From a virus (taxonomy: Duplodnaviria; Heunggongvirae; Uroviricota; Caudoviricetes), in the IMG/VR virus record IMGVR_UViG_3300029085_000005, positions 1 to 34,957 of that record: a DNA stretch of 34,957 nucleotides. One strand, written 5' to 3'. The translations under genes were made by a program, and so were the position numbers. How positions within the stretch are numbered: position 1 is the stretch's first letter; each line of letters opens with the position of its first letter. The notes beneath the pieces were generated by a model. It was given only the letters and a program-made list of their open reading frames with translations. It ran no database searches and was not told the DNA's origin. Of the stretch, positions 1 to 34,957 are shown piece by piece.

Positions 1-51
1 GGAGGCCATGGTTCAATGGTCCGTCTGCCCCCTGTGGTGATGTCAGCAAAA

Positions 52-189
52 TCAGCCACTGCGCGAACCACAATAGCCAGTTCGGGATTCGCATCCGTTG
101 CATTTTGCCCGGTAATATCCTGAAATTGCTTTCACCGTAACAGATGGACAACCACAAAACGGACATGGTTTAACATCGTCATATCTCAT
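52..189 (-). CDS. ralR: Lar/RalR-like restriction alleviation protein (about 45 aa, Cys-rich)
   Basis: Hand translation of the minus strand gives MRYDDVKPCPFCGCPSVTVKAISGYYRAKCNGCESRTGYCGSRSG with CPFCGC and CNGC motifs, matching my recollection of Rac RalR/Lar. It sits immediately downstream of recT as in Rac. Below the 60-aa cutoff of the ORF track; coordinates hand-counted. Confidence 0.5.
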   Translation of the reverse strand: MRYDDVKPCPFCGCPSVTVKAISGYYRAKCNGCESRTGYCGSRSG

Positions 190-245
190 AATTTTTGTCA
201 TAAAAACTGTCTCACGTTGGCGGTGCATTACACCGCCAGGCTGAA

Positions 246-1055
246 TTATTCTTCTGAATTATCGATTACACTGTATTCCCCGGTTAATACAGAGGAGTCT
301 GCCGGATCGATTGTCAGTGGTTCCTTTTCATCCATTGATACTGCACGCTGGATTTCAATTGAGACAGGCAGGTATTTAAACAGGCGACGAATAGCCGTTT
401 TTTTTGCCATTTCTTCCCAGTGAGTTACCCATGGCCCGTTATTACCAGCCTTACTCTGGCTGCGCACCAGTTCAATCTGTTTGCGCGTCATAACTTCAAA
501 CTGAGTCCCTCCGTCTTTCAGTCTTGCGACAGCATAGACGTGGGTCACTGGTGCATCTTCGTTTTCTCCCGGGCGGTGTATTAACTTTTCATCAAGGCCA
601 AATTCAAAACTAAACTCGTCACCTTCACGGACAACACGGGCTGACAGGCTGGCGATTTGACCAGAACGGCGAGCCAGATCAATCATGCCGCGATAACCAA
701 TGATTAGCTGAACGTTCTTTTTACCGCTCTTTTCGTTTTTATTACCAAAAGGCAGTAAATATGCGTGGCCGAGGGCGCTACCTGGCTCAAGGCCGAGCTG
801 TGAACACTGAACGATCGCACTGACAAAACTCATGGTGTCACAGTTTCCTAGCGCCGGAACCTTACGAATTTCTGTGGTGGCGATACGTATCATTCGTTCA
901 GCCGTCATATGGCGTGGGAGAGCTGCTGCCAGTTGCTCTTTCATTGATGGCTGATTAATAAAGCTGATCACGTCGTTATTTTTTACTGCTGCTGGTGCAC
1001 GGTTTCCCTGGGTTTTTTGCAGATCGGCTTTTGCGATAGGTGGTTGCTTAGTCAT
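246..1055 (-). CDS. recT: RecT single-strand annealing recombinase
   Basis: ORF 246..1112 translation from the internal Met ([24 protein letters not shown]...) matches Rac RecT as I recall it; start moved to that Met (19 codons in). Overlaps the recE stop by a few nt, as in the Rac recET operon. Confidence 0.9.
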
Positions 1056-3723
1056 TTGCATACTCCTTAGCCCAGCGGGGCAGTGATAACGTTTTAATAG
1101 CTGGCCATTCATCGGTATTCAGGCAGTCAGCCAGGGTCCTCAGATTGCGGTGATATTCCTGCTGGCCTGCCAGTTTTGCTTCTTCGCCCATCATGAAAAT
1201 CTCAACCGGGTAACGTCCGCATTCAACAGTTGTGCTGGCAACCAGAAAAACGAAAGTTGGCAGCACACCAAACTGTGCTTCATAACCGTCACTGTAGAAT
1301 GCATCCTGAACGTGATAGCGGTAGTCGTAATAAGCCGTTTTGAATCGTTGAATATCCGCTGTGGTTTTCACGTCCATGATCCAGTGAAATTCAGGGATAA
1401 TTTTGTCCGGACGGCACCGACACAAAATTCCTGTTTCAGGATCTTCCCAGTAAATTGATGATTCAGCGTGTCCGGCGCTTTCAACAAGCCATTGACCCAG
1501 CGGCAAAGCCATAACGCTCTGATACATGAGTTCAATTTTCCGGCCTTCTTCGGCAGTGATAACCGTTTTTCCTGTGCTTGCGCATTCCATCAGAAACGCT
1601 TTCTCCTCTTCTTTTCCGGCGGTTGTACGGCGGTTAAATTCAGGTGCCACGATAAAGCGGTTACTGAATTCTTCCGGTTCAAGTACACGGCAGTGGAAAG
1701 CGGTTCCTAAATCGAGCGTTTTTGTCTTTGTGGTGTCCACTGGGGCATTTTTACGCCACAAATACAGAGCCGGAGTATCAGCAATGTCGTCGAGCTGAGA
1801 CTTACTGACACCGGGACCCGCGTGGTAATTCTCATTCGAAATTCCGTAATAAATACCAGGCTCTATGTCTCCTGCGATTACGGGATCTGCGACTTCGCCA
1901 GTTTCATCACTGCAATCGCGATGCGGATCGCTGCCAGCATTCTCATTGTGCGGATGTTCAGGGCCTTCCATTTCCTCCGGATCTTTTTCCTGAGATTCAT
2001 CCAGATTTTCTTCATTAAAGGTTTCCTGATATGTGGTGTCGCCCATCACCGCGCCACAATCAGGGCAGTTGCCGCCACCGCTCTGACCGCGGGCGGCACA
2101 GACTTTTTCCGGTTCCTGTTGCGCTACTGGTTCAGATTGTTTCGTTTCTGGCTCATTTTTCTGTGCATTTTGGCTGTTTTGTTCCGCTTTCTGGTTGTTT
2201 TGTTCCGATTTGGGCTGGTTCTGGTTCACAGAATCTCGGGTTTCAATTCCCTTAACCCATTTCGGATCATTCGGGTCGCTAATCCCTTCAACAAATTCTC
2301 CGCGAGAGGCAGCCAGTAATTTGTCTGCATCGACAGGATTTTTGGGCGGAATGTTTTTCCGGGCTTCATAGAGTTCTGCCCGCAGTTTCTGATATTTCGC
2401 ATCAACAGAATTTACCTGTGACTGAGCATCCAGCGGCTGCGTGTCCTGATGATGTTCAGTTGCATCCGGTTCCACTGTTTCAGCCGTTGCCTGTTCATCT
2501 GCCATTGCGCAAGATGGTTGCAGTTTTTCTTCATCATCCTGTTTTTCTTCTTCTGTTACACGCTGCGGCATCGGGGCAGAGGAACGACCGCAGGCAATAT
2601 CCACGATTTCTGGATCAGGGTTGGCATGATCAGTTTCAGTCAGTACTTTGTTAAGATATTCAGTGACGTGTGCGGGGATAACCTCGATCCCAATTGGTGC
2701 TTCTTTTACGGACGCAACCACGATGGCGCGGGAATAATCCAGCCCGCCAGGCATGGTGATGAATTTGTCGCGGAAAACAGAAAAGGGCGGTTTATTTTCA
2801 GCGATAATTTCCTCGACACGTTTAGCGTGTGCCGGATGAAGGTTATAAATGTCCACGTCCATTGAACGAGCCAGTACGCCAGTGGCTACGTCGCGCGCCA
2901 GTGACGTCAGATCGTGAATGAAACCTTCGCCGCGATCGGTGAGGTTCCCGCCGCCAGCATTAGCGCCGGAAGCCGTGCGCGTGATGCGTGAAACACGATT
3001 TCCTTTCATCCACTCTTTTGTCAGCAGACCGCGATCGGTGTAGTCTGCGTCCAGGTATGCCTCGAAAAAAGCAGTTATCAGTCCCAGGTCTGAATTACCG
3101 GGATTAGGGAAAACTTTGTCAGTGTCGCGTACCAGTTTGTGAAGGTCGCGAATCTCCAGCGGGTCGAGCAGCTTTGTTTTGTGAGAAATGGCCAGGGCAG
3201 TAACAGCCGGCAGTTCTTCCGCCCGTGCTATATGTAATGCCTGAAGTTCTTCCCGTGCAACGTGCGTTACTGGTTTTTCGCTGCTGTGTTGCGCAAGCCA
3301 GCGAATGGGCAGCTCCTGACCAGAAACCGGCAGGAGCATATTCTCCTCAATCTCCGTCATGTCTTCGCCGTTGACGTTGGTATTGTCAGTACTGGCTGGT
3401 TTCTCCTGCACGGAGGGAGAGGGCGCGATAAATACCATTGTAATGCCATCTTCCCCGCCTTTTTCGTATCGGTTGCAGAATTCGGTATCAAACACGCCTT
3501 CAGGTGGAAGGTCATTCACAACGGGTAAATGGACGCGAACGGGTTTTTTAAAGTCGTCTTCATCATAATCGTTGTCATCCATTGCGGTAATGCAGCGGGA
3601 GATGGCAACAGATAATTTTTTTGCTGTAGTCCAGTAAAAACCACCTTTAATTCCCAGACGTTTTCTGACTTTGTCATTTTTTGCTTCGCAATATAGCGCA
3701 AATTCTTCTTTATCAGTGCTCAT
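1048..3723 (-). CDS. recE: RecE exonuclease VIII (5'-3' dsDNA exonuclease)
   Basis: 891-aa ORF; the C-terminal nuclease region (...[20 protein letters not shown]...[14 protein letters not shown]) and much of the body match Rac RecE from memory. Directly upstream of recT on the same strand. Confidence 0.9.
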
Positions 3724-3815
3724 TGATAAACCTCATTACAGATTTAAGGGTGAACAAATCCCTGCCATTGCTGGCATTTTTAATCCGTTGGTATGGTGTT
3801 AATATGGCTGGAGGG

Positions 3816-4004
3816 TTATCCAGCCGGTGTTTCGTTATTCAGGTACAGCGATACTTTTTTTACCGGGAGGCATTCACCAGAAATTTTTTGCTCGTCTCTT
3901 GCCTGGAGGCAGGATTCTTTACTGGCATAAATTCCGGTAATCACATTCTGTGATTCACCCGTTATAAGAAAAACCGTCATCATCAGTGCAAATGCTGAAG
4001 TCAT
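3816..4004 (-). CDS. hypothetical small protein with hydrophobic N-terminus (early-left operon)
   Basis: 62-aa ORF, 4-nt ATGA-type overlap with the upstream ORF 4001..4189, same strand as recE; N-terminal hydrophobic stretch SAFALMMTVFLITG. No family recognised. Confidence 0.4.
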   Translation of the reverse strand: MTSAFALMMTVFLITGESQNVITGIYASKESCLQARDEQKISGECLPVKKVSLYLNNETPAG

Positions 4005-4189
4005 TGACGCTCTCCGAAAATACCAAGTTCAAGAAGAGCAATTCGGGAAAGTATGGAATTATCATTGAGCAGATAAGGCTCATATTTCCTCATATTAATG
4101 GCATCTTCAGTAAACTCCCGGTTACTGAGCAGAACACCAATATCAAAACAACCTTCAGACGTATTAACGTTTGGTAATAACGTTTCCAT
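4001..4189 (-). CDS. hypothetical small protein (early-left operon)
   Basis: 62-aa ORF translationally coupled to 3816..4004; position equivalent to the racC/ydaE/kilR slot of Rac, but no sequence match recognised. Confidence 0.35.
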   Translation of the reverse strand: METLLPNVNTSEGCFDIGVLLSNREFTEDAINMRKYEPYLLNDNSILSRIALLELGIFGERQ

Positions 4190-4765
4190 TATCGCGTCCT
4201 CAACAATGAATTTTGTGATGCAGTGCCTGGTGCCTCCAGGTGACGTTAACCAGTTAACAATTAACGCCGGGTTAGTTGATGCTCGTTACGCCAGTAAAAG
4301 ACCGCCTTACTGCTTTAACTGTTCCGCGTGCGCATAGCCGCATTCACCGCATCACAAAATTCACTTTAAAAAGGGCGGCAGAGCAGTCACGGAGTAAAAC
4401 TGATACCGCCAAACGTCACCAGAAAATTGATAACAGAGGGCGTTGCAGCGGGGTTGTCACTTAAGCGTATGGTCAACCTGACAACCCGGTGTCCTCAACG
4501 GGGAAGGAATAACCCCGTCATACTTACCGCCGCGCCATTTCGCGGAGTGTCACAACCGGAAGCGCACGGTCGACGAAAATTTAACGACAGGCTATCTATG
4601 AACCAGCTACCTCGCCGTGCGCTTTCGCGTTATGGTCTGACTTTTCATGGAAATATCCTTTCAGTAAACTGTCAGTGCCGGATTCTTATCCGTGTCCGGC
4701 GCACGCACTCTACCTCACCCGTGGAGAACTCCTTAATTACCAACCTTAGCTTCGTTGGTTATCTA

Positions 4766-4984
4766 TTAACGCGGGTATGTAATCATTCTGGCAATGCTTA
4801 ATGCCGCTGCTTTTTCCAGCCTGGTGATATCCTGCTCCAGAGCGGACAGATTTTCAGCCTGCTTAGCTCTGGCTTCATTAGCCCATTTCAGATCCTGCGC
4901 TGCATTAATTTTCTGGCGCATCCACTCATAAAGTTCATCATCGGTATAGTCTGGCGCGATGATGACGGGTTCTCGTTTCTGCAT
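4766..4984 (-). CDS. hypothetical protein (early-left operon)
   Basis: 72-aa ORF with a protein-like composition (MQKREPVIIAPDYTDDELYEWMRQKINAAQDLKWANEARAKQ...), co-oriented with recET. Confidence 0.45.
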   Translation of the reverse strand: MQKREPVIIAPDYTDDELYEWMRQKINAAQDLKWANEARAKQAENLSALEQDITRLEKAAALSIARMITYPR

Positions 4985-5013
4985 ACTGATTCCTCGCGGT
5001 GCTGTTTCGCTTA

Positions 5014-5124
5014 TCAGCCGTTAGATTTTGCCGAACTGGAAAGCGCCTGTTTAAATTCGTTGAAGCTGTGAGCTTCTTCGCCTTCGGCAAGGCCTTCGAA
5101 GTATTCTTCGTAAGCCTTTTCCAT
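5014..5124 (-). CDS. possible small acidic protein (about 36 aa)
   Basis: Hand translation MEKAYEEYFEGLAEGEEAHSFNEFKQALSSSAKSNG between the ORFs at 4766..4984 and 5144..5299; below the ORF-track cutoff, no clear RBS checked. Confidence 0.2.
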   Translation of the reverse strand: MEKAYEEYFEGLAEGEEAHSFNEFKQALSSSAKSNG

Positions 5125-5143
5125 GATTGTGTCAAAATCCATA

Positions 5144-5299
5144 TCACTCACCTGAGTTTCTTTCCAGCCAGCGACGGGCACCATTTTCGGTTTTAAACGT
5201 TTTGCTTTTTGTATACGTCATTGCGGTGAAGGTGCCGTCCTGGTTTGGAAACACGCCGTACACCAGAGATTCGTTGTTGCCAAGATCGATAGTATCCAT
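5144..5299 (-). CDS. YdaF-like small protein (about 51 aa)
   Basis: Internal Met of ORF 5144..5380 gives MDTIDLGNNESLVYGVFPNQDGTFTAMTYTKSKTFKTENGARRWLERNSGE, which I recall as the Rac YdaF/DUF1391-type small protein; GAGGT Shine-Dalgarno before this ATG. The longer start at 5380 is possible. Confidence 0.5.
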   Translation of the reverse strand: MDTIDLGNNESLVYGVFPNQDGTFTAMTYTKSKTFKTENGARRWLERNSGE

Positions 5300-5590
5300 G
5301 CTGACCTCATTTCCCCTTAACGCCGGGGTAGCGGAACAAAAACCTGCTGCATAGTTATTAAAGTTGAACCCTGCCGTCATGTTCTTACGCCTCGGGCTGG
5401 CTACTTAACCCCTGACCACTGCCTGGTAACTCGAAGTATTGTCCTGCATTCTGTAGGATGGGGTGAGGGAATGAATGAAGTTTAGAAAAACGAGCTTTCC
5501 AGGTCAATGTTTTTTATCAAAACATTTTAAGCAGGCAGCTGTTAAGCCATCACCACGATGGCATACAGTTAATCAAATAGATGAGGTTGG

Positions 5591-6184
5591 TTAAATATCT
5601 TGTTGAATTTTAAAGCATACGCCCAATATGCAAGATAGATCATCCAGCATAATTGAAGGGTAGCGAGGATTCGTGGGGACTAAAAGAATATCCGGCCCTT
5701 CTATCTCCAGTTTACGAATGACAGGTGTTGTGGTCCCTTTGGGTAAGGCAAGGACAATATTTCCTGGTTGTACGGTTCGATCGGGATCAACAAAAACTGT
5801 TGAACCATTTGGGATGGAAACTCCCCCACCAGATGTTGACATACTGTCACTCTCTAGAACAACTGCAAAGGTATTGACCGGGATTTCTCCGACAAGCTGC
5901 ACACAAGAGGTTATTGAGGAATTTTTCATAAGCTTGCTGCCTGCTGAAGTGATAGTAGCGGAACCGTTTTTATCGGCGGTAAAGATAGATCAAGCGAATC
6001 ACCTGTATTTAACTCTCCTCCATTAAGAAGCCAATTTTCGTTTACTTTCAATATTTTTGCCAGTGAACTTATGTAACGCGAGGACGGCGCTCCTCCACCG
6101 TTCATCCATTGACTTACGGAGCCTTTTGATGCGCCAGTGCCATTGACAAGGTCTTTGCCTTTCAGATATAGTTTGCTTGCTCAT
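5591..6184 (-). pseudogene. CI/LexA-type repressor (HTH_XRE + peptidase S24) split across reading frames
   Basis: ORF 5591..5929 encodes only an S24 domain (FAVVLESDSM...GNIVLALPKG...LVPTNPRYPSI...ILGVCFKI). Immediately upstream on the same strand but in another frame is an HTH domain with no start codon (...LKGKDLVNGTGASKGSVSQWMNGGGAPSS...LAKILKVNENWLLNGGE...), ending in a stop that overlaps the S24 ATG. The ATG at about 6184 opens a third short frame. The ORF track confirms that no 60-aa ORF covers the HTH segment. Confidence 0.6.
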
Positions 6185-6275
6185 GTTTTGATTTTAAAAC
6201 ACAGATGGTTTTGTTTCTTGACTTTCTTTGGTTTTGATTATTAAACTTTTGACGTTCAGTTTTATGGAGCGACTC

Positions 6276-6518
6276 ATGAAAAAATCAGAAGTATTAGGCT
6301 ATTTTGGCGGAGTTGTTAAAACAGCCGCAGCTCTAGGAACGTCAAAAACCACAGTCAGCATGTGGGGGGAAGAGGTTCCGTGGAAATGGGCGTTGCTAAT
6401 TCAGGCAGTCACTGCCGGGGCGCTCAAATATGAGTTACACATACCGACGGTTGTCATTCCCGGTTCTGATCATAATCCGCCTTCTAACCAAGGGGGGATT
6501 CATGAAAATCAAGCATGA
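6276..6518 (+). CDS. Cro-like HTH regulator, YdaS family
   Basis: Internal Met of ORF 6228..6518 gives MKKSEVLGYFGGVVKTAAALGTSKTTVSMWGEEVPWKWALLIQAVTAGALKYE..., an HTH of the YdaS/Cro type; divergent from the repressor gene across an AT-rich operator region. Confidence 0.6.
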   Translation: MKKSEVLGYFGGVVKTAAALGTSKTTVSMWGEEVPWKWALLIQAVTAGALKYELHIPTVVIPGSDHNPPSNQGGIHENQA

Positions 6519-6927
6519 ACACATCCGCATGGCGATGAATGCCTGGGCGCATCCGGACGGCGAAAAAGTACCGGCTGCGAAAATTACCAAAGCGTATTTC
6601 GAGCTGGGAATGACGTTCCCGGAACTGTATGACGACAGCCATCCGGAAGCCCTGGCTCGCAATACCCAGAAAATTTTCCGCTGGGTAGAGAAAGACACCC
6701 CTGATGCAGTTGAAAAAATTCAGGCGTTGTTACCAGCGATCGAAAAGGCAATGCCACCTTTGCTGGTGGCCAGAATGCGCAGCCACAGTTCAGCTTATTT
6801 TCGGGAGCTGGTGGAGACGCGGGAGCGACTGGTGAGAGACGCTGATGATTTTGTCGCAGTGGCAATCGCCGGTTTCAATCAGATGAACCGTGGTGGCCCG
6901 GCAGGGAATGCTGTGGTGATGCACTAA
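6502..6927 (+). CDS. YdaT-like protein (CII-position regulator or toxin-like)
   Basis: Internal Met of ORF 6430..6927 gives MKIKHEHIRMAMNAWAHPDGEKV...; the MKIKHEHI start and about 141-aa size match my recollection of Rac YdaT; directly follows the YdaS-like gene. Confidence 0.55.
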   Translation: MKIKHEHIRMAMNAWAHPDGEKVPAAKITKAYFELGMTFPELYDDSHPEALARNTQKIFRWVEKDTPDAVEKIQALLPAIEKAMPPLLVARMRSHSSAYFRELVETRERLVRDADDFVAVAIAGFNQMNRGGPAGNAVVMH

Positions 6928-6949
6928 AAGCACGGTGTTCGGGGGTTTT

Positions 6950-7912
6950 ATGAGCAGCAAGCTTCATGGTCTTGTCTGGGAAGGGTGCGCCTTCACCGGC
7001 ATGATCTTATCCAGGGTGGCGGTTATGGCCCGTCTTGCAGACTACAGCAATGACGAGGGCGTGTCATGGCCTGCCATTGAAACTATCCGGCGTCAGATCG
7101 GTGCAAGAAGTGAATCCACAGTGAAATCGGCTATTGCAGAACTGGCGAAAGAGGGCTGGCTGACGAAGGAAGAGCGTAAGGTCGGTGGGCGTAATGTAAG
7201 CAATATCTATCGGCTTAATGTGGAAAAACTCGAAGCAGCTGCGGCGGCGGCGCGTGAGTCATATAAACCGAAAAGAAAAATTAGCCCGGCAAAAAATGAC
7301 CCGTTAACAGTTGACCCGTCAAATATTGACCCCTCAACGGTTGACCCGTCAAATTTTGATGGATCAACTGTTGATAAAAAACTGCCGATTAGGGGGGCGA
7401 TGATTGACCCCGATCCGTCAGTATTAAAACCTGATCCGTCAGATAAAAGATCTTCTTGTCCGGACGCTTCGCAACCGGACCCGCAGACGGCTGAACAGGA
7501 TTTTTTAACCCGACACCCTGACGCGGTTGTGTTCAGTGCGAAAAAACGCCAGTGGGGAAGTCAGGAAGATTTGGTGTGCGCACAGTGGATCTGGGGACGA
7601 ATCGTGAGTCTTTACGAGCAGGCGGCCAGCTATGATGGCGAGATCACTAGACCGAAAGAACCCAACTGGACAGCATGGGCCAATGACGTTCGCACAATGC
7701 GGATGCTGGATGGCAGAACTCACAGACAAATTTGTGAAATGTTTGGGCGTCTCCAGCGGGATTCGTTCTGGGTAAAAAACATCATGAGTCCGGCAAAACT
7801 CCGGGAAAAATGGGATGAACTGGTTATCCGCCTGGGGCGTTCGCCTGCGCAGCGTTGCGTGAATCACATTTCTGAACCGGACACTGAAATACCGCCGGGA
7901 TTCAGGGGGTGA
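6950..7912 (+). CDS. replication initiator, lambda O-like (winged-helix N-terminus)
   Basis: ORF 6935..7912; N-terminal wH motif (WPAIETIRRQIGARSESTVKSAIAELAKEGWL), a repetitive DP/ST-rich linker encoded by DNA iterons, gene immediately precedes the DnaC-like loader. Start placed at the ATG (MSSKLHG) 15 nt into the ORF, preceded by GGGGG. Confidence 0.7.
   Translation: MSSKLHGLVWEGCAFTGMILSRVAVMARLADYSNDEGVSWPAIETIRRQIGARSESTVKSAIAELAKEGWLTKEERKVGGRNVSNIYRLNVEKLEAAAAAARESYKPKRKISPAKNDPLTVDPSNIDPSTVDPSNFDGSTVDKKLPIRGAMIDPDPSVLKPDPSDKRSSCPDASQPDPQTAEQDFLTRHPDAVVFSAKKRQWGSQEDLVCAQWIWGRIVSLYEQAASYDGEITRPKEPNWTAWANDVRTMRMLDGRTHRQICEMFGRLQRDSFWVKNIMSPAKLREKWDELVIRLGRSPAQRCVNHISEPDTEIPPGFRG
7295..7460. 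repeat. putative replication origin: direct iterons (TGACCCGTCAA-type, about 15-bp period) plus adjacent AT-rich stretch inside the O-like gene
   Basis: Read in sequence: atgacccgttaacag / ttgacccgtcaaatat / tgacccctcaacgg / ttgacccgtcaaatttt, then gttgataaaaaactgccgatt, then further tgaccccgatccgtcag and tgatccgtcag copies. Same organisation as ori-lambda inside O. Coordinates approximate. Confidence 0.45.
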
Positions 7913-7918
7913 CGTGTC

Positions 7919-8665
7919 ATGAAAAACATTGCGGCAGTTGGGGTTCTTGAACGTATTCGCAGACTTGCACCACAGGGGTCGGTTCCACCGTACCGGACGG
8001 TGGAGGAGTGGCGGGAATGGCAACTTGCTGAAGGACGAAAACGCAGCGAGGAGATTAACCGCCAGAATCGCCAGTTGCGGGTGGAAAAAATCCTGAATCG
8101 TTCGGGCATCCAGCCTCTGCACAGCAAATGCTCGTTTGCAAATTATCAGGTGCAGAACGACGGGCAAAAATACGCGCTGAGCCAGGCCAAATCCATAGCT
8201 GACGAACTGATGACCGGGTGCACGAATTTTGTGTTCAGCGGTAAAACCGGCACCGGGAAAAATCACCTTGCAGCGGCGATGGGCAACCGGCTGATGGTGA
8301 AGGGGCGCAGCGTGATTATCGTCACCGTGTCTGACGTCATGAGCGTGTTGCATGACAGCTACGACAACGGCAAATCCGGGGAAAAATTTTTACAGGAGCT
8401 TTGCGGGGTTGATTTGCTGGTCCTGGATGAAATAGGCGTTCAGCGGGAGACGAAAAACGAGCAGGTGGTATTGCACCAGATAATTGATCGCCGGACAGCA
8501 TCACTGTGCAGTGTCGGGATGTTAACAAACCTGAATCATGCCGCAATGAGTACGCTTCTTGGTGAGAGGATTATGGACCGCATGACCATGAACGGTGGTC
8601 GATGGGTGACGTTTAACTGGGATAGCTGGCGTCCAAATGTCAGCAATATGAGGGTTGTGAAGTAA
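7919..8665 (+). CDS. DnaC-like replicative helicase loader (IstB-type AAA+ ATPase)
   Basis: Walker A FSGKTGTGKNHLAAA and Walker B DLLVLDEIG; about 248 aa; follows the O-like gene as in Rac ydaV and lambda P-position genes. Confidence 0.85.
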   Translation: MKNIAAVGVLERIRRLAPQGSVPPYRTVEEWREWQLAEGRKRSEEINRQNRQLRVEKILNRSGIQPLHSKCSFANYQVQNDGQKYALSQAKSIADELMTGCTNFVFSGKTGTGKNHLAAAMGNRLMVKGRSVIIVTVSDVMSVLHDSYDNGKSGEKFLQELCGVDLLVLDEIGVQRETKNEQVVLHQIIDRRTASLCSVGMLTNLNHAAMSTLLGERIMDRMTMNGGRWVTFNWDSWRPNVSNMRVVK

Positions 8666-8686
8666 TTTTGTCCGGAGGAAATTTTA

Positions 8687-9457
8687 ATGGAAACCGTATC
8701 TGACGCACTGAAAGCACTGAAAAAAGCCTCTTCACATGTGGTGGCAGCTCGCCTTGGAATCAGTCGTGAAGAGGCTGTCAACGAGCTGTGGGAACTCAAA
8801 AGAAAAGGCGTCGTTGATAAAACTGGTCACACCTGGTTTCTGGCTGGCGAAGGTGAATCCCGGGTAACCGAAGAGCGGCCAGTAAAATCTGAAGCACAGG
8901 ATATGCTGACCGGGGAGGTCGAACAAAAAGTTACCGCAGACATGATGATTGAGTTTATCGGTCAGGATGGGGCTAAAACGTGTGAGGAACTGGCGGGTAA
9001 GTTCGGTGTCAGTACTCGCAAGGTTGCTTCCACGCTGGCGGTGGTAACCGCAACGGGGCGGCTGGCACGCGTTAATCAGAACGGTAAATTTCGTTACTGC
9101 ATGCCGGGCGATAATTTACCAGCAGAGCCGAAAGCCGCGCTGGTAACGGAAAGTGATGGTAAGGCCTTTCCTCAGCCAGCAGGTGCTGCGTTACCAGTCC
9201 GGGAAGCCGCAACACAGGAAGAAATTAAAACAGAAACTGTGGCGGACATTGTGCAGCCGTTGCCATCGTTTACCGAAACGCAAGCAGATGAGCTGATTTT
9301 TCCGTCCCTTCGCAGGGCAAACCTGGCGCTGCGCAGGGCGAAAAGTGATGTTCAGAAGTGGGAGCGAGTCTGCGCCGCGCTGCGGGAGCTGAACAAGCAC
9401 CGGGATATTGTTCGACAGATTACTGATTCTTCCCGCCGTGTTGTATCGGAAAAGTGA
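8687..9457 (+). CDS. hypothetical protein with two winged-helix-like segments
   Basis: 256-aa ORF; segments HVVAARLGISREEAVNELWELKRKGVV and TCEELAGKFGVSTRKVASTLAVVTATGRL resemble wH DNA-binding motifs. Family not identified. Confidence 0.45.
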   Translation: METVSDALKALKKASSHVVAARLGISREEAVNELWELKRKGVVDKTGHTWFLAGEGESRVTEERPVKSEAQDMLTGEVEQKVTADMMIEFIGQDGAKTCEELAGKFGVSTRKVASTLAVVTATGRLARVNQNGKFRYCMPGDNLPAEPKAALVTESDGKAFPQPAGAALPVREAATQEEIKTETVADIVQPLPSFTETQADELIFPSLRRANLALRRAKSDVQKWERVCAALRELNKHRDIVRQITDSSRRVVSEK

Positions 9458-9472
9458 TTGCCGGAGGCGCTT

Positions 9473-9898
9473 ATGGCAAAAGTATTTACACAAGAAGAGC
9501 GGGAAAAAATTAAAGGGCAGGTTGTTGAACTTGTACGTCTGAGCGGTCGCGAGACGTTGCGGCAACTGGAAGCCAAGACAGGTGCGACAAGATATCTGAT
9601 GAGTGTTCTCGCCAGAGAGCTGGTTGCCAGTGGCGATGTATACAACTCTGGTTACGGGTTATTCCCGTCTGAACAGGCGCGTAAGGACTGGCAAAATGCT
9701 CGCAAAAAACTCTCAAGGGCAAAGGTGAAGAAACCTGCAGTGGTTGATCCGGACCTTATCTGGTCGTTACCAGACGGCGAAATACGCCGCTACGACAGGC
9801 GCCTGAATATAATCTGTCGCGAGTGCCGGAAGAGCGAAGCTATGCAGCGTGTACTGGCATTTTATCAAGGAAATGTTAGGTATTTTAGACGTTACTAG
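9473..9898 (+). CDS. hypothetical protein (winged-helix-like)
   Basis: ORF 9458..9898 with probable ATG start at MAKVFTQEE...; contains TLRQLEAKTGATRYLMSVLARELVASGDV, similar in pattern to the preceding ORF. Confidence 0.4.
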   Translation: MAKVFTQEEREKIKGQVVELVRLSGRETLRQLEAKTGATRYLMSVLARELVASGDVYNSGYGLFPSEQARKDWQNARKKLSRAKVKKPAVVDPDLIWSLPDGEIRRYDRRLNIICRECRKSEAMQRVLAFYQGNVRYFRRY

Positions 9899-10051
9899 AT
9901 TAAAGAGCATTAGTTCAGATGTGAATTGACATTTTCATGGCGCAGGGTAGAGCCAGCGTGGTTGTCCGCTTTGCGTCAAAACCAGATATTACCAGATTTA
10001 GACATATATTCCCGATAGCCCTGCTCTGATGCTACACTCTGTGCTATTTTC

Positions 10052-10738
10052 ATGACCCCAATAAAAATATTTATGACTATTGCTGATTTCAAACGGCCTA
10101 AATTGGAGCTCCCAAACGGGGCAAACAAACTACTACTGCACTCTTGCTGTGCTCCATGTTCCGGTGAAGTGATGGAGGCGCTTCAGGCCTCGGGAATCGA
10201 CTACACCATCTTTTTCTACAACCCGAACATTCATCCTCAGAAAGAGTATTTAATTCGTAAGGATGAAAATATTCGCTTTGCTGAACAACACGGCGTGCCG
10301 TTTATCGATGCTGATTACGACACCGACAACTGGTTTGAACGTGCCAAAGGAATGGAATGGGAGCCTGAGAGGGGGATCCGTTGTACCATGTGTTTTGACA
10401 TGCGTTTTGAGCGGACAGCGTTGTACGCTGCTGAAAATGGTTTCAGTGTGATCAGCAGTTCACTGGGCATTTCACGCTGGAAAAATATGCAGCAGGTTAA
10501 CGAGTGTGGGCGGCGAGCTGTTGCGCATTATCCGGGTATGGTGTACTGGGATTATAACTGGCGCAAGCAGGGCGGCTCGTCCCGTATGATTGAAATCAGC
10601 AAGCGCGAAAAATTCTATCAGCAGGAATATTGTGGCTGTGTGTATTCTCTGCGCGATACCAATCTACACCGCAAATCTCAGGGACGCCCTCTTATCAAAA
10701 TTGGCCAACTCCACTACGGAAAAGAAGAGAAGGAGTGA
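10052..10738 (+). CDS. QueH-like (DUF208) putative epoxyqueuosine reductase
   Basis: 228-aa ORF with [11 protein letters not shown] near the N-terminus and EYCGCVYS near the C-terminus, the Cys pattern I associate with the DUF208/QueH family; flanked by intergenic regions with promoter-like hexamers (stand-alone moron). Confidence 0.55.
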
Positions 10739-10918
10739 TTTTATGGATCACCTTTCTGATTGATTTCATATTGGCGAGGTGACGTGAGTTAAGTAGAATG
10801 GCTGCGGGTGCTTGAGGCTATCTGTCTCAGGCATGAACACTGAAAGGCAGATAGAGAAAAGCCCCAGTTAACATTTCGCGTCCTGCAAGACGCTTAACAT
10901 TAATCTGAGGCCCAATCT

Positions 10919-11131
10919 ATGTCTCACAAATGTAGGTTAGCCTCTTACGTGCCGAAAGGCAAGGGGAAGCAGGCTATGAAGCAGCAAAAGGCGATGTTAA
11001 TCGCCCTGATCGTCATCTGTTTAACCGTCATAGTGACGGCACTGGTAACGAGGAAAGACCTCTGCGAGGTACGACTCCGAACCGGCCAGACGGAGGTCGC
11101 TGTCTTCACAGCTTACGAACCTGAGGAGTAA
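10919..11131 (+). CDS. mok-like overlapping reading frame of a hok/sok-type locus
   Basis: 70-aa ORF starting 57 nt upstream of, and in frame with, the Hok-like ORF, as mok does for hok. Confidence 0.4.
   Translation: MSHKCRLASYVPKGKGKQAMKQQKAMLIALIVICLTVIVTALVTRKDLCEVRLRTGQTEVAVFTAYEPEE
10976..11131 (+). CDS. hok: Hok/Gef-family type I toxin (51 aa)
   Basis: MKQQKAMLIALIVICLTVIVTALVTRKDLCEVRLRTGQTEVAVFTAYEPEE: N-terminal TM segment, the conserved RK.LCE.R motif and VAAF/VAVF..YE tail of Hok proteins. Confidence 0.75.
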   Translation: MKQQKAMLIALIVICLTVIVTALVTRKDLCEVRLRTGQTEVAVFTAYEPEE

Positions 11132-11189
11132 GAGACCTGGCGGGGGAGAAATCCCTCGCCACCTCTGATGTGTCAGGCATCCTCAACGC

Positions 11190-11230
11190 ACCCGCACTTA
11201 ACCCGGTTCGGCGGGTTTTGTTTTTTTCTG
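11190..11230 (+). terminator. GC hairpin plus T-run downstream of hok (probable mRNA 3' fold and terminator)
   Basis: cccgcacttaacccggttcggcgggttttgttttttt read in sequence; coordinates approximate. Confidence 0.4.
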
Positions 11231-11298
11231 GCATTCTGGTTTACAATTCGCACGTCAGCCTGAACACCTGACACCTGCTGCGCCAGCAGAGAAAACAG

Positions 11299-11571
11299 AT
11301 GGCGCACAAAACCAAATTTCACAATTCTGATACCGACCTTGCCATCCGGCATGGGCGGCGTTCACACGCATTTAAAACCGACTGGTACCAACACCCACCA
11401 TGTACTGAAGAACAGGCCGAATGGCTAATTCATAACTACCGCAGACGCGGATACGAGATTAAGAAAGCCCTCAGCCTCGATTATCGTCACTGGATAATCT
11501 CCGTCAGGCTTCCTTACTCTGAACGCCCACCGCGTCCGTCCCGCACATTCCAGCAACGCATCTGGAGGTAA
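11299..11571 (+). CDS. hypothetical protein
   Basis: 90-aa ORF directly upstream of, and overlapping the start of, the DUF968 gene; no family recognised. Confidence 0.35.
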   Translation: MAHKTKFHNSDTDLAIRHGRRSHAFKTDWYQHPPCTEEQAEWLIHNYRRRGYEIKKALSLDYRHWIISVRLPYSERPPRPSRTFQQRIWR

Positions 11572-11572
11572 C

Positions 11573-12631
11573 GTGCGGGTATTACTTCGACCTGTTCTGG
11601 TACCGGAACTCGGGCTGGTGATCGTTAAGCCGGGCCGTGAATCCATGCCGGTATTCCACAATACCCGGGTACTGGTGGAGCCGGAACCGAAAAGCATGCG
11701 TAATCTGCCGTCCGGGGTCGTTCCTGCCGTTCGCCAGCCGCTGGCGGAGGATAAATCATTACTGCCATTTTTCAGCGACGAACGAGTGATTCGTGCTGCT
11801 GGTGGCGCTGGCGCATTGTCTGACTGGTTACTGCGCCATGTTAAATCCTGCCAGTGGCCACACGGCGATTATCACCACAGTGAAACCGTCATTCACCGTT
11901 ATGGTACCGGCGCAATGGTGTTGTGCTGGCACTGCGACAACCAGTTGTGTGACCAGACCTCAGAATCACTTGAGCAACTTGCTCACCAAAACTTGTCAGC
12001 ATGGATGATTGACGTCATCCGTCACGCAATCAGCGGTACGCAGGAGAGGGAGTTATCGCTGGCCGAATTATCCTGGTGGGCGGTCTGCAATCAGGTGGCT
12101 GATGCGCTTCCGGAGTCTGTATTGTGTCGTTCACTGGGATTACCGGTGGAAAAAATCCGCTCCGTATACCGTGAGAGTGACATCGTACCGGGAGAACAGA
12201 CTGCCACCAGCATACTGAAGCAGCGCACAAAAAATATTGCGCTGCCACTTCACGTCCACCAGCAACAGCCCCCACTCCAGGAAAAGACGTTAGTAAGCAT
12301 CGCCGTTGATCCGGAGTCTCCGGCTCAGTATCTCCAGCGCCAGAAACCACAACGGGAAGAGATGCCTGTATACACGCGCTGGGTAAAAACGCAGAAATGC
12401 ATGACGTGCGGTAATCAGGCAGATGATCCGCATCACATCATTGGTCATGGCCTGGGAGGTATGGGAACAAAGGCTGATGATTTGTTTGTTATTCCGCTGT
12501 GCCGTAAATGTCATAACGAACTGCACGCCGGGGTAAAAGATTTTGAAGAAAAACACGGCAGCCAGCTGTTGTTGCTGATTCGTTTTTTAATGCACGCGAG
12601 AAATTCGGGTGTCCTGAAGTGGAAAGCATGA
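11573..12631 (+). CDS. DUF968 family protein (YdfU-like) with C-terminal HNH-like Cys/His motif
   Basis: 352-aa ORF, GTG start preceded by GGAGG; C-terminus CMTCGNQADDPHHIIGHG...CRKCHNELH; overall similarity to the Qin YdfU-type protein from memory. Confidence 0.65.
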   Translation: MRVLLRPVLVPELGLVIVKPGRESMPVFHNTRVLVEPEPKSMRNLPSGVVPAVRQPLAEDKSLLPFFSDERVIRAAGGAGALSDWLLRHVKSCQWPHGDYHHSETVIHRYGTGAMVLCWHCDNQLCDQTSESLEQLAHQNLSAWMIDVIRHAISGTQERELSLAELSWWAVCNQVADALPESVLCRSLGLPVEKIRSVYRESDIVPGEQTATSILKQRTKNIALPLHVHQQQPPLQEKTLVSIAVDPESPAQYLQRQKPQREEMPVYTRWVKTQKCMTCGNQADDPHHIIGHGLGGMGTKADDLFVIPLCRKCHNELHAGVKDFEEKHGSQLLLLIRFLMHARNSGVLKWKA

Positions 12632-12994
12632 ATGACTGAACGCATAGAATTTGTTTTGCCTTACCCGCCGACGGTGAATACCTACTGGCGACGTCATGGC
12701 AATACGTATTTCATCTCGGAGGCCGGAAAGCGTTATCGCCGTGATGTGGCGCTAATTGTTCGCCAGCAGCGGCTGAAATTAAACCTGTCCGGAAGGCTGG
12801 CGATAAAGGTGATTGCAGAGCCACCGGATAAGCGTCGTCGCGACCTGGACAATATCCTGAAAGCACCGCTGGATGCGCTGACGCATGCGGGAGTGTTAAT
12901 GGACGATGAGCAGTTTGATGAAATCAATATCGTTCGTGGTCAGCCAGTATCTGGTGGACGTCTGGGGGTGAAGATTTACCCCATAATGCATTAA
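12632..12994 (+). CDS. rusA: RusA Holliday junction resolvase
   Basis: 120 aa; VLPYPPTVNTYWR...RRRDLDNILKAPLDALTHAGVLMDDEQ matches the RusA signature including the catalytic Asp cluster; start overlaps the stop of the upstream gene. Confidence 0.85.
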   Translation: MTERIEFVLPYPPTVNTYWRRHGNTYFISEAGKRYRRDVALIVRQQRLKLNLSGRLAIKVIAEPPDKRRRDLDNILKAPLDALTHAGVLMDDEQFDEINIVRGQPVSGGRLGVKIYPIMH

Positions 12995-13008
12995 GAGCAG
13001 GTCAAAAA

Positions 13009-13830
13009 ATGAAACTGGAAGATTTACCGAAATACTACTCCCCAAAATCCCCTGGCCTGACCGATGCATCGGCCTCAACGTCAAAAGATGCGCTGAGTAT
13101 CACTGATGTGATGGCCGCGCAGGGCATGACACAGAATCGGGCTGAGATGGGTTTTTCTGCGTTCCTGGGGAAAATGGGCATCAGTATGAATGACAGGGCG
13201 CGGGCAACAGAATTACTGGCAGATTATGCACTCAGTCGGTGCGATCGTGTGGCGGCGTTGAGAAAACTTCCGGCAGAAATAAAACCGGTAGTGATGCGCA
13301 TTATGGCTTCGTACGCTTTTGAGGATTATGCCCGCAGCGCAGCGAGTAAAAAGCAGTGCCCTTGTTGCTATGGGGAAAAATTTATTGAAAGCGTAGTTTT
13401 TACAAACAAGGTCCAGTATCCGGATGGTAAGCCGCCGGTATGGGCAAAGTGTACGAAAGGTGTGTATCCGTCTTACTGGGAAGAATGGAAAAAAGTCAGG
13501 GAGGTGGTAAAAGTTGCCTGTCCGGAGTGTGGCGGAAAGGGTGAGGTTTCCACCGCCTGTAAGGATTGCCGTGGGCGTGGTGTCGCCATTCATCGTGAAG
13601 AGTCGGTAAAACGTGGTATGCCTGTTATCAGAGACTGCCAGCGTTGTGGTGGTCGTGGCTGTGAAAGACTACCATCAACGGAGGCATTTAATGCCATACG
13701 CAAAGTGACGAGTGCTATCACGCTTGATACGTGGAAAAAATCAGTGAAACGCTTTTACGATACGTTGGTGGTTCGGTTTGACATTGAAGAGGCATGGGCG
13801 GAGCGGCAGTTAAAGAGGGTAACGCGATAG
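13009..13830 (+). CDS. Q: late-gene antiterminator Q (lambda Q family, zinc-binding)
   Basis: N-terminus MKLEDLPKYYSPKSP...DVMAAQGM parallels lambda Q MRLESVAKFHSPKSP...DVMAAMGM; multiple CxxC pairs; immediately followed by a PR'/qut-like sequence. Confidence 0.8.
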   Translation: MKLEDLPKYYSPKSPGLTDASASTSKDALSITDVMAAQGMTQNRAEMGFSAFLGKMGISMNDRARATELLADYALSRCDRVAALRKLPAEIKPVVMRIMASYAFEDYARSAASKKQCPCCYGEKFIESVVFTNKVQYPDGKPPVWAKCTKGVYPSYWEEWKKVREVVKVACPECGGKGEVSTACKDCRGRGVAIHREESVKRGMPVIRDCQRCGGRGCERLPSTEAFNAIRKVTSAITLDTWKKSVKRFYDTLVVRFDIEEAWAERQLKRVTR

Positions 13831-13834
13831 TGTT

Positions 13835-13885
13835 GTTGATTTTTCCCGAATCTGTGGTAAATTTGCTCTAACGATGGGCGTTTTA
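13835..13885 (+). promoter_or_regulatory. late promoter PR' with qut/pause element
   Basis: TTGATT (-35), 17-nt spacer, TAAATT (-10), followed by TTGCTCTAACGATGGGCG, which closely resembles the lambda PR' pause/qut region as I recall it. Coordinates approximate. Confidence 0.6.
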
Positions 13886-13911
13886 TGCCTGACGTTAGAA
13901 GATTTTTTACA

Positions 13912-13935
13912 CCCCGCCGCCTGGCGGGTTTTTTA
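13912..13935 (+). terminator. intrinsic terminator (tR'-like)
   Basis: ccccgccgcctggcgggtttttta: GC stem cccgcc/ggcggg with a 4-nt loop and a T-tract, about 45 nt downstream of the PR' -10. Confidence 0.65.
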
Positions 13936-14056
13936 TGACTGAAATCGCGTCAGTACAGTAAACGCGCTGGTGGCGGTGAATACCTGTCTTTCAGCTTGCT
14001 GGCTTTTTCGACAAGAGTTATTGGTGTGTCACGTTAACCGGAAAAGGGAAAAAGAC

Positions 14057-14254
14057 ATGCTAAAACAGCAGGATATGACAGAAACCGCCAGAGTAGTGTT
14101 TAATGAATTAAGAGTTACCGAACCGGCGACAGTCGGGGAGATAGCGCAGAATACTTACCTTTCACGCGAACGCTGCCAGTTAATACTGACCCAGCTGGTT
14201 ATGGCGGGTCTGGCAGACTATCAGTTCGGTTGTTACAGACGCCTTCCGCAGTGA
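14057..14254 (+). CDS. small winged-helix-like protein (about 65 aa) upstream of the methyltransferase
   Basis: Internal ATG of ORF 13970..14254 preceded by AAAAGGGAAAAAG; TVGEIAQNTYLSRERCQLILTQLVMAGLADY resembles a wH/HTH. Confidence 0.45.
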   Translation: MLKQQDMTETARVVFNELRVTEPATVGEIAQNTYLSRERCQLILTQLVMAGLADYQFGCYRRLPQ

Positions 14255-14404
14255 AGGCTTTTTTATTTGTGGTAAATGGGCGGCTGGTGGGTGTTAGGGG
14301 CACCCACCAGCCATCTGCTCATGCGTTGGGTTCACAAGCAAACCTCAGGCCCACTGCTTTGCGCAAAAGCAGAATGAGCCTATCAGAGACAGGCTTAATG
14401 ATCC

Positions 14405-15456
14405 ATGCTTAATACTGTAAAAATATCCAGTTGTGAGTTAATCAACGCCGACTGCCTGGAATTTATCCGGTCGTTACCCGAAAATTCTGTTGACCTGATA
14501 GTCACGGACCCGCCGTACTTTAAAGTGAAGCCTGAGGGCTGGGATAACCAGTGGAAGGGCGACGATGATTACCTGAAGTGGCTGGACCAGTGTCTGGCGC
14601 AGTTCTGGCGGGTGCTGAAACCTGCCGGAAGTCTTTACCTGTTCTGTGGTCATCGCCTGGCATATCTGATATCGAAATCATGATGCGTGAACGCTTCAGT
14701 GTGCTGAACCATATTATCTGGGCGAAGCCGTCCGGACGCTGGAACGGATGCAACAAGGAAAGCCTGCGGGCGTATTTCCCCGCCACAGAGCGCATTCTGT
14801 TCGCGGAACATTATCAGGGGCCGTATCGTCCGAAAGATGCCGGGTATGCGGTGAAGGGCAGTGCACTGAAACAGCATGTGATGGCCCCGCTGATTTCTTA
14901 CTTTCGTGATGCGCGCGCGGCCCTGGGGATAACGGCAAAACAGATTGCAGATGCCACAGGAAAGAAAAACATGGTGTCGCACTGGTTCAGTGCCAGTCAG
15001 TGGCAGCTACCGAACGAAAGCGATTATCTGAAATTACAGTCGCTGTTTGCCCGGGTGGCAGAAGAGAAACATCAGCGCGGTGAACTGGAAAAGCCCCACC
15101 ACCAGCTGGTGGATACGTATACGTCACTGAACCGGCAGTATGTGGAGCTGCAGAGTGAATATAAGCATCTGCGGCGGTATTTTGGTGTGACGGCGCAGGT
15201 GCCGTACACGGATGTGTGGACACATAAACCGGTGCAGTTCTATCCCGGGAAACATCCGTGCGAAAAACCGGCAGAAATGCTGCAGCAGATAATCAGCGCA
15301 AGTAGCCGTCCTGGTGATCTGGTTGCGGATTTTTTCATGGGGTCGGGTTCAACGGTAAAAGCGGCGATGGCACTGGGGCGTCGTGCGATTGGTGTTGAGC
15401 TGGAGACCGGACGTTTTGAGCAGACAGTCAGGGAAGTTCAGGATTTAATCGTTTGA
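14405..15456 (+). pseudogene. beta-class DNA amino-methyltransferase (N6-adenine or N4-cytosine), interrupted by a +1 frameshift
   Basis: ORF 14405..14683 carries motif IV DLIVTDPPYF and LKPAGSLYLFCGH; ORF 14578..15456, in the +1 frame and overlapping by about 100 nt, carries the rest including motif I DFFMGSGST near the C-terminus. Together they make one methyltransferase of about 350 aa. Confidence 0.65.
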
Positions 15457-15505
15457 AACGGATGAGATTGCAGAATTAATTACGCACCATTATTATTCTG
15501 CTCCC

Positions 15506-15581
15506 GGCCCTTTAGCTCAGTGGTGAGAGCGAGCGACTCATAATCGCCAGGTCGCTGGTTCAAATCCAGCAAGGGCCACCA
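15506..15581 (+). tRNA. tRNA-Ile2 (anticodon CAU, ileX/ileZ-like)
   Basis: ggccctttagctcagtggtgagagcgagcgactcataatcgcc...ggttcaaatccagcaagggccacca: perfect 7-bp acceptor stem, CAU anticodon in a 7-nt loop, T-loop TTCAAAT, CCA end. Closely resembles E. coli tRNA-Ile2 from memory; elongator Met is not formally excluded. Confidence 0.7.
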
Positions 15582-15588
15582 TCACATA

Positions 15589-15665
15589 CCGCCATTAGCT
15601 CATCAGGAAAGAGCGCCAGCCTTCGAAGCTGGTTGCGCGGAGTTCGGGTCCCCGAAGGCGGTCCA
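15589..15665 (+). tRNA. tRNA-like element, Arg(UCG)-type anticodon arm, degenerate acceptor and T arms
   Basis: Perfect anticodon stem ccagc/gctgg with loop cttcgaa (anticodon UCG), D-arm gctc...gagc and terminal CCA, but one A-A mismatch in the acceptor stem, one A-C mismatch in the T stem and a non-canonical T-loop ttcgggt. Coordinates approximate. Confidence 0.4.
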
Positions 15666-15678
15666 TTATCTGTATCCT

Positions 15679-15755
15679 GCGTTGTTAGCTCAGCCGGACA
15701 GAGCAATTGCCTTCTAAGCAATCGGTCACTGGTTCGAATCCAGTACAACGCGCCA
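15679..15755 (+). tRNA. tRNA-Arg (anticodon UCU, argU-like)
   Basis: gcgttgttagctcagccggacagagcaattgccttctaagcaatcggtcactggttcgaatccagtacaacgcgcca: perfect acceptor stem, loop cUUCUAa, canonical T-loop GTTCGAATC, CCA end. Confidence 0.75.
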
Positions 15756-15801
15756 CACTTATTTTCCCTGGCTCGCTTTTGTGGGCCTTTTTTTTAAATG
15801 T

Positions 15802-16020
15802 CTCACAATTTAGGCGGTTGACTGTTGTCTGGTTTGCGGGGAGTTTGTTAAAAGAAACTGGCATGGTGAATCCCCCTGTGCGGAGGGGCAATCAGCGAGT
15901 AGGTATATGGGATAATCGCGGATTCAGGTGCTGGTACTGAATTCACCGGGAGGCACCCGGCACCATGCAATGGCACATAGCGCCACTCTCCAGCCCCTCT
16001 CCGGAGGGGCTTTTCTGTGC
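15802..16020 (+). repeat. structured non-coding module, copy A (promoter-like hexamers, two GC hairpins, terminal intrinsic terminator)
   Basis: Begins ctcacaatt; contains gttgactgttg, gcatggtgaatccccctgtgcggaggggc (hairpin), ctgaattcaccgggaggcacccggcaccatg (hairpin), and ends gcccctctccggaggggcttttctg. No credible ORF. Coordinates approximate. Confidence 0.5.
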
Positions 16021-16204
16021 CGGATACATCACAGTTTCTGGAACCTTAGGTACTACAGTATCAGTCAGGGTGCTATATTTTCAGATGTGATGAAAGCCTG
16101 TCAGCAGGCAGGGCGTATCGGAAATGACCCAGTAGAGAAAACGTTGACTCAGATACCGGTGCTGAGTTACCGGGAAACCGGCATCACATGACCGCTATCC
16201 TTCC

Positions 16205-16231
16205 AGGCCCATCCGCTCCGGTGGGCCTTTT
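16205..16231 (+). terminator. intrinsic terminator between the two modules
   Basis: ggcccatccgctccggtgggccttttt: 6-bp GC stem with T-tract. Confidence 0.5.
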
Positions 16232-16269
16232 TACTGCAGAAAACAGGTTCCCCGTTAAATGCTATGTTG

Positions 16270-16508
16270 CTCACAATTCAGTAAGTTGACAGTTGCCTGT
16301 CAGACTGGGCATTTGTTAAAAAAATTTCGCATGGTGAATCCCCCTGAGCGGAGGGGCGACTGGTGACGGTATAATCTCTGATTATCAAAACGAGAATGAC
16401 GCGGGTTTAGTGGCACCGGGCTGAACTCACCGGGAGGCACCCGGCACCATGTGCATGATGATACAGATACGCGGCTTTAGCCCCTCTCCGGAGGGGTTTT
16501 CTTGTGGG
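16270..16508 (+). repeat. structured non-coding module, copy B (paralogue of copy A)
   Basis: Begins ctcacaatt; TTGACA inside the palindrome tgacagttgcctgtca; gcatggtgaatccccctgagcggaggggc; consensus TATAAT (ggtgacggtataatc); ctgaactcaccgggaggcacccggcaccatg; ends gcccctctccggaggggttttcttg. Blocks collinear with copy A, variable sequence between them. Confidence 0.5.
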
Positions 16509-16731
16509 CAAAAAAAGCCCGCGCTGGGAGACGCGGGCGGCAAGGAATAAACAATAAAACGTGAAGTAATATTTCAGCTGGCGAATAATACCCCATAGTA
16601 ATCACTCTGCGCAACTGCGCGGTCTTTTTCGAATTGCGGGCTGTCGTCTCTCTTCTGCCATTGTCCTGTAACTTCCGGACTTCAGCCCGCTCCTTATTTT
16701 ACTCACAATATTATCCCGGCCGGGAGGATTC

Positions 16732-16959
16732 ATGGCATTTAAACACTATGACGTGGTCAGGGCGGTATCGCCGTCAGACCTTGCGAAACGACTGACACAA
16801 AAACTGAAGGAGGGCTGGCAGCCGTTTGGTAGTCCGGTGGCCATAACCCCTTATACCCTGATGCAGGCGATTGCAGCAGAAGGTGATGTGGTGGTCAGTG
16901 GTGCAACTGAGCCGGATTGGTACTACGTCATCGTACTGGCCGGGCATTCCAGGCCATAA
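16732..16959 (+). CDS. small hypothetical protein upstream of the holin (possibly DUF1737-like)
   Basis: 75-aa ORF preceded by GGGAGGA; the family call is a weak recollection only. Confidence 0.4.
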   Translation: MAFKHYDVVRAVSPSDLAKRLTQKLKEGWQPFGSPVAITPYTLMQAIAAEGDVVVSGATEPDWYYVIVLAGHSRP

Positions 16960-17227
16960 AAGACGGTCTGGCAGTGGGACTAAATGCACTGACGCTGACG
17001 GATATTACCAAAAATGCAACGTATGGCGTTGAGATAGAAAGTCTGGTGCTGGAGATAAATGCACCGGCATCATCATAAAAAGTGAGCCAGTCAAATGGAA
17101 GGTATCGTTAAACTCACCGGTAGTGTCAGTGGGTCGTCTGAGACGCCTGCATGAGTTATCAGAGCCATCAGTACTTAACTGGTGGCTTTTTTATTGTTGT
17201 CAGCTTCCGGATAACGGGAGACGGGGT

Positions 17228-17443
17228 ATGTACCAGATGGAAAAAATCACAACAGGTGTGTCATACACCACGTCAGCGGTGGGAACGGGCTACTGGTTCC
17301 TGCAGTTGCTGGACAGGGTTTCCCCGTCTCAGTGGGCGGCAATAGGCGTGCTGGGGAGTCTGCTGTTTGGGCTGCTGACATATCTGACTAACCTGTATTT
17401 CAAAATCAAAGAGGACCGGCGTAAGGCGGCGCGGGGAGAGTAA
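17228..17443 (+). CDS. S: class II holin, S21-like pinholin with dual-start motif
   Basis: Internal Met of ORF 17123..17443 gives [71 protein letters not shown] (71 aa, two TM segments, Met1/Met4 dual start, charged C-terminus), closely resembling phage 21 S21 from memory. Confidence 0.8.
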
Positions 17444-17447
17444 AGTG

Positions 17448-18338
17448 ATGAATAAAAAATATGAACTGGTTGTTAAGGGGATAAATAATTACGGGGATAA
17501 GGTTACTGTTACTGTGAAGCCGGAAGGTGACGGGCAAGCGTCGCTGTTGTTGCCAGATGTGGCGATTAGTCTTGACCGTACTGAAGGTGCCACGCTGGAG
17601 TTTTACGAAGCTGAGGCGAAAAAGCAGGCGAAGCAGTTTTTCATGGATGTTGCTGCCGGGTTATGTGAAGGGGATGGTCCGTTGCCGGAAAAGCGCCCCG
17701 TAATTTTAGAGGCGCAGGATGTGTTGATAACCTACAAAGGAAAGCTACCGGGAAGAATTACTTGTTCTCTGAAGATGCCGCCGTCAACACTGCGGTCAGA
17801 AAAAGATGATGTTGAATCACGTATTGAAAAACTGGAGAGCTACGTCGTTGAGCTGAATAAGAAATGGTCGATATTGGTGCCTTCTGGCGATGAAAAGCAG
17901 TTTGCTGCGTTTGACGATTATTGTCGGAAAGTGATGAGCAGAAATCTCGCAGAGTGTTTCAGTATTCATAATGATAATTTCAGTGACCCGGAATGGGAGT
18001 GTAACCGGCCATCCTTTGTTGTATCCGGTGATGCTGGGAAAATAACCATCTCAGAAAATGGGAAAGTAACACCTCCATCGCACCAGCACAGTGAGGAGCT
18101 CATTGAATTTGCCATTGATTACCTGAAGAACAATAAAAAGCAGGGGCTGATGAAGCGCGTTGGCCGTTGCATGGGATATCTGCAGGTAGCTGCTGAGATT
18201 GAAGCGCTGGCCAGTGGTGCTGATAAGGATGCAATTGTGCGGGAGGCTTTTCTTCGTGATTTTAATACTCCACCCTTTAAAAAAGTGCCGGCTTACTGGC
18301 TTCATCCGGGGCTGACTTATCTTAAAGTGCGTATTTAG
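17448..18338 (+). CDS. hypothetical 296-aa soluble protein inserted between holin and endolysin (unknown function)
   Basis: ORF 17445..18338 (GTG at 17445, ATG at 17448) starts a few nt after the holin stop and ends about 35 nt before the endolysin start. No TM segment, signal peptide or motif recognised; visibly AT-richer than the flanking genes. Confidence 0.55.
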   Translation: MNKKYELVVKGINNYGDKVTVTVKPEGDGQASLLLPDVAISLDRTEGATLEFYEAEAKKQAKQFFMDVAAGLCEGDGPLPEKRPVILEAQDVLITYKGKLPGRITCSLKMPPSTLRSEKDDVESRIEKLESYVVELNKKWSILVPSGDEKQFAAFDDYCRKVMSRNLAECFSIHNDNFSDPEWECNRPSFVVSGDAGKITISENGKVTPPSHQHSEELIEFAIDYLKNNKKQGLMKRVGRCMGYLQVAAEIEALASGADKDAIVREAFLRDFNTPPFKKVPAYWLHPGLTYLKVRI

Positions 18339-18374
18339 TGGGCCAGGGACAGCGGCTGAATATTTAATATATCC

Positions 18375-18908
18375 ATGAACACCAAAATCAAATACGGCCT
18401 GTCGGCTGCCGTTCTGGCGCTGATTGCCGCTGGTGCGCCTGCGCCTGACATTCTCGACCAGTTTCTGGATGAAAAGGAAGGCAACCACACCACAGCATAC
18501 CGTGATGGTGCGGGTATCTGGACCATCTGCCGAGGTGCCATCATGGTGGATGGTAAGCCTGTGATTCCTGGCATGAAGCTGTCGAAGGAAAAATGCGACT
18601 GGGTTAACACTATCGAACGGGATAAGGCGCTGGCGTGGGTGGAGAAAAACATCAGAGTGCCACTGACCGAACCCCAGAAAGCGGGGATCGCGTCATTCTG
18701 TCCGTACAACATTGGTCCCGGTAAGTGTTTCCCGTCGACGTTTTACAGACGAATTAATGCTGGTGATCGAAAAGGTGCCTGCGAAGCGATTCGCTGGTGG
18801 ATTAAGGACGGTGGCAGAGACTGCCGTATTCGTTCAAACAACTGTTACGGTCAAGTATCCCGTCGTGACCAGGAGAGCGCGCTGGCGTGCTGGGGTATCG
18901 ACAGATAA
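18375..18908 (+). CDS. R: SAR endolysin (R21-like, T4-lysozyme fold, GH24)
   Basis: N-terminal signal-anchor-release segment (LSAAVLALIAAGA) and catalytic E-8aa-D-5aa-T motif in LDEKEGNHTTAYRDGAGIWTICRG. Confidence 0.85.
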   Translation: MNTKIKYGLSAAVLALIAAGAPAPDILDQFLDEKEGNHTTAYRDGAGIWTICRGAIMVDGKPVIPGMKLSKEKCDWVNTIERDKALAWVEKNIRVPLTEPQKAGIASFCPYNIGPGKCFPSTFYRRINAGDRKGACEAIRWWIKDGGRDCRIRSNNCYGQVSRRDQESALACWGIDR

Positions 18909-19064
18909 GCAGAATATTTTGCTGAAAAATGAGGAATGGCCACGCGGGCGGATAACACGAAATCCTGCGAACTGGCGAAACGTAAGTGAATAAAAGTAAA
19001 AACCCCGTTTGTTGGCACCAAGCGAGGTTTTGTGTTTCTGACCTTGAGTAAGGCAAGGGAGAAC

Positions 19065-19247
19065 ATGGCGAAGTATAAACGAATTCTGTTGAGGTTGACT
19101 ATGAAAAATGGCCTTGAACTGAAAGCGCCTGTAACTGATGACATCAGCAGAGCACTGGCTTTTGCCATTAAGTGGGTGGCGGTCGGTGTTGCTGTGTCCC
19201 CGATGCTGTATGGGCTGGCAAAACTGGTCATTGCGTTGAAATCGTGA
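19065..19247 (+). CDS. small membrane protein (about 60 aa) between endolysin and Rz
   Basis: Internal ATG of ORF 19032..19247 preceded by AAGGGAGA; [60 protein letters not shown] with one C-terminal TM segment. Confidence 0.4.
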
Positions 19248-19261
19248 AGGGAGGATTAAGC

Positions 19262-19393
19262 ATGTCAGACAAACTCATAACGCTGGCGAAGATCCTCTGT
19301 GTAATTGTCGGCATTTCATTTTCACTAATGCTGGTTGCTCTTTTTCTTTCCATGGCCTGGATGATGTTGTCTTCGTCGGGGTTGCTGGGGTGA
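19262..19393 (+). CDS. small hydrophobic peptide (about 43 aa) between endolysin and Rz
   Basis: Internal ATG of ORF 19172..19393 preceded by GGGAGGA; [43 protein letters not shown], a single TM segment. Confidence 0.4.
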
Positions 19394-19404
19394 ACATAAA
19401 CCGA

Positions 19405-19860
19405 ATGCTTTCCGCGTTTATCGTTATTCTGCTGGTGGCCTGTGGTGCGCTGTGGATGGCAACAGACCATTACCGTGATAACGCGATTACCTACAAAGCG
19501 CAGCGCGATAACAAAGCCAGTGAACTGAAGCTGGCGAACGCAACCATTACTGATATGCAGGTGCGCCAGCGCGATGTTGCTGCACTCGATGAAAAATACT
19601 CAAGGGAGTTAGCTGATGCGAAAGCTGAAAATGATGCTCTGCGTGATGATATTGCCGCTGGTCGTCGTCGGTTGCGCATCAGAGCAGTCTGTCCAGCCGT
19701 GCGTGAAGCCACCGGCACCACCGGCGTGGATGATGCAGCCCGCCCCGGACTTACTGACGCCGCTCAACGGGATTATTTCACCCTCAGAGAGCGAATCGCA
19801 ACCAGCGACAGAATGATTCGGGGATTGCAGGAATATATCCGCACCCAGTGCATTAAGTAG
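19405..19860 (+). CDS. Rz: Rz i-spanin
   Basis: ORF 19390..19860 from its internal ATG: N-terminal TM anchor ([17 protein letters not shown]) followed by a coiled-coil-type periplasmic domain; the embedded +1 lipoprotein ORF confirms the Rz/Rz1 arrangement. Confidence 0.8.
19616..19816 (+). CDS. Rz1: Rz1 o-spanin lipoprotein (embedded in Rz, +1 frame)
   Basis: Signal peptide with lipobox ([14 protein letters not shown]), Pro-rich mature region; the true start may be one of the downstream Met codons. Confidence 0.7.
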
Positions 19861-19883
19861 TCTTTTTATTATCCGGAGGATGT

Positions 19884-20108
19884 ATGAAGAAATTACTGGT
19901 AACCGTAAAGCCCTTTAACGGAACAATTCCGTTCCGGGTTTTACAGCGTGGGCGTGTTCTGGCTGAAGGCACATTCAGTGGTAAATGCACGGAATGTTAT
20001 TCACGAACATATGAAGTGGATGCCACGGATGAAGAAATCTCTGTTGAATGTGATCTGAATGCAAATATGGCGGGGATTGTATCAGCGACATTGTTGCCTG
20101 TTTCCTGA
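19884..20108 (+). CDS. hypothetical small protein
   Basis: 74-aa ORF immediately after Rz, preceded by GGAGGA; no family recognised. Confidence 0.4.
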   Translation: MKKLLVTVKPFNGTIPFRVLQRGRVLAEGTFSGKCTECYSRTYEVDATDEEISVECDLNANMAGIVSATLLPVS

Positions 20109-20149
20109 ATGACATAGAATGTCTCCGGGTACCCAAAAAGGAGATAATT

Positions 20150-20362
20150 ATGTTTATTGCGGAAGGATTAGAGCCAGATCCAATCAACAAAGGTTGGGTT
20201 AAAGGATGGGCTGTTGTTAAAGGATCGCCATGGCATCTTGTAGGCGTCTATGCAACAAAAGAGGTTGCCGAGACAAAAGCAAAAATGGTTGGCGATGGAT
20301 ATGAAGTGCATTACGGCTCTTATCGAAAGGGAAGCGATGATTTTGTATGGAGTGAGCAGTAA
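20150..20362 (+). CDS. hypothetical small protein
   Basis: 70-aa ORF preceded by AAGGAGA; followed by a strong intrinsic terminator. Confidence 0.4.
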   Translation: MFIAEGLEPDPINKGWVKGWAVVKGSPWHLVGVYATKEVAETKAKMVGDGYEVHYGSYRKGSDDFVWSEQ

Positions 20363-20382
20363 CCTGATACCTGTGATTATTA

Positions 20383-20408
20383 AACCGCCTCATCATGGCG
20401 GTTTTTTT
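20383..20408 (+). terminator. intrinsic terminator ending the lysis region
   Basis: aaccgcctcatcatggcggttttttta: 7-bp stem aaccgcc/ggcggtt with T-tract. Coordinates approximate. Confidence 0.6.
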
Positions 20409-20439
20409 ATGTCTGGCTGACGGGTCCTCCCGGTGGGGT

Positions 20440-20600
20440 GGGGCTGTACACGGGGCGGGCGGCGCGGAAAAAGGCGCATTTTTGTGATTTTATCGTCATC
20501 ATCATCATAATGGTAACTTATTGTTTTTAATGTGTTTAGCATTAAAAAGATGATGATTGCGGTTGATTTTTGTTCGACATCTTTATATGGCGGCATTTCT
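20440..20600. other. cos-like region (putative cosN and cosB) upstream of the small terminase gene
   Basis: GC-rich acggggcgggcggcgcgg resembling lambda cosN (GGGCGGCGACCT), followed by an AT-rich segment cgtcatcatcatcataatggtaacttattgtttttaatg resembling lambda cosB/IHF-site sequence; position matches lambda. Boundaries approximate. Confidence 0.4.
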
Positions 20601-20650
20601 TTACAAAAAAAGAGCCACTTTTGTTCAGCGGTTTATGTGGAGGGATGTAA

Positions 20651-21127
20651 ATGGACGGCGAGCTGAAAAATATGAAGTTAAATATTAATCAACTGGCAGC
20701 CCTTTCAGGTCTGCACCGGCAGACTGTTGCCGCCAGAATGGCGGATGTTCCTCTTGCACCAGGCAGTAATGAAAAGAAAAAACTGTATCTCCTGACGGAT
20801 TTGATTATTTCGTTGCTGGAAAAACCACCGACTTCCGAAGATGAAGAGATGAACCCACATGATCGGAAGGCATGGTATCAGTCCGAGCGCGAGCGTCTTA
20901 AATTTCAGCATGAAACTGTTCAGCTTGTGCCTGTCAGTGATGTCAGGCGGTCCTTTTCTGTCGTGGTGAAAGCGATAGTTCAGGTACTGGAAACCTGGCC
21001 TGACCGGCTGGAAAGGGACAGAGGGTGGACCGCATCACAACTGAATGAAGTACAGATTGTGGTTGATGAGATCCGCGACACACTGGAAAAGGCAGTCATT
21101 GACTGTTGTGATGAGGCCGATATGTGA
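20651..21127 (+). CDS. terminase small subunit (Nu1-like, N-terminal HTH)
   Basis: MKLNINQLAALSGLHRQTVAARM HTH parallels the lambda Nu1 N-terminus (MEVNKKQLADIFGASIRTIQNWQ); overlaps the start of the large terminase. The true start may be the Met 7 codons in. Confidence 0.7.
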   Translation: MDGELKNMKLNINQLAALSGLHRQTVAARMADVPLAPGSNEKKKLYLLTDLIISLLEKPPTSEDEEMNPHDRKAWYQSERERLKFQHETVQLVPVSDVRRSFSVVVKAIVQVLETWPDRLERDRGWTASQLNEVQIVVDEIRDTLEKAVIDCCDEADM

Positions 21128-23247
21128 ATCAGGTGAACGAGAGCCATAGCCGCGCATCCGATATCTGGCGCGAAGTGGCCTCGCTGTTTCGCCCGCCCAG
21201 CCGGTTACCAGTAGCGGAAGCCATCAGGCGTTATATGCGGGTACCACGGGGAGCCAATACTTCCGGTCCGTGGGAGTCATCGCTGACGCCCTATATGATT
21301 GACCCTATTAATACATTATCAGCCCGTGAATATGACGCGGTGGTGTTTGTGGGACCTGCGCGAACCGGGAAAACCGAAGGGCTGATTGACGGCTGGATTG
21401 TGTACGGCATCATCTGTGATCCGGCGGATATGCTGGTGGTGCAAATGACCGAGACGAAGGCGCGGGAACACTCCAGAACGCGTCTTTCCAGAACGTTTCG
21501 TCACAGCCCGGAGGTCAGTAAGCGTCTCAGTCCTTCCCGTAATGACAACAACGTCCACGATAAAATGTTTCTTGACGGCTCCTTCCTGAAGATTGGCTGG
21601 CCGTCGATCACTGTATTTTCTTCTTCGGATTACCGTCGTGTGGCGCTGACGGATTATGACCGTTTCCCTGAAAACGTGGACGGGGAAGGGGATGCCTTCA
21701 CCCTGGCATCAAAGCGTACCACCACCTTTATGTCCTCGGGGATGACCCTGGTCGAGAGTTCGCCGGGGCGGGATATCACTGACACCAAATGGCGCTGTGG
21801 CGGCGCACATGAGGCACCGCCAACAACGGGGATCCTGTCACTGTATAACCGGGGAGACCGCCGCCGGTGGTACTGGCCGTGTCCGCACTGCGGGGAATAT
21901 TTTCAGCCGGTGATGGATAACATGACCGGATACCGGAATAACCCGGATTTTGTGGCTGCCGGTCAGGCTGCCCGTCTGATGTGTCCGCATTGTCGCGGGC
22001 TGATTGCCCCTGAGCAGAAACGCGAACTGAATAACAAAGGGATCTGGCTTCGTGAAGGTGAACGGGCGGTGGCGGACGGCAGTATCACCGGAACGCCACG
22101 AAATTCCCGGATTGCGTCATTCTGGATGGAGGGGCCGGCTGCGGCGTTTCAGACCTGGGAACAACTGATTTTTAAACTGCTGGCGGCAGAAGAAGAGTAT
22201 GAGCGAACCGGCAGTGAAGAGACCCTGAAAGCGGTGGTGAACACCGATATCGGACGCCCCTATCTGCCCCGTTCAGCCACGGAACAGCGTAAAAGTGAAC
22301 TGCTTGAACAGCGTGCCGAGCCGTTTCCCCGGCGATCTGTGCCGGATGGTGTGCGTTTTATTGAGGCAACGGTTGACGTACAGGGCGGTAAAAATCGCCG
22401 TTTTGTTGTGCAGATCACCGGATACGGAGAGCAGGGGGAACGCTGGATTGTTGATCGCTATAACATCCGGCATTCACTGCGCTGCAGTCCCAACGGTGAA
22501 AGTCTGCCGGTTGATCCGGCGGCATATCCGGAGGACTGGGATTTGTTGCTGACGGATGTGTTCCATAAAACATGGCCGCTGGCTTCTGATCCGGATGTGC
22601 GCATGCGTCTGATGGCCATGGCGGTGGATACGGGAGGGGAAGCCGGGGTGACAGATAACGCCTATCGTTTCTGGCGTCGTTGCCGGAGTGACGGACTGGG
22701 CAACAGGGTGTTTCTGTTCAAGGGGGATGGACTTCGCCGTGACAGGCTGATTAACCGTACCTTCCCGGATAATACCGGCAGAAGTGCCCGCCGTGCCAGA
22801 GCCAGTGGCGATGTCGCGCTGTGGCTGGTTCAGACGGATGCGTTTAAGGACCGTGTAAATAATGCCCTGTGGCGTGACACACCAGGGCCGAACTATATCC
22901 ACTTTCCCGACTGGCTGGGGCGATGGTTTTACGATGAGCTGACCTATGAAGAGCGCGGCAGTGACGGAAAATGGCGAAAACCGGGCAGGGGAGCTAACGA
23001 GGCGTTTGACCTGCTGGTTTATGCGGATGCGCTTGCCGTTCTGCATGGTTACGAAAAGATCCGCTGGCCCTCCGCACCGGACTGGGCACAGCGGGAAACG
23101 TGGCTCGTCTTCCCGCAGGAGCGTTCTGGTGAAACGGTATCCCCGGAACTGACGGCCGGGGCAGAAAAACGCCGTCGCCGGAAGAAAAAACTGCGGACGG
23201 AGCGTGCGGAAGATAATCCATGGATAACATCAGGAGGCTGGTTGTGA
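21124..23247 (+). CDS. A: terminase large subunit (lambda gpA family)
   Basis: 707 aa; Walker A-like FVGPARTGKTE; CPHCG zinc-ribbon-like motif; GTG start overlapping the small-subunit stop; followed by W and portal. Confidence 0.85.
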   Translation: MNQVNESHSRASDIWREVASLFRPPSRLPVAEAIRRYMRVPRGANTSGPWESSLTPYMIDPINTLSAREYDAVVFVGPARTGKTEGLIDGWIVYGIICDPADMLVVQMTETKAREHSRTRLSRTFRHSPEVSKRLSPSRNDNNVHDKMFLDGSFLKIGWPSITVFSSSDYRRVALTDYDRFPENVDGEGDAFTLASKRTTTFMSSGMTLVESSPGRDITDTKWRCGGAHEAPPTTGILSLYNRGDRRRWYWPCPHCGEYFQPVMDNMTGYRNNPDFVAAGQAARLMCPHCRGLIAPEQKRELNNKGIWLREGERAVADGSITGTPRNSRIASFWMEGPAAAFQTWEQLIFKLLAAEEEYERTGSEETLKAVVNTDIGRPYLPRSATEQRKSELLEQRAEPFPRRSVPDGVRFIEATVDVQGGKNRRFVVQITGYGEQGERWIVDRYNIRHSLRCSPNGESLPVDPAAYPEDWDLLLTDVFHKTWPLASDPDVRMRLMAMAVDTGGEAGVTDNAYRFWRRCRSDGLGNRVFLFKGDGLRRDRLINRTFPDNTGRSARRARASGDVALWLVQTDAFKDRVNNALWRDTPGPNYIHFPDWLGRWFYDELTYEERGSDGKWRKPGRGANEAFDLLVYADALAVLHGYEKIRWPSAPDWAQRETWLVFPQERSGETVSPELTAGAEKRRRRKKKLRTERAEDNPWITSGGWL

Positions 23248-23456
23248 GCACAGAAGAAGCCAGAGAAATGATACAGCGGTACCGTGAAGCGGAAATGGCC
23301 GTACTGGAGGGGAAGTCTGTCACCTTCAACGGACAGCAACTGACGCTGGAAAGCCTTTCTCAGATCCGCGCCGGACGTCAGGAGTGGGAACGCAGGCTTG
23401 CCGCGATGGTGAGCCGCAGGCGGGGAAAACCAGGATTTAAACTGGCGAGGTTTTAA
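23244..23456 (+). CDS. W: head-tail joining protein gpW-like
   Basis: ORF 23220..23456; AGGAGG lies 6 nt before the GTG at about 23244, giving a roughly 70-aa product in the lambda W position. Confidence 0.55.
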   Translation: MSTEEAREMIQRYREAEMAVLEGKSVTFNGQQLTLESLSQIRAGRQEWERRLAAMVSRRRGKPGFKLARF

Positions 23457-24958
23457 TGGCAATTATTGATGATGTGATAGGCGTGTTTTCCCCCGGGTGG
23501 AAAGCAGCCAGACTGCGTTCAAGGGCGTTAATCATGGCCTATGAGGCGGTGAAACCGACCCGGACACATAAAGCCCGGCGGGAAAATCGCTCTGCTGATC
23601 AGCTCAGTAAATACGGTGCGGTTTCCCTGCGGGAGCAGGCCCGTTTTCTGGATATCAATCATGACCTGGTGATTGGTGTGTTTGACAAGCTGGAAGAGCG
23701 GGTGATTGGTGCCAGGGGAATTATTGTGGAGCCTCAGCCATTACGAAAAAACGGGGAAATGGCGGCAGAGCTGGCTGCGGATATCCGTCGGTTGTGGGCT
23801 GAATGGTCCGTGAGTCCGGATGTGACAGGGCAGTATACCCGTCCCGTGCTTGAACGTTTACTGCTGCGGACCTGGCTGCGGGATGGTGAAGTGTTTGCGC
23901 AGATGGTCAGTGGTGCGGGAAACGGTCTGGAACGGACGGCGGGAGTGCCATTCTGGCTTGAGGCGATGGAGCCGGATTTTGTTCCCATGCGCACTGATGA
24001 ATCCGCCGGGCTGAATCAGGGGGTTTTTCTTGATGAGTGGGGAAGACCGAAAAAATATCTGGTTTATAAAAATTATCCGGTCAGCGGTCGGCAGAGTGAT
24101 ACGAAAGAAATCGCTGCCGGAAAAATGATCCACCTGAAGTTCATACGCCGTCTGCATCAGACGCGAGGCTCATCCATGTTATCGGGGGTGCTGATGCGGA
24201 TCAGTGCCCTTAAGGAATATGAGGATGCGGAACTGACGGCTGCGCGTATTGCCGCGGCGCTGGGACTGTATATCCGTAAAGGGGACGGACAGGACTATGA
24301 AGATCCGGGGATCAAAGATACCGACCGGGAAGTCCATATCACCCCGGGTATTATTTATGACGATTTGCGCAAGGGCGAGGATATCGGCATGGTCAAATCA
24401 GACCGTCCCAATCCCAACCTTGAAACTTTCCGCAACGGCCAGTTGCGTGCAGTGGCAGCGGGCAGTCGTCTGAGTTTTTCCAGTGCGGCGCGTAACTATA
24501 ACGGCACCTACAGTGCCCAGCGGCAGGAGCTGGTCGAGTCCACGGATGGTTACCTGATCCTGCAGGACTGTTTTATTGGCGCGGTAACCCGCCCGGTGTA
24601 CCGGACATGGCTGAATATGGTGGTTGCGGCAGGTCTGCTGAAAATTCCGGCGGATGTGGAGATGAAAACGCTATATAACGCGACGTATTCCGGTCCGGTG
24701 ATGCCGTGGATCGACCCGGTTAAGGAAGCTGAAGCCTGGAGAATTCAGATCCGGGGTGGTGCAGCGACAGAATCTGACTGGGTGCGTGCCGGCGGGCGCA
24801 ATCCGGATGAGGTCAAACGTCGCCGCAAGGCTGAAATTGATGAAAACAGCAGACTGGGGCTGGTCTTTGATACTGACCCCGTCAACGACAAAGGAGGCAA
24901 CAGTGCCGGAACTGAACAACAGCGTCAGCAGGCCACCGACAGCCAGCATGAAGAATAA
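23456..24958 (+). CDS. B: portal protein (lambda gpB family)
   Basis: 500-aa ORF in portal position between W and the protease/capsid gene; start overlaps the W stop. Confidence 0.85.
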   Translation: MAIIDDVIGVFSPGWKAARLRSRALIMAYEAVKPTRTHKARRENRSADQLSKYGAVSLREQARFLDINHDLVIGVFDKLEERVIGARGIIVEPQPLRKNGEMAAELAADIRRLWAEWSVSPDVTGQYTRPVLERLLLRTWLRDGEVFAQMVSGAGNGLERTAGVPFWLEAMEPDFVPMRTDESAGLNQGVFLDEWGRPKKYLVYKNYPVSGRQSDTKEIAAGKMIHLKFIRRLHQTRGSSMLSGVLMRISALKEYEDAELTAARIAAALGLYIRKGDGQDYEDPGIKDTDREVHITPGIIYDDLRKGEDIGMVKSDRPNPNLETFRNGQLRAVAAGSRLSFSSAARNYNGTYSAQRQELVESTDGYLILQDCFIGAVTRPVYRTWLNMVVAAGLLKIPADVEMKTLYNATYSGPVMPWIDPVKEAEAWRIQIRGGAATESDWVRAGGRNPDEVKRRRKAEIDENSRLGLVFDTDPVNDKGGNSAGTEQQRQQATDSQHEE

Positions 24959-26927
24959 ATCCTGGTTCAGGATGCAGGCGGGTGGTCAGGGTGAGGCGGA
25001 TATTTATATTTATGACGATATTGGTTTCTGGGGAGTTACCGCGAAGCAGTTTGTCAGCGATATGAATGCCATGGGTGATATCACCCACATTAATCTCCAC
25101 ATCAACTCACCGGGTGGCGATGTTTTTGAAGGCATCGCCATTTTTAATGCCCTGAAAAATCACGGTGCGGCCATTACCGTGTATGTGGATGGCGTTGCCG
25201 CCTCGATGGCATCCCTGATTGCGATGGCCGGTGACACGGTCATTATGCCGGAAAATGCCTTCATGATGATCCATAAACCCTGGGGGATCAGCGGTGGTGA
25301 TGCGGAGAAAATGCGCACTTATGCCGAACGTCTGGACAAACTTGAGTCGGTTATGGTGCCGGTATATGCGCAGAAAACCGGAAAAACTACCGATGAAATT
25401 GCCGCCATGCTGGCGGATGAGACCTGGATGTCCGGTGCCGAGTGTCTGGCACACGGATTTGCAGACCAGGTGACGCCAGCCGTTAAGGCAATGGCATGTA
25501 TTCAGTCAAAACGTACAGAGGAATTTAAAAAGATGCCGGAATCCATCCGAAATATGATCACGCAGCCATACAACAGTGCCCCGCGTGATACCACAGTGAC
25601 AATCCCTGCACCGGCGGTAACAGAACCATCACCGGTACCGGCAGTGTCTGATGAGGCGACCATTCGCGCCCGCGTTATGGCTGAGCAGAAAGCCCGCATG
25701 TCAGGCATTAACGATCTGTTTGCCATGTTTGGCGGTCGCTATCAGGCGCTTCAGGCGCAGTGTGTGGCTGATCCTGACTGTTCGCTGGAAATGGCCCGTG
25801 AACGTCTGCTGAATGAAATGGGCAAGGAGTCATCGCCGACCAACAAAAACACACCGGCCCATATTTATGCCGGAAACGGCAATTTTGTGGGGGACGGGAT
25901 CCGCCAGGCGATGCTGGCCCGTGCCGGATTTGAAAATGTCGAGAAGGATAACGCCTATAACGGGATGACCCTGCGTGAATGGGCTCGCATGTCACTGACG
26001 GAGCGCGGTATTGGGGTGGCCAGTTATAACCCCATGCAGATGGTCGGGCTGGCGCTGACGCACAGCACCTCTGATTTTGGCAATATTCTGCTGGATGTGT
26101 CGAACAAGGGGCTGATCCAGGGCTGGGAGGAATCAGAAGAAACCTTCCAGAAGTGGACCCGTAAGGGACGCCTGTCAGACTTCAAAACAGCGTATCGCGT
26201 GGGGATGGGCGGTTTTGGTTCTCTGCGCCAGGTTCGTGAGGGGGCGGAGTATAAATACATCACCACCTCAGATCGCAAGGAGACCATTGCACTGGCCACT
26301 TACGGGGAGATTTTCTCCATCACCCGCCAGGCCATTATCAATGATGATCTGAATATGCTGGTGGACGTGCCGATGAAGATGGGGCGTGCGGCGAAGGCAA
26401 CGATTGGTGACCTGGTTTACAAGGTGCTGACGGATAACCCGAAACTGTCAGACGGTAAGGCGCTGTTCCATGCCGATCACAAAAATATTGCTACCGGTGG
26501 GATTTCCGTTTCCGGACTGGATGCGGCCCGTCAGATGATGCGCCTGCAGAAAGAAGGCGATCGCGCCCTGAATATCCGTCCGGCCTTTATGCTGGTACCG
26601 GTGGCACTGGAGACGGTGGCGAACCAGACCATCAAATCGGCCAGTGTGAAAGGGGCGGATGCAAACGCCGGTGTCATTAACCCCATCCAGAACTTTGCTG
26701 AGGTGATTGCAGAAGCGCGTCTTGATGCGGCAGATCCGAAAACCTGGTATCTGGCGGCGGCACAGGGCACTGACACCATTGAAGTGGCCTGGCTGGATGG
26801 TGTGGACACTCCATACATTGATCAGCAGGAAGGTTTCACCACTGACGGCATTGCCACAAAAATCCGTATTGATGCCGGAGTGGCACCACTTGACTGGCGC
26901 GGGCTGGTGCGTTCGTCGGTGGCCTGA
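24948..26927 (+). CDS. prohead protease (ClpP/S49-like) fused to major capsid protein
   Basis: N-terminal part has ClpP-like motifs (INSPGGDVFEG...VAASMASLIAMAGD); the C-terminal roughly 400 aa is a capsid-type domain. Start taken as the Met (MKNKSWFRMQ) overlapping the portal stop rather than the upstream ORF start at 24756. Confidence 0.75.
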   Translation: MKNKSWFRMQAGGQGEADIYIYDDIGFWGVTAKQFVSDMNAMGDITHINLHINSPGGDVFEGIAIFNALKNHGAAITVYVDGVAASMASLIAMAGDTVIMPENAFMMIHKPWGISGGDAEKMRTYAERLDKLESVMVPVYAQKTGKTTDEIAAMLADETWMSGAECLAHGFADQVTPAVKAMACIQSKRTEEFKKMPESIRNMITQPYNSAPRDTTVTIPAPAVTEPSPVPAVSDEATIRARVMAEQKARMSGINDLFAMFGGRYQALQAQCVADPDCSLEMARERLLNEMGKESSPTNKNTPAHIYAGNGNFVGDGIRQAMLARAGFENVEKDNAYNGMTLREWARMSLTERGIGVASYNPMQMVGLALTHSTSDFGNILLDVSNKGLIQGWEESEETFQKWTRKGRLSDFKTAYRVGMGGFGSLRQVREGAEYKYITTSDRKETIALATYGEIFSITRQAIINDDLNMLVDVPMKMGRAAKATIGDLVYKVLTDNPKLSDGKALFHADHKNIATGGISVSGLDAARQMMRLQKEGDRALNIRPAFMLVPVALETVANQTIKSASVKGADANAGVINPIQNFAEVIAEARLDAADPKTWYLAAAQGTDTIEVAWLDGVDTPYIDQQEGFTTDGIATKIRIDAGVAPLDWRGLVRSSVA

Positions 26928-27014
26928 TAACCGAGTTATCACAATCACTGCCCGAAAGGGCTTTTTTTATGCCTGAAAAACAGCCCCACAGGGGCTGTCC
27001 GGAGAAACAGCATT

Positions 27015-27341
27015 ATGGCGAAAAATTTTGTACAGGACGGTACCTCCATTGAACTGGTGAATGCCGGAGATCAGACCATCCTGAGCGGTGCGGCGGTGGT
27101 GGTCGGCAGTATGGTGGCCGTGGCCATTACCGATATTCCTGCCGGTGATGCCGGTGACGGTTTTGCCGAAGGCGTGTTCCTTCTGCCCAAACAGTCTGCT
27201 GACGACATTCAGTCCGGCGCGGTGGTTTATCTGAAGGACGGGGTTGTGCAGCTGGCTGCAGAGGGTGCGGTGGCCGCGGGGGTAGCCTGGGAAAATGCTC
27301 CTGCAAACAGCGCCACTGTGGCGGTAAAAATCAATGTCTGA
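27015..27341 (+). CDS. small Ala/Gly/Val-rich head protein (decoration or DUF2190-like)
   Basis: 108-aa ORF immediately after the capsid gene; composition typical of small head accessory proteins. Confidence 0.4.
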   Translation: MAKNFVQDGTSIELVNAGDQTILSGAAVVVGSMVAVAITDIPAGDAGDGFAEGVFLLPKQSADDIQSGAVVYLKDGVVQLAAEGAVAAGVAWENAPANSATVAVKINV

Positions 27342-27615
27342 TCTGTTTACGCGAATGTGTTGCCGGATGGACGGGGCGACCGTTCGGGTGATGGGCAAAC
27401 AAGCGGAGATTAACGGCGTCGTGTATGACGTGATGCCTGAGGAAGAGTCCGCGGAGATGGGGGCGCTTTCGGGCAGCCAGTTGTCACTGGTGGTGTTTTC
27501 AGCCCGGTACCGTCCGGCCCGTCATGATGTTGTTGTGTTTGAGGGCCGTACACTGACGGTGACCCGTTATGACACGTACAACGGTAAACCCCGGATTTTT
27601 GTCGAACAGGAATGA
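27334..27615 (+). CDS. putative head completion or head-tail connector protein
   Basis: 93-aa ORF, translationally coupled between the head genes and the Z-like gene. Confidence 0.4.
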   Translation: MSDLFTRMCCRMDGATVRVMGKQAEINGVVYDVMPEEESAEMGALSGSQLSLVVFSARYRPARHDVVVFEGRTLTVTRYDTYNGKPRIFVEQE

Positions 27616-28241
27616 GCATGGCAATAAAAGGTCTGGCGCAGGCCATGAAAAATCTGGATGCAATTGACCGCCGTGCCGTTCCCCGGGCCTCTGCCACGAC
27701 ACTGAACCGCGTGGCGGGGGCCATCATTGCGAAAACGGCCACTTCAGTTGCCAGGGAGCTGGCCGTTCCCCGCCGTCTTATCCGTGCCCGCATCCGGTTA
27801 AGTCCGGCACGACCGGATAAGGTTTATGCAAAGGTTTACATCAATACCGGCAACCTGCCTGCCATCAAACTGGGGGAGGCCCGCGTTCGACTTTCCCGCA
27901 GAAAACGGAGAAAGAAAGGACAGCGTGCGGCCCTGAAAGGGGGAGGCAGTGTGCTGATTGTGGGGAAAAGACGGATCCCGGACGCCTTTATCACCCGGCT
28001 GGCTAACGGACGCTGGCATGTGATGCAGCGTATGCCGTGGGCACCATCGTCCACCGGCGCTGACAGCAAAGGGAGGCCGAAACGCCACCGTCTGCCAATT
28101 GAAGTGGTGAAAATTCCGACTGCCGGACCGCTGGCAGAAACCTTTGAACGTGAACGGGACCGGATGTACCGGGAAAAATTACCAGTGCAGATGATGAAAG
28201 CCATGACGCATCAGTTACGCCTGGTGCTGAAAAGAAAATGA
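27612..28241 (+). CDS. Z: minor tail protein Z-like
   Basis: 209-aa basic protein directly upstream of U and V, in the lambda Z position. Confidence 0.65.
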   Translation: MSMAIKGLAQAMKNLDAIDRRAVPRASATTLNRVAGAIIAKTATSVARELAVPRRLIRARIRLSPARPDKVYAKVYINTGNLPAIKLGEARVRLSRRKRRKKGQRAALKGGGSVLIVGKRRIPDAFITRLANGRWHVMQRMPWAPSSTGADSKGRPKRHRLPIEVVKIPTAGPLAETFERERDRMYREKLPVQMMKAMTHQLRLVLKRK

Positions 28242-28253
28242 CAGGGAGGGTGT

Positions 28254-28652
28254 ATGAAACACCGTGAAATACGGGCGGCAGTTCTGTCTGCCCTGAAAGA
28301 CAATATTTCTGAGCGGGTGAGCTGGTTTGACGGCCGCCCGGTTTTTATTGATGAACAGGAACTGCCTGCTGTTGCTGTTTACCTGACTGATGCGTCTGCT
28401 GCTGACGAGTTCGTTGATGAGGGGACCTGGGAGGCGACACTGCATATTGAAGTTTTTCTCAGGGCAAAAGAACCGGACTCGGCACTGGATATGTGGATGG
28501 AAGAGAAAATCCTTCCTGCGCTGGAGGCGGTTCCCGGCCTCAGTGCGTTACTGCTGAAGATGAATCTTCAGGGGTATGACTACCGCCGGGATGATGAGTT
28601 TATGATGTGGGGATCGGCAGATCTCCTGTGGAAAATTACCTACGAGATGTGA
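28254..28652 (+). CDS. U: tail terminator protein gpU
   Basis: [16 protein letters not shown]...LHIEVFL...GYDYRRDD...ITYEM parallels lambda gpU (MKHTELRAAVLDALEK...LHIEVFL...GYDYRRDD...ITYEM). Confidence 0.85.
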
Positions 28653-28659
28653 GGACGAT

Positions 28660-29406
28660 ATGGCAACACCAAATCCCCTGGAGCCGGTAAAAGGTGCCGG
28701 TACCACTCTGTGGGTTTACAACGGCAAGGCTGATGCTTATGCAAACCCGTTGTCAGACGATGACTGGCAGCGACTGGCTAAGGTGAAGGATCTGACGCCG
28801 GGCGAGATGACGGCTGAACCCTACGATGATAACTACCTGGATGATGAAGACGCGGACTGGACCGCGACCGGGCAGGGACAGAAATCTGCAGGTGATACCA
28901 GTTTTACGCTGGCCTGGAAACCGGGAGAGGAAGGCCAGAAAGGGCTTATAGGCTGGTTTGAAAGCGGCGATGTCCGGGCCTATAAAATCCGTTTTCCGAA
29001 TGGCACGGTGGATGTGTTTCGTGGCTGGGTCAGCAGTATCGGTAAGGCCGTGACGGCGAAAGAAGTGATCACCCGCACGGTGAAAGTCACTAACGTGGGT
29101 AAACCTTCTGTAGCGGAAGAACGCAGCAAAATTACGCCGGTCACTGCGATTAAGGTAACGCCGACAGGTACGGTTGAAAAAGGGAAAACAACCACCCTGA
29201 CCGTTACTGTGGAACCGGAAAATGCAACGGATAAGACATTCAGGGCGATTTCCGCCGATCCATCGAAAGCCACCATTAGCGTGAAAGATATGACGATTAC
29301 TGTGACGGGGGTTAAGGATGGAAAAGTCAGCATCCCTGTGATTTCCGGTAATGGTCAGTTTGCTGCGGTGGCTGAAATTACCGTTAATAATGTGCCGGGT
29401 GGCTAA
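28660..29406 (+). CDS. V: major tail tube protein gpV with C-terminal Ig-like domain
   Basis: 248 aa in the V position; C-terminal Thr/Val-rich segment ([22 protein letters not shown]...) typical of a Big_2-type Ig-like domain. Confidence 0.85.
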
Positions 29407-29424
29407 AGAGCTGAGAGATAAGCG

Positions 29425-29856
29425 ATGTTCCTGAAAACAGAACAATTTGAATATAACGGTGTATCCGTCACGCTTTCTGAGCTGTCTGCGCTGCAGCGTA
29501 TTGAGCATCTTGCCCTCCTGAAACGGCGGGCAGAAGAGGCTGAAGCCACCGGCAACCTGCAGGTGAGTGTGGAAGATCTTGTCAGAACCGGCGCGTTTCT
29601 GGTGGCGATGTCCCTGTGGCATAACCATCCACAGAAAACGCAGTCACCGTCAATGAATGAGGCCGTGATGAAGATAGAGCAGGAAGTGCTCACCACCTGG
29701 CCTGCCGATGCCATTGCCCGGGCGGAAGACGTGGTGTTGTGCCTGTCCGGGATGATCGAAGCTGTTCGTCCGGATACTGATATTACTGAAGTGGCGAAAA
29801 ATAACACGCTGACTGATGATGATTTTTCTGCGGGAAAGTCTTCGACGGTGAGCTGA
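29425..29856 (+). CDS. G: tail assembly chaperone gpG
   Basis: 143-aa ORF upstream of the tape measure gene, with the GGGAAAG slippery heptamer near its 3' end. Confidence 0.75.
   Translation: MFLKTEQFEYNGVSVTLSELSALQRIEHLALLKRRAEEAEATGNLQVSVEDLVRTGAFLVAMSLWHNHPQKTQSPSMNEAVMKIEQEVLTTWPADAIARAEDVVLCLSGMIEAVRPDTDITEVAKNNTLTDDDFSAGKSSTVS
29832..29838 (+). promoter_or_regulatory. -1 programmed ribosomal frameshift slippery site (G GGA AAG) for the G-T fusion
   Basis: gcgggaaag read near the end of G; the -1 frame stays open through 30287, giving the T extension. Same heptamer and geometry as lambda G/GT. Confidence 0.6.
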
Positions 29857-29882
29857 ACTTTGCCCTCAGACTGGCGCGTGAG

Positions 29883-30287
29883 ATGGGGAGACCCGACTGG
29901 CGCGCCATGCTTGCCGGGATGACATCCACCGAATATGCCGACTGGCACCGTTTTTACCGCACGCATTATTTTCAGGATACCCAGCTGGATATGCATTTTT
30001 CCGGGCTGACGTACGCTGTACTCAGCCTGTTTTTTTGCGATCCGGATATGCATCCCTCTGATTTCAGTCTGCTTGTCCCCCGGCATGAGGAAGAGCAGGT
30101 GGAGAGGCCGGATGAGGACGATATGCTGATGCGGAAAGCGGCAGGTCTTTCTGGTGGTGTCCGCTTTGGGGCTGACGGGAAGGAAATCGTTATGGTCAGT
30201 GATGACATGCGGAGCAGTACAGAGGATGAAGCCATGCTGATGATGGTGTCTGAGGGAATTCCAGGAGGTGTACGCTATGGCGGGTAA
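29883..30287 (+). CDS. T: gpT portion of the G-T frameshift product (T frame)
   Basis: ORF 29883..30287 in the -1 frame relative to G; as a frameshift product the coding region continues from the slippery site. Confidence 0.6.
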   Translation: MGRPDWRAMLAGMTSTEYADWHRFYRTHYFQDTQLDMHFSGLTYAVLSLFFCDPDMHPSDFSLLVPRHEEEQVERPDEDDMLMRKAAGLSGGVRFGADGKEIVMVSDDMRSSTEDEAMLMMVSEGIPGGVRYGG

Positions 30288-32883
30288 TTTTGCCGATCTG
30301 ACAGCTGTTCTTACACTGGATTCAACCCGTTTTTCTGAAGAGGCTGCACGGGTAAAGAAAGAACTGGGTGAAACCAGTGACCTTGCGGATTTGATGGCCG
30401 GGCGTGTCAGCCAGTCTTTTAAGAAACAGGCCGCTGCTGTTGAGCAGGGCCTGAGCCGCCAGGCGCTGGCTGCACAAAAAGCCGGGATTTCCGTCGGGCA
30501 GTATAAAGCGGCCATGCGAACCCTGCCCGCACAGTTTACGGATATCGCCACGCAGCTTGCCGGTGGTCAGAATCCCTGGCTCATCCTGCTGCAACAGGGC
30601 GGTCAGGTGAAGGACTCCTTCGGCGGGATGATCCCCATGTTCCGGGGGCTTGCCGGTGCGATCACCCTGCCGATGGTCGGGGTCACCTCGCTGGCGGTGG
30701 CGACAGGTGCGCTGGTGTACGCCTGGTACCAGGGAGATTCCACGCTTTCAGCGTTTAATAAAACCCTGGTTCTTTCCGGTAATCAGTCCGGACTGACTGC
30801 CGATCGTATGCTGACTCTCTCAAGAGCCGGGCAGGCAGCAGGGCTGACGTTTAACCAGGCGAGAGAGTCACTGGCAGCCCTGGTGAATGCCGGTGTGCGT
30901 GGTGGTGAACAGTTTGATGCCATCAACCAGAGTGTCGCGCGTTTTGCGTCTGCATCCGGTGTGGAGGTGGATAAAGTCGCTGAAGCCTTCGGGAAGCTGA
31001 CCACTGACCCGACGTCGGGACTGATGGCGATGGCGCGCCAGTTCCGTAACGTGACGGCAGAGCAGATTGCGTATGTTGCACAGCTGCAGCGTTCCGGAGA
31101 CGAGGCTGGGGCATTGCAGGCGGCGAACGATATCGCCACGAAAGGCTTTGATGAGCAGACCCGTCGCCTGAAAGAAAACATGGGAACACTGGAGACCTGG
31201 GCGGATAAAACAGGGAAGGCATTCAAATCGATGTGGGATGCCATTCTGGATATCGGTCGTCCGGAATCCTCAGCGGATATGCTCGCCAGTGCGCAGAAGG
31301 CATTTGATGAGGCGGATAAAAAATGGCAGTGGTACCAGAGTCGGAGCCAGCGCCGCGGTAAAACCTCCTCTTTCCGGGCCAACCTTCAGGGCGCATGGGA
31401 TGACCGGGAAAATGCCCGTCTGGGTCTGGCAGCGGCAACGCTGCAGTCGGATATGGAAAAAGCCGGTGAACTGGCGGCAAGGGACAGGGCTGAGCGTGAG
31501 TCGTCACAGCTGAAGTATACCGGAGAGGCGCAGAAGGCGTATGAGCGCCTGCTGACGCCACTGGAGAAATATACCGCCCGGCAGGAAGAGCTGAATAAGG
31601 CCCTGAAAGACGGGAAAATCCTGCAGGCGGATTACAACACGCTGATGGCGTCGGCAAAAAAGGATTATGAGTCGACGCAGAAAAAGCCGTCCGGTGTGAA
31701 GGTGTCTGCCGGTGAGCGCCAGGAAGACCAGGCGCATGCAGCCCTGCTGGCGCTTGAAACTGAGCTCAGGACGCTGGAGAAGCACAGCGGTGCGAATGAA
31801 AAAATCAGCCAGCAGCGCCGTGATTTATGGAAAGCGGAAAATCAGTATGTGGTCCTGAAAGAGGCCGCCACGAAACGGCAGTTATCTGAGCAGGAAAAAT
31901 CCCTGCTGGCTCATGAGAAAGAGACGCTGGAGTACAAACGCCAGCTGGCTGAGCTGGGAGACAAGATTGAACACCAGAAGCGGCTGAATGAGCTGGCACA
32001 GCAGGCGGCGTGGTTTGAACAGCAGCAAAGCGCGAAGCAGGCGGCAATCAGCGCAAAAGCCCGCGGCCTCACCGACCGTCAGGCGCAGCGGGAGTCGGAA
32101 GAGCAGCGCCTTCGTGAGGTGTACGGTGATAATCCGGCTGCGCTGGCGAAGGCCACATCTGCACTGAAGAACACCTGGTCTGCGGAGGAGCAGCTTCGTG
32201 GAAGCTGGATGGCCGGGATGAAGTCCGGCTGGGGAGAGTGGGCGGAAAGTGCGACGGACAGTTTTTCGCAGGTTAAAAGTGTGGCCACGCAGACCTTTGA
32301 TGGTATTGCACAGAATATGGCGGCGATGCTGACCGGCAGCGAACAGAACTGGCGCAGCTTCACCCGTTCCGTGCTGTCCATGATGACAGAAATTCTGCTT
32401 AAGCAGGCAATGGTGGGGATTGTCGGGAGTATCGGCAGCGCCATTGGCGGGGCTGTTGGTGGCGGCGCATCCGCGTCAGGCGGTACAGCCATTCAGGCCG
32501 CTGCGGCGAAATTCCATTTTGCAACCGGAGGATTTACGGGAACCGGCGGCAAATATGAGCCAGCGGGGATTGTTCACCGTGGTGAATTTGTCTTCACGAA
32601 GGAGGCAACCAGCCGGATTGGCGTGGGAAATCTCTACCGGCTGATGCGCGGCTATGCCACCGGCGGTTATGTCGGTACACAGGGCAGCATGGCGGACAGC
32701 CGGTCGCAGGCGTCCGGGACGTTTGAGCAGAATAACCATGTGGTGATTAACAACGACGGCACGAACGGTCAGATAGGGCCACAGGCACTGAAGGCTGTTT
32801 ATGACGTAGCCCGTAAGGCGGCAATGGATGTTGTGACCGGGCAGATGCGCGATGGTGGTCTGTTCTCCGGAGGTGGACGATGA
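30268..32883 (+). CDS. H: tail tape measure protein (lambda gpH-like)
   Basis: 871 aa, long coiled-coil-rich central region, positioned between G-T and M. Confidence 0.9.
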   Translation: MYAMAGNFADLTAVLTLDSTRFSEEAARVKKELGETSDLADLMAGRVSQSFKKQAAAVEQGLSRQALAAQKAGISVGQYKAAMRTLPAQFTDIATQLAGGQNPWLILLQQGGQVKDSFGGMIPMFRGLAGAITLPMVGVTSLAVATGALVYAWYQGDSTLSAFNKTLVLSGNQSGLTADRMLTLSRAGQAAGLTFNQARESLAALVNAGVRGGEQFDAINQSVARFASASGVEVDKVAEAFGKLTTDPTSGLMAMARQFRNVTAEQIAYVAQLQRSGDEAGALQAANDIATKGFDEQTRRLKENMGTLETWADKTGKAFKSMWDAILDIGRPESSADMLASAQKAFDEADKKWQWYQSRSQRRGKTSSFRANLQGAWDDRENARLGLAAATLQSDMEKAGELAARDRAERESSQLKYTGEAQKAYERLLTPLEKYTARQEELNKALKDGKILQADYNTLMASAKKDYESTQKKPSGVKVSAGERQEDQAHAALLALETELRTLEKHSGANEKISQQRRDLWKAENQYVVLKEAATKRQLSEQEKSLLAHEKETLEYKRQLAELGDKIEHQKRLNELAQQAAWFEQQQSAKQAAISAKARGLTDRQAQRESEEQRLREVYGDNPAALAKATSALKNTWSAEEQLRGSWMAGMKSGWGEWAESATDSFSQVKSVATQTFDGIAQNMAAMLTGSEQNWRSFTRSVLSMMTEILLKQAMVGIVGSIGSAIGGAVGGGASASGGTAIQAAAAKFHFATGGFTGTGGKYEPAGIVHRGEFVFTKEATSRIGVGNLYRLMRGYATGGYVGTQGSMADSRSQASGTFEQNNHVVINNDGTNGQIGPQALKAVYDVARKAAMDVVTGQMRDGGLFSGGGR

Positions 32884-33209
32884 AGACCTTCCGCTGGAAA
32901 GTGAAACCCGGTATGGATGTGGCTTCGGCCCCTTCCGTAAGAAAGGTGCGCTTTGGTGATGGCTATTCCCAGCGTGCGCCTGCCGGGCTGAACGCTGACC
33001 TGAAAACGTACAGCGTGACGCTTTCTGTCTCCCGCGAGGAGGCCACGGCACTTGAGTCGTTTCTGGCTGAGCACGGGGGCTGGAAATCCTTTCTGTGGAC
33101 GCCGCCTTATGAGTGGCGGCAGATAAAGGTGACCTGCGCAAAATGGTCGTCGCGGGTCAGTATGCTGCGTGTTGAGTTCAGCGCAGAGTTTGAACAGGTG
33201 GTGAACTGA
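32880..33209 (+). CDS. M: minor tail protein M
   Basis: 109 aa in the lambda M position, coupled to the H stop. Confidence 0.85.
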   Translation: MKTFRWKVKPGMDVASAPSVRKVRFGDGYSQRAPAGLNADLKTYSVTLSVSREEATALESFLAEHGGWKSFLWTPPYEWRQIKVTCAKWSSRVSMLRVEFSAEFEQVVN

Positions 33210-33907
33210 TGCAGGATATCCGGCAGGAAACACTGAATGAATGCACCCGTGCGGAGCAGTCGGCCAGCGTGGTGCTCTGGGAAATCGACCTGACAGAGGT
33301 CGGTGGAGAACATTATTTTTTCTGTAATGAGCAGAACGAAAAAGGTGAGCCGGTCACCTGGCAGGGGCGACAGTATCAGCCGTATCCCATTCAGGGGAGT
33401 GGTTTTGAACTGAATGGCAAAGGCACCAGTACGCGCCCCACGCTGACGGTTTCTAACCTGTACGGTATGGTTACCGGTATGGTGGAAGATATGCAGAGTC
33501 TGGTCGGCGGAACGGTGGTCAGGCGTAAGGTTTACGCCCGTTTTCTGGATGCGGTGAACTTCGTCAACGGAAACAGCGACGCCGATCCGGAGCAGGAGGT
33601 GATCAGTCGCTGGCGCATCGAGCAGTGCAGCGAACTGAGCGCGGTCAGTGCCTCCTTTGTACTGTCCACGCCGACGGAAACGGACGGCGCTGTTTTTCCG
33701 GGACGTATCATGCTGGCCAACACCTGCACCTGGACCTATCGCGGCGATGAGTGCGGTTATAGCGGTCCGGCGGTCGCGGATGAATATGATCAGCCGACGT
33801 CCGATATCACGAAGGATAAATGCAGCAAATGCCTGAGTGGCTGTAAGTTCCGCAATAACGTCGGCAACTTTGGCGGCTTCCTTTCCATTAACAAACTTTC
33901 GCAGTAA
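33209..33907 (+). CDS. L: minor tail protein L
   Basis: 232 aa in the lambda L position, with a C-terminal Cys cluster (CTWTYRGDECGY...CSKCLSGC). Confidence 0.85.
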   Translation: MQDIRQETLNECTRAEQSASVVLWEIDLTEVGGEHYFFCNEQNEKGEPVTWQGRQYQPYPIQGSGFELNGKGTSTRPTLTVSNLYGMVTGMVEDMQSLVGGTVVRRKVYARFLDAVNFVNGNSDADPEQEVISRWRIEQCSELSAVSASFVLSTPTETDGAVFPGRIMLANTCTWTYRGDECGYSGPAVADEYDQPTSDITKDKCSKCLSGCKFRNNVGNFGGFLSINKLSQ

Positions 33908-33912
33908 ATCCC

Positions 33913-34656
33913 ATGACAGAGACAGAATCAGCGATTCTGGCGCACGCCCGGCGATGCGCGCCAGCGGAGTCGTGCGGCTTCGTGGTGAGAACGCCGGAGG
34001 GGGAAAGATATTTTCCCTGCGTGAATATCTCCGGTGAGCCGGAGGCGTATTTCCGTATGTCGCCGGAAGACTGGCTGCAGGCAGAAATGCAGGGTGAGAT
34101 TGTGGCGCTGGTCCACAGCCACCCCGGTGGTCTGCCCTGGCTGAGTGAGGCCGACAGGCGGCTGCAGGTGCAGAGTGATTTGCCGTGGTGGCTGGTCTGC
34201 CGGGGAGTGATTCATAAGTTCCGCTGTGTGCCGCATCTCACCGGGCGGCGTTTTGAGCACGGGGTGACAGACTGTTATACGCTGTTCCGCGATGCCTATC
34301 ATCTTGCAGGTATCGATTTGCCGGATTTTTACCGACATGATGACTGGTGGAAATCAGGTCAGAATCTCTATCTGGATAATCTGGAGGCCACAGGGCTGTA
34401 TCAGGTGGCGTTGTCATCAGCACAACCGGGCGATGTGCTGCTGTGCTGTTTTGGTTCATCGGTGCCGAATCATGCCGCCATTTACTGTGGTGATGGCGAG
34501 CTGCTGCACCATATTCCTGAACAACTGAGCAAACGAGAGAGGTATACCGACAAATGGCAGCGACGCACACACTCCCTCTGGCGTCACCGGGCATGGCACG
34601 CATCTGCCTTTACGGGGATTTACAACGATTTGGCCGCCGCATCGATCTTCGTGTGA
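33913..34656 (+). CDS. K: tail assembly protein K (MPN/JAB + NlpC/P60 domains)
   Basis: 247 aa; ALVHSHPGG (JAMM-like) and a C-terminal NlpC/P60-like region with Cys/His; lambda K position. Confidence 0.85.
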   Translation: MTETESAILAHARRCAPAESCGFVVRTPEGERYFPCVNISGEPEAYFRMSPEDWLQAEMQGEIVALVHSHPGGLPWLSEADRRLQVQSDLPWWLVCRGVIHKFRCVPHLTGRRFEHGVTDCYTLFRDAYHLAGIDLPDFYRHDDWWKSGQNLYLDNLEATGLYQVALSSAQPGDVLLCCFGSSVPNHAAIYCGDGELLHHIPEQLSKRERYTDKWQRRTHSLWRHRAWHASAFTGIYNDLAAASIFV

Positions 34657-34957
34657 AAACGGGGGCTGAAGCTATCCGGGCGCTGGCCACACAGCTCCCG
34701 GCGTTTCGTCAGAAACTGAGCGACGGCTGGTATCAGGTACGGATTGCCGGACGGGATGTCAGCACGTCCGGATTAACGGCGCAGTTACATGAGACTCTGC
34801 CTGATGGCGCTGTGATTCATATTGTTCCCAGAGTCGCCGGGGCCAAGTCAGGTGGCGTATTCCAGATTGTCCTGGGAGCTGCCGCCATTGCCGGATCATT
34901 CTTTACTGCCGGAGCCACCCTTGCAGCATGGGGGGCAGCCATTGGGGCCGGTGGTAT
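34554..34957 (+). CDS. I: tail assembly protein I (3'-truncated by window end)
   Basis: Hand translation MAATHTLPLASPGMARICLYGDLQRFGRRIDLRVKTGAEAIRALATQLPAFRQKLSDGWYQVRIAGRDVSTSGLTAQLHETLPDGAVIHIVPRVAGAKSGGVFQ... matches lambda gpI nearly residue for residue from memory; overlaps the K 3' end as in lambda; runs off the window. Confidence 0.75.
   Translation, partial: MAATHTLPLASPGMARICLYGDLQRFGRRIDLRVKTGAEAIRALATQLPAFRQKLSDGWYQVRIAGRDVSTSGLTAQLHETLPDGAVIHIVPRVAGAKSGGVFQIVLGAAAIAGSFFTAGATLAAWGAAIGAGG

What the first reader, a model, noticed from the sequence alone, without database searches (positions are those of the whole stretch)
5591..6184. Immunity repressor split across three reading frames
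The peptidase S24 domain is an ORF on its own (5591..5929). The HTH domain lies directly upstream on the same strand but in a different frame, with no start codon and a stop overlapping the S24 ATG. The only ATG at the 5' end opens a third frame that stops after about 53 codons. As I read it, the 5' shift coincides with the sequence atgagcaagcaaact and the 3' shift with agcttatgaaaa. An inactive repressor is expected in a clear-plaque or virulent derivative, in a defective prophage held silent by other means, or it may reflect assembly indels. Each interpretation changes how the whole element should be read.
Basis: partly seen in the sequence, partly recalled or inferred. Interest (0 to 1): 0.55.

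Follow-up and report, generated by a model that had tools for sequence, protein, structure and literature searches.

The report
Phage immunity repressor broken by two deletions
The lysogeny (immunity) repressor gene of this lambda-like E. coli phage has been knocked out by two small deletions, an ordinary kind of mutation that most likely marks a variant that can only grow lytically.

Summary
The split is real, but it involves two reading frames, not three. The 5' ATG (6184) and the S24 ORF (5591..5929) share a frame, and only the HTH/linker segment (5932..6165) is shifted.

Alignment to intact homologues gives the cause. The window is base-for-base identical to a continuous 212-aa CI-type repressor gene (434-like HTH plus S24 autoprotease, Ser129/Lys173), except for two deletions:
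- 35 bp flanked by a CTGAA direct repeat, which removes HTH helix 1
- 10 bp (GGAGTGATTA) just after the cleavage-site region

Neither HTH nor S24 is a gene of its own. The 112-, 174- and 199-aa database "proteins" examined at DNA level are start-codon calls on intact DNA.

All 99 inspected E. coli genomes (of 1,039 carrying the locus) and 80 of 80 viral contigs have the intact length. The double-deletion allele occurs in only one other record, a metagenome contig. That contig has the phage in attP (non-integrated) gene order.

The rest of the window looks lytically competent. Best reading: a genuine cI-null, clear-plaque-type lytic variant. The rivals are a prophage silenced in trans and an assembly artefact.

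One curiosity: the 35-bp deletion creates the only near-consensus sigma-70 site in the window (TTGACA-N18-TATAGT), and it points at cro.

This is a known kind of mutation and of modest interest.

The parts
6161..6184 (-). Retained 5' end of the repressor gene: ATG (6184..6182) and codons 1-8 (MSKQTISE). No Shine-Dalgarno sequence lies upstream. A TAAAAT hexamer at 6196..6191 sits 6 nt before the ATG, which suggests a leaderless PRM-type transcript (inference).
6160..6166 (-). Junction of the 35-bp deletion. The missing sequence is CTGAACGCATAACCCAACGTATGCATGCGCTAAAC. Placement is ambiguous over the 5-bp direct repeat CTGAA (6165..6161). The deletion removes codons for helix 1 of the HTH (about R9-N18) and shifts the frame.
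   Evidence: 434-repressor and P22 C2 matches over residues 1-69
6023..6184 (-). The 53-codon ORF that the start codon now opens: 8 native codons, then 45 out-of-frame codons, then a stop. No family match.
   Evidence: this exact peptide is absent from the 15-billion-protein collection
5932..6165 (-). HTH helices 2-5, linker and cleavage-site region (codons L19-S96 of the intact protein). They are 100% conserved at DNA level but lie in the +1 frame relative to the ATG. The only in-frame start is the internal ATG at 6105.
5930..5931 (-). Junction of the 10-bp deletion. The missing sequence is GGAGTGATTA, with no microhomology. It removes W97-Y100 codon bases and the GGAG that precedes Met101 in the intact gene. 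It creates TGA overlapping the S24 ATG, and an AAGCTT site.
5591..5929 (-). Peptidase S24 / dimerisation domain, codons M101-I212 plus stop, back in the frame of the 5' ATG. Catalytic Ser129 is at 5845..5843 and Lys173 at 5713..5711, by alignment to lambda cI Ser149/Lys192.
6143..6172 (+). Promoter-like site TTGACA-N18-TATAGT (11 of 12) created by the 35-bp deletion and pointing toward cro. It is the only site with at least 10 of 12 matches on either strand of the whole window, and it is absent from the intact allele.
6185..6246 (.). Switch region between repressor and cro. It holds operator-like 16-mers GTTTT-N6-AAAAC at 6185..6200 and 6231..6246, and a PR candidate TTGACT-N18-TAAACT at 6218..6247. 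It is identical to intact homologues.
6276..6927 (+). Intact early-right genes: a P22_Cro-family Cro (6276..6518) and the YdaT CII equivalent (6502..6927).
5479..5523 (-). PL candidate (TTGACC-N17-TAAACT, 5507..5479) with an adjacent operator-like palindrome at 5509..5523. In this window the palindrome has a T6 run (GTTTT-N5-AAAAC) instead of the usual T7 (N6).
4004..4424 (-). Intact division inhibitors of the leftward operon: dicB (4004..4189) and DicF sRNA (4373..4424). Without a repressor they should be expressed.

Best explanation
The locus is a null allele of the phage's single CI-type immunity repressor. The intact protein has 212 aa: a 434-like HTH, a linker, and an S24 autoprotease/dimerisation domain.

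How the allele arose (shown):
- A 35-bp deletion between two CTGAA repeats removes HTH helix 1 and shifts the frame after codon 8. This is the signature of replication slippage or microhomology-mediated deletion.
- A 10-bp deletion lies two codons past the position that aligns with lambda's Ala-Gly cleavage site.
- The sequence is otherwise identical to intact alleles, so both events are recent.

Consequences (inferred):
- The start codon now yields only a 53-residue nonsense peptide. The S24 ORF has lost the GGAG that precedes it in the intact gene. No DNA-binding repressor can be made.
- The operators at PR (cro-ydaT-replication-Q) and PL (ydfABC-DicF-dicB-exo) should therefore stay unoccupied.
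- The phage then cannot establish or maintain lysogeny on its own and grows as an obligately lytic, clear-plaque-type variant.

Sub-confidences:
- Genuine null allele caused by these two deletions: about 0.9.
- Carried by a lytically propagating variant rather than a silent prophage: about 0.6.
For: - The window is identical at all 731 aligned bases to intact genes, except for gaps of 35 and 10 bp.
- The intact ORF has 212 aa with Peptidase_S24 (4e-13) and HTH_3 matches. It aligns to lambda cI with Ser and Lys conserved, and to the 434 and P22 C2 N-terminal domains.
- 1,039 of 5,426 complete E. coli genomes carry the locus. None reaches 99% identity to the window's allele. All 99 full-coverage records listed (40 best plus 59 evenly sampled) span the intact 381 bp.
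- 80 of 80 best IMG/VR loci encode residues 1-212 without interruption.
- Isolates with the same ydaT/O/IstB module are intact.
- A separate record, ENA ERZ1741997 NODE_365 (coverage 47x), carries both junctions exactly. It differs from the window at a homopolymer and in its left flank.
- In that contig the integrase is followed, 162 nt after its stop, by tail-fibre genes (attP order). Relatives with the same left arm are integrated next to yebY, and the one of them whose contig reaches the repressor (L005) has an intact cI.
- Every other gene tested in the window (replication, Q, lysis, terminase, portal, capsid, tail) is uninterrupted, apart from one methylase.
- Loss of the analogous repressor RacR is lethal to Rac lysogens (PMC5700373, PMC5700377). 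dicB and DicF are intact here. A stable lone lysogen is therefore unlikely.
Against: - The window does not include att sites, so its own integration state is unknown.
- The attP junction in L006 could also come from tandem prophages or a metagenome mis-join.
- The window and L006 might derive from the same sample or reads, so their independence is unproven.
- No read-level data could be examined.
- Two separate hits in one 600-bp gene with no other change is somewhat unexpected under neutrality.
- A co-resident homoimmune prophage could keep such an element silent. Six more places than genomes were found, so a few genomes hold two copies of this repressor locus.
Confidence: 0.6

Rival explanations
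1. The element is an integrated prophage whose own repressor is dead. It is kept silent in trans by an intact homoimmune repressor from a second prophage in the same cell, or it is otherwise unable to kill the host.
For: - The repressor type is common: 19% of complete E. coli genomes carry it, and a few genomes carry two copies.
- Lambdoid poly-lysogeny is usual in E. coli.
- The window carries a second frameshifted gene, a methylase, which hints at some decay.
- Tandem prophages would also give an attP-like junction.
Against: - None of the 99 genomes inspected has any deletion allele.
- All lytic functions in the window are intact.
- The operators, cro, ydaT, dicB and DicF are intact, so silence would depend wholly on a second copy that has not been observed.
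- L006 shows phage-phage, not phage-host, DNA beyond int.
Confidence: 0.25
2. The deletions are sequencing or assembly artefacts and the real gene is intact.
For: - The allele was found only in assembled metagenome-type records.
- No isolate genome has it.
- Read data could not be inspected.
Against: - Gaps of 35 and 10 bp in unique, non-repetitive coding sequence are not typical short-read assembler errors.
- A second record at 47x coverage has both junctions to the base, yet differs elsewhere in a homopolymer and in its left flank.
- The 35-bp deletion has the CTGAA microhomology expected of a biological slippage event.
Confidence: 0.08
3. The HTH and S24 parts are genuinely separate functional genes, or the gene is decoded through programmed frameshifting.
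For: - RefSeq annotates a stand-alone 112-aa 'LexA family protein' at this locus in many genomes.
- The HTH-frame stop overlaps the S24 start as ATGA.
- The net shift is zero.
Against: - In the genome checked at DNA level the underlying sequence is one continuous 212-aa ORF. The one 174-aa call and the one 199-aa call checked at DNA level are also start-call artefacts on intact DNA.
- The HTH fragment here lacks helix 1 and any start codon before residue 39.
- The frame changes coincide exactly with deletions relative to more than 100 inspected homologues. No recoding is needed, and recoding would not restore the 15 lost codons.
Confidence: 0.02

Closest known systems
Lambda cI / 434 cI / P22 C2 repressors (HTH + LexA-like S24 autoprotease)
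   Same: - The intact homologue has the same two-domain layout.
- Its N-terminal domain matches 434 and P22 C2.
- The Ser/Lys dyad aligns with lambda Ser149/Lys192.
- The gene is divergent from a cro gene, with repeated palindromic operators between them.
   Different: - In the window the gene is not a single ORF.
- The position that aligns with lambda Ala111-Gly112 reads Ala-Ala.
- The neighbours are P22_Cro-type Cro and YdaT instead of lambda Cro and CII, in a Rac/Qin-like phage with dicB and DicF.
Clear-plaque (c) and lytic deletion derivatives of temperate phages, for example lambda cI mutants, mycobacteriophage D29 and TP901-1 clear-plaque mutants
   Same: - The immunity repressor is lost through small mutations or deletions in an otherwise complete temperate phage genome.
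- D29 is described as a deletion derivative of a temperate parent (PMC5712189).
- TP901-1 clear-plaque mutants map to the genetic switch (PMC4892519).
   Different: - The phenotype is not measured here.
- This allele was seen in environmental assemblies rather than selected in the laboratory.
- It carries two separate deletions within the one gene.
Promoter-creating immunity-bypass mutations such as lambda c17 (own knowledge, not checked in a paper here)
   Same: A small rearrangement in the immunity region generates a new sigma-70 promoter that reads into the early-right operon.
   Different: - The site here lies upstream of the operators, inside the repressor gene, so bound repressor could still block it.
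- Its activity is untested and it may be coincidental.
RacR / DicA repressors of the cryptic prophages Rac and Qin
   Same: - They have the same genomic role: keeping a cro/ydaS-ydaT operon and a dicB-type operon silent.
- Their loss is toxic to the host (PMC5700373, PMC5700377).
   Different: - No RacR- or DicA-type repressor is annotated at this position; the repressor here has an S24 autoprotease domain. That RacR and DicA lack one is own knowledge.
- The element here is a seemingly complete phage, not a cryptic remnant.

Membership tests
CI/LexA-type phage repressor (HTH + Peptidase S24) | C-terminal S24 domain with a Ser/Lys catalytic dyad | tested here: met
   Pfam PF00717 matches at E = 1.7e-13 on window 5591..5929. 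Ser129 and Lys173 align with lambda cI Ser149 and Lys192.
CI/LexA-type phage repressor (HTH + Peptidase S24) | Complete N-terminal helix-turn-helix DNA-binding domain | tested here: not met
   The intact homologue matches the 434 and P22 C2 N-terminal domains over residues 1-69. In the window the codons for helix 1 are deleted and the rest is out of frame. The HTH_3 score is 21.7 bits, below the 23-bit cut-off.
CI/LexA-type phage repressor (HTH + Peptidase S24) | Both domains encoded in one continuous ORF | tested here: not met
   The window has a 53-codon ORF, a frame-shifted segment and a 112-codon ORF. The homologues inspected have a 212-codon ORF.
CI/LexA-type phage repressor (HTH + Peptidase S24) | Ala-Gly (or Cys-Gly) self-cleavage site between the domains | tested here: inconclusive
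   The position that aligns with lambda Ala111-Gly112 reads Ala94-Ala95 in the five full-length homologue sequences read (QQAASW or QQAANW). Whether it can be cleaved is unknown.
CI/LexA-type phage repressor (HTH + Peptidase S24) | Divergent from cro, with repeated operators in between | tested here: met
   A P22_Cro gene lies at 6276..6518. GTTTT-N6-AAAAC sites lie at 6185 and 6231: 5 matches in the window against 1.7 expected, two of them within this 90-nt spacer.
Clear-plaque / obligately lytic derivative of a temperate phage | Immunity repressor is a null allele | tested here: met
   Two frame-breaking deletions; no ORF encodes an HTH with a start codon.
Clear-plaque / obligately lytic derivative of a temperate phage | Lytic functions otherwise intact | tested here: met
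   tblastn with homologue proteins finds every replication, Q, lysis, terminase, portal, capsid and tail gene within the window uninterrupted. The tail tip and fibres lie outside the window.
Clear-plaque / obligately lytic derivative of a temperate phage | Genome present in non-integrated form | tested here: inconclusive
   L006, which carries the same allele, has attP gene order (int, then tail-fibre genes). The window itself lacks att sites, and tandem prophages would look the same.
Clear-plaque / obligately lytic derivative of a temperate phage | Clear plaques and inability to lysogenise | not testable with these tools
   Requires culture of the phage.
Virulent (immunity-insensitive) mutant | Operator changes or a new promoter that makes early transcription insensitive to repressor | tested here: inconclusive
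   A new 11-of-12 promoter-like site lies at 6143..6172. There is a 1-nt spacing change in the PL-side palindrome. The OR operators are unchanged. No activity data are available.
Programmed ribosomal frameshift gene | The frame change is conserved in homologues and needed to make the product | tested here: not met
   The homologues inspected are continuous. The frame changes coincide with deletions unique to this allele.
Stand-alone S24 protein (UmuD-like) | An independent gene with its own start in homologues, plus a umuC-type partner | tested here: not met
   The 112-aa annotation in the genome checked sits inside a continuous 212-aa ORF. No umuC-like gene is annotated next to the locus in the homologous regions.

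The most novel reading that the evidence does not exclude
The 35-bp deletion may be a selected, dual-purpose 'virulence' mutation rather than merely a knockout.

- It destroys cI and, by bringing TTGACA and TATAGT to 18-nt spacing, creates a strong constitutive rightward promoter just upstream of the operators. That promoter could drive cro, replication and Q even in cells that already hold the very common homoimmune prophage.
- The T6 spacing change in the PL-side operator of this window would then be a further step in the same direction.
- Only 0.32% of all possible 2-60-nt deletions in this gene create such a site, and only 1 of the 110 flanked by microhomology does so.
Probability: 0.15. 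Interest if true: 0.55.

Novelty: new member of a known kind. Interest (0 to 1): 0.3.

Why it matters
- **How to read the element.** With no functional repressor, the window should not be annotated as a quiescent, self-maintaining prophage. It is better read as a lytic variant, or as an element dependent on another prophage's immunity.
- **An annotation trap.** RefSeq's widespread 112-aa 'LexA family protein' at this locus is an internal-start call inside an intact 212-aa repressor gene, in the genome checked. A naive comparison would therefore wrongly suggest that a stand-alone S24 gene is normal.
- **If the new promoter is active.** This would be a natural example of a temperate coliphage escaping a very common superinfection immunity, which about 19% of complete E. 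coli genomes carry.

Tried and rejected
- **Junction searches.** Exact searches for both deletion junctions found nothing in GTDB species-representative genomes, IMG/VR or JGI metagenomes. The plasmid collection holds only an intact copy.
- **Fragment ORFs.** Exact look-up of the 53-aa and 59-aa fragment ORFs found them absent from the protein collection.
- **Possible single-deletion intermediates.** I suspected that the 174-aa database proteins were alleles with only the 5' deletion. The DNA of L031 is intact at the 5' end, so they are start-call artefacts.
- **Finding the source contig.** The terminase small subunit and the O-like protein are too widespread to help. The exonuclease VIII and YdaT look-ups were the useful ones.
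- **Paper search.** A search for the ENA accession returned nothing.
- **Generally degraded sequence.** Rejected, because only one other gene is frameshifted.
- **Functional rescue by the net in-frame 45-bp loss.** Rejected, because the shifted segment hits a stop at 6023..6025.

Full report
**1. What is in the sequence**

On the minus strand, an ATG at 6184 opens a 53-codon ORF (6023..6184) with no family match. A second frame carries an HTH-like segment. It has no start codon upstream of an internal ATG at 6105 and ends in a TGA that overlaps the next ATG. ORF 5591..5929 is a Peptidase_S24 domain.

Translating from 6184 runs straight into the S24 ORF frame, because 6184 - 5929 = 255, a multiple of three. 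The gene therefore leaves its frame once and returns to it.

**2. Cause of the split**

Megablast found this locus in 1,039 of 5,426 complete E. coli genomes and in a few sequenced phages. I aligned the window against E. coli G1/2 and phage vB_EcoS-640R1. All 731 window bases are identical to both references except for two gaps:

- **35 bp:** CTGAACGCATAACCCAACGTATGCATGCGCTAAAC, after ...ACTATAT. It is flanked by the direct repeat CTGAA. The window junction lies within 6160..6166.
- **10 bp:** GGAGTGATTA, between AGCT and TATG. The window junction is 5931/5930, with no microhomology.

The references hold one continuous 212-codon ORF.

**3. What the intact protein is**

- It scores for Peptidase_S24 (4e-13) and HTH_3.
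- In a PDB sequence search its residues 1-69 match the 434 and P22 C2 DNA-binding domains.
- Residues 13-204 align with full-length lambda cI, and lambda's catalytic Ser149 and Lys192 are matched by Ser129 and Lys173.
- The position that aligns with lambda's Ala111-Gly112 scissile bond reads Ala94-Ala95.

**4. What each deletion does**

- The 35-bp deletion removes the codons of HTH helix 1 (about R9-N18) and shifts the frame after codon 8.
- The 10-bp deletion lies two codons after the cleavage-site position. It restores the original frame at Met101.
- It also removes the GGAG that sits 8 nt before Met101 in the intact gene.

**5. The domains are not separate genes**

RefSeq annotates a 112-aa 'LexA family protein' here, even in G1/2, whose DNA contains the intact 212-aa ORF. 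Other records-aa or 174-aa versions. The phage record with the 199-aa call holds the same intact DNA as G1/2. I checked one 174-aa case (L031) and its 5' end is also intact. These are start-codon choices, probably prompted by the internal GGAG-N8-ATG, and not biology.

**6. How rare the allele is**

- No E. coli genome record reaches 99% identity to window 5880..6215.
- All 40 best records and all 59 full-coverage records in an even sample down the ranking span 381 bp, the intact length.
- The best 80 IMG/VR loci all encode residues 1-212.
- Two isolate assemblies with the same ydaT/O/IstB module as the window are intact.
- Neither junction string occurs in GTDB representative genomes, IMG/VR or JGI metagenomes.
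- The fragment ORFs are absent from a 15-billion-protein collection.

**7. One other record has the allele**

A look-up of the window's 891-aa exonuclease VIII returned ENA ERZ1741997 NODE_365 (17,232 bp, coverage 47.6), held here as L006. It matches window 68..11020 at 99.98% and contains both junction strings exactly.

It is not the same record as the window. It differs in a T6/T7 run at 5509 and diverges completely left of window position 68. This argues against a one-off assembly error, although I cannot exclude that both derive from related samples.

In L006, homology to the integrated relatives (L005, L007, L008, which have int next to host yebY-copD) stops 162 nt beyond the int stop codon. 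L006 then continues into tail-fibre, lom and J-like genes. That is the attP gene order of an excised or vegetative genome. L005 has the same left arm (99.6% identical), is integrated and has an intact cI.

**8. State of the rest of the element**

tblastn with the proteins of two related prophages finds the following genes uninterrupted:

- ydfA, ydfB, ydfC and dicB
- Cro and YdaT
- the replication proteins
- QueH, HokD, DUF968, RusA and Q
- holin, lysozyme and Rz
- terminase, portal and protease-capsid
- the tail genes

The only other broken gene is an N6/N4 DNA methylase, which has an AT insertion at 14664..14665. DicF RNA is present.

The switch region is unchanged. It holds operator-like GTTTT-N6-AAAAC sites at 6185 and 6231 and a PR candidate at 6218..6247.

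With no repressor, both early operons should be open. In the related Rac prophage, loss of the repressor RacR is lethal because ydaS-ydaT are derepressed (PMC5700373, PMC5700377). YdaT is the CII equivalent in such phages (PMC9986795). A lone stable lysogen carrying this allele is therefore unlikely.

**9. Best explanation and rivals**

| Reading | Confidence |
|---|---|
| Genuine, recent cI-null allele carried by a lytically propagating (clear-plaque-type) variant | about 0.6 |
| Prophage silenced in trans by a homoimmune co-resident | about 0.25 |
| Sequencing or assembly artefact | about 0.08 |
| Truly split genes, or recoding | about 0.02 |

Confidence that the null allele itself is real is about 0.9.

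Repressor-loss derivatives of temperate phages are well known, for example D29 (PMC5712189) and TP901-1 clear-plaque mutants (PMC4892519). This is a new member of a known kind.

**10. An unexpected detail**

The 35-bp deletion brings TTGACA and TATAGT to 18-nt spacing on the plus strand (6143..6172), pointing toward cro.

- It is the only site with at least 10 of 12 sigma-70 consensus matches on either strand of the 35-kb window.
- It is absent from the intact allele.
- Enumerating all 26,888 distinct 2-60-nt deletions in the gene, 0.32% create a site of at least 11 of 12. Of the 110 flanked by at least 4 nt of microhomology, only this one does.

This is a post-hoc observation, and the site lies upstream of the operators. 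Still, it leaves open that the deletion was selected as an immunity-bypass mutation, analogous to lambda c17 (own knowledge).

The window also has T6 rather than the usual T7 in the palindrome next to the PL candidate. That shortens GTTTT-N6-AAAAC to N5. However, 3 of 80 loci with that run show the same T6, three of them viral contigs with an intact cI, so it may be a polymorphism or a homopolymer error.

**11. What I could not do**

I could not inspect reads, establish the window's own integration state, or test phenotype and promoter activity. The decisive experiments are listed separately.

Noticed in passing
window 14405..15462 (+): The N6/N4 DNA methyltransferase gene is frameshifted by an AT dinucleotide insertion at 14664..14665 (CATATCTG versus CATCTG in E. 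coli O157:H7 Z852). This leaves a 92-aa and a 292-aa ORF. A 92-aa N-terminal ORF is also called in other genomes (L011, L012).
   Followed up: partly
window 5509..5523: The operator-like palindrome next to the leftward promoter candidate has a T6 run, giving GTTTT-N5-AAAAC. 77 of 80 related loci, including L006, have T7 (N6 spacing, as in the two sites at OR). Three loci also have T6, all of them viral contigs encoding a full-length cI. This could be a polymorphism, a homopolymer error or an operator change.
   Followed up: partly
L001 3193..3831 and the RefSeq hits: RefSeq/PGAP annotates only the C-terminal 112 aa ('LexA family protein', WP_001420344.1) in many E. coli genomes. In the genome checked the 212-aa ORF is intact. 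The internal Met101 is preceded by GGAG-N8-ATG, which may mislead start prediction or might reflect a real internal start.
   Followed up: partly
Intact homologue residues 94-95 (window about 5935..5940): The site that aligns with lambda cI Ala111-Gly112 is Ala-Ala in this repressor family (QQAASW, or QQAANW in one variant). This raises the question of whether these repressors self-cleave on SOS induction.
   Followed up: no
window 1..67: The first 67 bases match none of the otherwise near-identical relatives (L005-L010). All of them diverge at position 68, inside a Lar-like gene. This is a mosaic breakpoint or a contig-end join.
   Followed up: partly
L006 12638..13114: In the metagenome contig with the same deleted allele, int is followed by an attP-type junction and tail-fibre/lom genes instead of host yebY. 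This is the gene order of an excised or vegetative phage genome.
   Followed up: yes
window 15506..16509 (+): Downstream of Q and the methylase there is a tRNA cluster (Met-CAT, Arg-TCG, Arg-TCT), followed by two copies of the sRNA family STnc100 (15832..16022 and 16300..16509).
   Followed up: no
window 10806..11128 and 4373..4424: A hokD/sok toxin-antitoxin locus (sok at 10806..10981, hokD at 10976..11128) and DicF sRNA (4373..4424, minus strand) are present and appear intact.
   Followed up: no
window 5930..5935: The 10-bp deletion creates an AAGCTT (HindIII) site at its junction. This is probably coincidental.
   Followed up: no

What the first reader, a model, noticed from the sequence alone, without database searches (positions are those of the whole stretch)
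10052..10738. QueH/DUF208-like gene carried as a stand-alone moron in the nin region
The ORF has the CCAPC and CGC.YS cysteine motifs I associate with the epoxyqueuosine reductase QueH family, a non-orthologous alternative to QueG. A phage-borne tRNA-modification enzyme in an enteric lambdoid element is unusual, and the same element also carries rare-codon tRNAs, suggesting a translation-tuning cargo set. It is flanked by intergenic regions on both sides.
Basis: partly seen in the sequence, partly recalled or inferred. Interest (0 to 1): 0.5.

Follow-up and report, generated by a model that had tools for sequence, protein, structure and literature searches.

The report
Prophage-carried epoxyqueuosine reductase QueH gene
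A lambda-like prophage carries an intact, strongly conserved copy of QueH, the vitamin-B12-independent enzyme for the last step of the tRNA base queuosine; about 18% of complete E. coli genomes have it alongside their own B12-dependent QueG, and databases already name it, so it is a real but modest finding.

Summary
The ORF is real and is a bona fide QueH. It matches Pfam PF02677 at E=1e-65 over the whole profile. All seven family-conserved cysteines are present, and the predicted fold matches the Thermotoga QueH crystal structures.

The true start is probably ATG 10073 (221 aa), not 10052.

The gene sits in a variable cargo slot of Rac/Qin-type lambdoid prophages, between the DUF977 gene and hok/sok. 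No other queuosine gene is in the element.

Its nearest relatives are chromosomal queH genes of Scandinavium, Kluyvera and Enterobacter (88-92% aa). A conserved extended -10 motif (TGCTACACT, 10030-10038) came along with it.

Prophage alleles are intact and under strong purifying selection (dN/dS about 0.04).

The gene is in 995 of 5426 complete E. coli genomes. All 5426 also have queG, so it is a redundant bypass that uses a different cofactor.

RefSeq already names this exact protein QueH. I found no paper that discusses the prophage copy.

The proposed link to the prophage tRNAs is not supported. None of them is a queuosine substrate, and the tRNA sets vary or are absent.

Expression in lysogens and enzyme activity are inferred, not shown.

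The parts
10073..10738 (+). queH coding sequence, probable true extent (221 aa + stop): epoxyqueuosine reductase QueH
   Evidence: Pfam PF02677 E=1.1e-65. ATG 10073 is invariant in chromosomal homologs and is the PGAP start. Seven conserved Cys are present. The fold matches 7lc7/7lc5 with target-normalised TM-score 0.85.
10052..10072 (+). In-frame upstream ATG plus 7 codons, as in the finding's coordinates; probably 5' UTR rather than coding
   Evidence: ATG 10052 is absent from the Scandinavium, Kluyvera and Enterobacter loci. It lies about 14 nt after the -10 hexamer. Both the 228-aa and the 221-aa calls exist in databases.
10030..10038 (+). Extended -10 promoter-like element TGCTACACT (hexamer TACACT at 10033-10038), 43 nt before ATG 10073
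   Evidence: It is invariant in an alignment of prophage and chromosomal loci whose remaining upstream DNA does not align. TGnTAnnnT occurs within 70 nt upstream in 26 of 84 queH loci, against 3.4% of random windows, and always at -42 to -45 in the closest relatives. It is a consensus match only; no transcript data.
9957..10029 (+). Left part of the queH cassette: non-coding DNA that travels with queH in prophages but is not found at chromosomal queH loci
   Evidence: Homology to phage HannyBb starts at 9957 although the upstream gene differs. Homology to the Scandinavium chromosome starts at 10023. The upstream intergenic region is present in 78 of 80 IMG/VR loci.
10145..10159 (+). CCAPC motif (Cys25, Cys26, Cys29 in 221-aa numbering)
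   Evidence: It aligns to T. maritima C9, C10 and D13. Deposited mutant structures exist for C9S (9d86) and D13N (9dco). Cys occupies the D13 column in 55 of 58 diverse family members.
10382..10393 (+). CxxC motif (Cys104, Cys107)
   Evidence: It aligns to T. maritima C87 and C90. These columns are Cys in 58/58 and 57/58 members.
10631..10639 (+). CGC motif (Cys187, Cys189)
   Evidence: It aligns to T. maritima C169 and C171. These columns are Cys in 52/58 and 55/58 members.
9458..9898 (+). Neighbour, not part of the cassette: DUF977 gene, the constant left flank of queH in prophages
   Evidence: Pfam DUF977 E=7e-28. It lies directly upstream in 71 of 75 IMG/VR loci, in all 10 distinct places, and in the divergent-allele loci L100-L102.
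10771..11131 (+). Neighbour: hok/sok type I toxin-antitoxin locus (promoter-like site 10771-10799, hok/sok RNA region 10806-10981, mok/hok ORF 10919-11131)
   Evidence: Rfam sok 120.5 bits. Promoter-like site. HOK_GEF gene calls in relatives. It lies within 800 bp downstream in 53 of 76 IMG/VR loci.
15506..15755 (+). Context only: three prophage tRNA genes (CAT, TCG, TCT anticodons); none is a queuosine substrate
   Evidence: ARAGORN. PGAP calls the CAT tRNA tRNA-Ile in near-identical DNA. The tRNA sets differ or are absent in other queH prophages.

Best explanation
This is a working copy of epoxyqueuosine reductase QueH carried as cargo by a lambdoid (Rac/Qin-type) prophage.

Shown here:
- It is a full-length member of the QueH family, with every family-conserved cysteine and the QueH fold.
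- It was acquired from a chromosomal queH of an Enterobacteriaceae relative, together with about 50 bp of upstream DNA that holds a conserved extended -10 element.
- It occupies a variable cargo slot after the DUF977 gene.
- It has stayed intact under strong purifying selection while diversifying among prophages.
- Every E. coli host already has the cobalamin-dependent QueG.

Inferred:
- The gene is transcribed from its own promoter in the lysogen, and also by read-through from the early rightward operon after induction.
- The protein assembles its iron-sulfur centre and reduces the epoxide of epoxyqueuosine (oQ34) to queuosine (Q34) in the host's tRNA-Asp, -Asn, -His and -Tyr without vitamin B12.

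E. coli cannot make B12 de novo and accumulates oQ when grown without it. The prophage would therefore uncouple completion of queuosine from B12 supply. That is a lysogenic-conversion trait benefiting host and prophage together.
For: Family membership:
- Pfam QueH 221.5 bits, E=1.1e-65.
- T. maritima QueH E=8e-22.
- 7 of 7 conserved Cys columns present, and 23 of 23 columns that are at least 90% conserved match the consensus.
- AlphaFold model with pLDDT 77.6; best PDB matches are all QueH, target-normalised TM-score 0.84-0.87.

Origin:
- Nearest relatives are Scandinavium 92%, Kluyvera 91% and Enterobacter 88-90% (aa identity), in non-phage chromosomal contexts.
- In Providencia and Erwinia the gene sits among core genes.
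- DNA homology to the Scandinavium locus spans 10023-10742.
- The TGCTACAyT motif at -43 is conserved.

Selection:
- Five prophage alleles are all intact.
- dN/dS is 0.03-0.046 with dS up to 0.44 among them.
- The exact protein is indexed in 25,425 blocks of the assembly collection.

Distribution: queH in 995 of 5426 complete E. coli genomes and queG in 5426 of 5426.

Slot variability: K-12 Qin has relBE/flxA/ydfV there. Other strains have a KwaB-like gene or a DUF1971 gene next to queH.

Cofactor logic from the literature:
- oQ34 is present in bacteria grown without B12 (PMC6850298, citing Frey 1988).
- The last step depends on cobalamin via QueG (PMC4646009).
- QueH is described as cobalamin-independent (PMC5615194, citing Zallot 2017).
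Against: - No transcript, protein or tRNA-nucleoside data exist for this gene in any source I could reach.
- No -35 element was recognised, and the consensus scan did not call a promoter upstream.
- There is no Shine-Dalgarno sequence before either ATG.
- No terminator follows the gene.
- Two prophage alleles (L100, L102) have a degraded -10 motif.
- No functional difference between oQ-tRNA and Q-tRNA in E. coli is established, so the benefit is a hypothesis.
- In rich or gut environments B12 may often be available, which would make the gene redundant.
- The ligand roles of individual cysteines rest on my memory of the structure paper (Li et al. 2021), which was not held.
Confidence: 0.75

Rival explanations
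1. The enzyme is active but serves the phage during lytic growth rather than the lysogen. It would be transcribed with the delayed-early genes. It would raise the Q/oQ ratio to improve translation of phage genes, or to steer the host's response to infection.
For: - The gene is on the same strand as the replication genes and Q, with no terminator between them, so early rightward transcription should read through it.
- A 2026 preprint reports that phage infection of Shewanella raises Q at the expense of oQ through queG induction, with effects on biofilm formation and resistance (10.64898/2026.03.05.709803).
- A free phage, HannyBb, carries the gene.
Against: - NAT/(NAT+NAC) in the prophage's early genes (0.54) and late genes (0.58) is close to a small host sample (0.53), so there is no codon-usage rationale.
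- The promoter-like element inherited from chromosomal queH suggests expression independent of the phage programme.
- This reading does not exclude the best explanation.
Confidence: 0.12
2. The gene is a neutral passenger. It hitch-hiked into a recombination-prone cargo slot next to the hok/sok addiction module and does nothing useful in E. coli.
For: - Every host has queG.
- The slot holds unrelated cargo in other prophages.
- A frameshifted variant exists (P0055, 4 contigs).
Against: - dN/dS is 0.03-0.046 among prophage alleles that differ by up to dS 0.44, the same constraint as between prophage and chromosomal copies.
- All five alleles examined are intact.
- The gene is present in 18% of complete genomes across unrelated lineages such as O157:H7, O104:H4, ST131 and APEC.
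- It was independently mobilised on IncF/IncR plasmids of Klebsiella and Salmonella.
Confidence: 0.05
3. The protein has been recruited for phage defence, superinfection exclusion or counter-defence, for example by changing the modification state of the tRNAs that anticodon nucleases target.
For: The slot after DUF977 also holds toxin-antitoxin and defence genes: hok/sok here, relBE in K-12 Qin, and a Kiwa KwaB-like gene in strain 7/2.
Against: - There is no match to any PADLOC defence model.
- The protein is 88-92% identical to chromosomal QueH of related Enterobacteriaceae and 84-86% identical to the core-context QueH of Providencia and Erwinia. It has no added domain and the same conserved residues, so nothing suggests a new function.
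Confidence: 0.05
4. It acts on something other than tRNA, such as a 7-deazaguanine base in phage DNA, as part of a DNA-modification system.
For: Phages do use queuosine-pathway enzymes to modify their DNA (PMC6884629).
Against: - The ORFs of this window that I scanned include no DpdA/TGT-like, FolE, QueC, QueD or QueE gene.
- The same paper found no QueA, QueG or QueH in the DNA-modifying viruses it analysed.
- No epoxy-deazaguanine DNA base is known (my own knowledge).
Confidence: 0.03

Closest known systems
Chromosomal QueH of Enterobacteriaceae (Scandinavium sp., Kluyvera ascorbata, Enterobacter spp.)
   Same: 88-92% amino-acid identity over the full length, the same N-terminus, the same seven cysteines, and the same extended -10 motif about 43 nt before the ATG.
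   Different: Those copies lie among ordinary metabolic and regulatory genes. This one lies in a prophage between DUF977 and hok/sok, and has about 70 bp of prophage-specific upstream DNA.
Thermotoga maritima QueH (PDB 7lc5, 7lc7, 9deu), the structurally characterised family member
   Same: Same fold (target-normalised TM-score 0.84-0.87, rmsd about 2.6 A). Six cysteines align exactly (C9, C10, C87, C90, C169, C171).
   Different: Only 30% identity. The T. maritima D13 position is Cys here, as in 55 of 58 diverse family members, so T. maritima is the exception. This protein also has a basic C-terminal tail of about 25 residues.
E. coli QueG (yjeS), the host's own epoxyqueuosine reductase
   Same: Same reaction, oQ34 to Q34 in tRNA (PMC5372724; PMC4646009).
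   Different: It is an unrelated protein that depends on cobalamin plus iron-sulfur clusters. It is chromosomal and universal in E. coli (5426 of 5426), whereas queH is accessory (995 of 5426).
Staphylococcus aureus, which encodes both QueG and QueH
   Same: Two redundant reductases with different cofactors in one cell. The authors interpret this as adjustment to cofactor availability (PMC13443448).
   Different: There both genes are chromosomal. Here the second enzyme arrives on a prophage or a plasmid.
Phage 7-deazaguanine DNA-modification gene sets (Hutinet et al. 2019)
   Same: Queuosine-pathway genes carried by phages.
   Different: Those sets contain FolE/QueD/QueE/QueC plus DpdA and modify DNA. 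The authors found no QueA, QueG or QueH in the viruses they analysed. This element has QueH alone.
Cargo genes (morons) of lambdoid prophages, such as relBE and hok/sok in K-12 Qin
   Same: Same kind of slot between the replication genes and Q. Presence varies among otherwise related prophages.
   Different: This cargo is a housekeeping-type tRNA-modification enzyme, not a toxin, defence or virulence gene. No terminator of its own was found.

Membership tests
QueH / DUF208 (Pfam PF02677), epoxyqueuosine reductase | Full-length match to the family profile above the curated threshold | tested here: met
   221.5 bits against a cut-off of 23.5, E=1.1e-65, profile positions 1-174 of 175.
QueH / DUF208 (Pfam PF02677), epoxyqueuosine reductase | Conserved cysteines (CCxxC, CxxC, CxC) that hold the metal centres | tested here: met
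   All seven columns that are Cys in 52-58 of 58 diverse representatives are Cys here. Six align to T. maritima C9, C10, C87, C90, C169 and C171, and the seventh to D13. Which residue binds which metal is from my memory of Li et al. 2021; that paper was not held.
QueH / DUF208 (Pfam PF02677), epoxyqueuosine reductase | QueH three-dimensional fold | tested here: met
   AlphaFold model with pLDDT 77.6 and pTM 0.79. The top five PDB matches are all T. maritima QueH, E down to 9e-13, target-normalised TM-score 0.84-0.87. The next matches are other nucleotide alpha-hydrolase-fold enzymes at E of 1e-5 or weaker.
QueH / DUF208 (Pfam PF02677), epoxyqueuosine reductase | Binds a [4Fe-4S] cluster and an adjacent iron | not testable with these tools
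   Needs purified protein and spectroscopy or crystallography.
QueH / DUF208 (Pfam PF02677), epoxyqueuosine reductase | Converts oQ-tRNA to Q-tRNA without cobalamin (complements a queG mutant) | not testable with these tools
   Reported for other family members (Zallot 2017, as cited in PMC5615194, and PMC5372724). Not tested for this protein.
Moron (independently expressed cargo gene of a temperate phage) | Present in some and absent from other closely related prophages at the same position | tested here: met
   The slot after DUF977 and before hokD holds queH here, relBE/ydfV/flxA in K-12 Qin, and queH plus KwaB-like or DUF1971 genes in other strains. 82% of complete E. coli genomes lack queH.
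Moron (independently expressed cargo gene of a temperate phage) | Foreign origin relative to the phage backbone | tested here: met
   The closest relatives are chromosomal genes of other Enterobacteriaceae. DNA homology is limited to 10023-10742.
Moron (independently expressed cargo gene of a temperate phage) | Own promoter | tested here: inconclusive
   A conserved extended -10 element TGCTACACT lies at 10030-10038. No -35 element was found, the consensus scan gave no call, and there are no transcript data.
Moron (independently expressed cargo gene of a temperate phage) | Own terminator | tested here: not met
   No terminator-like site lies between 10738 and the hok promoter-like site. Folding of 10730-10810 is not better than shuffles (z = -1.5).
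Moron (independently expressed cargo gene of a temperate phage) | Expressed in the lysogen | not testable with these tools
   Needs RNA-seq, proteomics or a reporter fusion.
Phage 7-deazaguanine DNA-modification system | DpdA/TGT-like transglycosylase and preQ0 synthesis genes in the same element | tested here: not met
   No such Pfam domain appears among the 20 flanking ORFs of the window that were scanned.
Riboswitch-controlled queuosine gene | preQ1 or cobalamin riboswitch in the leader | tested here: not met
   Rfam found nothing at gathering thresholds over the whole window, and nothing at E up to 1 over 9850-10900 apart from sok. The leader is unstructured (z = +0.9).

The most novel reading that the evidence does not exclude
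Prophage-borne and plasmid-borne queH could be a mobile 'cofactor bypass' spreading among queG-bearing enterobacteria (E. coli prophages; Klebsiella and Salmonella IncF/IncR plasmids). It would make the oQ-to-Q step independent of vitamin B12, so the tRNA modification state of about a fifth of E. coli strains would differ from the K-12 textbook picture under B12-poor conditions. The oQ-to-Q step was recently reported to be a regulated point during phage infection in Shewanella. [quoted passage not shown]
Probability: 0.35. Interest if true: 0.55.

Novelty: new member of a known kind. Interest (0 to 1): 0.35.

Why it matters
The enzyme family and its reaction are known, and RefSeq and UniRef already call this exact protein QueH, so the identification itself is not new.

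What appears undescribed is the setting. I could search only open-access PMC papers and bioRxiv, and the two key QueH papers were not readable. Within that limit, no paper mentions a housekeeping-type tRNA-modification enzyme kept under strong purifying selection on lambdoid prophages and on conjugative plasmids of bacteria that already have the B12-dependent enzyme.

If the gene is active, textbook statements based on K-12 would not hold for about 18% of E. coli, including O157:H7, O104:H4, ST131 and APEC strains. One such statement is that E. coli accumulates epoxyqueuosine without B12.

It would also be a clean example of a mobile element supplying a cofactor-independent bypass rather than a new pathway. 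The idea can be tested with one LC-MS experiment.

Tried and rejected
- Riboswitch control: Rfam found nothing but sok near the gene, both at gathering thresholds and at permissive E-values.
- Own terminator or structured leader: none found.
- Defence function: no PADLOC match for QueH or four neighbouring proteins.
- NCBIfam: no model matched, although PGAP names the protein QueH.
- Functional link to the prophage tRNAs: rejected, because the anticodons are not GUN and the tRNA sets vary or are absent.
- Codon-usage rationale: NAT share is 0.54-0.58 in phage genes against 0.53 in a small host sample, which is not informative.
- ATG 10052 as the start: rejected in favour of 10073.
- Literature: seven searches combining QueH, DUF208 or epoxyqueuosine with other terms, including prophage, phage and O157, found no paper on a prophage copy. 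Several hits were the surname 'Quehenberger'.
- Papers not held: Zallot 2017, Li 2021 and Miles 2011. Whether Zallot 2017 mentions E. coli prophage copies is therefore unknown.
- Not tested: whether genera with chromosomal queH lack queG.

Full report
**1. The observation**

The window has an ORF from ATG 10052 to the stop at 10736-10738 (228 aa).
- CCAPC at nt 10145-10159
- a CxxC at nt 10382-10393
- CGCVYS at nt 10631-10648

The match to Pfam PF02677 (QueH) is 221.5 bits, E=1.1e-65, over profile positions 1-174 of 175. The only solved structures it hits by sequence are T. maritima QueH entries (E=8e-22).

One correction concerns the start. ATG 10073 is invariant in an alignment with chromosomal loci, while ATG 10052 is not conserved. 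The N-termini of chromosomal homologs line up with 10073, and PGAP uses it. The gene is therefore most likely 10073-10738, 221 aa.

**2. Is it really a QueH?**

I aligned 58 full-length, diverse representatives (down to 37% identity) from a search of 1.84 billion cluster representatives.
- Seven columns are Cys in 52-58 of the 58 sequences, and all seven are Cys here.
- Six align to T. maritima C9, C10, C87, C90, C169 and C171. The seventh aligns to T. maritima D13.
- Cys occupies the D13 column in 55 of 58 sequences, so CCAPC is the family norm and the crystallised enzyme is the exception.
- C9S and D13N mutant structures have been deposited (9d86, 9dco), so these positions are ones that investigators considered important.
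- All 23 columns that are at least 90% conserved match the consensus in this protein.

An AlphaFold model (pLDDT 77.6, pTM 0.79) finds the five T. maritima QueH entries as its best PDB matches (target-normalised TM-score 0.84-0.87). Other nucleotide alpha-hydrolase-fold enzymes follow far behind.

The assignment of individual cysteines to the [4Fe-4S] cluster or the second iron rests on my memory of Li et al. 2021, which was not held.

**3. Surroundings**

The window is a fairly complete lambdoid prophage of the Rac/Qin type. Its gene order is:
- RecT and RecE
- DicF
- a repressor region
- a YdaT-like gene
- a replication initiator and a DnaC-like loader
- DUF1627
- DUF977
- queH
- hok/sok
- DUF968
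- RusA
- antiterminator Q
- a DNA methylase
- three tRNAs
- two STnc100 sRNA copies
- lysis genes
- terminase, portal, head and tail genes

So queH lies in the nin-equivalent region, on the strand of early rightward transcription. No other queuosine or 7-deazaguanine gene is among the ORFs scanned. No riboswitch or terminator flanks queH.

**4. Where it came from**
- The exact 221-aa protein is indexed in 25,425 blocks of the assembly collection.
- In ten distinct places it always follows DUF977, while the repressor, replication, Q and lysis modules around it differ.
- In 80 IMG/VR loci with the identical protein, DUF977 is directly upstream in 71 of 75 and hok/sok is within 800 bp downstream in 53 of 76.
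- The closest non-Escherichia relatives are Scandinavium (92%), Kluyvera ascorbata (91%) and Enterobacter (88-90%). The Scandinavium and Enterobacter quasihormaechei loci that I scanned lie among ordinary metabolic and regulatory genes.
- Providencia has the gene among core genes next to tmcA, and Erwinia has it between purL and glrK.
- DNA homology to the Scandinavium chromosome covers window 10023-10742, that is the gene plus about 50 bp upstream.
- Within those 50 bp, TGCTACACT (10030-10038) is invariant across prophage and chromosomal loci whose other upstream DNA does not align.
- The pattern TGnTAnnnT occurs upstream of 26 of 84 queH loci, against 3.4% of random windows. It sits at -42 to -45 in all the close relatives that have it.

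I read this as the native extended -10 promoter carried along at capture. That reading is an inference from a conserved motif, not a measured start site.

**5. Is it maintained?**

Alleles from five prophage contexts differ by up to 8% in DNA, and all are intact. The contexts are this window, phage HannyBb and E. coli strains TUM14759, STEC2018-607 and 7/2.

Nei-Gojobori estimates among them give dN/dS of 0.03-0.046 with dS up to 0.44. This is the same constraint as between prophage and chromosomal copies. A frameshifted variant exists but is rare (P0055, 4 contigs).

**6. Distribution and host background**
- queH DNA is in 995 of 5426 complete E. coli genomes, with one or two copies. Carriers include O157:H7, O104:H4, ST131 and APEC strains, and the gene is annotated 'epoxyqueuosine reductase QueH' in each of the 40 records sampled across the ranking.
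- queG is in all 5426, so the prophage gene is always a second reductase that uses a different cofactor.
- Among 50,697 deposited phage records, 25 have a homolog. Only Escherichia phage HannyBb is a convincing cultured phage with this gene, and there it is labelled hypothetical.
- Hutinet et al. 2019 stated that they found no QueA, QueG or QueH in the viruses they analysed.
- Homologs also sit on 305 plasmid records. These include Klebsiella IncFII/IncR plasmids (92% identity) and a Salmonella IncFII plasmid next to fecC/fecE (96%).

**7. How it most likely works**

From the literature:
- QueG needs cobalamin, and bacteria grown without B12 carry oQ34 instead of Q34 (PMC4646009; PMC6850298).
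- QueH is described as a cobalamin-independent, iron-dependent replacement (PMC5615194; PMC5372724; PMC13443448).
- That E. coli cannot make B12 de novo is my own knowledge.

The best-supported reading is that the prophage supplies a B12-independent route for the last step of queuosine synthesis in the host's tRNA-Asp, -Asn, -His and -Tyr.

What is shown: family membership, the conserved residues, the fold, the origin, the selection and the redundancy with queG. What is inferred: expression, activity in E. coli and any benefit.

Rivals:
- A role mainly in lytic growth is compatible with the gene's position, and with a 2026 preprint showing that the oQ-to-Q step is induced on phage infection of Shewanella. 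The prophage's NAT codon share does not differ from a host sample.
- A neutral-passenger reading is contradicted by the selection data.
- A defence role has only the neighbourhood in its favour and no model match.
- A DNA-modification role lacks the required partner genes.

**8. The tRNA idea**

The three prophage tRNAs have anticodons CAT, TCG and TCT. PGAP calls the CAT tRNA tRNA-Ile in a related E. coli prophage. None has the GUN anticodon that receives queuosine.

Other queH prophages carry CAT/Lys/Thr/Gly sets or no tRNA at all. The two cargos are independent.

**9. Novelty**

RefSeq (MULTISPECIES: epoxyqueuosine reductase QueH [Enterobacteriaceae]) and UniRef already name the exact protein. 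Older annotations call it hypothetical.

I found no paper in the searchable library that mentions a prophage queH. The two key QueH papers could not be read.

I rate it a new member of a known kind, of modest interest. It comes with a cheap decisive experiment: Q versus oQ by LC-MS in B12-free medium.

Noticed in passing
window 10172-10735 (internal ATG, residue 41 of the 228-aa ORF): PHROG 3217 ('unknown function') matches only residues 41-228 (E=1.9e-138). A 188-aa version starting at this internal Met is deposited as 'hypothetical protein' on 128 contigs, for example in E. coli JJ1886. These are N-terminally truncated gene calls that cut off the CCAPC motif, so the phage-protein database lists a QueH family as unknown.
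   Followed up: partly
L104 (Klebsiella pHNGS471-3, 4946-5614); L105 (Salmonella pCFSAN024441_02, 5001-5669): QueH homologs (92-96% identical) are on IncFII/IncR plasmids among IS elements. In Salmonella the gene is next to the iron-dicitrate genes fecC/fecE. In all, 305 plasmid records have a homolog, 99 of them from Klebsiella. The gene has therefore been mobilised more than once.
   Followed up: partly
L020-L098 (genome-contig hits): This QueH clade is 74-92% identical across Gamma-, Beta- and Alphaproteobacteria (Sphingomonas, Rhizobium, Neisseria, Stenotrophomonas), in differing gene contexts. That is unusually tight conservation for a tRNA-modification enzyme, or a sign of frequent horizontal transfer.
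   Followed up: no
L102 4875-6514 (E. coli strain 7/2); L103 9347-10738 (K-12 Qin): The slot after DUF977 and before hokD is a cargo hotspot. Strain 7/2 has a hypothetical gene plus a Kiwa KwaB-like gene right after queH. K-12 Qin has relBE, ydfV and flxA in the equivalent place.
   Followed up: partly
window 15832-16022 and 16300-16509 (+): Two copies of the sRNA family STnc100 (136 and 161 bits) lie just downstream of the three prophage tRNAs.
   Followed up: no
window 15506-15581 (+): ARAGORN calls this tRNA Met (anticodon CAT). PGAP annotates the corresponding tRNA of a related E. coli prophage as tRNA-Ile, that is a lysidine-type Ile tRNA.
   Followed up: no
window 5591-5929 (-): The repressor-position ORF is only 112 aa and has just the S24 peptidase domain with no helix-turn-helix. 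Related prophages have a 238-aa HTH+S24 protein there (L003), and one has the same 112-aa form (L004). It may be a truncated repressor.
   Followed up: no
window 17445-18338 (+): A 297-aa ORF whose DUF1327 domain covers only the first 100 residues or so. The equivalent gene in related prophages is 104-116 aa. It may be a fusion or a lost stop codon.
   Followed up: no
window 4373-4424 (-): DicF antisense sRNA (76.7 bits), as in K-12 Qin. It confirms the Qin/Rac-like early-left region.
   Followed up: no
L013-L015 3265-6645 (Providencia): The chromosomal queH of Providencia lies about 700 bp from tmcA, separated only by a small DUF441 gene. tmcA encodes another enzyme that modifies a tRNA wobble base.
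   Followed up: no
P0055 (229 aa; 4 contigs): A frameshifted queH variant that is identical up to residue 180 or so and then runs in another frame, matching the +1 ORF 10590-10763 of the window. Occasional pseudogenisation therefore occurs.
   Followed up: no

What the first reader, a model, noticed from the sequence alone, without database searches (positions are those of the whole stretch)
14057..15456. Late-operon cargo: small winged-helix ORF followed by a frameshifted beta-class DNA methyltransferase
Motif IV (DPPY) and motif I (FxGxG) of a single amino-methyltransferase lie in two overlapping ORFs in different frames (14405..14683 and 14578..15456), so the gene as given cannot make a full-length enzyme without a +1 shift. 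No homopolymer or simple repeat is obvious at the junction (about 14650-14680), which argues against classical slipped-strand phase variation. The small upstream winged-helix ORF could be a controller. Together with the Lar/RalR-like gene at the other end of the window, the element carries two anti-restriction functions.
Basis: partly seen in the sequence, partly recalled or inferred. Interest (0 to 1): 0.5.

Follow-up and report, generated by a model that had tools for sequence, protein, structure and literature searches.

The report
Frameshifted prophage non-specific adenine methyltransferase
This is a prophage copy of the well-known non-specific DNA adenine methyltransferase M.EcoGI/M.EcoGII, knocked out by a genuine, inherited 2-base duplication; it is an ordinary pseudogene, though a conserved, undescribed folded RNA leader sits just upstream of it.

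Summary
One beta-class amino-methyltransferase (DPPY at 14507-14518, FxGxG at 15334-15348) is split between ORFs 14405..14683 and 14578..15456. Alignment to intact homologues places the lesion exactly. It is a tandem duplication of AT (GGCATCTGA to GGCATATCTGA, 14662-14665). Restoring the frame needs a -1 or +2 shift, not +1.

With the 2 bases removed, the 349-aa protein is 346/349 identical to an E. coli O104:H4 prophage enzyme (probably M.EcoGI). It is about 95% identical to M.EcoGII, the characterised non-specific m6A methyltransferase, which is silent in lysogens and harmful when expressed constitutively.

The frameshift is not an assembly error. The exact 92-aa truncated product is on record in at least 23 contigs, from 4 isolate assemblies and at least 6 metagenome samples. 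These span at least three prophage backgrounds, and the 1052-bp CDS is identical in all complete copies. None of about 2,400 copies in complete E. coli genomes carries it. There is no slippery site and no repeat tract.

The verdict is a lineage-specific loss-of-function allele. The upstream 65-aa ORF is a confident winged helix, but nothing supports a controller role. Lar is confirmed. In passing, the 150-nt MTase leader proved to be a conserved, covarying RNA structure that is absent from Rfam.

The parts
13009..13830 (+). Q-type late antiterminator gene (273 aa)
   Evidence: Pfam PF03589 Antiterm, E 6.5e-51. Annotated 'antitermination protein' in near-identical prophages.
13836..13863 (+). 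pR'-like late promoter (TTGATT, 16 nt, TGgTAAATT); inferred
   Evidence: Read from the sequence. It scores 8/12, just under the scanner's threshold. The resemblance to lambda pR' is from my own knowledge.
13913..13935 (+). tR'-like intrinsic terminator (CCCGCCGCCTGGCGGG + TTTTTTA)
   Evidence: Terminator scan, 6 GC pairs plus a T-run.
14057..14254 (+). Small conserved winged-helix ORF (65 aa), function unknown
   Evidence: phrog_331, E 1.5e-37, unknown function. Weak TrmB hit below the cut-off. 327 homologues at 79-98% identity across Enterobacteriaceae. AF2 with MSA gives pLDDT 89.8 and a wH topology. Foldseek top hits are wH domains, none with E below 1e-3.
14241..14268 (+). Terminator-like hairpin plus U-run directly after the small ORF
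   Evidence: GCCTTCCGCAGTGAAGGC + TTTTTTATTT. The hairpin is kept, with compensatory changes, in Klebsiella and Salmonella.
14268..14404 (+). Conserved structured RNA leader of the MTase. Helix 1 is 14277-14281 with 14349-14353. Hairpin 2 is 14282-14312, hairpin 3 about 14316-14340, hairpin 4 14355-14376. It contains a mini-ORF, MGGWWV..., starting at 14276.
   Evidence: 78-82% nt identity between E. coli and Klebsiella/Salmonella, against 44-46% at MTase third-codon positions. Present in about 38 of 45 species loci. Structure counts on 40 sequences: 97.5% of cells paired, 7 pairs with double changes against 1.8 in shuffles (0/500), slid controls 0-3. No Rfam family on this strand. The covariance model finds a divergent copy upstream of a 41%-identical MTase.
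14405..15456 (+). Frameshifted M.EcoGI/M.EcoGII-type non-specific adenine DNA methyltransferase gene (pseudogene; 1052 bp against 1050 bp intact)
14405..14683 (+). N-terminal fragment ORF: 86 native residues including DPPY (14507-14518), then an aberrant tail YLISKS and a stop
   Evidence: The exact product is on record in at least 23 contigs.
14662..14665 (+). The lesion: ATAT where intact genes have AT (2-bp tandem duplication)
   Evidence: Alignments. Absent from 2,427 copies in complete E. coli genomes. Present in all carriers.
14665..15456 (+). C-terminal 264 native codons in the -1 frame (TRD plus FxGxG at 15334-15348). Gene callers start the product at ATG 14680, which overlaps the ORF1 stop as ATGA.
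14911..14918 (+). (GC)4 run, intact here. It is the site of an independent -2 frameshift in the otherwise identical sister allele.
   Evidence: AR_0017. RefSeq flags that gene 'frameshifted'. Eight complete genomes carry it.
15506..15755 (+). Three phage tRNA genes: CAT (annotated Ile in relatives), Arg-TCG and Arg-TCT
   Evidence: ARAGORN, Rfam, annotations.
52..228 (-). Lar restriction-alleviation gene, next to recT (246-1112) and recE (1048-3723)
   Evidence: Pfam PF14354 at 30.2 bits against a 28.6 cut-off; RecT and Exonuc_VIII hits.

Best explanation
The locus is a two-gene late-operon cargo module of a lambdoid prophage: a small winged-helix gene, then a structured leader plus a non-specific N6-adenine DNA methyltransferase of the M.EcoGI/M.EcoGII family. 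In intact phages the module is presumably transcribed only when Q lets RNA polymerase read through tR' and the second terminator during lytic growth. The enzyme then methylates phage DNA at adenines in any context and protects it from restriction. That silence-then-expression scheme is inferred from the anatomy here and from the published silence of M.EcoGI/II in lysogens. In this window a replication-slippage-type duplication of one AT dinucleotide (14662-14665) shifts the frame after codon 86. Translation stops 6 codons later, separating the catalytic DPPY motif from the TRD and the SAM-binding FxGxG motif. The gene is therefore a loss-of-function allele, a pseudogene. The mutation is real and heritable. 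It has spread by descent and by mosaic recombination into several prophage backgrounds, and it is a minority state of a gene that is intact in over 90% of copies. Shown: the lesion, its position, family membership by sequence, and recurrence of the allele in independent assemblies. Inferred: loss of activity, the slippage mechanism, and Q-dependent expression.
For: The lesion is located by alignment to four intact homologues and to two near-identical alleles. The repaired product is 349 aa with a full PF01555 match. It is 346/349 identical to the O104:H4 prophage enzyme WP_000935536.1 and 348/349 to the O111 15A enzyme. It is 331/350 identical to the machine-read M.EcoGII sequence. M.EcoGII is 349 aa and 333/349 identical to M.EcoGI. 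It is non-specific, silent in the lysogen and deleterious when constitutive, with a relative in phage 1720a-02, which is my top phage hit (PMC5778455). The exact truncated 92-aa product occurs in at least 23 contigs from 4 NCBI isolate assemblies and at least 6 ENA metagenome samples. The 12 carriers that span the whole gene have a 100% identical 1052-bp CDS, while their flanks differ by about 2%. One has a different Q type, and the nanS-p gene is intact in some and deleted in others. Most copies are intact: about 3 of 57 full-length copies in a spread sample of E. coli genomes have frameshifting lengths, 80 of 80 IMG/VR protein-anchored loci match across essentially the whole protein, residues 1 to 347-349, and 94 of 101 leader-anchored IMG/VR loci are intact. 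The overlap contains no slippery heptamer, homopolymer or SD-like sequence. The sister allele, identical otherwise, is independently frameshifted in its (GC)4 run and flagged as a pseudogene by RefSeq.
Against: No activity was measured. The downstream 258 codons are still open in every carrier. The ORF1 stop overlaps an in-frame ATG (ATGA at 14680-14683), so termination-reinitiation could yield a C-terminal fragment lacking only 5 native residues. Identical CDS in all complete carriers means there is no sign of further decay, which fits a young pseudogene but does not prove loss of function. The M.EcoGII sequence used for comparison came from a machine-read supplementary table with visible OCR errors. 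The assignment of the O104:H4 copy to M.EcoGI is an inference from identity counts.
Confidence: 0.87

Rival explanations
1. Sequencing or assembly error: the true gene is continuous and the extra AT is an artefact.
For: No copy with the insertion exists among 2,427 copies in 5,426 complete E. coli genomes, nor in the GTDB species representatives or IMG/VR.
Against: The exact truncated product is called in at least 23 contigs from different projects and assemblers (SPAdes NODE_, MEGAHIT k141_, NCBI isolate assemblies). The insertion also occurs with a different Q gene (L018) and with a 9-SNP patch inside the gene (L006). A dinucleotide duplication outside any homopolymer is not a typical platform error.
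Confidence: 0.02
2. Functional split enzyme. The 92-aa N-fragment and a 258-aa C-fragment, re-initiated at the ATG (14680) that overlaps the ORF1 stop (ATGA), assemble into an active and perhaps attenuated, less toxic methyltransferase.
For: The ATGA stop-start overlap is there, and gene callers predict both products. Only 5 native residues (SDIEI) would be missing. All carriers keep the downstream frame open. Constitutive M.EcoGII is deleterious, so attenuation could be tolerated or favoured.
Against: The break lies inside the conserved catalytic lobe. It falls between the GSLYLFC strand and the NHIIWAKP strand, within a continuous aligned block in solved homologues (residues 8-114). There is no SD-like sequence before ATG 14680. 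The split state is absent from over 2,400 other copies and from 45 species representatives. Identical CDS among carriers gives no signal of selection.
Confidence: 0.05
3. Regulated recoding or phase variation: a programmed -1 ribosomal frameshift, transcriptional slippage, or reversible repeat-length switching restores the full-length enzyme in a fraction of cells.
For: The two frames overlap by about 100 nt, and the required shift (-1) is the common direction for programmed frameshifts.
Against: There is no X XXY YYZ heptamer, even a partial one, between 14560 and 14683, and no homopolymer of 5 or more. The (AT)2 unit is far below tract lengths that switch at useful rates. Intact homologues are single continuous ORFs. 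The site shows no length variation in 2,427 other copies, and all carriers are fixed for ATAT.
Confidence: 0.02
4. Adaptive loss. The frameshift was selected because leaky expression of a non-specific adenine methyltransferase harms the lysogen, so the null allele spread among prophages by recombination.
For: Constitutive expression is deleterious. The same parental allele was inactivated twice independently, by +AT here and by -GC in 8 complete genomes. The null allele is found in at least three prophage backgrounds with an identical 3.5-kb block.
Against: More than 90% of copies are intact. Two terminators and a structured leader already silence the gene. Two rare null alleles among thousands of copies fit neutral decay of prophage cargo equally well. 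This rival concerns why the allele persists, not what it is.
Confidence: 0.15

Closest known systems
M.EcoGI / M.EcoGII (E. coli O104:H4 C227-11 prophage orphan methyltransferases; Murray et al. 2018, PMC5778455)
   Same: Same length (349 aa after repair) and same beta-class motif order, DPPY then TRD then FxGxG. The repaired protein is 346/349 identical to an O104:H4 prophage copy (probably M.EcoGI) and about 95% identical to M.EcoGII. The genomic slot is the same in O104:H4: Q, small ORF, MTase, three tRNAs.
   Different: The window copy carries a 2-bp duplication that truncates the protein at residue 86 plus a 6-residue tail. Activity was not tested.
Frameshifted sister allele in E. coli AR_0017 and 7 other complete genomes (RefSeq pseudogene AM344_RS03275)
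   Same: The sequence is identical across the 1.55-kb module apart from the two indels. The prophage sequence upstream is the same as in several ATAT carriers. It too is a null allele.
   Different: Its frameshift is a -2 deletion in the (GC)4 run at window 14911-14918, not the +2 AT duplication at 14662-14665. The two events are independent.
phiP27 L23-L24 and Stx2-phage 'DNA methylase' genes upstream of ileZ-argN-argO-stx
   Same: Same two-gene module, 150-nt spacer and tRNAs. These are 1059-bp intact genes at 83-95% nt identity.
   Different: Those genes are intact and end 3 codons later. Those phages carry stx downstream, whereas this window has STnc100-like sRNA repeats and a deleted nanS-p gene instead.
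YhdJ (M.EcoKII/M.EcoGVI-type chromosomal ATGCAT adenine methyltransferase)
   Same: Also a beta-class PF01555 amino-methyltransferase. It gives the best NCBIfam hit by E-value (1e-32).
   Different: The score is 113.5 bits against the equivalog cut-off of 292, and the match covers only residues 9-109. The TRD, specificity and genomic context all differ.
Controller (C) proteins of type II R-M systems
   Same: Both are small DNA-binding-fold proteins encoded just upstream of a modification gene.
   Different: C proteins have an Xre-type HTH and sit with a restriction gene and C-box operators. This ORF is a winged helix with only a sub-threshold TrmB hit, there is no endonuclease gene nearby, and it is separable from the MTase in other genomes.

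Membership tests
Beta-class N6-adenine/N4-cytosine amino-methyltransferases (Pfam PF01555) | Catalytic motif IV (D/S)PP(Y/F) near the N-terminus | tested here: met
   DPPY at residues 35-38, nt 14507-14518.
Beta-class N6-adenine/N4-cytosine amino-methyltransferases (Pfam PF01555) | SAM-binding motif I FxGxG near the C-terminus, after the TRD (the IV-TRD-I permutation) | tested here: met
   F-M-G-S-G at nt 15334-15348, in the -1 frame. The order was confirmed on the repaired protein.
Beta-class N6-adenine/N4-cytosine amino-methyltransferases (Pfam PF01555) | Profile match above the gathering threshold | tested here: met
   152.8 bits against 26.7 for the repaired protein. The two fragments score 42.2 and 100.2 bits separately.
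M.EcoGI/M.EcoGII non-specific adenine methyltransferases | Near-identity over the full 349 aa to the characterised enzymes | tested here: met
   331/350 identical to the M.EcoGII sequence, which contains OCR errors. 346/349 identical to the O104:H4 prophage copy. This holds after in-silico removal of the 2 extra bases.
M.EcoGI/M.EcoGII non-specific adenine methyltransferases | One uninterrupted ORF encoding both lobes | tested here: not met
   The 2-bp duplication at 14662-14665 gives a stop at 14681-14683. The window gene is a pseudogene of the family, not a functional member.
M.EcoGI/M.EcoGII non-specific adenine methyltransferases | Methylation of adenine in any sequence context | not testable with these tools
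   This needs LC-MS or SMRT analysis of DNA from cells expressing the allele.
M.EcoGI/M.EcoGII non-specific adenine methyltransferases | Prophage location, silent in the lysogen | tested here: inconclusive
   Location is met: the gene lies downstream of Q and two terminators, as in O104:H4. Silence is known only from the literature for relatives.
YhdJ equivalog (NCBIfam NF008572) | Score at or above the curated equivalog cut-off | tested here: not met
   113.5 bits against 292.
R-M controller (C) proteins | Xre-type helix-turn-helix domain | tested here: not met
   There is no HTH_3 hit, only TrmB at 17.7 bits against 25.6. The AF2 model is a winged helix.
R-M controller (C) proteins | Adjacent cognate restriction endonuclease gene | tested here: not met
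   The MTase is followed by three tRNA genes, and no nuclease ORF lies in 13830-17100.
R-M controller (C) proteins | Obligate linkage of the small gene with the modification gene | tested here: not met
   11 of 38 species loci have the leader plus MTase without a detectable small ORF. Four IMG/VR phages keep the small ORF but have other cargo in place of the MTase.
Phase-variable (slipped-strand) methyltransferases | Simple-sequence repeat tract in the ORF whose length varies between isolates | tested here: not met
   Only (AT)2 is present. 0 of 2,427 other copies vary at the site, and all carriers are fixed.
Programmed -1 ribosomal frameshift genes | Slippery heptamer in the overlap, and conservation of the two-frame arrangement in homologues | tested here: not met
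   No heptamer is present, and homologues are single ORFs.
Lar restriction-alleviation proteins (Pfam PF14354) | Profile match above the gathering threshold, next to recET | tested here: met
   30.2 bits against 28.6. RecT and RecE lie immediately adjacent.

The most novel reading that the evidence does not exclude
The 150 nt between the winged-helix gene and the methyltransferase (14255-14404, core 14277-14353) may be an undescribed cis-regulatory RNA. Its predicted shape is a three-way-junction-like fold followed by a further hairpin, with an embedded mini-ORF (MGGWWVL). It would gate translation or read-through of a toxic non-specific adenine methyltransferase. It has been conserved with the gene across Enterobacterales, and in diverged form upstream of a 41%-identical enzyme. 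The frameshift alleles would then be what remains when that control is not enough, or when the cargo is dispensable.
Probability: 0.4. Interest if true: 0.45.

Novelty: already known. Interest (0 to 1): 0.2.

Why it matters
As submitted, the finding matters little. It is one more inactivated prophage cargo gene, and pipelines such as PGAP already flag such copies as frameshifted. Three points are still useful. First, the gene should be annotated as a pseudogene of the M.EcoGI/M.EcoGII non-specific m6A methyltransferase family, not as two genes and not as YhdJ-like. A methylome of this lysogen, or of its phage, should show no contribution from it. Second, the allele is a natural null that circulates in gut E. 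coli in several prophage backgrounds. A second, independent null exists in the same parental allele. Together they offer a simple test of whether this enzyme is costly to lysogens or needed by the phage against restriction. Third, the conserved structured leader found in passing could explain how a toxic enzyme widely used in biotechnology (MadID, Fiber-seq-type footprinting) is kept silent in its native context.

Tried and rejected
1. Assembly error. Rejected because the allele recurs in many independent assemblies.

2. Phase variation and programmed frameshifting. Rejected because there is no repeat tract, no slippery site and no variation at the site.

3. YhdJ orthology. Rejected because the score is far below the equivalog cut-off.

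4. The small ORF and MTase as the published two-subunit Stx-phage rRNA methyltransferase M.ECPA8_3172P-PNB-2 (bioRxiv 10.1101/2023.09.20.558713). Rejected because phiPA8 gp5 is a 208-aa protein in the early-left region with no significant similarity to this enzyme.

5. The small ORF as an R-M controller. Not supported, for the reasons given in the membership test.

6. A second promoter in front of the MTase. The 13-nt repeat ATYTGTGGTAAAT (13850 and 14265) matches the pR' -10 region, but the -10 hexamer TAAATG lacks the final T. A match of this kind has roughly a 0.1 chance of arising at random (my estimate), so I did not pursue it.

7. A single-sequence AF2 model of the small ORF was too poor to use (pLDDT 59) and was redone with an alignment.

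8. Foldseek on the good model gave only generic winged-helix hits, with no E-value at or below 1e-3, so no functional transfer was made.

9. Protein-anchored IMG/VR loci were too similar (96-100%) to test covariation. GTDB species representatives were used instead.

10. A leader peptide as the conserved feature. Only the first 7 codons are conserved, and the uORF length ranges from 3 to 45 codons. One G-to-A change in codon 2 is compensated on the pairing partner. These points favour RNA-level constraint but do not exclude a short uORF.
Full report
OBSERVATION. The ORF list shows 14405..14683 (92 aa, containing TDPPYF) and 14578..15456 (292 aa from a mechanical GTG, containing DFFMGSGST) on the + strand in different frames. 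Both fragments hit Pfam PF01555 (N6_N4_Mtase), at profile positions 1-57 and 71-219 respectively. The difference 14578-14405 is 173, which is 3x57+2.

LOCATING THE LESION. The region matches 40 phage records, where it is annotated as a single 'DNA methylase' gene of 1059 bp preceded by a 198-bp hypothetical gene. It also matches 2,340 of 5,426 complete E. coli genomes. Alignment to phiP27, phage 1720a-02, an Stx2a phage and E. coli O111 15A (a 1050-bp intact gene) shows one frame-breaking difference. The window reads GGCATATCTGA where all the others read GGCATCTGA. This is a tandem duplication of one AT unit at 14662-14665. Translation then runs GCA TAT CTG ATA TCG AAA TCA TGA and stops at 14681-14683. 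Removing the 2 bases gives a 349-aa protein with a full-length PF01555 match of 152.8 bits.

IS IT REAL? An 82-bp query across the junction found 2,427 copies in complete E. coli genomes, none better than 97.6% identical, so none has the insertion. An exact-pattern scan found nothing in the GTDB species representatives or in IMG/VR. It did find two ENA metagenome contigs. One is 100% identical to the window over 9.3 kb. The other is only 99.2% identical over 2.4 kb and diverges elsewhere.

Looking up the exact 92-aa truncated product found it in 26 index blocks, and 23 contigs were read. They include four NCBI isolate assemblies (GCA_902708365.2, GCA_902710805.2, GCA_900499995.1, GCA_958311415.1) and at least six ENA metagenome samples from different assemblers. 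Every carrier that spans the whole gene has a 100% identical 1052-bp CDS. The flanks differ, however. Five carriers diverge by about 2% upstream of roughly 13,270-13,390. One has a different Q family and diverges up to 14,331. Some keep an intact 617-aa nanS-p esterase gene that is deleted in the window. One carries a 9-SNP patch at 14840-14919. The frameshift is therefore a genuine, heritable allele. It has existed long enough to sit in at least three mosaic prophage backgrounds.

WHAT THE GENE IS. The literature search led to Murray et al. 2018 (PMC5778455). M.EcoGII from E. coli O104:H4 C227-11 is a 349-aa beta-class enzyme encoded on a prophage. It methylates adenine in any context, is not expressed in the lysogen, makes cells sick when expressed constitutively, and is 333/349 identical to M.EcoGI. 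It also has a close relative in phage 1720a-02, which is my best phage hit. The M.EcoGII sequence printed in the supplement of PMC11551740 is machine-read and has a few obvious errors. It is 331/350 identical to the repaired window protein, including identical N- and C-termini.

An O104:H4 chromosome carries two copies. The one closest to the window (WP_000935536.1) is 346/349 identical to the repaired protein. It is about 333/349 identical to M.EcoGII once the OCR errors are discounted, so it is probably M.EcoGI. It sits in the same arrangement: Q, a 65-aa ORF, the MTase, three tRNAs. Methylome papers report that M.EcoGI/II homologues in O111 and ST131 strains give no signal in lysogens. The YhdJ equivalog model scores only 113.5 bits against a cut-off of 292, so 'YhdJ-like' is not the right label.

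CONTEXT. The upstream gene 13009-13830 is a Q antiterminator (PF03589). It is followed by a pR'-like TTGATT-16-TGgTAAATT (13836-13863, read from the sequence; just under the scanner's threshold) and a strong terminator at 13913-13935. A second terminator-like hairpin with a U-run follows the small ORF (14241-14268). Downstream lie three tRNAs, STnc100-type sRNA repeats, a remnant of nanS-p, and then holin and other lysis genes. 'Late-operon cargo' is thus supported by anatomy. Q-dependence itself is inferred. At the other end of the window, ORF 52..228(-) passes the Lar Pfam threshold and adjoins recT and recE.

RECODING OR PHASE VARIATION? In the overlap there is no X XXY YYZ heptamer, not even a partial one. 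There is no homopolymer of 5 or more, and no SD-like sequence before the ATG at 14680. The only repeat longer than two units in the gene is (GC)4 at 14911-14918. The closest allele in complete genomes is that of AR_0017 and seven other genomes, which is otherwise identical to the window. It has lost one GC unit there, lacks the AT duplication, and is flagged 'frameshifted' by RefSeq. So the same parental allele was inactivated twice, independently.

Such events are nevertheless rare. In an evenly spread sample of 60 genome hits, about 3 of 57 full-length matches have a frame-breaking length, and 3 more are partial or fragments (a rough estimate from alignment spans). All 80 protein-anchored IMG/VR loci match across essentially the whole protein (residues 1 to 347-349). 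In a sample anchored on the upstream leader rather than on the protein, 94 of 101 genes are intact, 3 are disrupted and 4 are replaced by other cargo. The gene is therefore normally maintained, and the window carries a minority null allele.

One feature keeps a small door open. The ORF1 stop overlaps an in-frame ATG (ATGA). Reinitiation could produce a 258-aa C-fragment lacking only residues SDIEI, and gene callers do predict it. However, the break lies inside the conserved catalytic lobe, which is one continuous aligned block in solved homologues. I rate a functional two-piece enzyme at about 5%.

THE SMALL ORF. The 65-aa product matches phrog_331 (unknown function, E 1.5e-37) and gives only a sub-threshold TrmB hit. 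It has 327 homologues at 79-98% identity in Escherichia, Shigella, Salmonella, Klebsiella, Citrobacter and Buttiauxella. Sources name them 'TrmB family regulator' or 'DprA-like winged helix'. AlphaFold2 with a 22-sequence alignment gives pLDDT 89.8 and the topology H1-strand-H2-H3-beta-hairpin, which is a winged helix. Foldseek finds only generic winged-helix domains from IclR/MarR regulators, O-methyltransferase N-domains and SelB, none with E at or below 1e-3.

The pair of small ORF and MTase, with the same 150-nt spacer, occurs downstream of three different Q families in Klebsiella and Salmonella prophages. The linkage is not obligate, though. Eleven of 38 species-representative loci have the leader and MTase without a detectable small ORF. 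Four IMG/VR phages keep the small ORF but carry a different ~0.8-kb cargo in place of the MTase. Nothing supports a controller role in the R-M sense. I also checked and rejected the idea that this pair is the published two-subunit Stx-phage rRNA methyltransferase. That enzyme (phiPA8 gp5) is an unrelated 208-aa protein in the early region.

NOTICED: A CONSERVED STRUCTURED LEADER. The 150-nt spacer (14255-14404) is 78-82% identical between E. coli and Klebsiella or Salmonella, while MTase third-codon positions are only 44-46% identical. It lies directly upstream of the MTase start in about 38 of 45 Enterobacterales species loci. RNAalifold on 40 sequences predicts the following fold. Helix 1 (UGGGC 14277-81 with GCCCA 14349-53) encloses hairpin 2 (14282-14312) and hairpin 3 (xGCU...AGCx'). 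A further hairpin follows at 14355-14376.

An all-against-all column scan finds one outstanding covarying pair, at the base of hairpin 3: CG 20, AU 10, UA 5, UG 4, with 100% canonical pairing. On the named structure, 97.5% of cells pair. Seven pairs show double changes, against 1.8 in shuffles (0/500), and slid controls give 0-3. The G-U pairs support the sense strand. The window leader folds at -63.4 kcal/mol (z = -2.8), and its single-sequence MFE structure occludes the nucleotides just 5' of the start codon.

No Rfam family matches on this strand at E up to 0.1. A covariance model built from the alignment finds a diverged copy (23 bits) upstream of a 41%-identical MTase in an unrelated gammaproteobacterium. 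That copy retains helix 1 and shows a GGUG/CACC to GGUA/UACC change in hairpin 2. The 5' arm also reads as a mini-ORF, MGGWWVL. This is the whole peptide in 18 of 39 sequences (20 have a 7-codon uORF), and the length otherwise varies from 3 to 45 codons. The evidence for structure is moderate, because most pairs are invariant. The function, presumably translational or read-through control of a toxic enzyme, is a hypothesis.

VERDICT. The finding is a correctly spotted but ordinary frameshift pseudogene of a known, well-characterised methyltransferase family. It should be annotated as such. Interest in the finding itself is low. The only element in the interval that might be new is the leader RNA.

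Noticed in passing
window 14255-14404 (core 14277-14353, extra hairpin 14355-14376): The 150-nt spacer upstream of the MTase is more conserved than synonymous sites of the gene. It folds into a covariation-supported three-way-junction-like RNA that matches no Rfam family. It accompanies the MTase in about 38 of 45 Enterobacterales species loci, and in diverged form upstream of a 41%-identical enzyme.
   Followed up: partly
window 14276-14299 (inside the leader): The invariant 5' arm of the leader reads AUG GGC GGC UGG UGG GUG (MGGWWV, with tandem Trp codons). The peptide is exactly MGGWWVL in 18 of 39 sequences, and 20 of 39 have a 7-codon uORF; the rest vary from 3 to 45 codons. Whether a short uORF matters is open.
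   Followed up: partly
window 14911-14918; L004 6957-6966: The otherwise identical allele in E. coli AR_0017 and 7 other complete genomes is independently frameshifted by loss of one GC from this (GC)4 run. RefSeq marks it 'frameshifted'.
   Followed up: yes
window 15832-16022, 16061-16234, 16300-16509: There are three tandem STnc100-family sRNA matches (161, 136 and a weak 30 bits), each ending in a terminator-like hairpin. They lie in the slot between the phage tRNAs and nanS-p, where Stx phages carry stx.
   Followed up: no
window about 16936-16957: Most of the nanS-p (DUF1737/SASA/DUF6645 esterase, 617 aa) gene present in sister prophages (L010 4767-6250) is deleted here, leaving a 75-aa remnant. 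The two matching segments overlap by about 22 nt at the junction.
   Followed up: partly
L167, L205, L231, L250 (IMG/VR): In four phages the homology to the window stops in mid-leader (about 14304-14328) and resumes at the tRNAs (15489). A different AT-rich ~0.8-kb cargo replaces the MTase, while the winged-helix ORF is kept.
   Followed up: partly
PHROG families 6025 and 6952: PHROGs holds separate families for the N-terminal half (residues 1-204) and the C-terminal half (171-349) of this enzyme. This suggests that split or frameshifted copies, broken near the (GC)4 run, are deposited in phage genomes often enough to form their own clusters.
   Followed up: no
window 12900-17500: Terminator-like hairpins are about four times more frequent than in shuffled sequence (18 against 4.8 +/- 2.2), concentrated in the Q-to-holin cargo region.
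   Followed up: no
window 10052-10738: The prophage early region encodes a QueH (epoxyqueuosine reductase) homologue (PF02677, E 1e-65), an unusual metabolic cargo gene next to hokD.
   Followed up: no
window 13606-24683: This stretch is 100% identical to the ENA gut-type metagenome contig ERZ1741997 NODE_389 (OBUX01000389.1). The same prophage therefore circulates in sampled communities. No complete E. coli genome in RefSeq holds the whole window; the best covers 68% at 95% identity.
   Followed up: partly

What the first reader, a model, noticed from the sequence alone, without database searches (positions are those of the whole stretch)
15802..16508. Two tandem paralogous copies of a structured non-coding module between the tRNA cluster and the lysis genes
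Two collinear units about 470 bp apart share blocks in the same order: ctcacaatt, gTTGAC(t/a)gttg, a GC hairpin gcatggtgaatccccctg(t/a)gcggaggggc, a second hairpin caccgggaggcacccggcaccatg, and a terminal terminator gcccctctccggagggg plus T-run. Copy B also has a consensus TATAAT and a perfect palindrome tgacagttgcctgtca. Only trivial micro-ORFs (MVNPP.RRG...) occur and they lack an RBS. The pattern of conserved stems with variable spacers points to RNA-level function: prophage small RNAs, or duplicated late-promoter/pause/terminator modules imported from another lambdoid lineage. They sit in the late transcript path between Q/PR' and the holin.
Basis: seen in the sequence. Interest (0 to 1): 0.6.

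Follow-up and report, generated by a model that had tools for sequence, protein, structure and literature searches.

The report
Tandem prophage STnc100 small-RNA genes
The two repeated modules are copies of a known prophage small-RNA family (Rfam STnc100, related to EcOnc27 and PasD); a third, diverged copy lies between them, so the finding is real but largely already described.

Summary
Positions 15832-16022 and 16300-16509 are full-length matches to Rfam RF02076 (STnc100), at 136 and 161 bits against a threshold of 47. This family is Hfq-associated. It lies in the 'moron' site between the late promoter PR' and the lysis genes of lambdoid prophages. Known relatives are EcOnc27/sRNA103 in EHEC and PasD1/PasD2 in EPEC.

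It keeps every helix through compensatory changes.

Each unit has four parts:
- its own sigma-70 promoter with an extended -10;
- a 105-125 nt 5' domain that starts at the predicted +1;
- a short variable tail;
- an intrinsic terminator.

A convergent minus-strand sRNA gene follows copy B, giving the published 'dyad' layout.

The true late promoter, with a lambda-like pause box and tR', lies 2 kb upstream.

Three details appear new. The 5' domain contains a covarying pseudoknot. Its 3' tails are swapped between cores. The same domain sits between dicF and dicB, here and in K-12.

The function of the family is still unknown. Interest is low to moderate.

The parts
15802..15854 (+). Unit A control region. 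Conserved upstream boxes CTCACAATT and GTTGAC; predicted promoter with -35 TTGTCT at 15825-15830, an 18-bp spacer, extended -10 TG at 15846-15847, and -10 TAAAAG at 15849-15854.
   Evidence: Sequence. These blocks are conserved upstream of 58 distinct homologous units. The geometry puts +1 on the first base of helix P1. That is where RNA-seq and Northern data place the 5' ends of PasD1 and PasD2 (Table S6 of PMC8550237).
15861..15968 (+). Unit A 5' core domain. P1 closing helix GCAUGGUG/CACCAUGC, P2 hairpin, variable P3, P4 hairpin whose loop pairs with the linker after P2 (pseudoknot AUCAGCG/UGCUGGU), and P5 hairpin CCGGG-AGGCA-CCCGG.
   Evidence: Rfam STnc100, 136 bits. Core model R1, 123 bits. 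The single-sequence MFE fold gives the same helices. Covariation.
15969..16016 (+). Unit A variable tail (AAUGGCACAUAGCGCCACUCUCCA) and intrinsic terminator (stem 15992-16011, then UUUU).
   Evidence: Terminator scan, fold. The tail differs from those of the other two units.
16071..16079 (+). Predicted promoter of the middle unit: extended -10 TGcTATATT.
   Evidence: Sequence. Conserved upstream of 9 homologous middle-type units.
16085..16189 (+). Middle unit 5' core domain. It is diverged: P1 is AUGUGAUG/CAUCACAU, P2 is GCCUG/CAGGC, P4 is UGACUCAG/CUGAGUUA, P5 is CCGG-GAAA-CCGG, and the pseudoknot is UAUCGG/CCGGUG.
   Evidence: Rfam 30.1 bits, below threshold, E 5e-5. R1 40.3 bits, E 1e-7. 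MFE fold z = -3.5 with the same architecture.
16190..16233 (+). Middle unit tail (GACCGCUAUCCUUCCA) and intrinsic terminator (stem 16205-16228, then UUUUU).
16270..16322 (+). Unit B control region. Boxes CTCACAATT and GTTGACA, and the palindrome at 16287-16302. Predicted -35 TTGCCT at 16293-16298, TG at 16314-16315, and -10 TAAAAA at 16317-16322.
16329..16452 (+). Unit B 5' core domain.
   Evidence: Rfam 161 bits. R1 109 bits. Fold. Pseudoknot.
16453..16505 (+). Unit B variable tail (GCAUGAUGAUACAGAUACGCGGCUUUA) and intrinsic terminator (stem 16479-16498, then UUUUCUU).
16510..16600 (-). Convergent partner sRNA gene. Its terminator runs 16538-16517 plus U7. Possible -10 TATTAT at 16590-16585. 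This completes the 'dyad' layout.
   Evidence: Best-ranked terminator in the scan. About 93% identical, by my count from alignment A6, to the EPEC RIL-seq sRNA E2348C_1409.E2348C_1408.IGR, a homologue of EcOnc08/21/42. There is no AsxR or AgvB match in Rfam.
4218..4352 (-). Fourth, distant copy of the same core domain. It has no promoter or terminator of its own and lies between DicF (4424-4373) and the dicB start codon (4189).
   Evidence: R1 43.9 bits, E 1.6e-8. Fold. Pseudoknot CAGUUAA/UUAACUG read. The same element is in K-12 Qin and in more than 100 viral contigs.

Best explanation
The region is a head-to-tail array of three paralogous small-RNA genes of the STnc100/EcOnc27/PasD family. 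A convergent partner sRNA gene closes the array. It sits in the moron site of a lambdoid prophage, after Q, PR'-tR', a broken methylase gene and the three tRNA genes, and before the lysis genes.

Each unit is a self-contained transcription unit. It has a sigma-70 promoter with an extended -10. This places +1 on the first base of a 105-125 nt pseudoknotted 5' domain. A 16-29 nt unit-specific segment follows, then an intrinsic terminator with a U-tail.

In a lysogen the units should give discrete RNAs of about 150-175 nt that associate with Hfq. They should act in trans by base pairing through the variable 3' segment. That is where the mapped PasD seed lies. The three units would therefore share one scaffold but differ in targets. 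The conserved 5' domain most likely acts as a scaffold that protects the 5' end. During lytic growth, Q-modified polymerase from PR' reads through all three terminators.

Shown here: family membership, conserved structure, terminators, promoter-like geometry and genomic context. Shown by others for homologues: transcription, size, Hfq association and seed position. Inferred: transcription and trans-action of these particular copies, and the role of the 5' domain.
For: Family membership: A scores 136 bits and B 161 bits against a 47-bit threshold.

Structure:
- P1, P2, P4 and P5 are 98.1% paired over 55 distinct sequences. Both-sided changes occur in 19 of 26 pairs. No shuffle out of 500 reaches this, and slid controls give 32-50% paired.
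- RNAalifold on an unfitted MAFFT alignment recovers the same helices.
- Single-sequence folds of A, middle, B and the dicB-leader copy give the same architecture.
- Pseudoknot: ten different linker/loop sequence classes are each complementary. Cognate duplexes average -9.2 kcal/mol and non-cognate ones -3.5. In 20000 permutations, none reached the observed total.

Transcription-unit anatomy:
- Terminators were found 17 times against 3.6 expected in shuffles.
- The TGn-TAAAA(G/A) box is conserved at -15 to -7 and TTGNCT at -36 to -31.
- PasD1 and PasD2 5' ends, from RNA coverage and Northern blots, fall exactly on the first base of P1 (with the model hit coordinates).

Literature on homologues:
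- All 11 STnc100 copies in EDL933 had transcriptome reads, and one was confirmed by Northern blot (PMC5331693).
- EcOnc27 binds Hfq and forms convergent dyads downstream of PR' in eight Sakai prophages (PMC4104026; PMC7873438).
- The PasD seed UGUGAG lies just upstream of the terminator.

Tails are shuffled among cores. The context genes are confirmed by Pfam.
Against: - There are no expression data for these exact copies.
- No target or phenotype is established for any STnc100 member. For EcOnc27/sRNA103 only overexpression effects are reported.
- The predicted -10 hexamers TAAAAG and TAAAAA lack the usual T at -7. The strict promoter scan did not call them.
- The middle unit is below Rfam's threshold.
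- The same core domain occurs as an internal mRNA leader, between dicF and dicB, without a promoter or terminator. Its selected function may therefore not be 'sRNA' as such.
- PasD levels did not fall in the hfq deletion strain by RNA-seq (log2 change +0.55 and -0.18). Dependence on Hfq is therefore unclear.
- No complementarity longer than 11 nt links the tails to anything else in the window.
- Most covariation in P1, P2 and P5 comes from a few divergent units aligned by the model. The canonical units were fetched with a pattern that fixes the 5' strand of P1.
Confidence: 0.75

Rival explanations
1. The selected function lies in the pseudoknotted 5' domain itself, acting in cis or as a protein- or ligand-binding module. 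Possible roles are a 5'-end protective cap, an RNase III/E processing signal, or a binding site for a phage or host factor. On this view the sRNA units are one packaging of the module and the dicB-operon leader is another. Base pairing by the tails would be secondary.
For: - The same domain, with its own pseudoknot class, lies between DicF and dicB or other ORFs. This holds in this window, in K-12 and in more than 100 viral contigs, with no promoter or terminator of its own.
- The core is far more conserved than the tails, and tails are exchanged between cores.
- J1/2 (GAAU) and the P5 loop (AGGCA) are nearly invariant.
- PasD abundance did not fall in the hfq deletion strain.
- In tail type 3 no strong terminator follows, and lipoprotein genes come next.
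Against: - PasD gives many Hfq-dependent RIL-seq chimeras with a shared target motif complementary to its tail.
- EcOnc27 cross-links to Hfq.
- Every unit in the array has its own terminator with a U-tail, the typical Hfq-binding module.
- No binding partner or ligand is known.
Confidence: 0.2
2. The units are duplicated late-gene control modules, made of a Q-dependent promoter, a pause site and a terminator, like PR'-6S-tR' of lambda or StxS of Stx phages.
For: Each unit has a promoter-like box and a terminator, and lies on the late transcript path.
Against: - A complete lambda-type PR' lies directly after Q at 13836-13935. It has TAAATT, the AACGAT pause box and tR'.
- The units carry no -10-like pause element in their first 25 nt.
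- They encode a 105-125 nt covarying structure that a pause/terminator module does not need.
- In Stx2 phages the homologous unit lies after stx2B, far from Q.
Confidence: 0.02
3. The blocks are remnants of a protein-coding gene or encode micro-peptides. RefSeq annotates antisense 'hypothetical protein' pseudogenes over them.
For: RefSeq marks a partial hypothetical protein on the minus strand over unit A in strain 55989, and a 132-aa ORF over PasD1. A sense micro-ORF MVNPP.RRG exists.
Against: - The overlapping ORFs have no Pfam match.
- The sense ORF varies from 1 to 25 codons between units.
- Substitutions are compensatory in RNA helices rather than following codon positions.
- Ribosome coverage of the EDL933 copies is mostly low.
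Confidence: 0.01
4. The repeats are conserved DNA 'linker' sequences that serve as recombination joints between mosaic phage modules and have no RNA function.
For: The units sit at a mosaic boundary. The identical 1271 bp is followed by different genes in 55989 and in this window. Cores and tails are reassorted.
Against: Compensatory changes that keep four helices and a pseudoknot across ten sequence classes show selection on RNA pairing. Homologues are abundant transcripts.
Confidence: 0.02

Closest known systems
Rfam RF02076 STnc100 (Gammaproteobacterial sRNA; EcOnc27 / sRNA103 in EHEC O157:H7)
   Same: A and B are full-length matches above the curated threshold. They have the same helices, the same terminator type and the same position downstream of PR' and the tRNA genes or stx and upstream of the lysis genes. 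A convergent partner sRNA is also present.
   Different: - Here there are three units in tandem. The middle one is below the family threshold.
- Model positions 1-29 correspond to what I predict is promoter DNA, not RNA.
- The structure line printed for the Rfam model shows no pseudoknot.
PasD1/PasD2 of EPEC E2348/69 (homologue EcOnc13)
   Same: The 5' start is the same (GCAUGGUGAAUCC). P1, P2 and P4 are present, and the linker pairs with the P4 loop (AAUGAUC/GAUCAUU). They are prophage sRNAs between Q and the lysis genes, and their 5' end was mapped to the first base of P1.
   Different: - PasD lacks the P5 hairpin.
- PasD has a different tail, with seed UGUGAG, and a different terminator.
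- It scores only 37.7 bits with the core model, and Rfam finds nothing above threshold in those loci.
- PasD copies are reported to be far apart in genomes, not tandem.
Convergent sRNA 'dyads' in the moron site of lambdoid prophages (Tree et al. 2014: EcOnc27 with AsxR, EcOnc06 with AgvB)
   Same: A sense structured sRNA is followed by a short convergent sRNA with its own terminator, between PR' and the lysis genes.
   Different: The antisense partner here is of the EcOnc08/21/42 type, not the AsxR/AgvB anti-sRNA type. The sense side is a triple array rather than a single gene.
Tandemly duplicated sRNA genes with shared scaffold and diverged target regions (OmrA/OmrB, PrrF1/PrrF2, Qrr1-5)
   Same: These are adjacent paralogues, each with its own promoter and terminator, sharing a conserved part and differing in a variable part.
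   Different: This comparison rests on general knowledge, not on a test here. In OmrA/B the 5' seed is conserved and the middle varies. Here the 5' domain is a large conserved fold and the presumed seed lies in the variable 3' tail. The array is on a mobile prophage.
Lambda PR'-6S RNA-tR' and StxS
   Same: A short terminated transcript in the late region of a lambdoid phage that Q-modified polymerase reads through.
   Different: That module is present separately at 13836-13935. The units of the finding have no pause box, are not next to Q, and encode a much larger structured RNA.

Membership tests
Rfam RF02076 STnc100 | Covariance-model score at or above the curated gathering score (47 bits) | tested here: met
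   A scores 136.3 bits and B 161 bits. The middle unit scores 30.1 bits and the dicB-leader copy in K-12 scores 34.4 bits. By this criterion neither of those two is a member.
Rfam RF02076 STnc100 | Conserved secondary structure kept by compensatory changes | tested here: met
   98.1% of cells are paired, 19 of 26 pairs change on both sides, and 0 of 500 shuffles reach this. RNAalifold on an independent alignment gives the same helices.
Rfam RF02076 STnc100 | Made as a discrete small RNA that associates with Hfq | not testable with these tools
   Shown only for homologues: Northern blot of STnc100_4, Hfq-CRAC of EcOnc27, and RIL-seq and Northern blot of PasD.
Moron-site convergent sRNA dyad (Tree et al. 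2014) | Location between the Q-dependent late promoter and the lysis cassette of a lambdoid prophage | tested here: met
   Q (PF03589) at 13009-13830, PR'/tR' at 13836-13935, P21-type holin at 17228-17443, and a lysozyme ORF at 18375-18908.
Moron-site convergent sRNA dyad (Tree et al. 2014) | A convergent antisense-strand sRNA gene with its own terminator immediately downstream | tested here: met
   Minus-strand terminator at 16538-16517 plus U7. About 93% identity to an EPEC RIL-seq sRNA.
AsxR/AgvB anti-sRNA family (RF02703/RF02702), for the convergent partner | Match to the family model | tested here: not met
   No match at E up to 5 in 15750-17250. The partner is of the EcOnc08/21/42 type.
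PasD (EPEC) | PasD tail with seed UGUGAG and the GGCUGCGCA..GCGCAGCC terminator | tested here: not met
   The tails and terminators of A, middle and B are different. Only the 5' domain is shared.
Lambda-type late promoter module (PR'-pause-tR') | Promoter next to Q, with a -10-like pause-inducing element in the early transcribed region, followed by a terminator | tested here: not met
   That module is at 13836-13935, with TAAATT and AACGAT. The three units lie 2 kb from Q and carry no such element.
Protein-coding gene or gene fragment | A conserved reading frame or a match to a protein family | tested here: not met
   None of the three overlapping ORFs tested has a Pfam match. The length of the sense ORF is not conserved.

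The most novel reading that the evidence does not exclude
The conserved 5' part may be an autonomous, pseudoknotted RNA module of about 105-135 nt. It has a P1 closing helix that includes the first nucleotide, P2, a variable P3, a P4 whose loop pairs with the P2-P3 linker, and P5 with a near-invariant AGGCA loop. This module would be broader than Rfam STnc100. Lambdoid phages would reuse it in two settings: as the 5' body of swappable-tail sRNAs (STnc100, EcOnc27, PasD) and as the leader that follows DicF in dicB operons, K-12 Qin included. If so, it has a specific function of its own, such as a nuclease-resistant 5' cap left after DicF processing, or a binding site for a protein or ligand. 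It would then deserve to be defined as a structured-RNA class.
Probability: 0.3. Interest if true: 0.6.

Novelty: already known. Interest (0 to 1): 0.3.

Why it matters
The finding as stated is a re-discovery. Rfam annotates these sequences. The family has been seen by Hfq-CRAC, RIL-seq and Northern blots in EHEC and EPEC, and its position in the moron site is published.

It still matters in three ways.
1. No STnc100 member has an established target, yet the family is among the most abundant sRNA annotations in enterobacterial genomes. Variation next to stx2 that overlaps a family member was recently linked to clinical outcome of O157 infection (PMC12711010).
2. The anatomy worked out here makes function testable: the transcription start at the first base of P1, an extended -10 promoter, a covarying pseudoknot, and exchangeable 3' tails. 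It also suggests that the Rfam model includes promoter DNA.
3. A triple array with three different tails on one scaffold, and the same scaffold in the dicF-dicB spacer of K-12, point to a reusable RNA module. This can be studied in a non-pathogenic strain.

Tried and rejected
- **Genome-wide pattern scan.** I scanned species-representative genomes for GCATGGTGAATCCNCC.
- **Strict sigma-70 scan.** It called none of the three promoters. The promoter model rests instead on conserved geometry and on the PasD 5' ends.
- **Sigma-54 promoter.** I checked by eye for GG-N10-GC upstream of A and B and found none. A Salmonella ChIP-exo paper mentions RpoN binding at STnc100, but the passages I retrieved gave no coordinates.
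- **Rfam on the PasD loci.** Nothing scored above threshold, so PasD is related to STnc100 only through the core model.
- **Targets inside the window.** Apart from the trivial self-antisense matches, complementarity of the three tails, the P3 regions and the partner sRNA to the rest of the window reached only 10-11 nt, about what I estimate chance gives.
- **Full-length fold of B.** The MFE pairs P2 with the terminator, because both contain GGAGGGGC. I treat this as a folding artefact or a possible alternative state, not as evidence, since other family members have unrelated terminators.
The positions do not fit.
- **PasA/PasC-like sRNA upstream of the holin.** None was found by eye. Only a remnant of the esterase 3' end carries the PasA target-like motif.
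- **AsxR/AgvB identity of the convergent partner.** Rejected by Rfam.
Full report
**What is there**

The window is a lambdoid prophage. The gene order in this part is:

| Feature | Position | Source |
|---|---|---|
| Q antiterminator (PF03589) | 13009-13830 | |
| N6/N4 DNA methylase, split into two ORFs | 14405-15456 | |
| Three tRNA genes | 15506-15755 | |
| The region of the finding | 15802-16508 | |
| DUF1737 gene | 16732-16959 | |
| P21-type holin | 17228-17443 | |
| DUF1327 gene | 17445-18338 | |
| Lysozyme ORF | 18375-18908 | |

The 1271 bp that hold the tRNA genes and the finding are 100% identical to E. coli 55989 and several other genomes. At least 80% of this stretch is present in 318 of 5426 complete E. 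coli genomes. In 55989 a different gene follows it, so this is a mosaic module.

**Check of the observation**

The two units align at 81% mean column identity over 253 columns. An Rfam scan of the whole window returns two full-length matches to RF02076 STnc100. They lie at 15832-16022 (136 bits) and 16300-16509 (161 bits), against a gathering score of 47.

**A third unit**

A permissive Rfam scan finds a third STnc100-like match between the two copies, at 16061-16234 (30 bits, E 5e-5).

I built a covariance model of the 5' core alone. It used 21 diverse homologues that were fetched from viral contigs with a conserved pattern. Run on the window without filters, this model gives four hits:

| Unit | Position | Strand | Bits |
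|---|---|---|---|
| A | 15861-15968 | + | 123 |
| B | 16329-16452 | + | 109 |
| Middle | 16085-16189 | + | 40 (E 1e-7) |
| Fourth copy | 4352-4218 | - | 44 |

The middle unit keeps each helix through changes on both strands:
- P1 is AUGUGAUG/CAUCACAU instead of GCAUGGUG/CACCAUGC.
- P2 is GCCUG/CAGGC instead of CCCCU/AGGGG.
- P4 is UGACUCAG/CUGAGUUA.
- P5 is CCGG/CCGG.

Folded on its own, it gives the same architecture with z = -3.5. It has its own terminator at 16205-16228 and an extended -10 box, TGcTATATT, at 16071-16079.

The same A-middle-B triple occurs in at least eight other viral contigs. One contig has four units within about 1 kb. Across the sampled loci, array sizes were 82 singles, 2 doubles, 9 triples and 1 quadruple.

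**Structure**

The analysis used 121 model hits, of which 55 are distinct sequences.
- The four nested helices are 98.1% paired.
- 19 of 26 pairs show changes on both sides.
- No shuffle out of 500 reaches any of the measures.
- Sliding the partners drops pairing to 32-50%.

Two caveats apply. The alignment is fitted to the model. The canonical units were also retrieved with a pattern that fixes the 5' strand of P1. Within those units covariation is limited to P4. The changes in P1, P2 and P5 come from the divergent units.

RNAalifold on an unfitted MAFFT alignment recovers P1, P2, P4 and P5 on its own.

There is also a pseudoknot. The 6-9 nt that follow P2 are complementary to the loop of P4. 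I found this pairing in ten different sequence classes. Examples are:
- AUCAGC/GCUGAU
- AUCAGUAC/GUACUGAU
- CUGGUG/CACCGG
- UAAUGAC/GUCAUUG
- ACUGAUUAG/UUAAUCAGU
- CUGGCU/AGCCAG
- UAUCGG/CCGGUG
- AAUGAUC/GAUCAUU in PasD
- CAGUUAA/UUAACUG in the dicB leader

Cognate linker-loop duplexes average -9.2 kcal/mol and non-cognate ones -3.5. Reassigning loops at random never reached the observed total in 20000 permutations. A further class, AGUCGC/GCGACU, appeared in the later scan. The 2026 preprint on Pas sRNAs does not contain the word 'pseudoknot'. The structure line printed for the Rfam model shows none.

**Transcription-unit anatomy**

Upstream sequences of 58 distinct units share three boxes:
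- CTCACAATTCAG at about -59 to -48;
- GTTGAC-GTTG-CTG at -44 to -30;
- TTTGTTAAAA at -17 to -8.

Counted from the first base of P1, this gives TG at -15/-14 and TAAAA(G/A) at -12 to -7, with TTG(T/C)CT at -36 to -31. That is an extended -10 promoter with an 18-bp spacer.

RNA coverage and Northern sizing put the 5' ends of PasD1 and PasD2 at 1060260 and 741157 of E2348/69. These are exactly the first bases of the model hits. I therefore infer that A, middle and B start at 15861, 16085 and 16329. I also infer that the first 29 positions of the Rfam model are promoter DNA. The expected RNAs are about 155, 149 and 175 nt.

The TATAAT of copy B lies in the stem of the variable P3 hairpin. The upstream boxes remain unexplained.

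**Tails**

The segment between P1 and the terminator differs in each unit:
- A: AAUGGCACAUAGCGCCACUCUCCA
- Middle: GACCGCUAUCCUUCCA
- B: GCAUGAUGAUACAGAUACGCGGCUUUA

Across homologues, unrelated tails and terminators are joined to the same core. The PasD-type terminator is found on STnc100-type cores. The mapped PasD seed, UGUGAG, lies in this segment. This supports a picture of a constant scaffold with exchangeable target-recognition tails.

**Rejection of the late-promoter reading**

Directly after Q lie TTGATT-16 bp-TAAATT, then TGCTCT, then AACGAT, and a strong terminator at 13913-13928. From my own knowledge of lambda, this is the layout of PR' with its sigma-70-dependent pause box and tR'. 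The late promoter module is therefore present once, 2 kb upstream of the finding.

**Comparison with what is known**

- Tree et al. 2014 described Hfq-bound sRNAs at conserved positions downstream of PR' in the moron site. They form convergent pairs, for example EcOnc27 and AsxR after stx2B, in eight Sakai prophages. A 2021 review repeats this and notes that the reason for the arrangement is unclear.
- EcOnc27 overlaps the Rfam STnc100 annotation.
- EDL933 has 11 STnc100 copies. All had transcriptome reads, and one was confirmed by Northern blot.
- PasD1 and PasD2 of EPEC are abundant RIL-seq sRNAs. A 2026 preprint concludes that PasD and STnc100 share an ancestor. It states that PasD copies are dispersed, not tandem.
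- The window also has the convergent partner. On the minus strand, 16510 to about 16600 ends in the best-ranked terminator of the scan. It is about 93% identical, by my count from alignment A6, to the EPEC sRNA candidate E2348C_1409.E2348C_1408.IGR. That candidate is a homologue of EcOnc08/21/42 and had 73 RIL-seq interactions. By Rfam it is not AsxR or AgvB.

**The fourth copy**

On the minus strand the core domain fills the spacer between DicF (4424-4373) and the dicB start codon at 4189. It has a 12-bp P1 and no promoter or terminator of its own.

The same element is in the Qin prophage of K-12 MG1655, between dicF and dicB. It scores 43.7 bits with my model and 34 bits with Rfam, below threshold.

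A scan for its P5 variant found at least 120 viral contigs. In most of the 65 distinct flanks the domain directly follows a DicF-type terminator. It precedes dicB or one of several other ORFs. P4 carries compensatory changes and the pseudoknot is constant.

The domain is therefore not tied to sRNA genes. This is the basis of the cis-acting rival explanation and of the novel reading.

**Mechanism and confidence**

- I consider it near certain that A and B are STnc100 genes and that the middle unit is a diverged paralogue.
- I consider it likely (about 0.8) that each unit is transcribed from its own promoter in the lysogen.
- I consider it more likely than not (about 0.6) that they act in trans through their tails with Hfq.
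- The role of the 5' domain is inferred only. Its first nucleotide is paired in P1. PasD levels did not drop without Hfq in RNA-seq. In the dicB operon the domain would become the 5' end of the downstream mRNA once DicF is cut off. These points fit a 5'-end protective scaffold. However, the near-invariant loop and junction bases suggest a more specific partner.

**Verdict**

The new points are incremental: the hidden third unit, tandem arrays as a recurrent layout, the pseudoknot, the promoter and start-site assignment, tail shuffling, and the link to the dicF-dicB spacer.

Noticed in passing
window 4218-4352 (-); also L243 656-781 (K-12 MG1655 Qin prophage): The spacer between DicF and dicB is a distant copy of the STnc100-type pseudoknotted core. 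It has a 12-bp P1 and pseudoknot CAGUUAA/UUAACUG. It scores below Rfam's threshold, so it is not annotated. It is conserved after DicF-type terminators in more than 100 viral contigs and precedes dicB or other ORFs.
   Followed up: yes
window 16510-16600 (-): A convergent short sRNA gene with a strong terminator (16538-16517 plus U7). It is about 93% identical to the EPEC RIL-seq sRNA E2348C_1409.E2348C_1408.IGR, a homologue of EcOnc08/21/42. It has a weak, sub-threshold resemblance to OmrA-B (25 bits) and is not AsxR or AgvB.
   Followed up: partly
window 13836-13935 (+): A lambda-like late promoter module directly after Q: TTGATT-16 bp-TAAATT, the AACGAT pause box, and a strong terminator (CCCGCCGCCTGGCGGG plus T6). 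It probably gives a short 6S/StxS-like transcript.
   Followed up: partly
L364 (Stx2a phage Stx2_95) 740-765: The STnc100 core starts 104 nt after stx2B. The outcome-linked SNP (+90) and T deletion (+103) reported in PMC12711010 would then fall at about -15 to -13 (the extended -10 region) and -4 to -2 of the sRNA promoter, not in the mature RNA. The numbering is uncertain by about 1 nt.
   Followed up: partly
window 15802-15828 and 16270-16296; weaker at 16043-16051: The conserved upstream boxes CTCACAATTCAG and GTTGAC, at -59 to -38 relative to the predicted start, are not explained by the promoter model. CUCACA is also the RIL-seq target motif of PasD, which may be coincidence. CTCACAAT recurs at 16704-16711, upstream of the DUF1737 gene.
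   Followed up: no
window 15873-15889 with 15992-16011, and 16341-16357 with 16479-16498: The 3' arm of P2 and the 3' arm of the terminator share the octamer GGAGGGGC. The MFE fold of full-length unit B pairs P2 with the terminator instead of forming the domain. This could be an alternative state or a folding artefact.
   Followed up: no
window 14405-15456 (+): The N6/N4 DNA methylase is split into two overlapping ORFs (14405-14683 and 14578-15456, both PF01555). It is probably a frameshifted pseudogene.
   Followed up: no
window 16917-17078 (+): This short ORF looks like the 3' remnant of a nanS-p type esterase gene. It contains GATAGAAAGTCTGGTGCTGGAGATAAATGCA, which matches the PasA target site listed for E2348C_1246 in the EPEC RIL-seq data. 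I saw no PasA-like gene nearby.
   Followed up: partly
window 10806-10981 (+) and 4373-4424 (-): There are full-length Rfam matches to sok (hok/sok antitoxin RNA, 120 bits) and to DicF (77 bits). The prophage therefore carries at least seven sRNA-type elements.
   Followed up: no
window 15506-15581 (+): ARAGORN calls the first tRNA Met (anticodon CAT), while RefSeq annotates the identical gene as tRNA-Ile. This fits the ileZ-argN-argO cluster typical of Stx-type phages, which I recall from general knowledge.
   Followed up: no
L195 1431-2700: In some prophages the same core is followed by a tail without a strong terminator and then by two small lipoprotein-like ORFs upstream of the holin. There the domain may act as an mRNA leader.
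   Followed up: partly

Follow-up and report, generated by a model that had tools for sequence, protein, structure and literature searches.

What is the long ORF that separates the holin gene from the endolysin gene in this phage, and does it take part in lysis? The window, that is, the whole 34,957-nt stretch of DNA analyzed here, comes from a Caudoviricetes virus (IMG/VR record IMGVR_UViG_3300029085_000005). The original prediction, made from the sequence, described the ORF as an unexplained insertion and proposed for it an undescribed function, namely that of a lysis-timing modifier, an abortive-infection or exclusion factor, or a host-directed effector.

Locus Organization and Expression

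The ORF occupies positions 17,448–18,338 of the plus strand, stop codon included; the ORF call runs from a GTG at 17,445 to 18,338, and the ATG at 17,448 yields a protein of 296 aa. Immediately upstream is a P21-type class II, pinholin-like holin gene of 71 aa with the dual start MYQM (17,228–17,443, plus strand; PF04971, E = 7.2e-33, and the PHROG holin families). Its TAA is at 17,441–17,443, and hence 4 nt separate the holin stop from the ATG of the ORF. A GGAG Shine-Dalgarno sequence, read from the sequence at 17,435–17,438 of the plus strand, lies inside the final holin codons, 9 nt before this ATG, and translation of the ORF is possibly coupled to that of the holin through this embedded site. 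The ORF stop ends at 18,338, and after a 36-nt spacer the lysozyme gene starts with an ATG at 18,375 (18,375–18,908, plus strand; 177 aa; PF00959, E = 5.6e-23). The SAR-like N-terminus of the lysozyme, a weakly hydrophobic Gly/Ala-rich stretch together with an E35-x8-D44-x5-T50 triad, is consistent with a SAR endolysin.

The layout given in the original prediction, with the ORF beginning a few nucleotides past the holin stop and ending about 35 nt ahead of the endolysin start, is thus borne out. The same is true of its remarks on composition and solubility. The ORF is AT-richer than its neighbors (GC 46% vs. 54%), with GC of 0.464 and GC3 of 0.465, against 0.542 and 0.681 in the holin and 0.539 and 0.590 in the lysozyme gene. 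In agreement with a soluble protein, a Kyte-Doolittle scan detected neither a transmembrane segment nor a signal peptide (maximum 19-residue mean 0.75). The pI of the whole protein is 5.95.

A consensus scan of the plus strand revealed no sigma-70-like promoter inside or after the holin gene. Terminators between the holin, the ORF, and the lysozyme gene were likewise absent, and the ORF is not followed by one with a T-run. The Q gene is at 13,009–13,830, and several terminator-like hairpins are situated between it and the holin; just upstream of the holin there is a terminator-like hairpin with a T-run (17,161–17,189, plus strand; a 12-bp stem followed by TTTATTGTTG). The hairpins and the absence of a promoter support read-through by a Q-dependent late transcript, and we infer that the ORF is co-transcribed with the lysis genes, as had been proposed.

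Family Assignment and Prevalence

The clear matches to DUF1327 and PHROG 1085 rule out that this is an orphan or novel gene. Pfam DUF1327 (PF07041) matches residues 1–100 with 136.4 bits against the cutoff of 25 (E = 3.9e-40; profile positions 1–88 of 93), so the earlier remark that no motif could be assigned does not hold. PHROG 1085 is matched end to end, residues 1–296 on positions 1–296 of 296 (E = 9.4e-188), and the RefSeq name of the protein is "YdfR family protein." The short form of the family, a single domain of ∼100–115 aa, does not match the 296-aa ORF, in which the Pfam domain covers the first third only. The ORF is therefore a complete long-form member of the YdfR (DUF1327) family and a real full-length gene.

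The family is common. The exact protein belongs to a 90%-identity cluster with 962 member sequences, and alleles with 99.9% nucleotide identity are present in many complete E. coli genomes. Parts of the YdfR gene are found in 3084 of 5426 complete E. coli genomes (57%), with up to 8 copies per genome; the N-terminal part (the head, see below) is present in 56% and the C-terminal part (the tail) in 14% of these 5,426 genomes. This makes the YdfR gene one of the commonest uncharacterized prophage genes of E. coli, inside one of the best-studied phage cassettes. Such prevalence, in more than half of E. coli genomes including those of K-12 and commensals, is hard to reconcile with cargo aimed at eukaryotes and released at lysis by analogy to Shiga toxin. 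The promoter-proximal position in the late operon and release at lysis would fit such cargo, as would a pertussis-like toxin gene near one Salmonella homolog, but the protein lacks a signal peptide, contains neither a toxin nor a receptor-binding domain, and resembles no effector family. We regard this reading as highly improbable, and the host-directed effector of the original prediction has found no support.

RefSeq annotation of the gene is uneven. The tail often is not annotated, with no feature in 9 of 12 sampled rows, and in genome Eco889 the gene is annotated by PGAP as a truncated pseudogene. The ORF is intact in Eco889 and differs by a single substitution, F268L; hence the pseudogene call is an artefact.

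Although the family has been catalogued, its function is undescribed, and in this respect the original prediction was right. All matching PHROGs are labelled "unknown function," residues 101–296 have no Pfam family, and searches of NCBIfam gave no significant match to the protein. The same applies to PADLOC-DB, where the best hit was PbeC (E = 0.018, 11.3 bits) over a coiled-coil segment, residues 119–182. No family of the PHROG "lysis" category and no Pfam lysis family matched at E ≤ 0.1. In the literature we found no paper on the long form, and one mention of DUF1327, in passing.

Domain Organization

The protein consists of three modules. The head (aa 1–113; 17,448–17,786, plus strand) contains the DUF1327 domain, with a beta-beta-beta-alpha core at aa 6–69 and a low-confidence extension; the AF2 pLDDT over aa 1–70 is 60–87. 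It is acidic (pI 5.5) and 47% identical to aa 1–74 of YdfR from E. coli K-12, which aligns with the ORF protein nowhere else. The linker (aa 114–176; 17,787–17,975, plus strand) carries leucine-zipper-like heptads (L115, V122, L129, L136, L143) and a second helix, has a pI of 5.07, and is the most AT-rich part of the gene (GC 0.413). Indels and replacements between alleles fall in the linker, while L136 is invariant in alignment A2. Judging by the heptads, the linker probably multimerizes the protein.

The tail (aa 177–296; 17,976–18,335, plus strand) is conserved and predicted to comprise three short strands and four helices. Invariant columns of two alignments of E. coli and Salmonella sequences (A3 and A4) define the motifs P-x3-H214, G239-R-x-M-G-x-L-Q-x-A-A-E-I-E, D-F-x-x-P-P-F-K278, and, at the C-terminus, W284-x-x-P-G-x-x-Y-L-K-x-R-I. 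The tail also occurs as a stand-alone gene. These 120 residues thus represent a conserved domain common to E. coli and Salmonella phages and lacking a Pfam family. Two AF2 models of the protein share one topology at low overall confidence (pLDDT 53–56), and no fold match for them was found; sequence profiles gave nothing below E = 0.02 against PDB chains, and the matches at that level were coiled-coil noise. As both the head and the tail are beta-beta-beta-alpha in the AF2 models, we also considered an origin of the tail by duplication and divergence of the head, but hhalign found nothing.

Relatives in Salmonella

In Salmonella enterica prophages, "hypothetical proteins" of 225–338 aa (e.g., P0153, P0180, and P0187) have the same three-part plan, with head-like, coiled-coil, and tail modules, which supports the long form as the complete gene. 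They are ∼28–30% identical to the ORF protein overall and 40–47% identical over the last ∼115 aa, that is, over the tail, and keep H214, G239, G243, L245, Q246, A249, I251, P276, and K278 invariant. Their heads, by contrast, have diverged below the Pfam threshold (best E = 0.004). Another difference is the gene order: in seven Salmonella contexts the gene is upstream of the holin, in the late-operon cargo region between Q and the holin, whereas in E. coli loci it starts 4–7 nt downstream of the holin. The Salmonella gene accompanies holins of three families (PF04971, PF16080, and PF05106), and its neighbors in the cargo region include HicAB, ParE, and, near one homolog, the pertussis-like toxin gene.

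The taxonomic range is narrow. When 1.84 billion representatives were searched exhaustively with phmmer, only 24 relatives came up, and 185,579 species genomes contained 3 loci on scanning, all from Escherichia or Shigella; the Salmonella relatives turn up solely in the larger protein collection.

The Holin–Lysozyme Slot

This window, 80 IMG/VR loci, and the K-12 Qin prophage (essQ-ydfR-rrrQ) all have a gene of the family flanked by a class II holin and a lysozyme. Hence the ORF is not an unusual insertion, as had been thought, but a member of a catalogued family that is routine in exactly this slot. The original prediction had named a known family with an ordinary lysis-accessory role, routinely found here, as evidence against itself; the family is known and routine at this position, and no such role is on record for it.

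To describe the slot, we used the holin as the seed of a census, which comprised 71 loci whose holins are ≥97% identical. The holin and lysozyme genes are adjacent, with an empty slot, in 12 loci; the rest have varied combinations of modules, and head-only, tail-only, and truncated versions are frequent. An occupied slot is therefore the rule, contrary to the assumption that holin and endolysin genes normally adjoin. Mapping by blastn onto 9 loci that differ in architecture places the left mosaic boundary at 17,452, after the ATGAA of the ORF, and the right boundary at 18,369–18,374 (both plus strand). All other arrangements are again homologous from 18,369 on, 6 nt ahead of the lysozyme ATG. 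Modules are swapped, deleted, or absent between these fixed boundaries, which makes the holin–endolysin junction a defined cargo slot.

Since the slot may be empty next to the same holin, the gene is dispensable for lysis, and it is not part of the holin, endolysin, and spanin lysis machinery. Such dispensability also bears on the proposal that the protein is a cytoplasmic modifier of lysis timing, which would bind the basic C-terminal cytoplasmic tail of the class II holin or affect holin accumulation and so tune pinholin triggering. The cytoplasmic antiholin partner RIII of T4 follows an analogous logic. The gene always adjoins a holin gene, downstream of it in E. coli and upstream in the seven Salmonella contexts; synthesis of its product probably coincides with that of the holin, and coupling may fix the ratio of the two; and the linker is acidic, the holin tail basic. 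However, the same holin is found with an empty slot or with the head or the tail only, three different holin families accompany the gene in Salmonella, no lysis family of PHROG or Pfam matches it, and its constraint, which is weak (see below), would be unexpected for a determinant of timing. Moreover, the well-studied S/R system of phage 21 is not known to need such a factor. Compared with known antiholins and lysis regulators (S107/S21-71, T4 RI and RIII, P1 LydB), the ORF protein shows no homology and has no membrane or periplasmic domain. A timing modifier thus seems a rather doubtful, if possible, reading, and the analysis has added no support for it.

As an optional, compositionally deviant insert at a late-operon junction, the ORF resembles morons and other lysis-cassette cargo, such as bor and the ant, KilA-N, and methylase genes between R and Rz. 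In particular, it shares with morons the deviant GC content (0.464 vs. 0.54 in the flanks) and the presence/absence polymorphism. Classical morons, however, are active in the lysogen, each from a promoter of its own and with its own terminator. The consensus scan found neither element for the ORF, whose expression should be confined to that of the lysis genes.

Selection

Of the 72 loci in which the reading frame could be judged, 69 have kept it intact, at protein divergences of up to ∼40%. Over 35 alleles, dN/dS is 0.45 for the head and 0.39 for the tail, compared to 0.06–0.11 for the holin and lysozyme genes. Within the close clade of 296-aa proteins, pN/pS is 0.73, which on 34 changes is indistinguishable from neutrality, vs. 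0.11 for the holin and lysozyme genes at the same 24 loci. An alignment of 60 E. coli and Salmonella sequences leaves 10 tail positions without variation, and a 14-sequence alignment leaves 16. Therefore, the ORF is under weak but real constraint, far below that of the neighboring genes. An absence of purifying selection, which the original prediction had listed as counting against it, is not what we observe; selection is present, though weak.

These values bear on two further explanations. The gene could be functionless mosaic filler, a remnant decaying at a junction of the lysis cassette that is prone to recombination. The near-neutral pN/pS of the close clade would agree with this, and so would the frequency of empty slots and of genes that are truncated or reduced to the head or the tail, as well as the fact that PGAP often annotates the gene as a pseudogene. 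Still, a frame kept intact through such divergence, the broad dN/dS below 1, and the 10 invariant tail residues at ∼28–30% overall identity between E. coli and Salmonella argue against decay, and the one pseudogene call considered above, that in Eco889, is refuted by the intact ORF. We find filler improbable.

Alternatively, the gene may be involved in conflict, either as a late anti-defense factor against the immunity of the host or of rival prophages, or as a defense or exclusion factor, with the mosaic modules reflecting an arms race. The dN/dS raised over the neighbors (0.39–0.73 vs. 0.06–0.11) would be in line with this, as would the extensive shuffling of modules within fixed boundaries, the presence/absence polymorphism combined with deviant GC and up to 8 copies per genome, and the HicAB, ParE, and toxin genes of the Salmonella cargo region. 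On the other hand, the PADLOC search gave no significant match, no enzymatic motif was recognized, and known anti-defense genes are mostly early rather than late. In addition, a gene with no promoter of its own should be silent in the lysogen, which speaks against classical prophage defense or exclusion. The alternative C-terminal tails of the 305-aa and 263-aa forms contain no recognizable domains, and hence provide no signal of a polymorphic-effector design. A role in conflict is accordingly unlikely in our view; the exclusion or abortive-infection factor suggested originally is a possible function that has gained no support here.

A Possible Link to RNase E

Modulation of host RNase E or RNA, absent from the original prediction, is the reading that holds the only experimental lead (PMC13232886). 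The lead concerns K-12 YdfR (b1555, Qin prophage), which belongs to the same family, sits in the same slot, and has a homologous head. Residues 1–72 of this protein were recovered in a two-hybrid screen, the full-length protein gave a signal with Rne 1–597, and Strep-YdfR co-eluted Rne 1–598, with DNase-resistant nucleic acid co-purifying (PMC13232886). Because the co-purification was done from lysate without nuclease treatment (PMC13232886), the contact seen in it and in the two-hybrid assays may be RNA-bridged. Overproduction of the 103-aa K-12 protein alters few transcripts (PMC13232886).

K-12 YdfR, at 103 aa, has no counterpart to the zipper linker and conserved tail of the ORF protein and looks like a truncated, head-only derivative. 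The few altered transcripts are what would be expected of a head without the tail. Allele P0022, in which a head 81% identical to aa 1–74 of K-12 YdfR is joined to the same linker and tail, represents the corresponding long form. This means that the protein studied as an RNase E partner is just the head of a longer three-module protein, and the K-12 measurements bear on the head only and none on residues 114–296 of the ORF. By homology, the 47%-identical head of the ORF would be predicted to bind RNase E as well.

Our tentative preference, held with less than even confidence, is that the ORF encodes an optional, late-expressed cytoplasmic accessory protein of lambdoid prophages, the target of which is host RNase E or RNA and not lysis. 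The Q-dependent late transcript would give rise to both the holin and this protein, the head would dock the latter on host RNase E or RNA, and the tail would supply an activity or a second binding partner. As a result, host RNA decay might be altered in the final lytic phase, e.g., with the long late transcript protected or decay redirected. Several points count against an action on RNase E or RNA. The head is acidic, which is atypical of RNA-binding domains; the interaction is known for the head of another prophage and may not be conserved at 47% identity; the ORF is unrelated in sequence to Srd of T4, the one phage protein known to bind the N-terminal half of RNase E; the structure models are of low confidence and gave no fold match; and the constraint is far weaker than in the neighboring genes. 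Furthermore, since head-only and tail-only genes are both common, the logic of a targeting head plus an effector tail is not obligatory.

A more specific version of the RNase E reading, speculative and rather unlikely to be right as a whole, is that long YdfR proteins form an unrecognized class of late-gene adaptors, in which RNase E, through its catalytic half, or else RNA serves as the docking site of the head, the zipper multimerizes the protein to match the RNase E tetramer, and the tail, having a new fold, redirects degradation in the minutes before lysis. If so, K-12 YdfR would be a severed docking module, which would explain the near-null effect of its overproduction. In an equally speculative variant, the tail would regulate class II holins from the cytoplasm, as a regulator of a new kind. 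Should the ORF modulate either RNA decay or lysis timing, this would matter for the induction and release of Stx phages and other lambdoid prophages.

A phage protein contacting the catalytic half of RNase E has a possible functional analog in Srd of T4, which, according to Qi et al. (2015) as cited in PMC13232886, binds RNase E in its N-terminal half and promotes the decay of host mRNA. The likeness is one of function alone, as hhalign of alignment A4 gave a probability of 0.15% (E = 0.4) for a relation of the ORF to Srd. Besides, Srd is encoded by an early gene of a virulent phage, while the ORF is a late gene of temperate phages, and any effect on the activity of RNase E would be conjectural even for K-12 YdfR. 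RapZ is another protein that binds the N-terminal half of RNase E.

The Opposite Strand

No conserved convergent partner gene was found in the window. An antisense ORF at 18,051–18,488 of the minus strand is open in near-identical alleles only, and nothing points to its being a gene. Certain loci of E. coli and Salmonella do have small minus-strand ORFs 3' of the gene; these match no Pfam family, and some of them are homologous (44–51%).

Position and transcription of the ORF

The open reading frame extends over 17445..18338 on the plus strand (ORF listing) and, starting at the ATG at 17448, encodes 296 amino acids; the gene lies between the holin and lysozyme genes as in the original prediction. 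The holin stop codon (TAA, 17441-17443) precedes the ATG by 4 nt, and a GGAG (17435-17438) is found inside the final holin codons. The ORF ends at 18338, and after a 36-nt spacer the lysozyme gene begins at 18375. The upstream neighbor encodes a P21-type class II holin (PF04971, E=7e-33), and the downstream one a phage lysozyme (PF00959, E=6e-23), which by its N-terminus (YGLSAAVLALIAAGAPAP, followed by E35-x8-D44-x5-T50) looks like a SAR endolysin. The predicted AT-richness was borne out, as the GC and GC3 contents are 0.464 and 0.465 in the ORF vs. 0.542 and 0.681 in the holin gene and 0.539 and 0.590 in the lysozyme gene. The protein (pI 5.95) has no transmembrane segment, also as predicted, with the 19-residue hydropathy peaking at 0.75.

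A consensus scan of the plus strand yielded no promoter within or 3' of the holin gene, and a series of terminator-like hairpins from the Q antiterminator gene (13009-13830, PF03589) to the holin gene, the final one at 17161-17189. It is therefore reasonable to infer that the ORF is co-transcribed with the lysis genes via Q-dependent read-through.

The ORF belongs to the YdfR family

The original prediction had seen no assignable motif in the protein; this was wrong, as residues 1-100 match the Pfam domain DUF1327 (136 bits, E=4e-40). The match to PHROG 1085 covers the protein from end to end (E=9e-188), and the exact sequence falls in a cluster (90% identity, 962 sequences) for which NCBI uses the name 'YdfR family protein' or 'DUF1327 domain-containing protein'. 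By both sequence and position, the ORF is a member of the DUF1327/YdfR family and PHROG 1085, and the gene as such is already in the catalogues. Some part of it is present in 3084 of the 5426 complete E. coli genomes, in up to eight places per genome; the head (aa 1-113, see below) occurs in 3044 of them and the tail (aa 177-296) in 777. Searches of NCBIfam and PADLOC with the protein gave nothing significant, and we found no relationship to any lysis-regulator or defence family, nor to T4 Srd, to our knowledge the only phage protein that binds the N-terminal half of RNase E.

The family has been described from its short form, from which the ORF departs. The namesake, K-12 YdfR, whose gene occupies the corresponding slot in the Qin prophage (essQ-ydfR-rrrQ), has 103 aa and aligns with the ORF only over residues 1-74 (47% identity). 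In another long-form allele, P0022 (296 aa, 129 contigs), the linker and tail of the window protein are fused to a head with 81% identity to K-12 YdfR. Together with the architecture of the Salmonella relatives described below, this points to the long form as the complete gene and to K-12 YdfR as a head-only derivative.

Modular structure

Alignment of differing architectures and two AlphaFold2 runs, concordant in topology and low in overall confidence (pLDDT 53 and 56), delineate three modules. The head (aa 1-113) comprises DUF1327, in which residues 6-69 are modelled as three strands plus one long helix (pLDDT 60-87). The linker (aa 114-176), the most AT-rich module, carries the heptads L115/V122/L129/L136/L143, of which L136 is invariant; between alleles it varies by indels of 28-36 residues and by outright replacements. 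The tail (aa 177-296) consists of three short strands and four helices (core pLDDT 60-81). It has no Pfam family, and all PHROGs that it matches are of unknown function.

An exhaustive phmmer search with residues 115-296 against 1.84 billion cluster representatives returned only 24 relatives. The more remote among them, annotated in Salmonella enterica as 'hypothetical proteins' (225-338 aa), show ~28-30% identity overall, rising to 40-47% over the last ~115 residues, and retain the full plan: a faintly DUF1327-like head (best E=0.004), a coiled coil, and the tail. The tail has ten positions that do not vary among 60 sequences from E. coli and Salmonella (H214, L226, G239, G243, L245, Q246, A249, I251, P276, and K278), and ~25 more are at least 90% conserved; in a 14-sequence alignment, 16 tail positions are invariant. 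This conservation across E. coli and Salmonella marks the tail as a real, constrained domain. In the searchable literature we found neither the three-module reading, nor this conserved unannotated tail common to the two genera, nor a defined cargo slot at the holin-lysozyme junction.

A cargo slot beside the holin

In the 80 IMG/VR loci collected with the ORF as a query, the gene always starts 4-7 nt 3' of a P21-type holin gene and is followed by the lysozyme gene. A DNA map against nine loci that differ in architecture defines the slot: on the left, homology spans the holin gene and ends five bases into the ORF (boundary at 17452), and on the right it always returns at 18369, 6 nt 5' of the lysozyme ATG. 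Between these points modules are swapped or missing. Phage YYZ-2008 has a 114-aa gene lacking 17784-18368; elsewhere a 185-aa linker and tail gene lies directly 3' of the holin gene, or a DUF1327 fragment comes after a 213-aa linker-tail gene. In Stx1a phages the tail is an alternative, unrelated one.

The original prediction had called for a presence/absence survey. In a census seeded with the holin (80 loci with at least 97% identity, 71 of them with a lysozyme gene downstream), the slot was empty in 12 of the 71 loci, with the holin and lysozyme genes 5-8 nt apart. It held the head only in 29 loci, head plus tail in 14, linker-tail or tail without the head in 10, head-linker in four, and the alternative tail in two. 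Seven contexts in Salmonella have the gene directly upstream of the holin gene rather than between holin and endolysin, within the Q-to-holin cargo region, where its neighbors are HicAB, ParE, or a pertussis-like toxin gene; the holins it occurs with belong to three families (PF04971, PF16080, and PF05106). What all these loci share is the gene's place beside the holin gene, at the promoter-proximal end of the late operon, and no particular holin or endolysin.

The ORF is thus very probably a long-form member of the YdfR family that is accessory to, and not part of, the core lysis machinery. A cytoplasmic modifier of lysis timing acting on the holin would fit a gene that adjoins holin genes in two genera; we consider it unlikely, given the 12 empty slots among 71 loci, the three accompanying holin families, and no homology to any lysis regulator. 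Even with a pertussis-like toxin gene near one Salmonella homolog, an effector directed at eukaryotes is hardly credible. In that case (L095, a contig of S. enterica subsp. diarizonae), a gene weakly matching PF02917, the pertussis-like ADP-ribosyltransferase subunit (L095:1710-2519, plus strand), lies ~1 kb upstream of the ORF homolog in the same late cargo region.

Selection and annotation

Of the 72 loci that could be judged, 69 have an uninterrupted reading frame. For 35 unique alleles (Nei-Gojobori method), dN/dS was 0.45 in the head and 0.39 in the tail; linker values, which come close to 1, reflect non-homologous replacements. At the same loci it was 0.11 for the holin and 0.06 for the lysozyme. 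Within the close 296-aa clade (24 loci), pN/pS of the ORF was 0.73 on 34 changes, which cannot be separated from neutrality, and 0.11 in both neighbors. Judging from the intact frame and from tail conservation that reaches Salmonella, this is a functional gene, with constraint much weaker, or more episodic, than in the co-travelling lysis genes; functionless filler is very improbable. Fast evolution, mosaicism, and the cargo neighborhood would also suit a conflict gene, serving anti-defence or defence; this reading too is unlikely, as there is no PADLOC match, the gene lacks its own promoter, and its timing is late.

The tail region has no annotated feature in nine of 12 sampled complete RefSeq genomes. 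In E. coli Eco889 (L004:20001-20891, NZ_CP015159.1), PGAP lists a 99.9%-identical copy as a pseudogene, a truncated 'YdfR family protein, incomplete' covering the head only. This call is an artefact: the ORF is intact, with a single substitution, F268L. A 145-aa antisense ORF (18051-18488, minus strand), overlapping the ORF tail, the spacer, and the lysozyme start, is open solely in near-identical alleles, an uninformative set, and extends across a recombination boundary, and is probably no real gene.

Possible function

The sole experimental information comes from the short K-12 YdfR (Gopel et al., RNA Biol 2026, PMC13232886). A two-hybrid screen that used RNase G as bait picked up residues 1-72, which bound the N-terminal half of RNase E better than RNase G; the full-length protein gave a signal with Rne 1-597, Rne 1-598 co-eluted with Strep-YdfR from lysate, and DNase-resistant nucleic acid co-purified (PMC13232886). 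As this pull-down included no nuclease treatment, the contact with RNase E may be RNA-bridged. Overproduction altered few transcripts and did not stop growth (PMC13232886).

From these data and the module anatomy we tentatively propose, as a possibility short of an even chance, an adaptor role for the long protein, expressed late: through its head it would bind RNase E or RNA, through the zipper it would form multimers, and an activity or a second partner would come from the tail. The missing tail could then explain the weak phenotype of K-12 YdfR. Specialists would not be surprised by a YdfR gene at the holin-lysozyme junction; even so, the family is extremely common, forms part of a model cassette, and offers a lead that can now be tested.

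Other features of the window and related loci

In Stx2 phage 86 and Salmonella prophages, a small convergent ORF (minus strand, 91-105 aa) lies directly 3' of the long ydfR gene (L003:3317-3631, L183:4309-4626, and L185:4333-4608); these ORFs are 44-51% identical and have no Pfam family. Elsewhere this place is taken by small ORFs unrelated to them, and the window has none, as its spacer is only 36 nt. The lysozyme-Rz interval (18909-19389, 480 nt, plus strand; Rz at 19390-19860, PF03245) contains two small overlapping ORFs with hydrophobic stretches and no Pfam family (19032-19247, 71 aa; 19172-19393, 73 aa). In other phages this junction holds ant, KilA-N, or methylase cargo.

Just past the Q gene and its terminator-like hairpin (13913-13928), the window encodes an N6/N4 DNA methyltransferase (14578-15456, plus strand, PF01555, E=1e-28); in related Salmonella and E. 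coli loci, the lysozyme-Rz junction is instead where a methylase of this family is found. Downstream of Q are also three plus-strand tRNA genes (15506-15755) with anticodons CAT, Arg-TCG, and Arg-TCT, the first being Met by ARAGORN and tRNA-Ile in the annotation of the syntenic Eco889 prophage. Between this cluster and the DUF1737 and holin genes are two plus-strand copies of the STnc100 sRNA (15832-16022 and 16300-16509; Rfam, 136 and 161 bits), each ending with a terminator-like hairpin (15992-16011 and 16479-16498).

A QueH-like epoxyqueuosine reductase gene (10052-10738, plus strand, PF02677, E=1e-65) is directly followed by a sok antitoxin RNA (10806-10981, plus strand; Rfam, 120 bits), which suggests a hok/sok module. 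In the early region, the DicF antisense sRNA was found on the minus strand (4373-4424; Rfam, 76.7 bits); as the syntenic Eco889 prophage has dicB, ydfC, and ydfB at this position, the region is, by synteny, a Qin/Rac-like immunity region.

Follow-up and report, generated by a model that had tools for sequence, protein, structure and literature searches.

Two conserved small membrane-type genes between the endolysin and Rz of lambdoid Escherichia coli prophages: candidate late-expressed auxiliaries of envelope disruption

Antiholins and dual-start holins, such as S21 71/68 and lambda S107/S105, are small inner-membrane proteins whose helix–helix contacts set the timing of lysis. The morons of lambdoid phages (lambda bor, lom and HK97 gp15) normally bring their own promoter, carry a downstream terminator and are expressed in the lysogen; in HK97, gp15 is the product of a moron among the tail genes, a small exclusion protein of the inner membrane. 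Type I toxin–antitoxin systems of the hok/sok family are free-standing loci for small hydrophobic single-helix peptides, and work on hokW-sokW of the Stx2 prophage Sp5 indicates that such a peptide can aid phage release (PMC8621323). The Mu releasin gp25 (DUF2730) has an N-terminal transmembrane segment (N-out, C-in) followed by a 73-aa acidic tail; it is membrane-tethered but mostly cytoplasmic, is encoded a few genes downstream of the endolysin, and is associated with SAR or soluble endolysins (PMC9239132). Here we compare with these systems two small genes, designated ORF-A and ORF-B, that lie between the endolysin gene R and the spanin gene Rz.

The window, that is, the whole stretch of 34,957 nt that was analysed, is a lambdoid E. 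coli prophage whose lysis region lies wholly on the + strand. The cassette opens with an S21-type class II holin (pinholin) with a dual start at Met1/Met4 (17228..17443, +; PF04971, 7.2e-33; phrog_20/9876 holin), followed by a 297-aa gene of the YdfR/DUF1327 family (17445-18338, +) and the lysozyme gene R (18375..18908, +; PF00959, 5.6e-23). The N-terminus of R is Ala/Gly-rich and weakly hydrophobic (19-residue Kyte–Doolittle window 1.74), and we infer that R is a candidate SAR-type enzyme. Downstream lie the i-spanin gene Rz (19390..19860, +; PF03245, 1.2e-46) and, embedded in it, the o-spanin gene Rz1 (19616-19816, +; PF06085, 4.9e-18). A 60-nt mosaic linker, termed X (18908..18967, on neither strand in particular), stands immediately 3′ of the R stop codon, and the non-coding stretch between R and ORF-A measures 156 nt. 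ORF-A (60 aa; 19065..19247, +) and ORF-B (43 aa; 19262..19393, +) occupy the remainder.

Rz starts at the GTG at 19390 or, in the PGAP call, at the ATG at 19405, and the R–Rz gap is accordingly 481-496 bp, in line with the interval of about 480 bp and the two small ORFs reported in the earlier note. The longest open frames run from GTG codons (19032..19247, 71 aa, and 19172..19393, 73 aa); the ATG starts at 19065 and 19262, each with a Shine–Dalgarno (SD) sequence, give 60 and 43 aa and are those that PGAP uses in near-identical prophages, where both products are listed as “hypothetical protein” (A, WP_001446668.1; B, WP_001280932.1). The premise of that note, an S-R-Rz order that is canonically uninterrupted, does not hold universally: the YdfR-family gene separates S from R in the window itself, and the R–Rz interval is also interrupted in Sakai Sp11, by an antirepressor gene and a B homologue.

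The SD sequences and the single hydrophobic segment per ORF that had been described on first reading were both recovered. ORF-A has GGGAG at 19057-19061, 3 nt 5′ of its ATG, and its best 19-residue Kyte–Doolittle window (1.88) covers residues 38-56. The protein has a net charge of +7 and is predicted to be tail-anchored, with a basic N-terminal head of about 30 aa followed by a C-terminal transmembrane helix. In an AlphaFold2 model of A, a short helix at the N-terminus precedes a long, confidently modelled one (residues 23-59), a two-helix arrangement with nothing fold-informative. ORF-B begins 14 nt after ORF-A, and this gap contains its SD sequence, GGGAGG (19249-19254), 7 nt 5′ of the ATG. 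Its product is predicted to have a single N-terminal transmembrane segment, with the best window (2.89) at residues 11-29. A GxxxS motif is conserved in both proteins, at G41/S45 in A and within VGISFS (G17/S21) in B.

The first codons of ORF-A appear to be constrained at the nucleotide level: TAT4, CGA6, AGG10 and TTG11 were invariant in all sequences compared, drawn from five deep lineages, whereas the third position of the neighbouring Ile/Leu codons varied freely. An invariant GAGG (19091-19094 in the window) is followed after 6-9 nt by an ATG, which makes Met13 (19101, +) a candidate second start, and ORF-A may therefore have a dual start at Met1 and Met13.

ORF-A and ORF-B are genuine genes under purifying selection. 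About 220 related loci yielded 38 distinct alleles of A and 27 of B; dN/dS in the called frames was 0.26 for A and 0.28 for B, and the variable sites at codon positions 1/2/3 numbered 14/6/28 and 23/13/26, respectively. Start codon, SD sequence and length were kept across all of these alleles, and homologues could be traced down to about 55-65% identity with the motif core conserved. Homologous prophages without coding conservation at this position had been named in the earlier note as grounds for giving up the proposal; the comparison revealed clear conservation instead. Other reading frames gave dN/dS values of 0.5-4.0 (0.5-0.6 for the antisense shadow frames of A), the exception being the codon-3-aligned antisense shadow frame of B, at 0.32. 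Two long minus-strand ORFs, 18851..19231 and 19228..19470, were rejected as shadow frames rather than genes; one minus-strand shadow ORF extends into R through the hairpin described below.

Both genes belong to existing families and are not new in themselves. A is a member of phrog_1115 (E 2.6e-42, residues 1-60) and additionally matches the related families phrog_4493 and phrog_3246, while B is a member of phrog_4906 (E 2.1e-23, residues 1-43); phrog_1115 and phrog_4906 are listed as of unknown function, and every annotated copy of A or B is labelled “hypothetical”. Homologues were found only in prophages of Escherichia and Salmonella and in a few more distant enterobacterial phages. The A–B pair is present in 1036 of 5426 complete E. 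coli genomes (~19%), O157:H7 included. B alone was found in 276 phage records, mostly Stx-converting phages, in which it is mostly un-annotated, and A in only 14 phage records; the plaque-forming phages PhiR5_2 and PhiR12_x carry both genes. The family is a narrow one, since a profile search of 1.8 billion representative proteins returned just 17 clusters.

Neither A nor B had a match above noise in Pfam, NCBIfam, PADLOC or PDB sequences; the sole hits were DUF3930 (E 0.08) and a viral VP4 (E 0.59). Profile searches of genome contigs gave no confirmed locus with the A alignment as query and no match with protein P0248 as query. The literature searched contained no paper on either protein and no expression or phenotype data, and the supplements of the Sakai RIBOseq small-gene paper held no peptide, accession or coordinate matching A or B.

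Compared with the known components of lysis cassettes, A and B share general features with several and similarity with none of the holin, antiholin, releasin or spanin families. They resemble the dual-start holins in two respects: A may be initiated in frame at Met1 or at Met13, both of which have an SD sequence, and both proteins carry a GxxxS-type motif of the kind found in S21 TMD2. Unlike holins and antiholins, however, they come from two separate genes, have a single transmembrane segment apiece, match no Phage_holin Pfam family or “lysis” PHROG, stand in a cassette that already has an S21-type holin, and are also found with a non-homologous holin set; binding to a holin would be conjecture. 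Their likeness to Mu gp25 lies in small size, similar position and an accessory relation to the holin–endolysin–spanin set. A nevertheless has the opposite layout to gp25, with its basic N-terminal head, C-terminal transmembrane segment and net charge of +7; a DUF2730 search matched neither protein, and the cassette has its own pinholin. As to spanins, A and B extend at most about 8 residues past the transmembrane segment and have no lipobox, and a bona fide Rz/Rz1 pair follows them at 19390-19860.

Judged from the loci compared, lambdoid prophages, Stx prophages included, have a cargo slot of variable content between R and Rz. In K-12 Qin, rrrQ is joined directly to rzpQ with no gap. The slot of Sakai Sp11 holds the antirepressor gene and then the B homologue, ECs_5730, which overlaps the Rz start, and that of Stx1 phages such as CP-1639 holds a different small transmembrane ORF, termed C, which ends in ...IRWW and likewise overlaps the Rz start. 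One further lineage (L231) has a distant A homologue, then a DNA methylase gene, then Rz; other loci carry A plus a 28-aa A-related ORF, a rearranged A-B-A′ order, a split B or B-A′ fusions. A and B assort independently, so that A occurs without B and B without A, and other small transmembrane ORFs may stand in their place. The GC content of A and B is 46-48%, as against 53-54% for S, R and Rz, which suggests that the two genes are imported cargo. Linker X, for its part, is ~80% identical to a stretch that follows a lipoprotein gene downstream of A–B in two other lineages (L183 and L161), and it is also found 3′ of R in Stx phages and in Sakai Sp11.

The downstream joint of the slot is conserved. 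In the window the B stop codon overlaps the GTG start of Rz (GGGGTGA), and at all loci the stop codon of the final small ORF overlaps the start of the next gene or lies no more than 12 nt from it; in every locus recovered with an S21/R-type cassette, the gene abutted by B or by an A-family ORF is Rz. Because of this short distance, the junctions suggest that translational coupling into Rz is preserved whatever the cargo. A B–Rz fusion produced by −1 frameshifting at GGGGTGA was also considered and is implausible on topology.

The upstream edge is formed by a conserved hairpin at 18998-19031 (on neither strand in particular; AAAACCCCG...CGGGGTTTT), flanked by an A-run on its 5′ side and a T-run on its 3′ side. 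All 19 sequence variants folded, at -15 to -22 kcal/mol, and the allele of the window, which has one C.A mismatch, at -11.2 kcal/mol. Compensatory changes were found in the inner stem and, in one variant, in the outer stem as well. The hairpin was flagged by a terminator scan and looks like a two-way intrinsic terminator.

This hairpin travels with A. Positions 18995-19360 comprise the hairpin, the leader, A and most of B, and a counterpart of this block with 83% identity was found in 41 IMG/VR loci. There it stands 3′ of a non-homologous lysis cassette with phrog_198 and phrog_217 holins and a phrog_315 endolysin, and the gene for a 60-aa lipoprotein follows it instead of Rz/Rz1; the counterpart of linker X comes 3′ of that lipoprotein gene. 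On our reading of its sequence the phrog_315 endolysin may be of the GH108 type, an assignment that no family search returned. Distant A homologues (57-74% identity) occur in four other settings. In L231 the homologue stands downstream of a SAR-type lysozyme gene and upstream of Rz/Rz1, and the methylase gene separates it from Rz. A second follows an endolysin-like gene that we read as probably GH19-type, and overlaps the gene of a lipoprotein. The other two are in tail modules: in L230 the homologue separates the major tail protein gene from that of the tail chaperone and has a downstream terminator of its own, and in L227 it comes after a tail-fibre-like gene. A hairpin of the same kind lies 30-45 nt upstream of the start in all four, and the hairpin accompanies A in at least five unrelated genomic contexts. 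Being present upstream of A in every context, it belongs with A and not with the endolysin, and the best explanation of these arrangements is that hairpin, A and B form a small mobile accessory module.

No sigma-70-like promoter was found on the coding strand between R and A or in five other contexts, and a by-eye search of the same strand for a promoter overlapping the hairpin or using the TATAAA at 19074-19079 gave no acceptable -35. Between the hairpin and the ATG of A there is no room for one, since the distance is only 33 nt. The 5′ leader of A (19032..19066, +) is predicted to form a stem that pairs both SD and AUG (RNAfold, -9.3 kcal/mol); stems that occlude the SD are likewise predicted in L161, L183, L157, L230 and L231, and are weak or absent in L227 and L228. 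The Q-modified, terminator-resistant polymerase of lambda reads through terminators, as is well established, and by analogy it alone would be expected to pass the hairpin. The terminator-like hairpin, the lack of a detectable promoter and the predicted SD/AUG pairing together suggest that A and B are tightly silenced in the lysogen and expressed only with the late genes.

In our leading interpretation, to which we give a rough probability of 0.42, both products are inner-membrane microproteins that are off in the lysogen, are made late and assist in disrupting the envelope without being required for it. The terminator-like hairpin and the stem on the ribosome-binding site of A would keep the module silent in the lysogen; Q-antiterminated late transcription would then read through the hairpin, A and B would be transcribed, and B would be translated back-to-back with Rz. 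The two proteins would reach the inner membrane together with holin, endolysin and spanin, and there they may tune membrane permeabilisation or the timing of lysis, probably through helix–helix contacts, an idea prompted by the conserved GxxxS motif of both, while remaining non-essential. Several features favour this reading: strand and place in the lysis operon, coupling into Rz, membrane character, the GxxxS motifs and recurrence beside three different endolysin types. The lack of a promoter of their own, the conserved terminator-like hairpin and the paired SD and AUG of A point the same way, as do the plaque-forming phages that carry both genes.

Other observations weaken it. Cassettes function without A and B, as in K-12 Qin; the two genes assort independently and are replaceable by other small transmembrane ORFs; the distant homologues of A in tail modules are cargo-like; and both genes have a lower GC content than the lysis genes and no similarity to holin, antiholin, releasin or spanin. 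The term “lysis modulators” offered in the earlier note is plausible, less so for A because of its distant homologues in tail modules, and the note's picture of small hydrophobic peptides at this position is borne out by conserved, membrane-type ORFs inside the lysis cassette.

A second interpretation, which we consider unlikely, is that A and B are moron-like accessory membrane proteins that occupy a permissive slot in the late operon and have nothing to do with lysis; they might then serve superinfection exclusion, or interfere with a membrane system of the host or of a rival prophage. The tail gene settings of distant A homologues in L230 and L227 are consistent with such a role, as are the antirepressor of Sakai Sp11 and the methylase of L231 in the same slot, the GC content below that of the adjoining lysis genes, and the patchy, independent occurrence of A and B. 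Like morons, which are often membrane proteins, they have a lower GC content and sit at mosaic joints between conserved late genes, and A homologues are found in several classic moron positions. Yet their hairpin lies upstream and not downstream, directly ahead of the genes, and, unlike usual morons, they have no detectable sense-strand promoter in the six contexts searched. No PADLOC defence profile matched A, B or the related small ORFs, and the abutment of B or an A-family ORF on the next gene start, Rz in S21/R-type cassettes, in every locus recovered also argues against unrelated cargo.

A third interpretation, as unlikely in our view as the second, is a lock resembling type I toxin–antitoxin systems, previously undescribed and built into a late lysis operon, in which A, or the unrelated C in Stx1 phages, would be a membrane-toxic peptide held under a cis-antisense RNA of ~75 nt. 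It takes its origin from a promoter-like element on the minus strand (19072..19101), TAGTCA and TATACT separated by 18 nt, which lies inside codons 3-13 of A. Together with the hairpin, which has a T-run downstream on the minus strand, this element would define a hypothetical RNA (18990..19065, minus strand) covering the SD and start of A and ending at the hairpin. A constitutive promoter in the first codons would supply an RNA that masks the ribosome-binding site and start codon and neutralises leaky sense transcript in the lysogen; late transcription would titrate it, and membrane damage would follow.

In distant homologues the minus-strand element takes the form TGGTCA or TGGACA with TATAAT or TATACT, and L230 and L228 have a perfect TATAAT on the minus strand. 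In 6 of the 8 A-type lineages shown, the top-scoring element on this strand (9-10 of 12 positions matching) is 32-48 nt away from the hairpin; in L157 and L159, which have a longer leader, the distance is 66-68 nt. In Stx1 phages the C-type ORF, though not homologous to A, also has an extended -10 (TGnTAAAAT), at 39-43 nt. At random window positions an element within the distance range reached a score of at least 9 in 1.1% of cases and of at least 10 in 0.25%, figures to be read with the caution that distance window and scoring scheme were chosen after the data were seen. The hexamers moreover lie in strongly conserved codons (KYK, LTM), so that constraint on the protein is a confounder and may account for them. 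The frozen synonymous sites around the -10 and -35 (TAT, CGA, AGG, TTG), with variable neighbours, favour an antisense promoter, but the frozen AGG suits an internal SD for Met13 at least equally well.

An A-run upstream and a T-run downstream of the hairpin in all variants would permit termination in both directions; the hairpin moves with A between its unrelated contexts; and the predicted antisense RNA folds at -18.5 kcal/mol (z = -2.2). An Rfam search of 16500-21000 at permissive thresholds found nothing at the locus, with a sub-threshold OmrA-B match elsewhere.

Set against the type I systems themselves, A is, like the toxins of the hok/sok family, a small hydrophobic single-helix peptide with its ribosome-binding site buried in a predicted stem, and both A and B fall within the usual size and hydrophobicity (under about 60 aa, one transmembrane helix). 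An antisense RNA that spans the translation start and ends at a terminator is predicted as a possibility here, and hokW-sokW of Sp5 offers a precedent for a type I system that aids phage release (PMC8621323). On the other side, A lacks the toxin promoter and long structured leader of such systems, and no Pfam or Rfam match or other homology links the locus to Hok/Sok, Ldr/Rdl, Ibs/Sib, TisB/IstR, ShoB/OhsC or Zor/Orz. Type I systems are also free-standing, whereas the A–B module lies inside a late lysis operon, behind a terminator. The suggestion of type I toxin-like peptides thus survives in part: the hairpin that always adjoins the ORF and the antisense promoter-like element at a fixed distance from it speak for it, while the absence of a sense-strand promoter and of similarity to known toxin or antitoxin families speaks against it.

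The weakest interpretation, that the frames are open by chance or are relics decaying at a recombination scar, might draw on the rearranged copies (A-B-A′, split B and the B-A′ fusion proteins P0093 and P0098) and on the similar dN/dS of the B antisense shadow frame, but the low dN/dS with dominant third-position variation, the conserved length, start and SD sequence, the motif core kept in distant homologues and the PHROG matches make it very improbable and close to excluded.

We file A and B as small accessory membrane proteins of phage late operons. The literature searched does not describe the fixed association of the module with a two-way terminator hairpin, the movement of this unit among lysis and tail modules, the organisation of the R–Rz interval as a cargo slot, or the candidate antisense promoter common to unrelated small ORFs. 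About 19% of complete E. coli genomes contain the pair, and most of the Stx-converting phages sequenced contain B. Should the antisense lock be real, it would be a new, mobile means of silencing a membrane-active peptide in a prophage and a new family of prophage small RNAs: a self-contained unit, carried by about a fifth of complete E. coli genomes and moving between lysis and tail modules, whose peptide would be released only when late transcription swamps the RNA. If A and B instead tune lysis, they would add a fourth class of player beside holin, endolysin and spanin in lambdoid phages, and would influence when pathogenic strains release phage and Shiga toxin. If they do neither, the locus would still illustrate cleanly how a lysis cassette can contain a cargo slot whose joints are conserved.

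The junction between S, the S21-type holin gene, and R, the lysozyme gene, is also interrupted, because a 297-aa gene (window 17445-18338, + strand) lies between them and begins 2 nt after the holin stop. Its product combines an N-terminal DUF1327/YdfR domain (3.9e-40) with a long C-terminal extension (phrog_1085, E 9e-188). K-12 Qin likewise has an interrupted S-R junction, with ydfR as the intervening gene; in related loci the gene varies in length or is missing. A terminator-like hairpin (12 bp, with T-run; 17161-17189, + strand) is located about 40 nt 5' of the holin start and could be the late-operon terminator read through by Q. A weak Rfam match to OmrA-B at 16510-16598 on the - strand (25.2 bits, E 0.11; gathering score 40) is probably due to chance.

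Homologues of the small membrane-protein ORFs A and B were also found next to lipoprotein genes. Two related loci, L183 and L161, have a cassette with a phrog_315 endolysin and holins of phrog_198 and phrog_217. There the exact place of the window's Rz/Rz1 (19390-19860) is taken by a lipoprotein gene of phrog_7528 (3858-4037 in L183; 60 aa; lipobox LVGC; mature part of 30 aa with three Cys), with B on one side and the 74-aa ORF's homologue on the other. No candidate for an i-spanin can be seen in this locus, and the lipoprotein may act in exclusion or represent an outer-membrane step that has gone unrecognised. In the related locus L228 (4001-4335), a distant A homologue of 53 aa, ending in RWW, overlaps with the start of the next gene, which encodes a lipoprotein of 59 aa (lipobox LLTGC). 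Genes of i-spanin/o-spanin pairs are usually arranged in this way; however, A has no periplasmic domain.

Very small transmembrane ORFs ending in ...RWW also occupy the slot between R and Rz in CP-1639 (L220, 2660-2797), L053 and L158, where their stop overlaps the start of the next gene (TGGTGGTGA). They include the C ORF of Stx1 phages, of 32-45 aa, and an A-related ORF of 28 aa (MSAEFIRAMAFSIRIVAIAVLVWAIRWW). In most Stx phage records the B-homologue ORF is left entirely unannotated, and in Sakai Sp11 (O157:H7) the B homologue, ECs_5730 (L223, 44150-44296), entered the annotation only at a later re-annotation.

Downstream of Rz, the window carries two small + strand ORFs, of phrog_2571 (19884-20108) and phrog_4280 (20150-20362), both with a GC content of 44% and both from families without assigned function, followed by a strong terminator-like hairpin at 20382-20404. 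L161 has the first of these ORFs too, behind the lipoprotein gene and a linker. This 60-nt linker, located directly 3' of R in the window (18908-18967), also follows R in Sakai Sp11 and in Stx phages; in L183 and L161 its position differs, being downstream of the lipoprotein gene. It appears to be a conserved recombination joint within the mosaic. The small-ORF copies themselves are rearranged in L040, L081 and the fusion proteins P0093 and P0098, the forms being A-B-A' (A' an A-related copy), B in two pieces, and a frameshifted B joined to the C-terminal half of A, which points to frequent recombination between the hydrophobic repeats.
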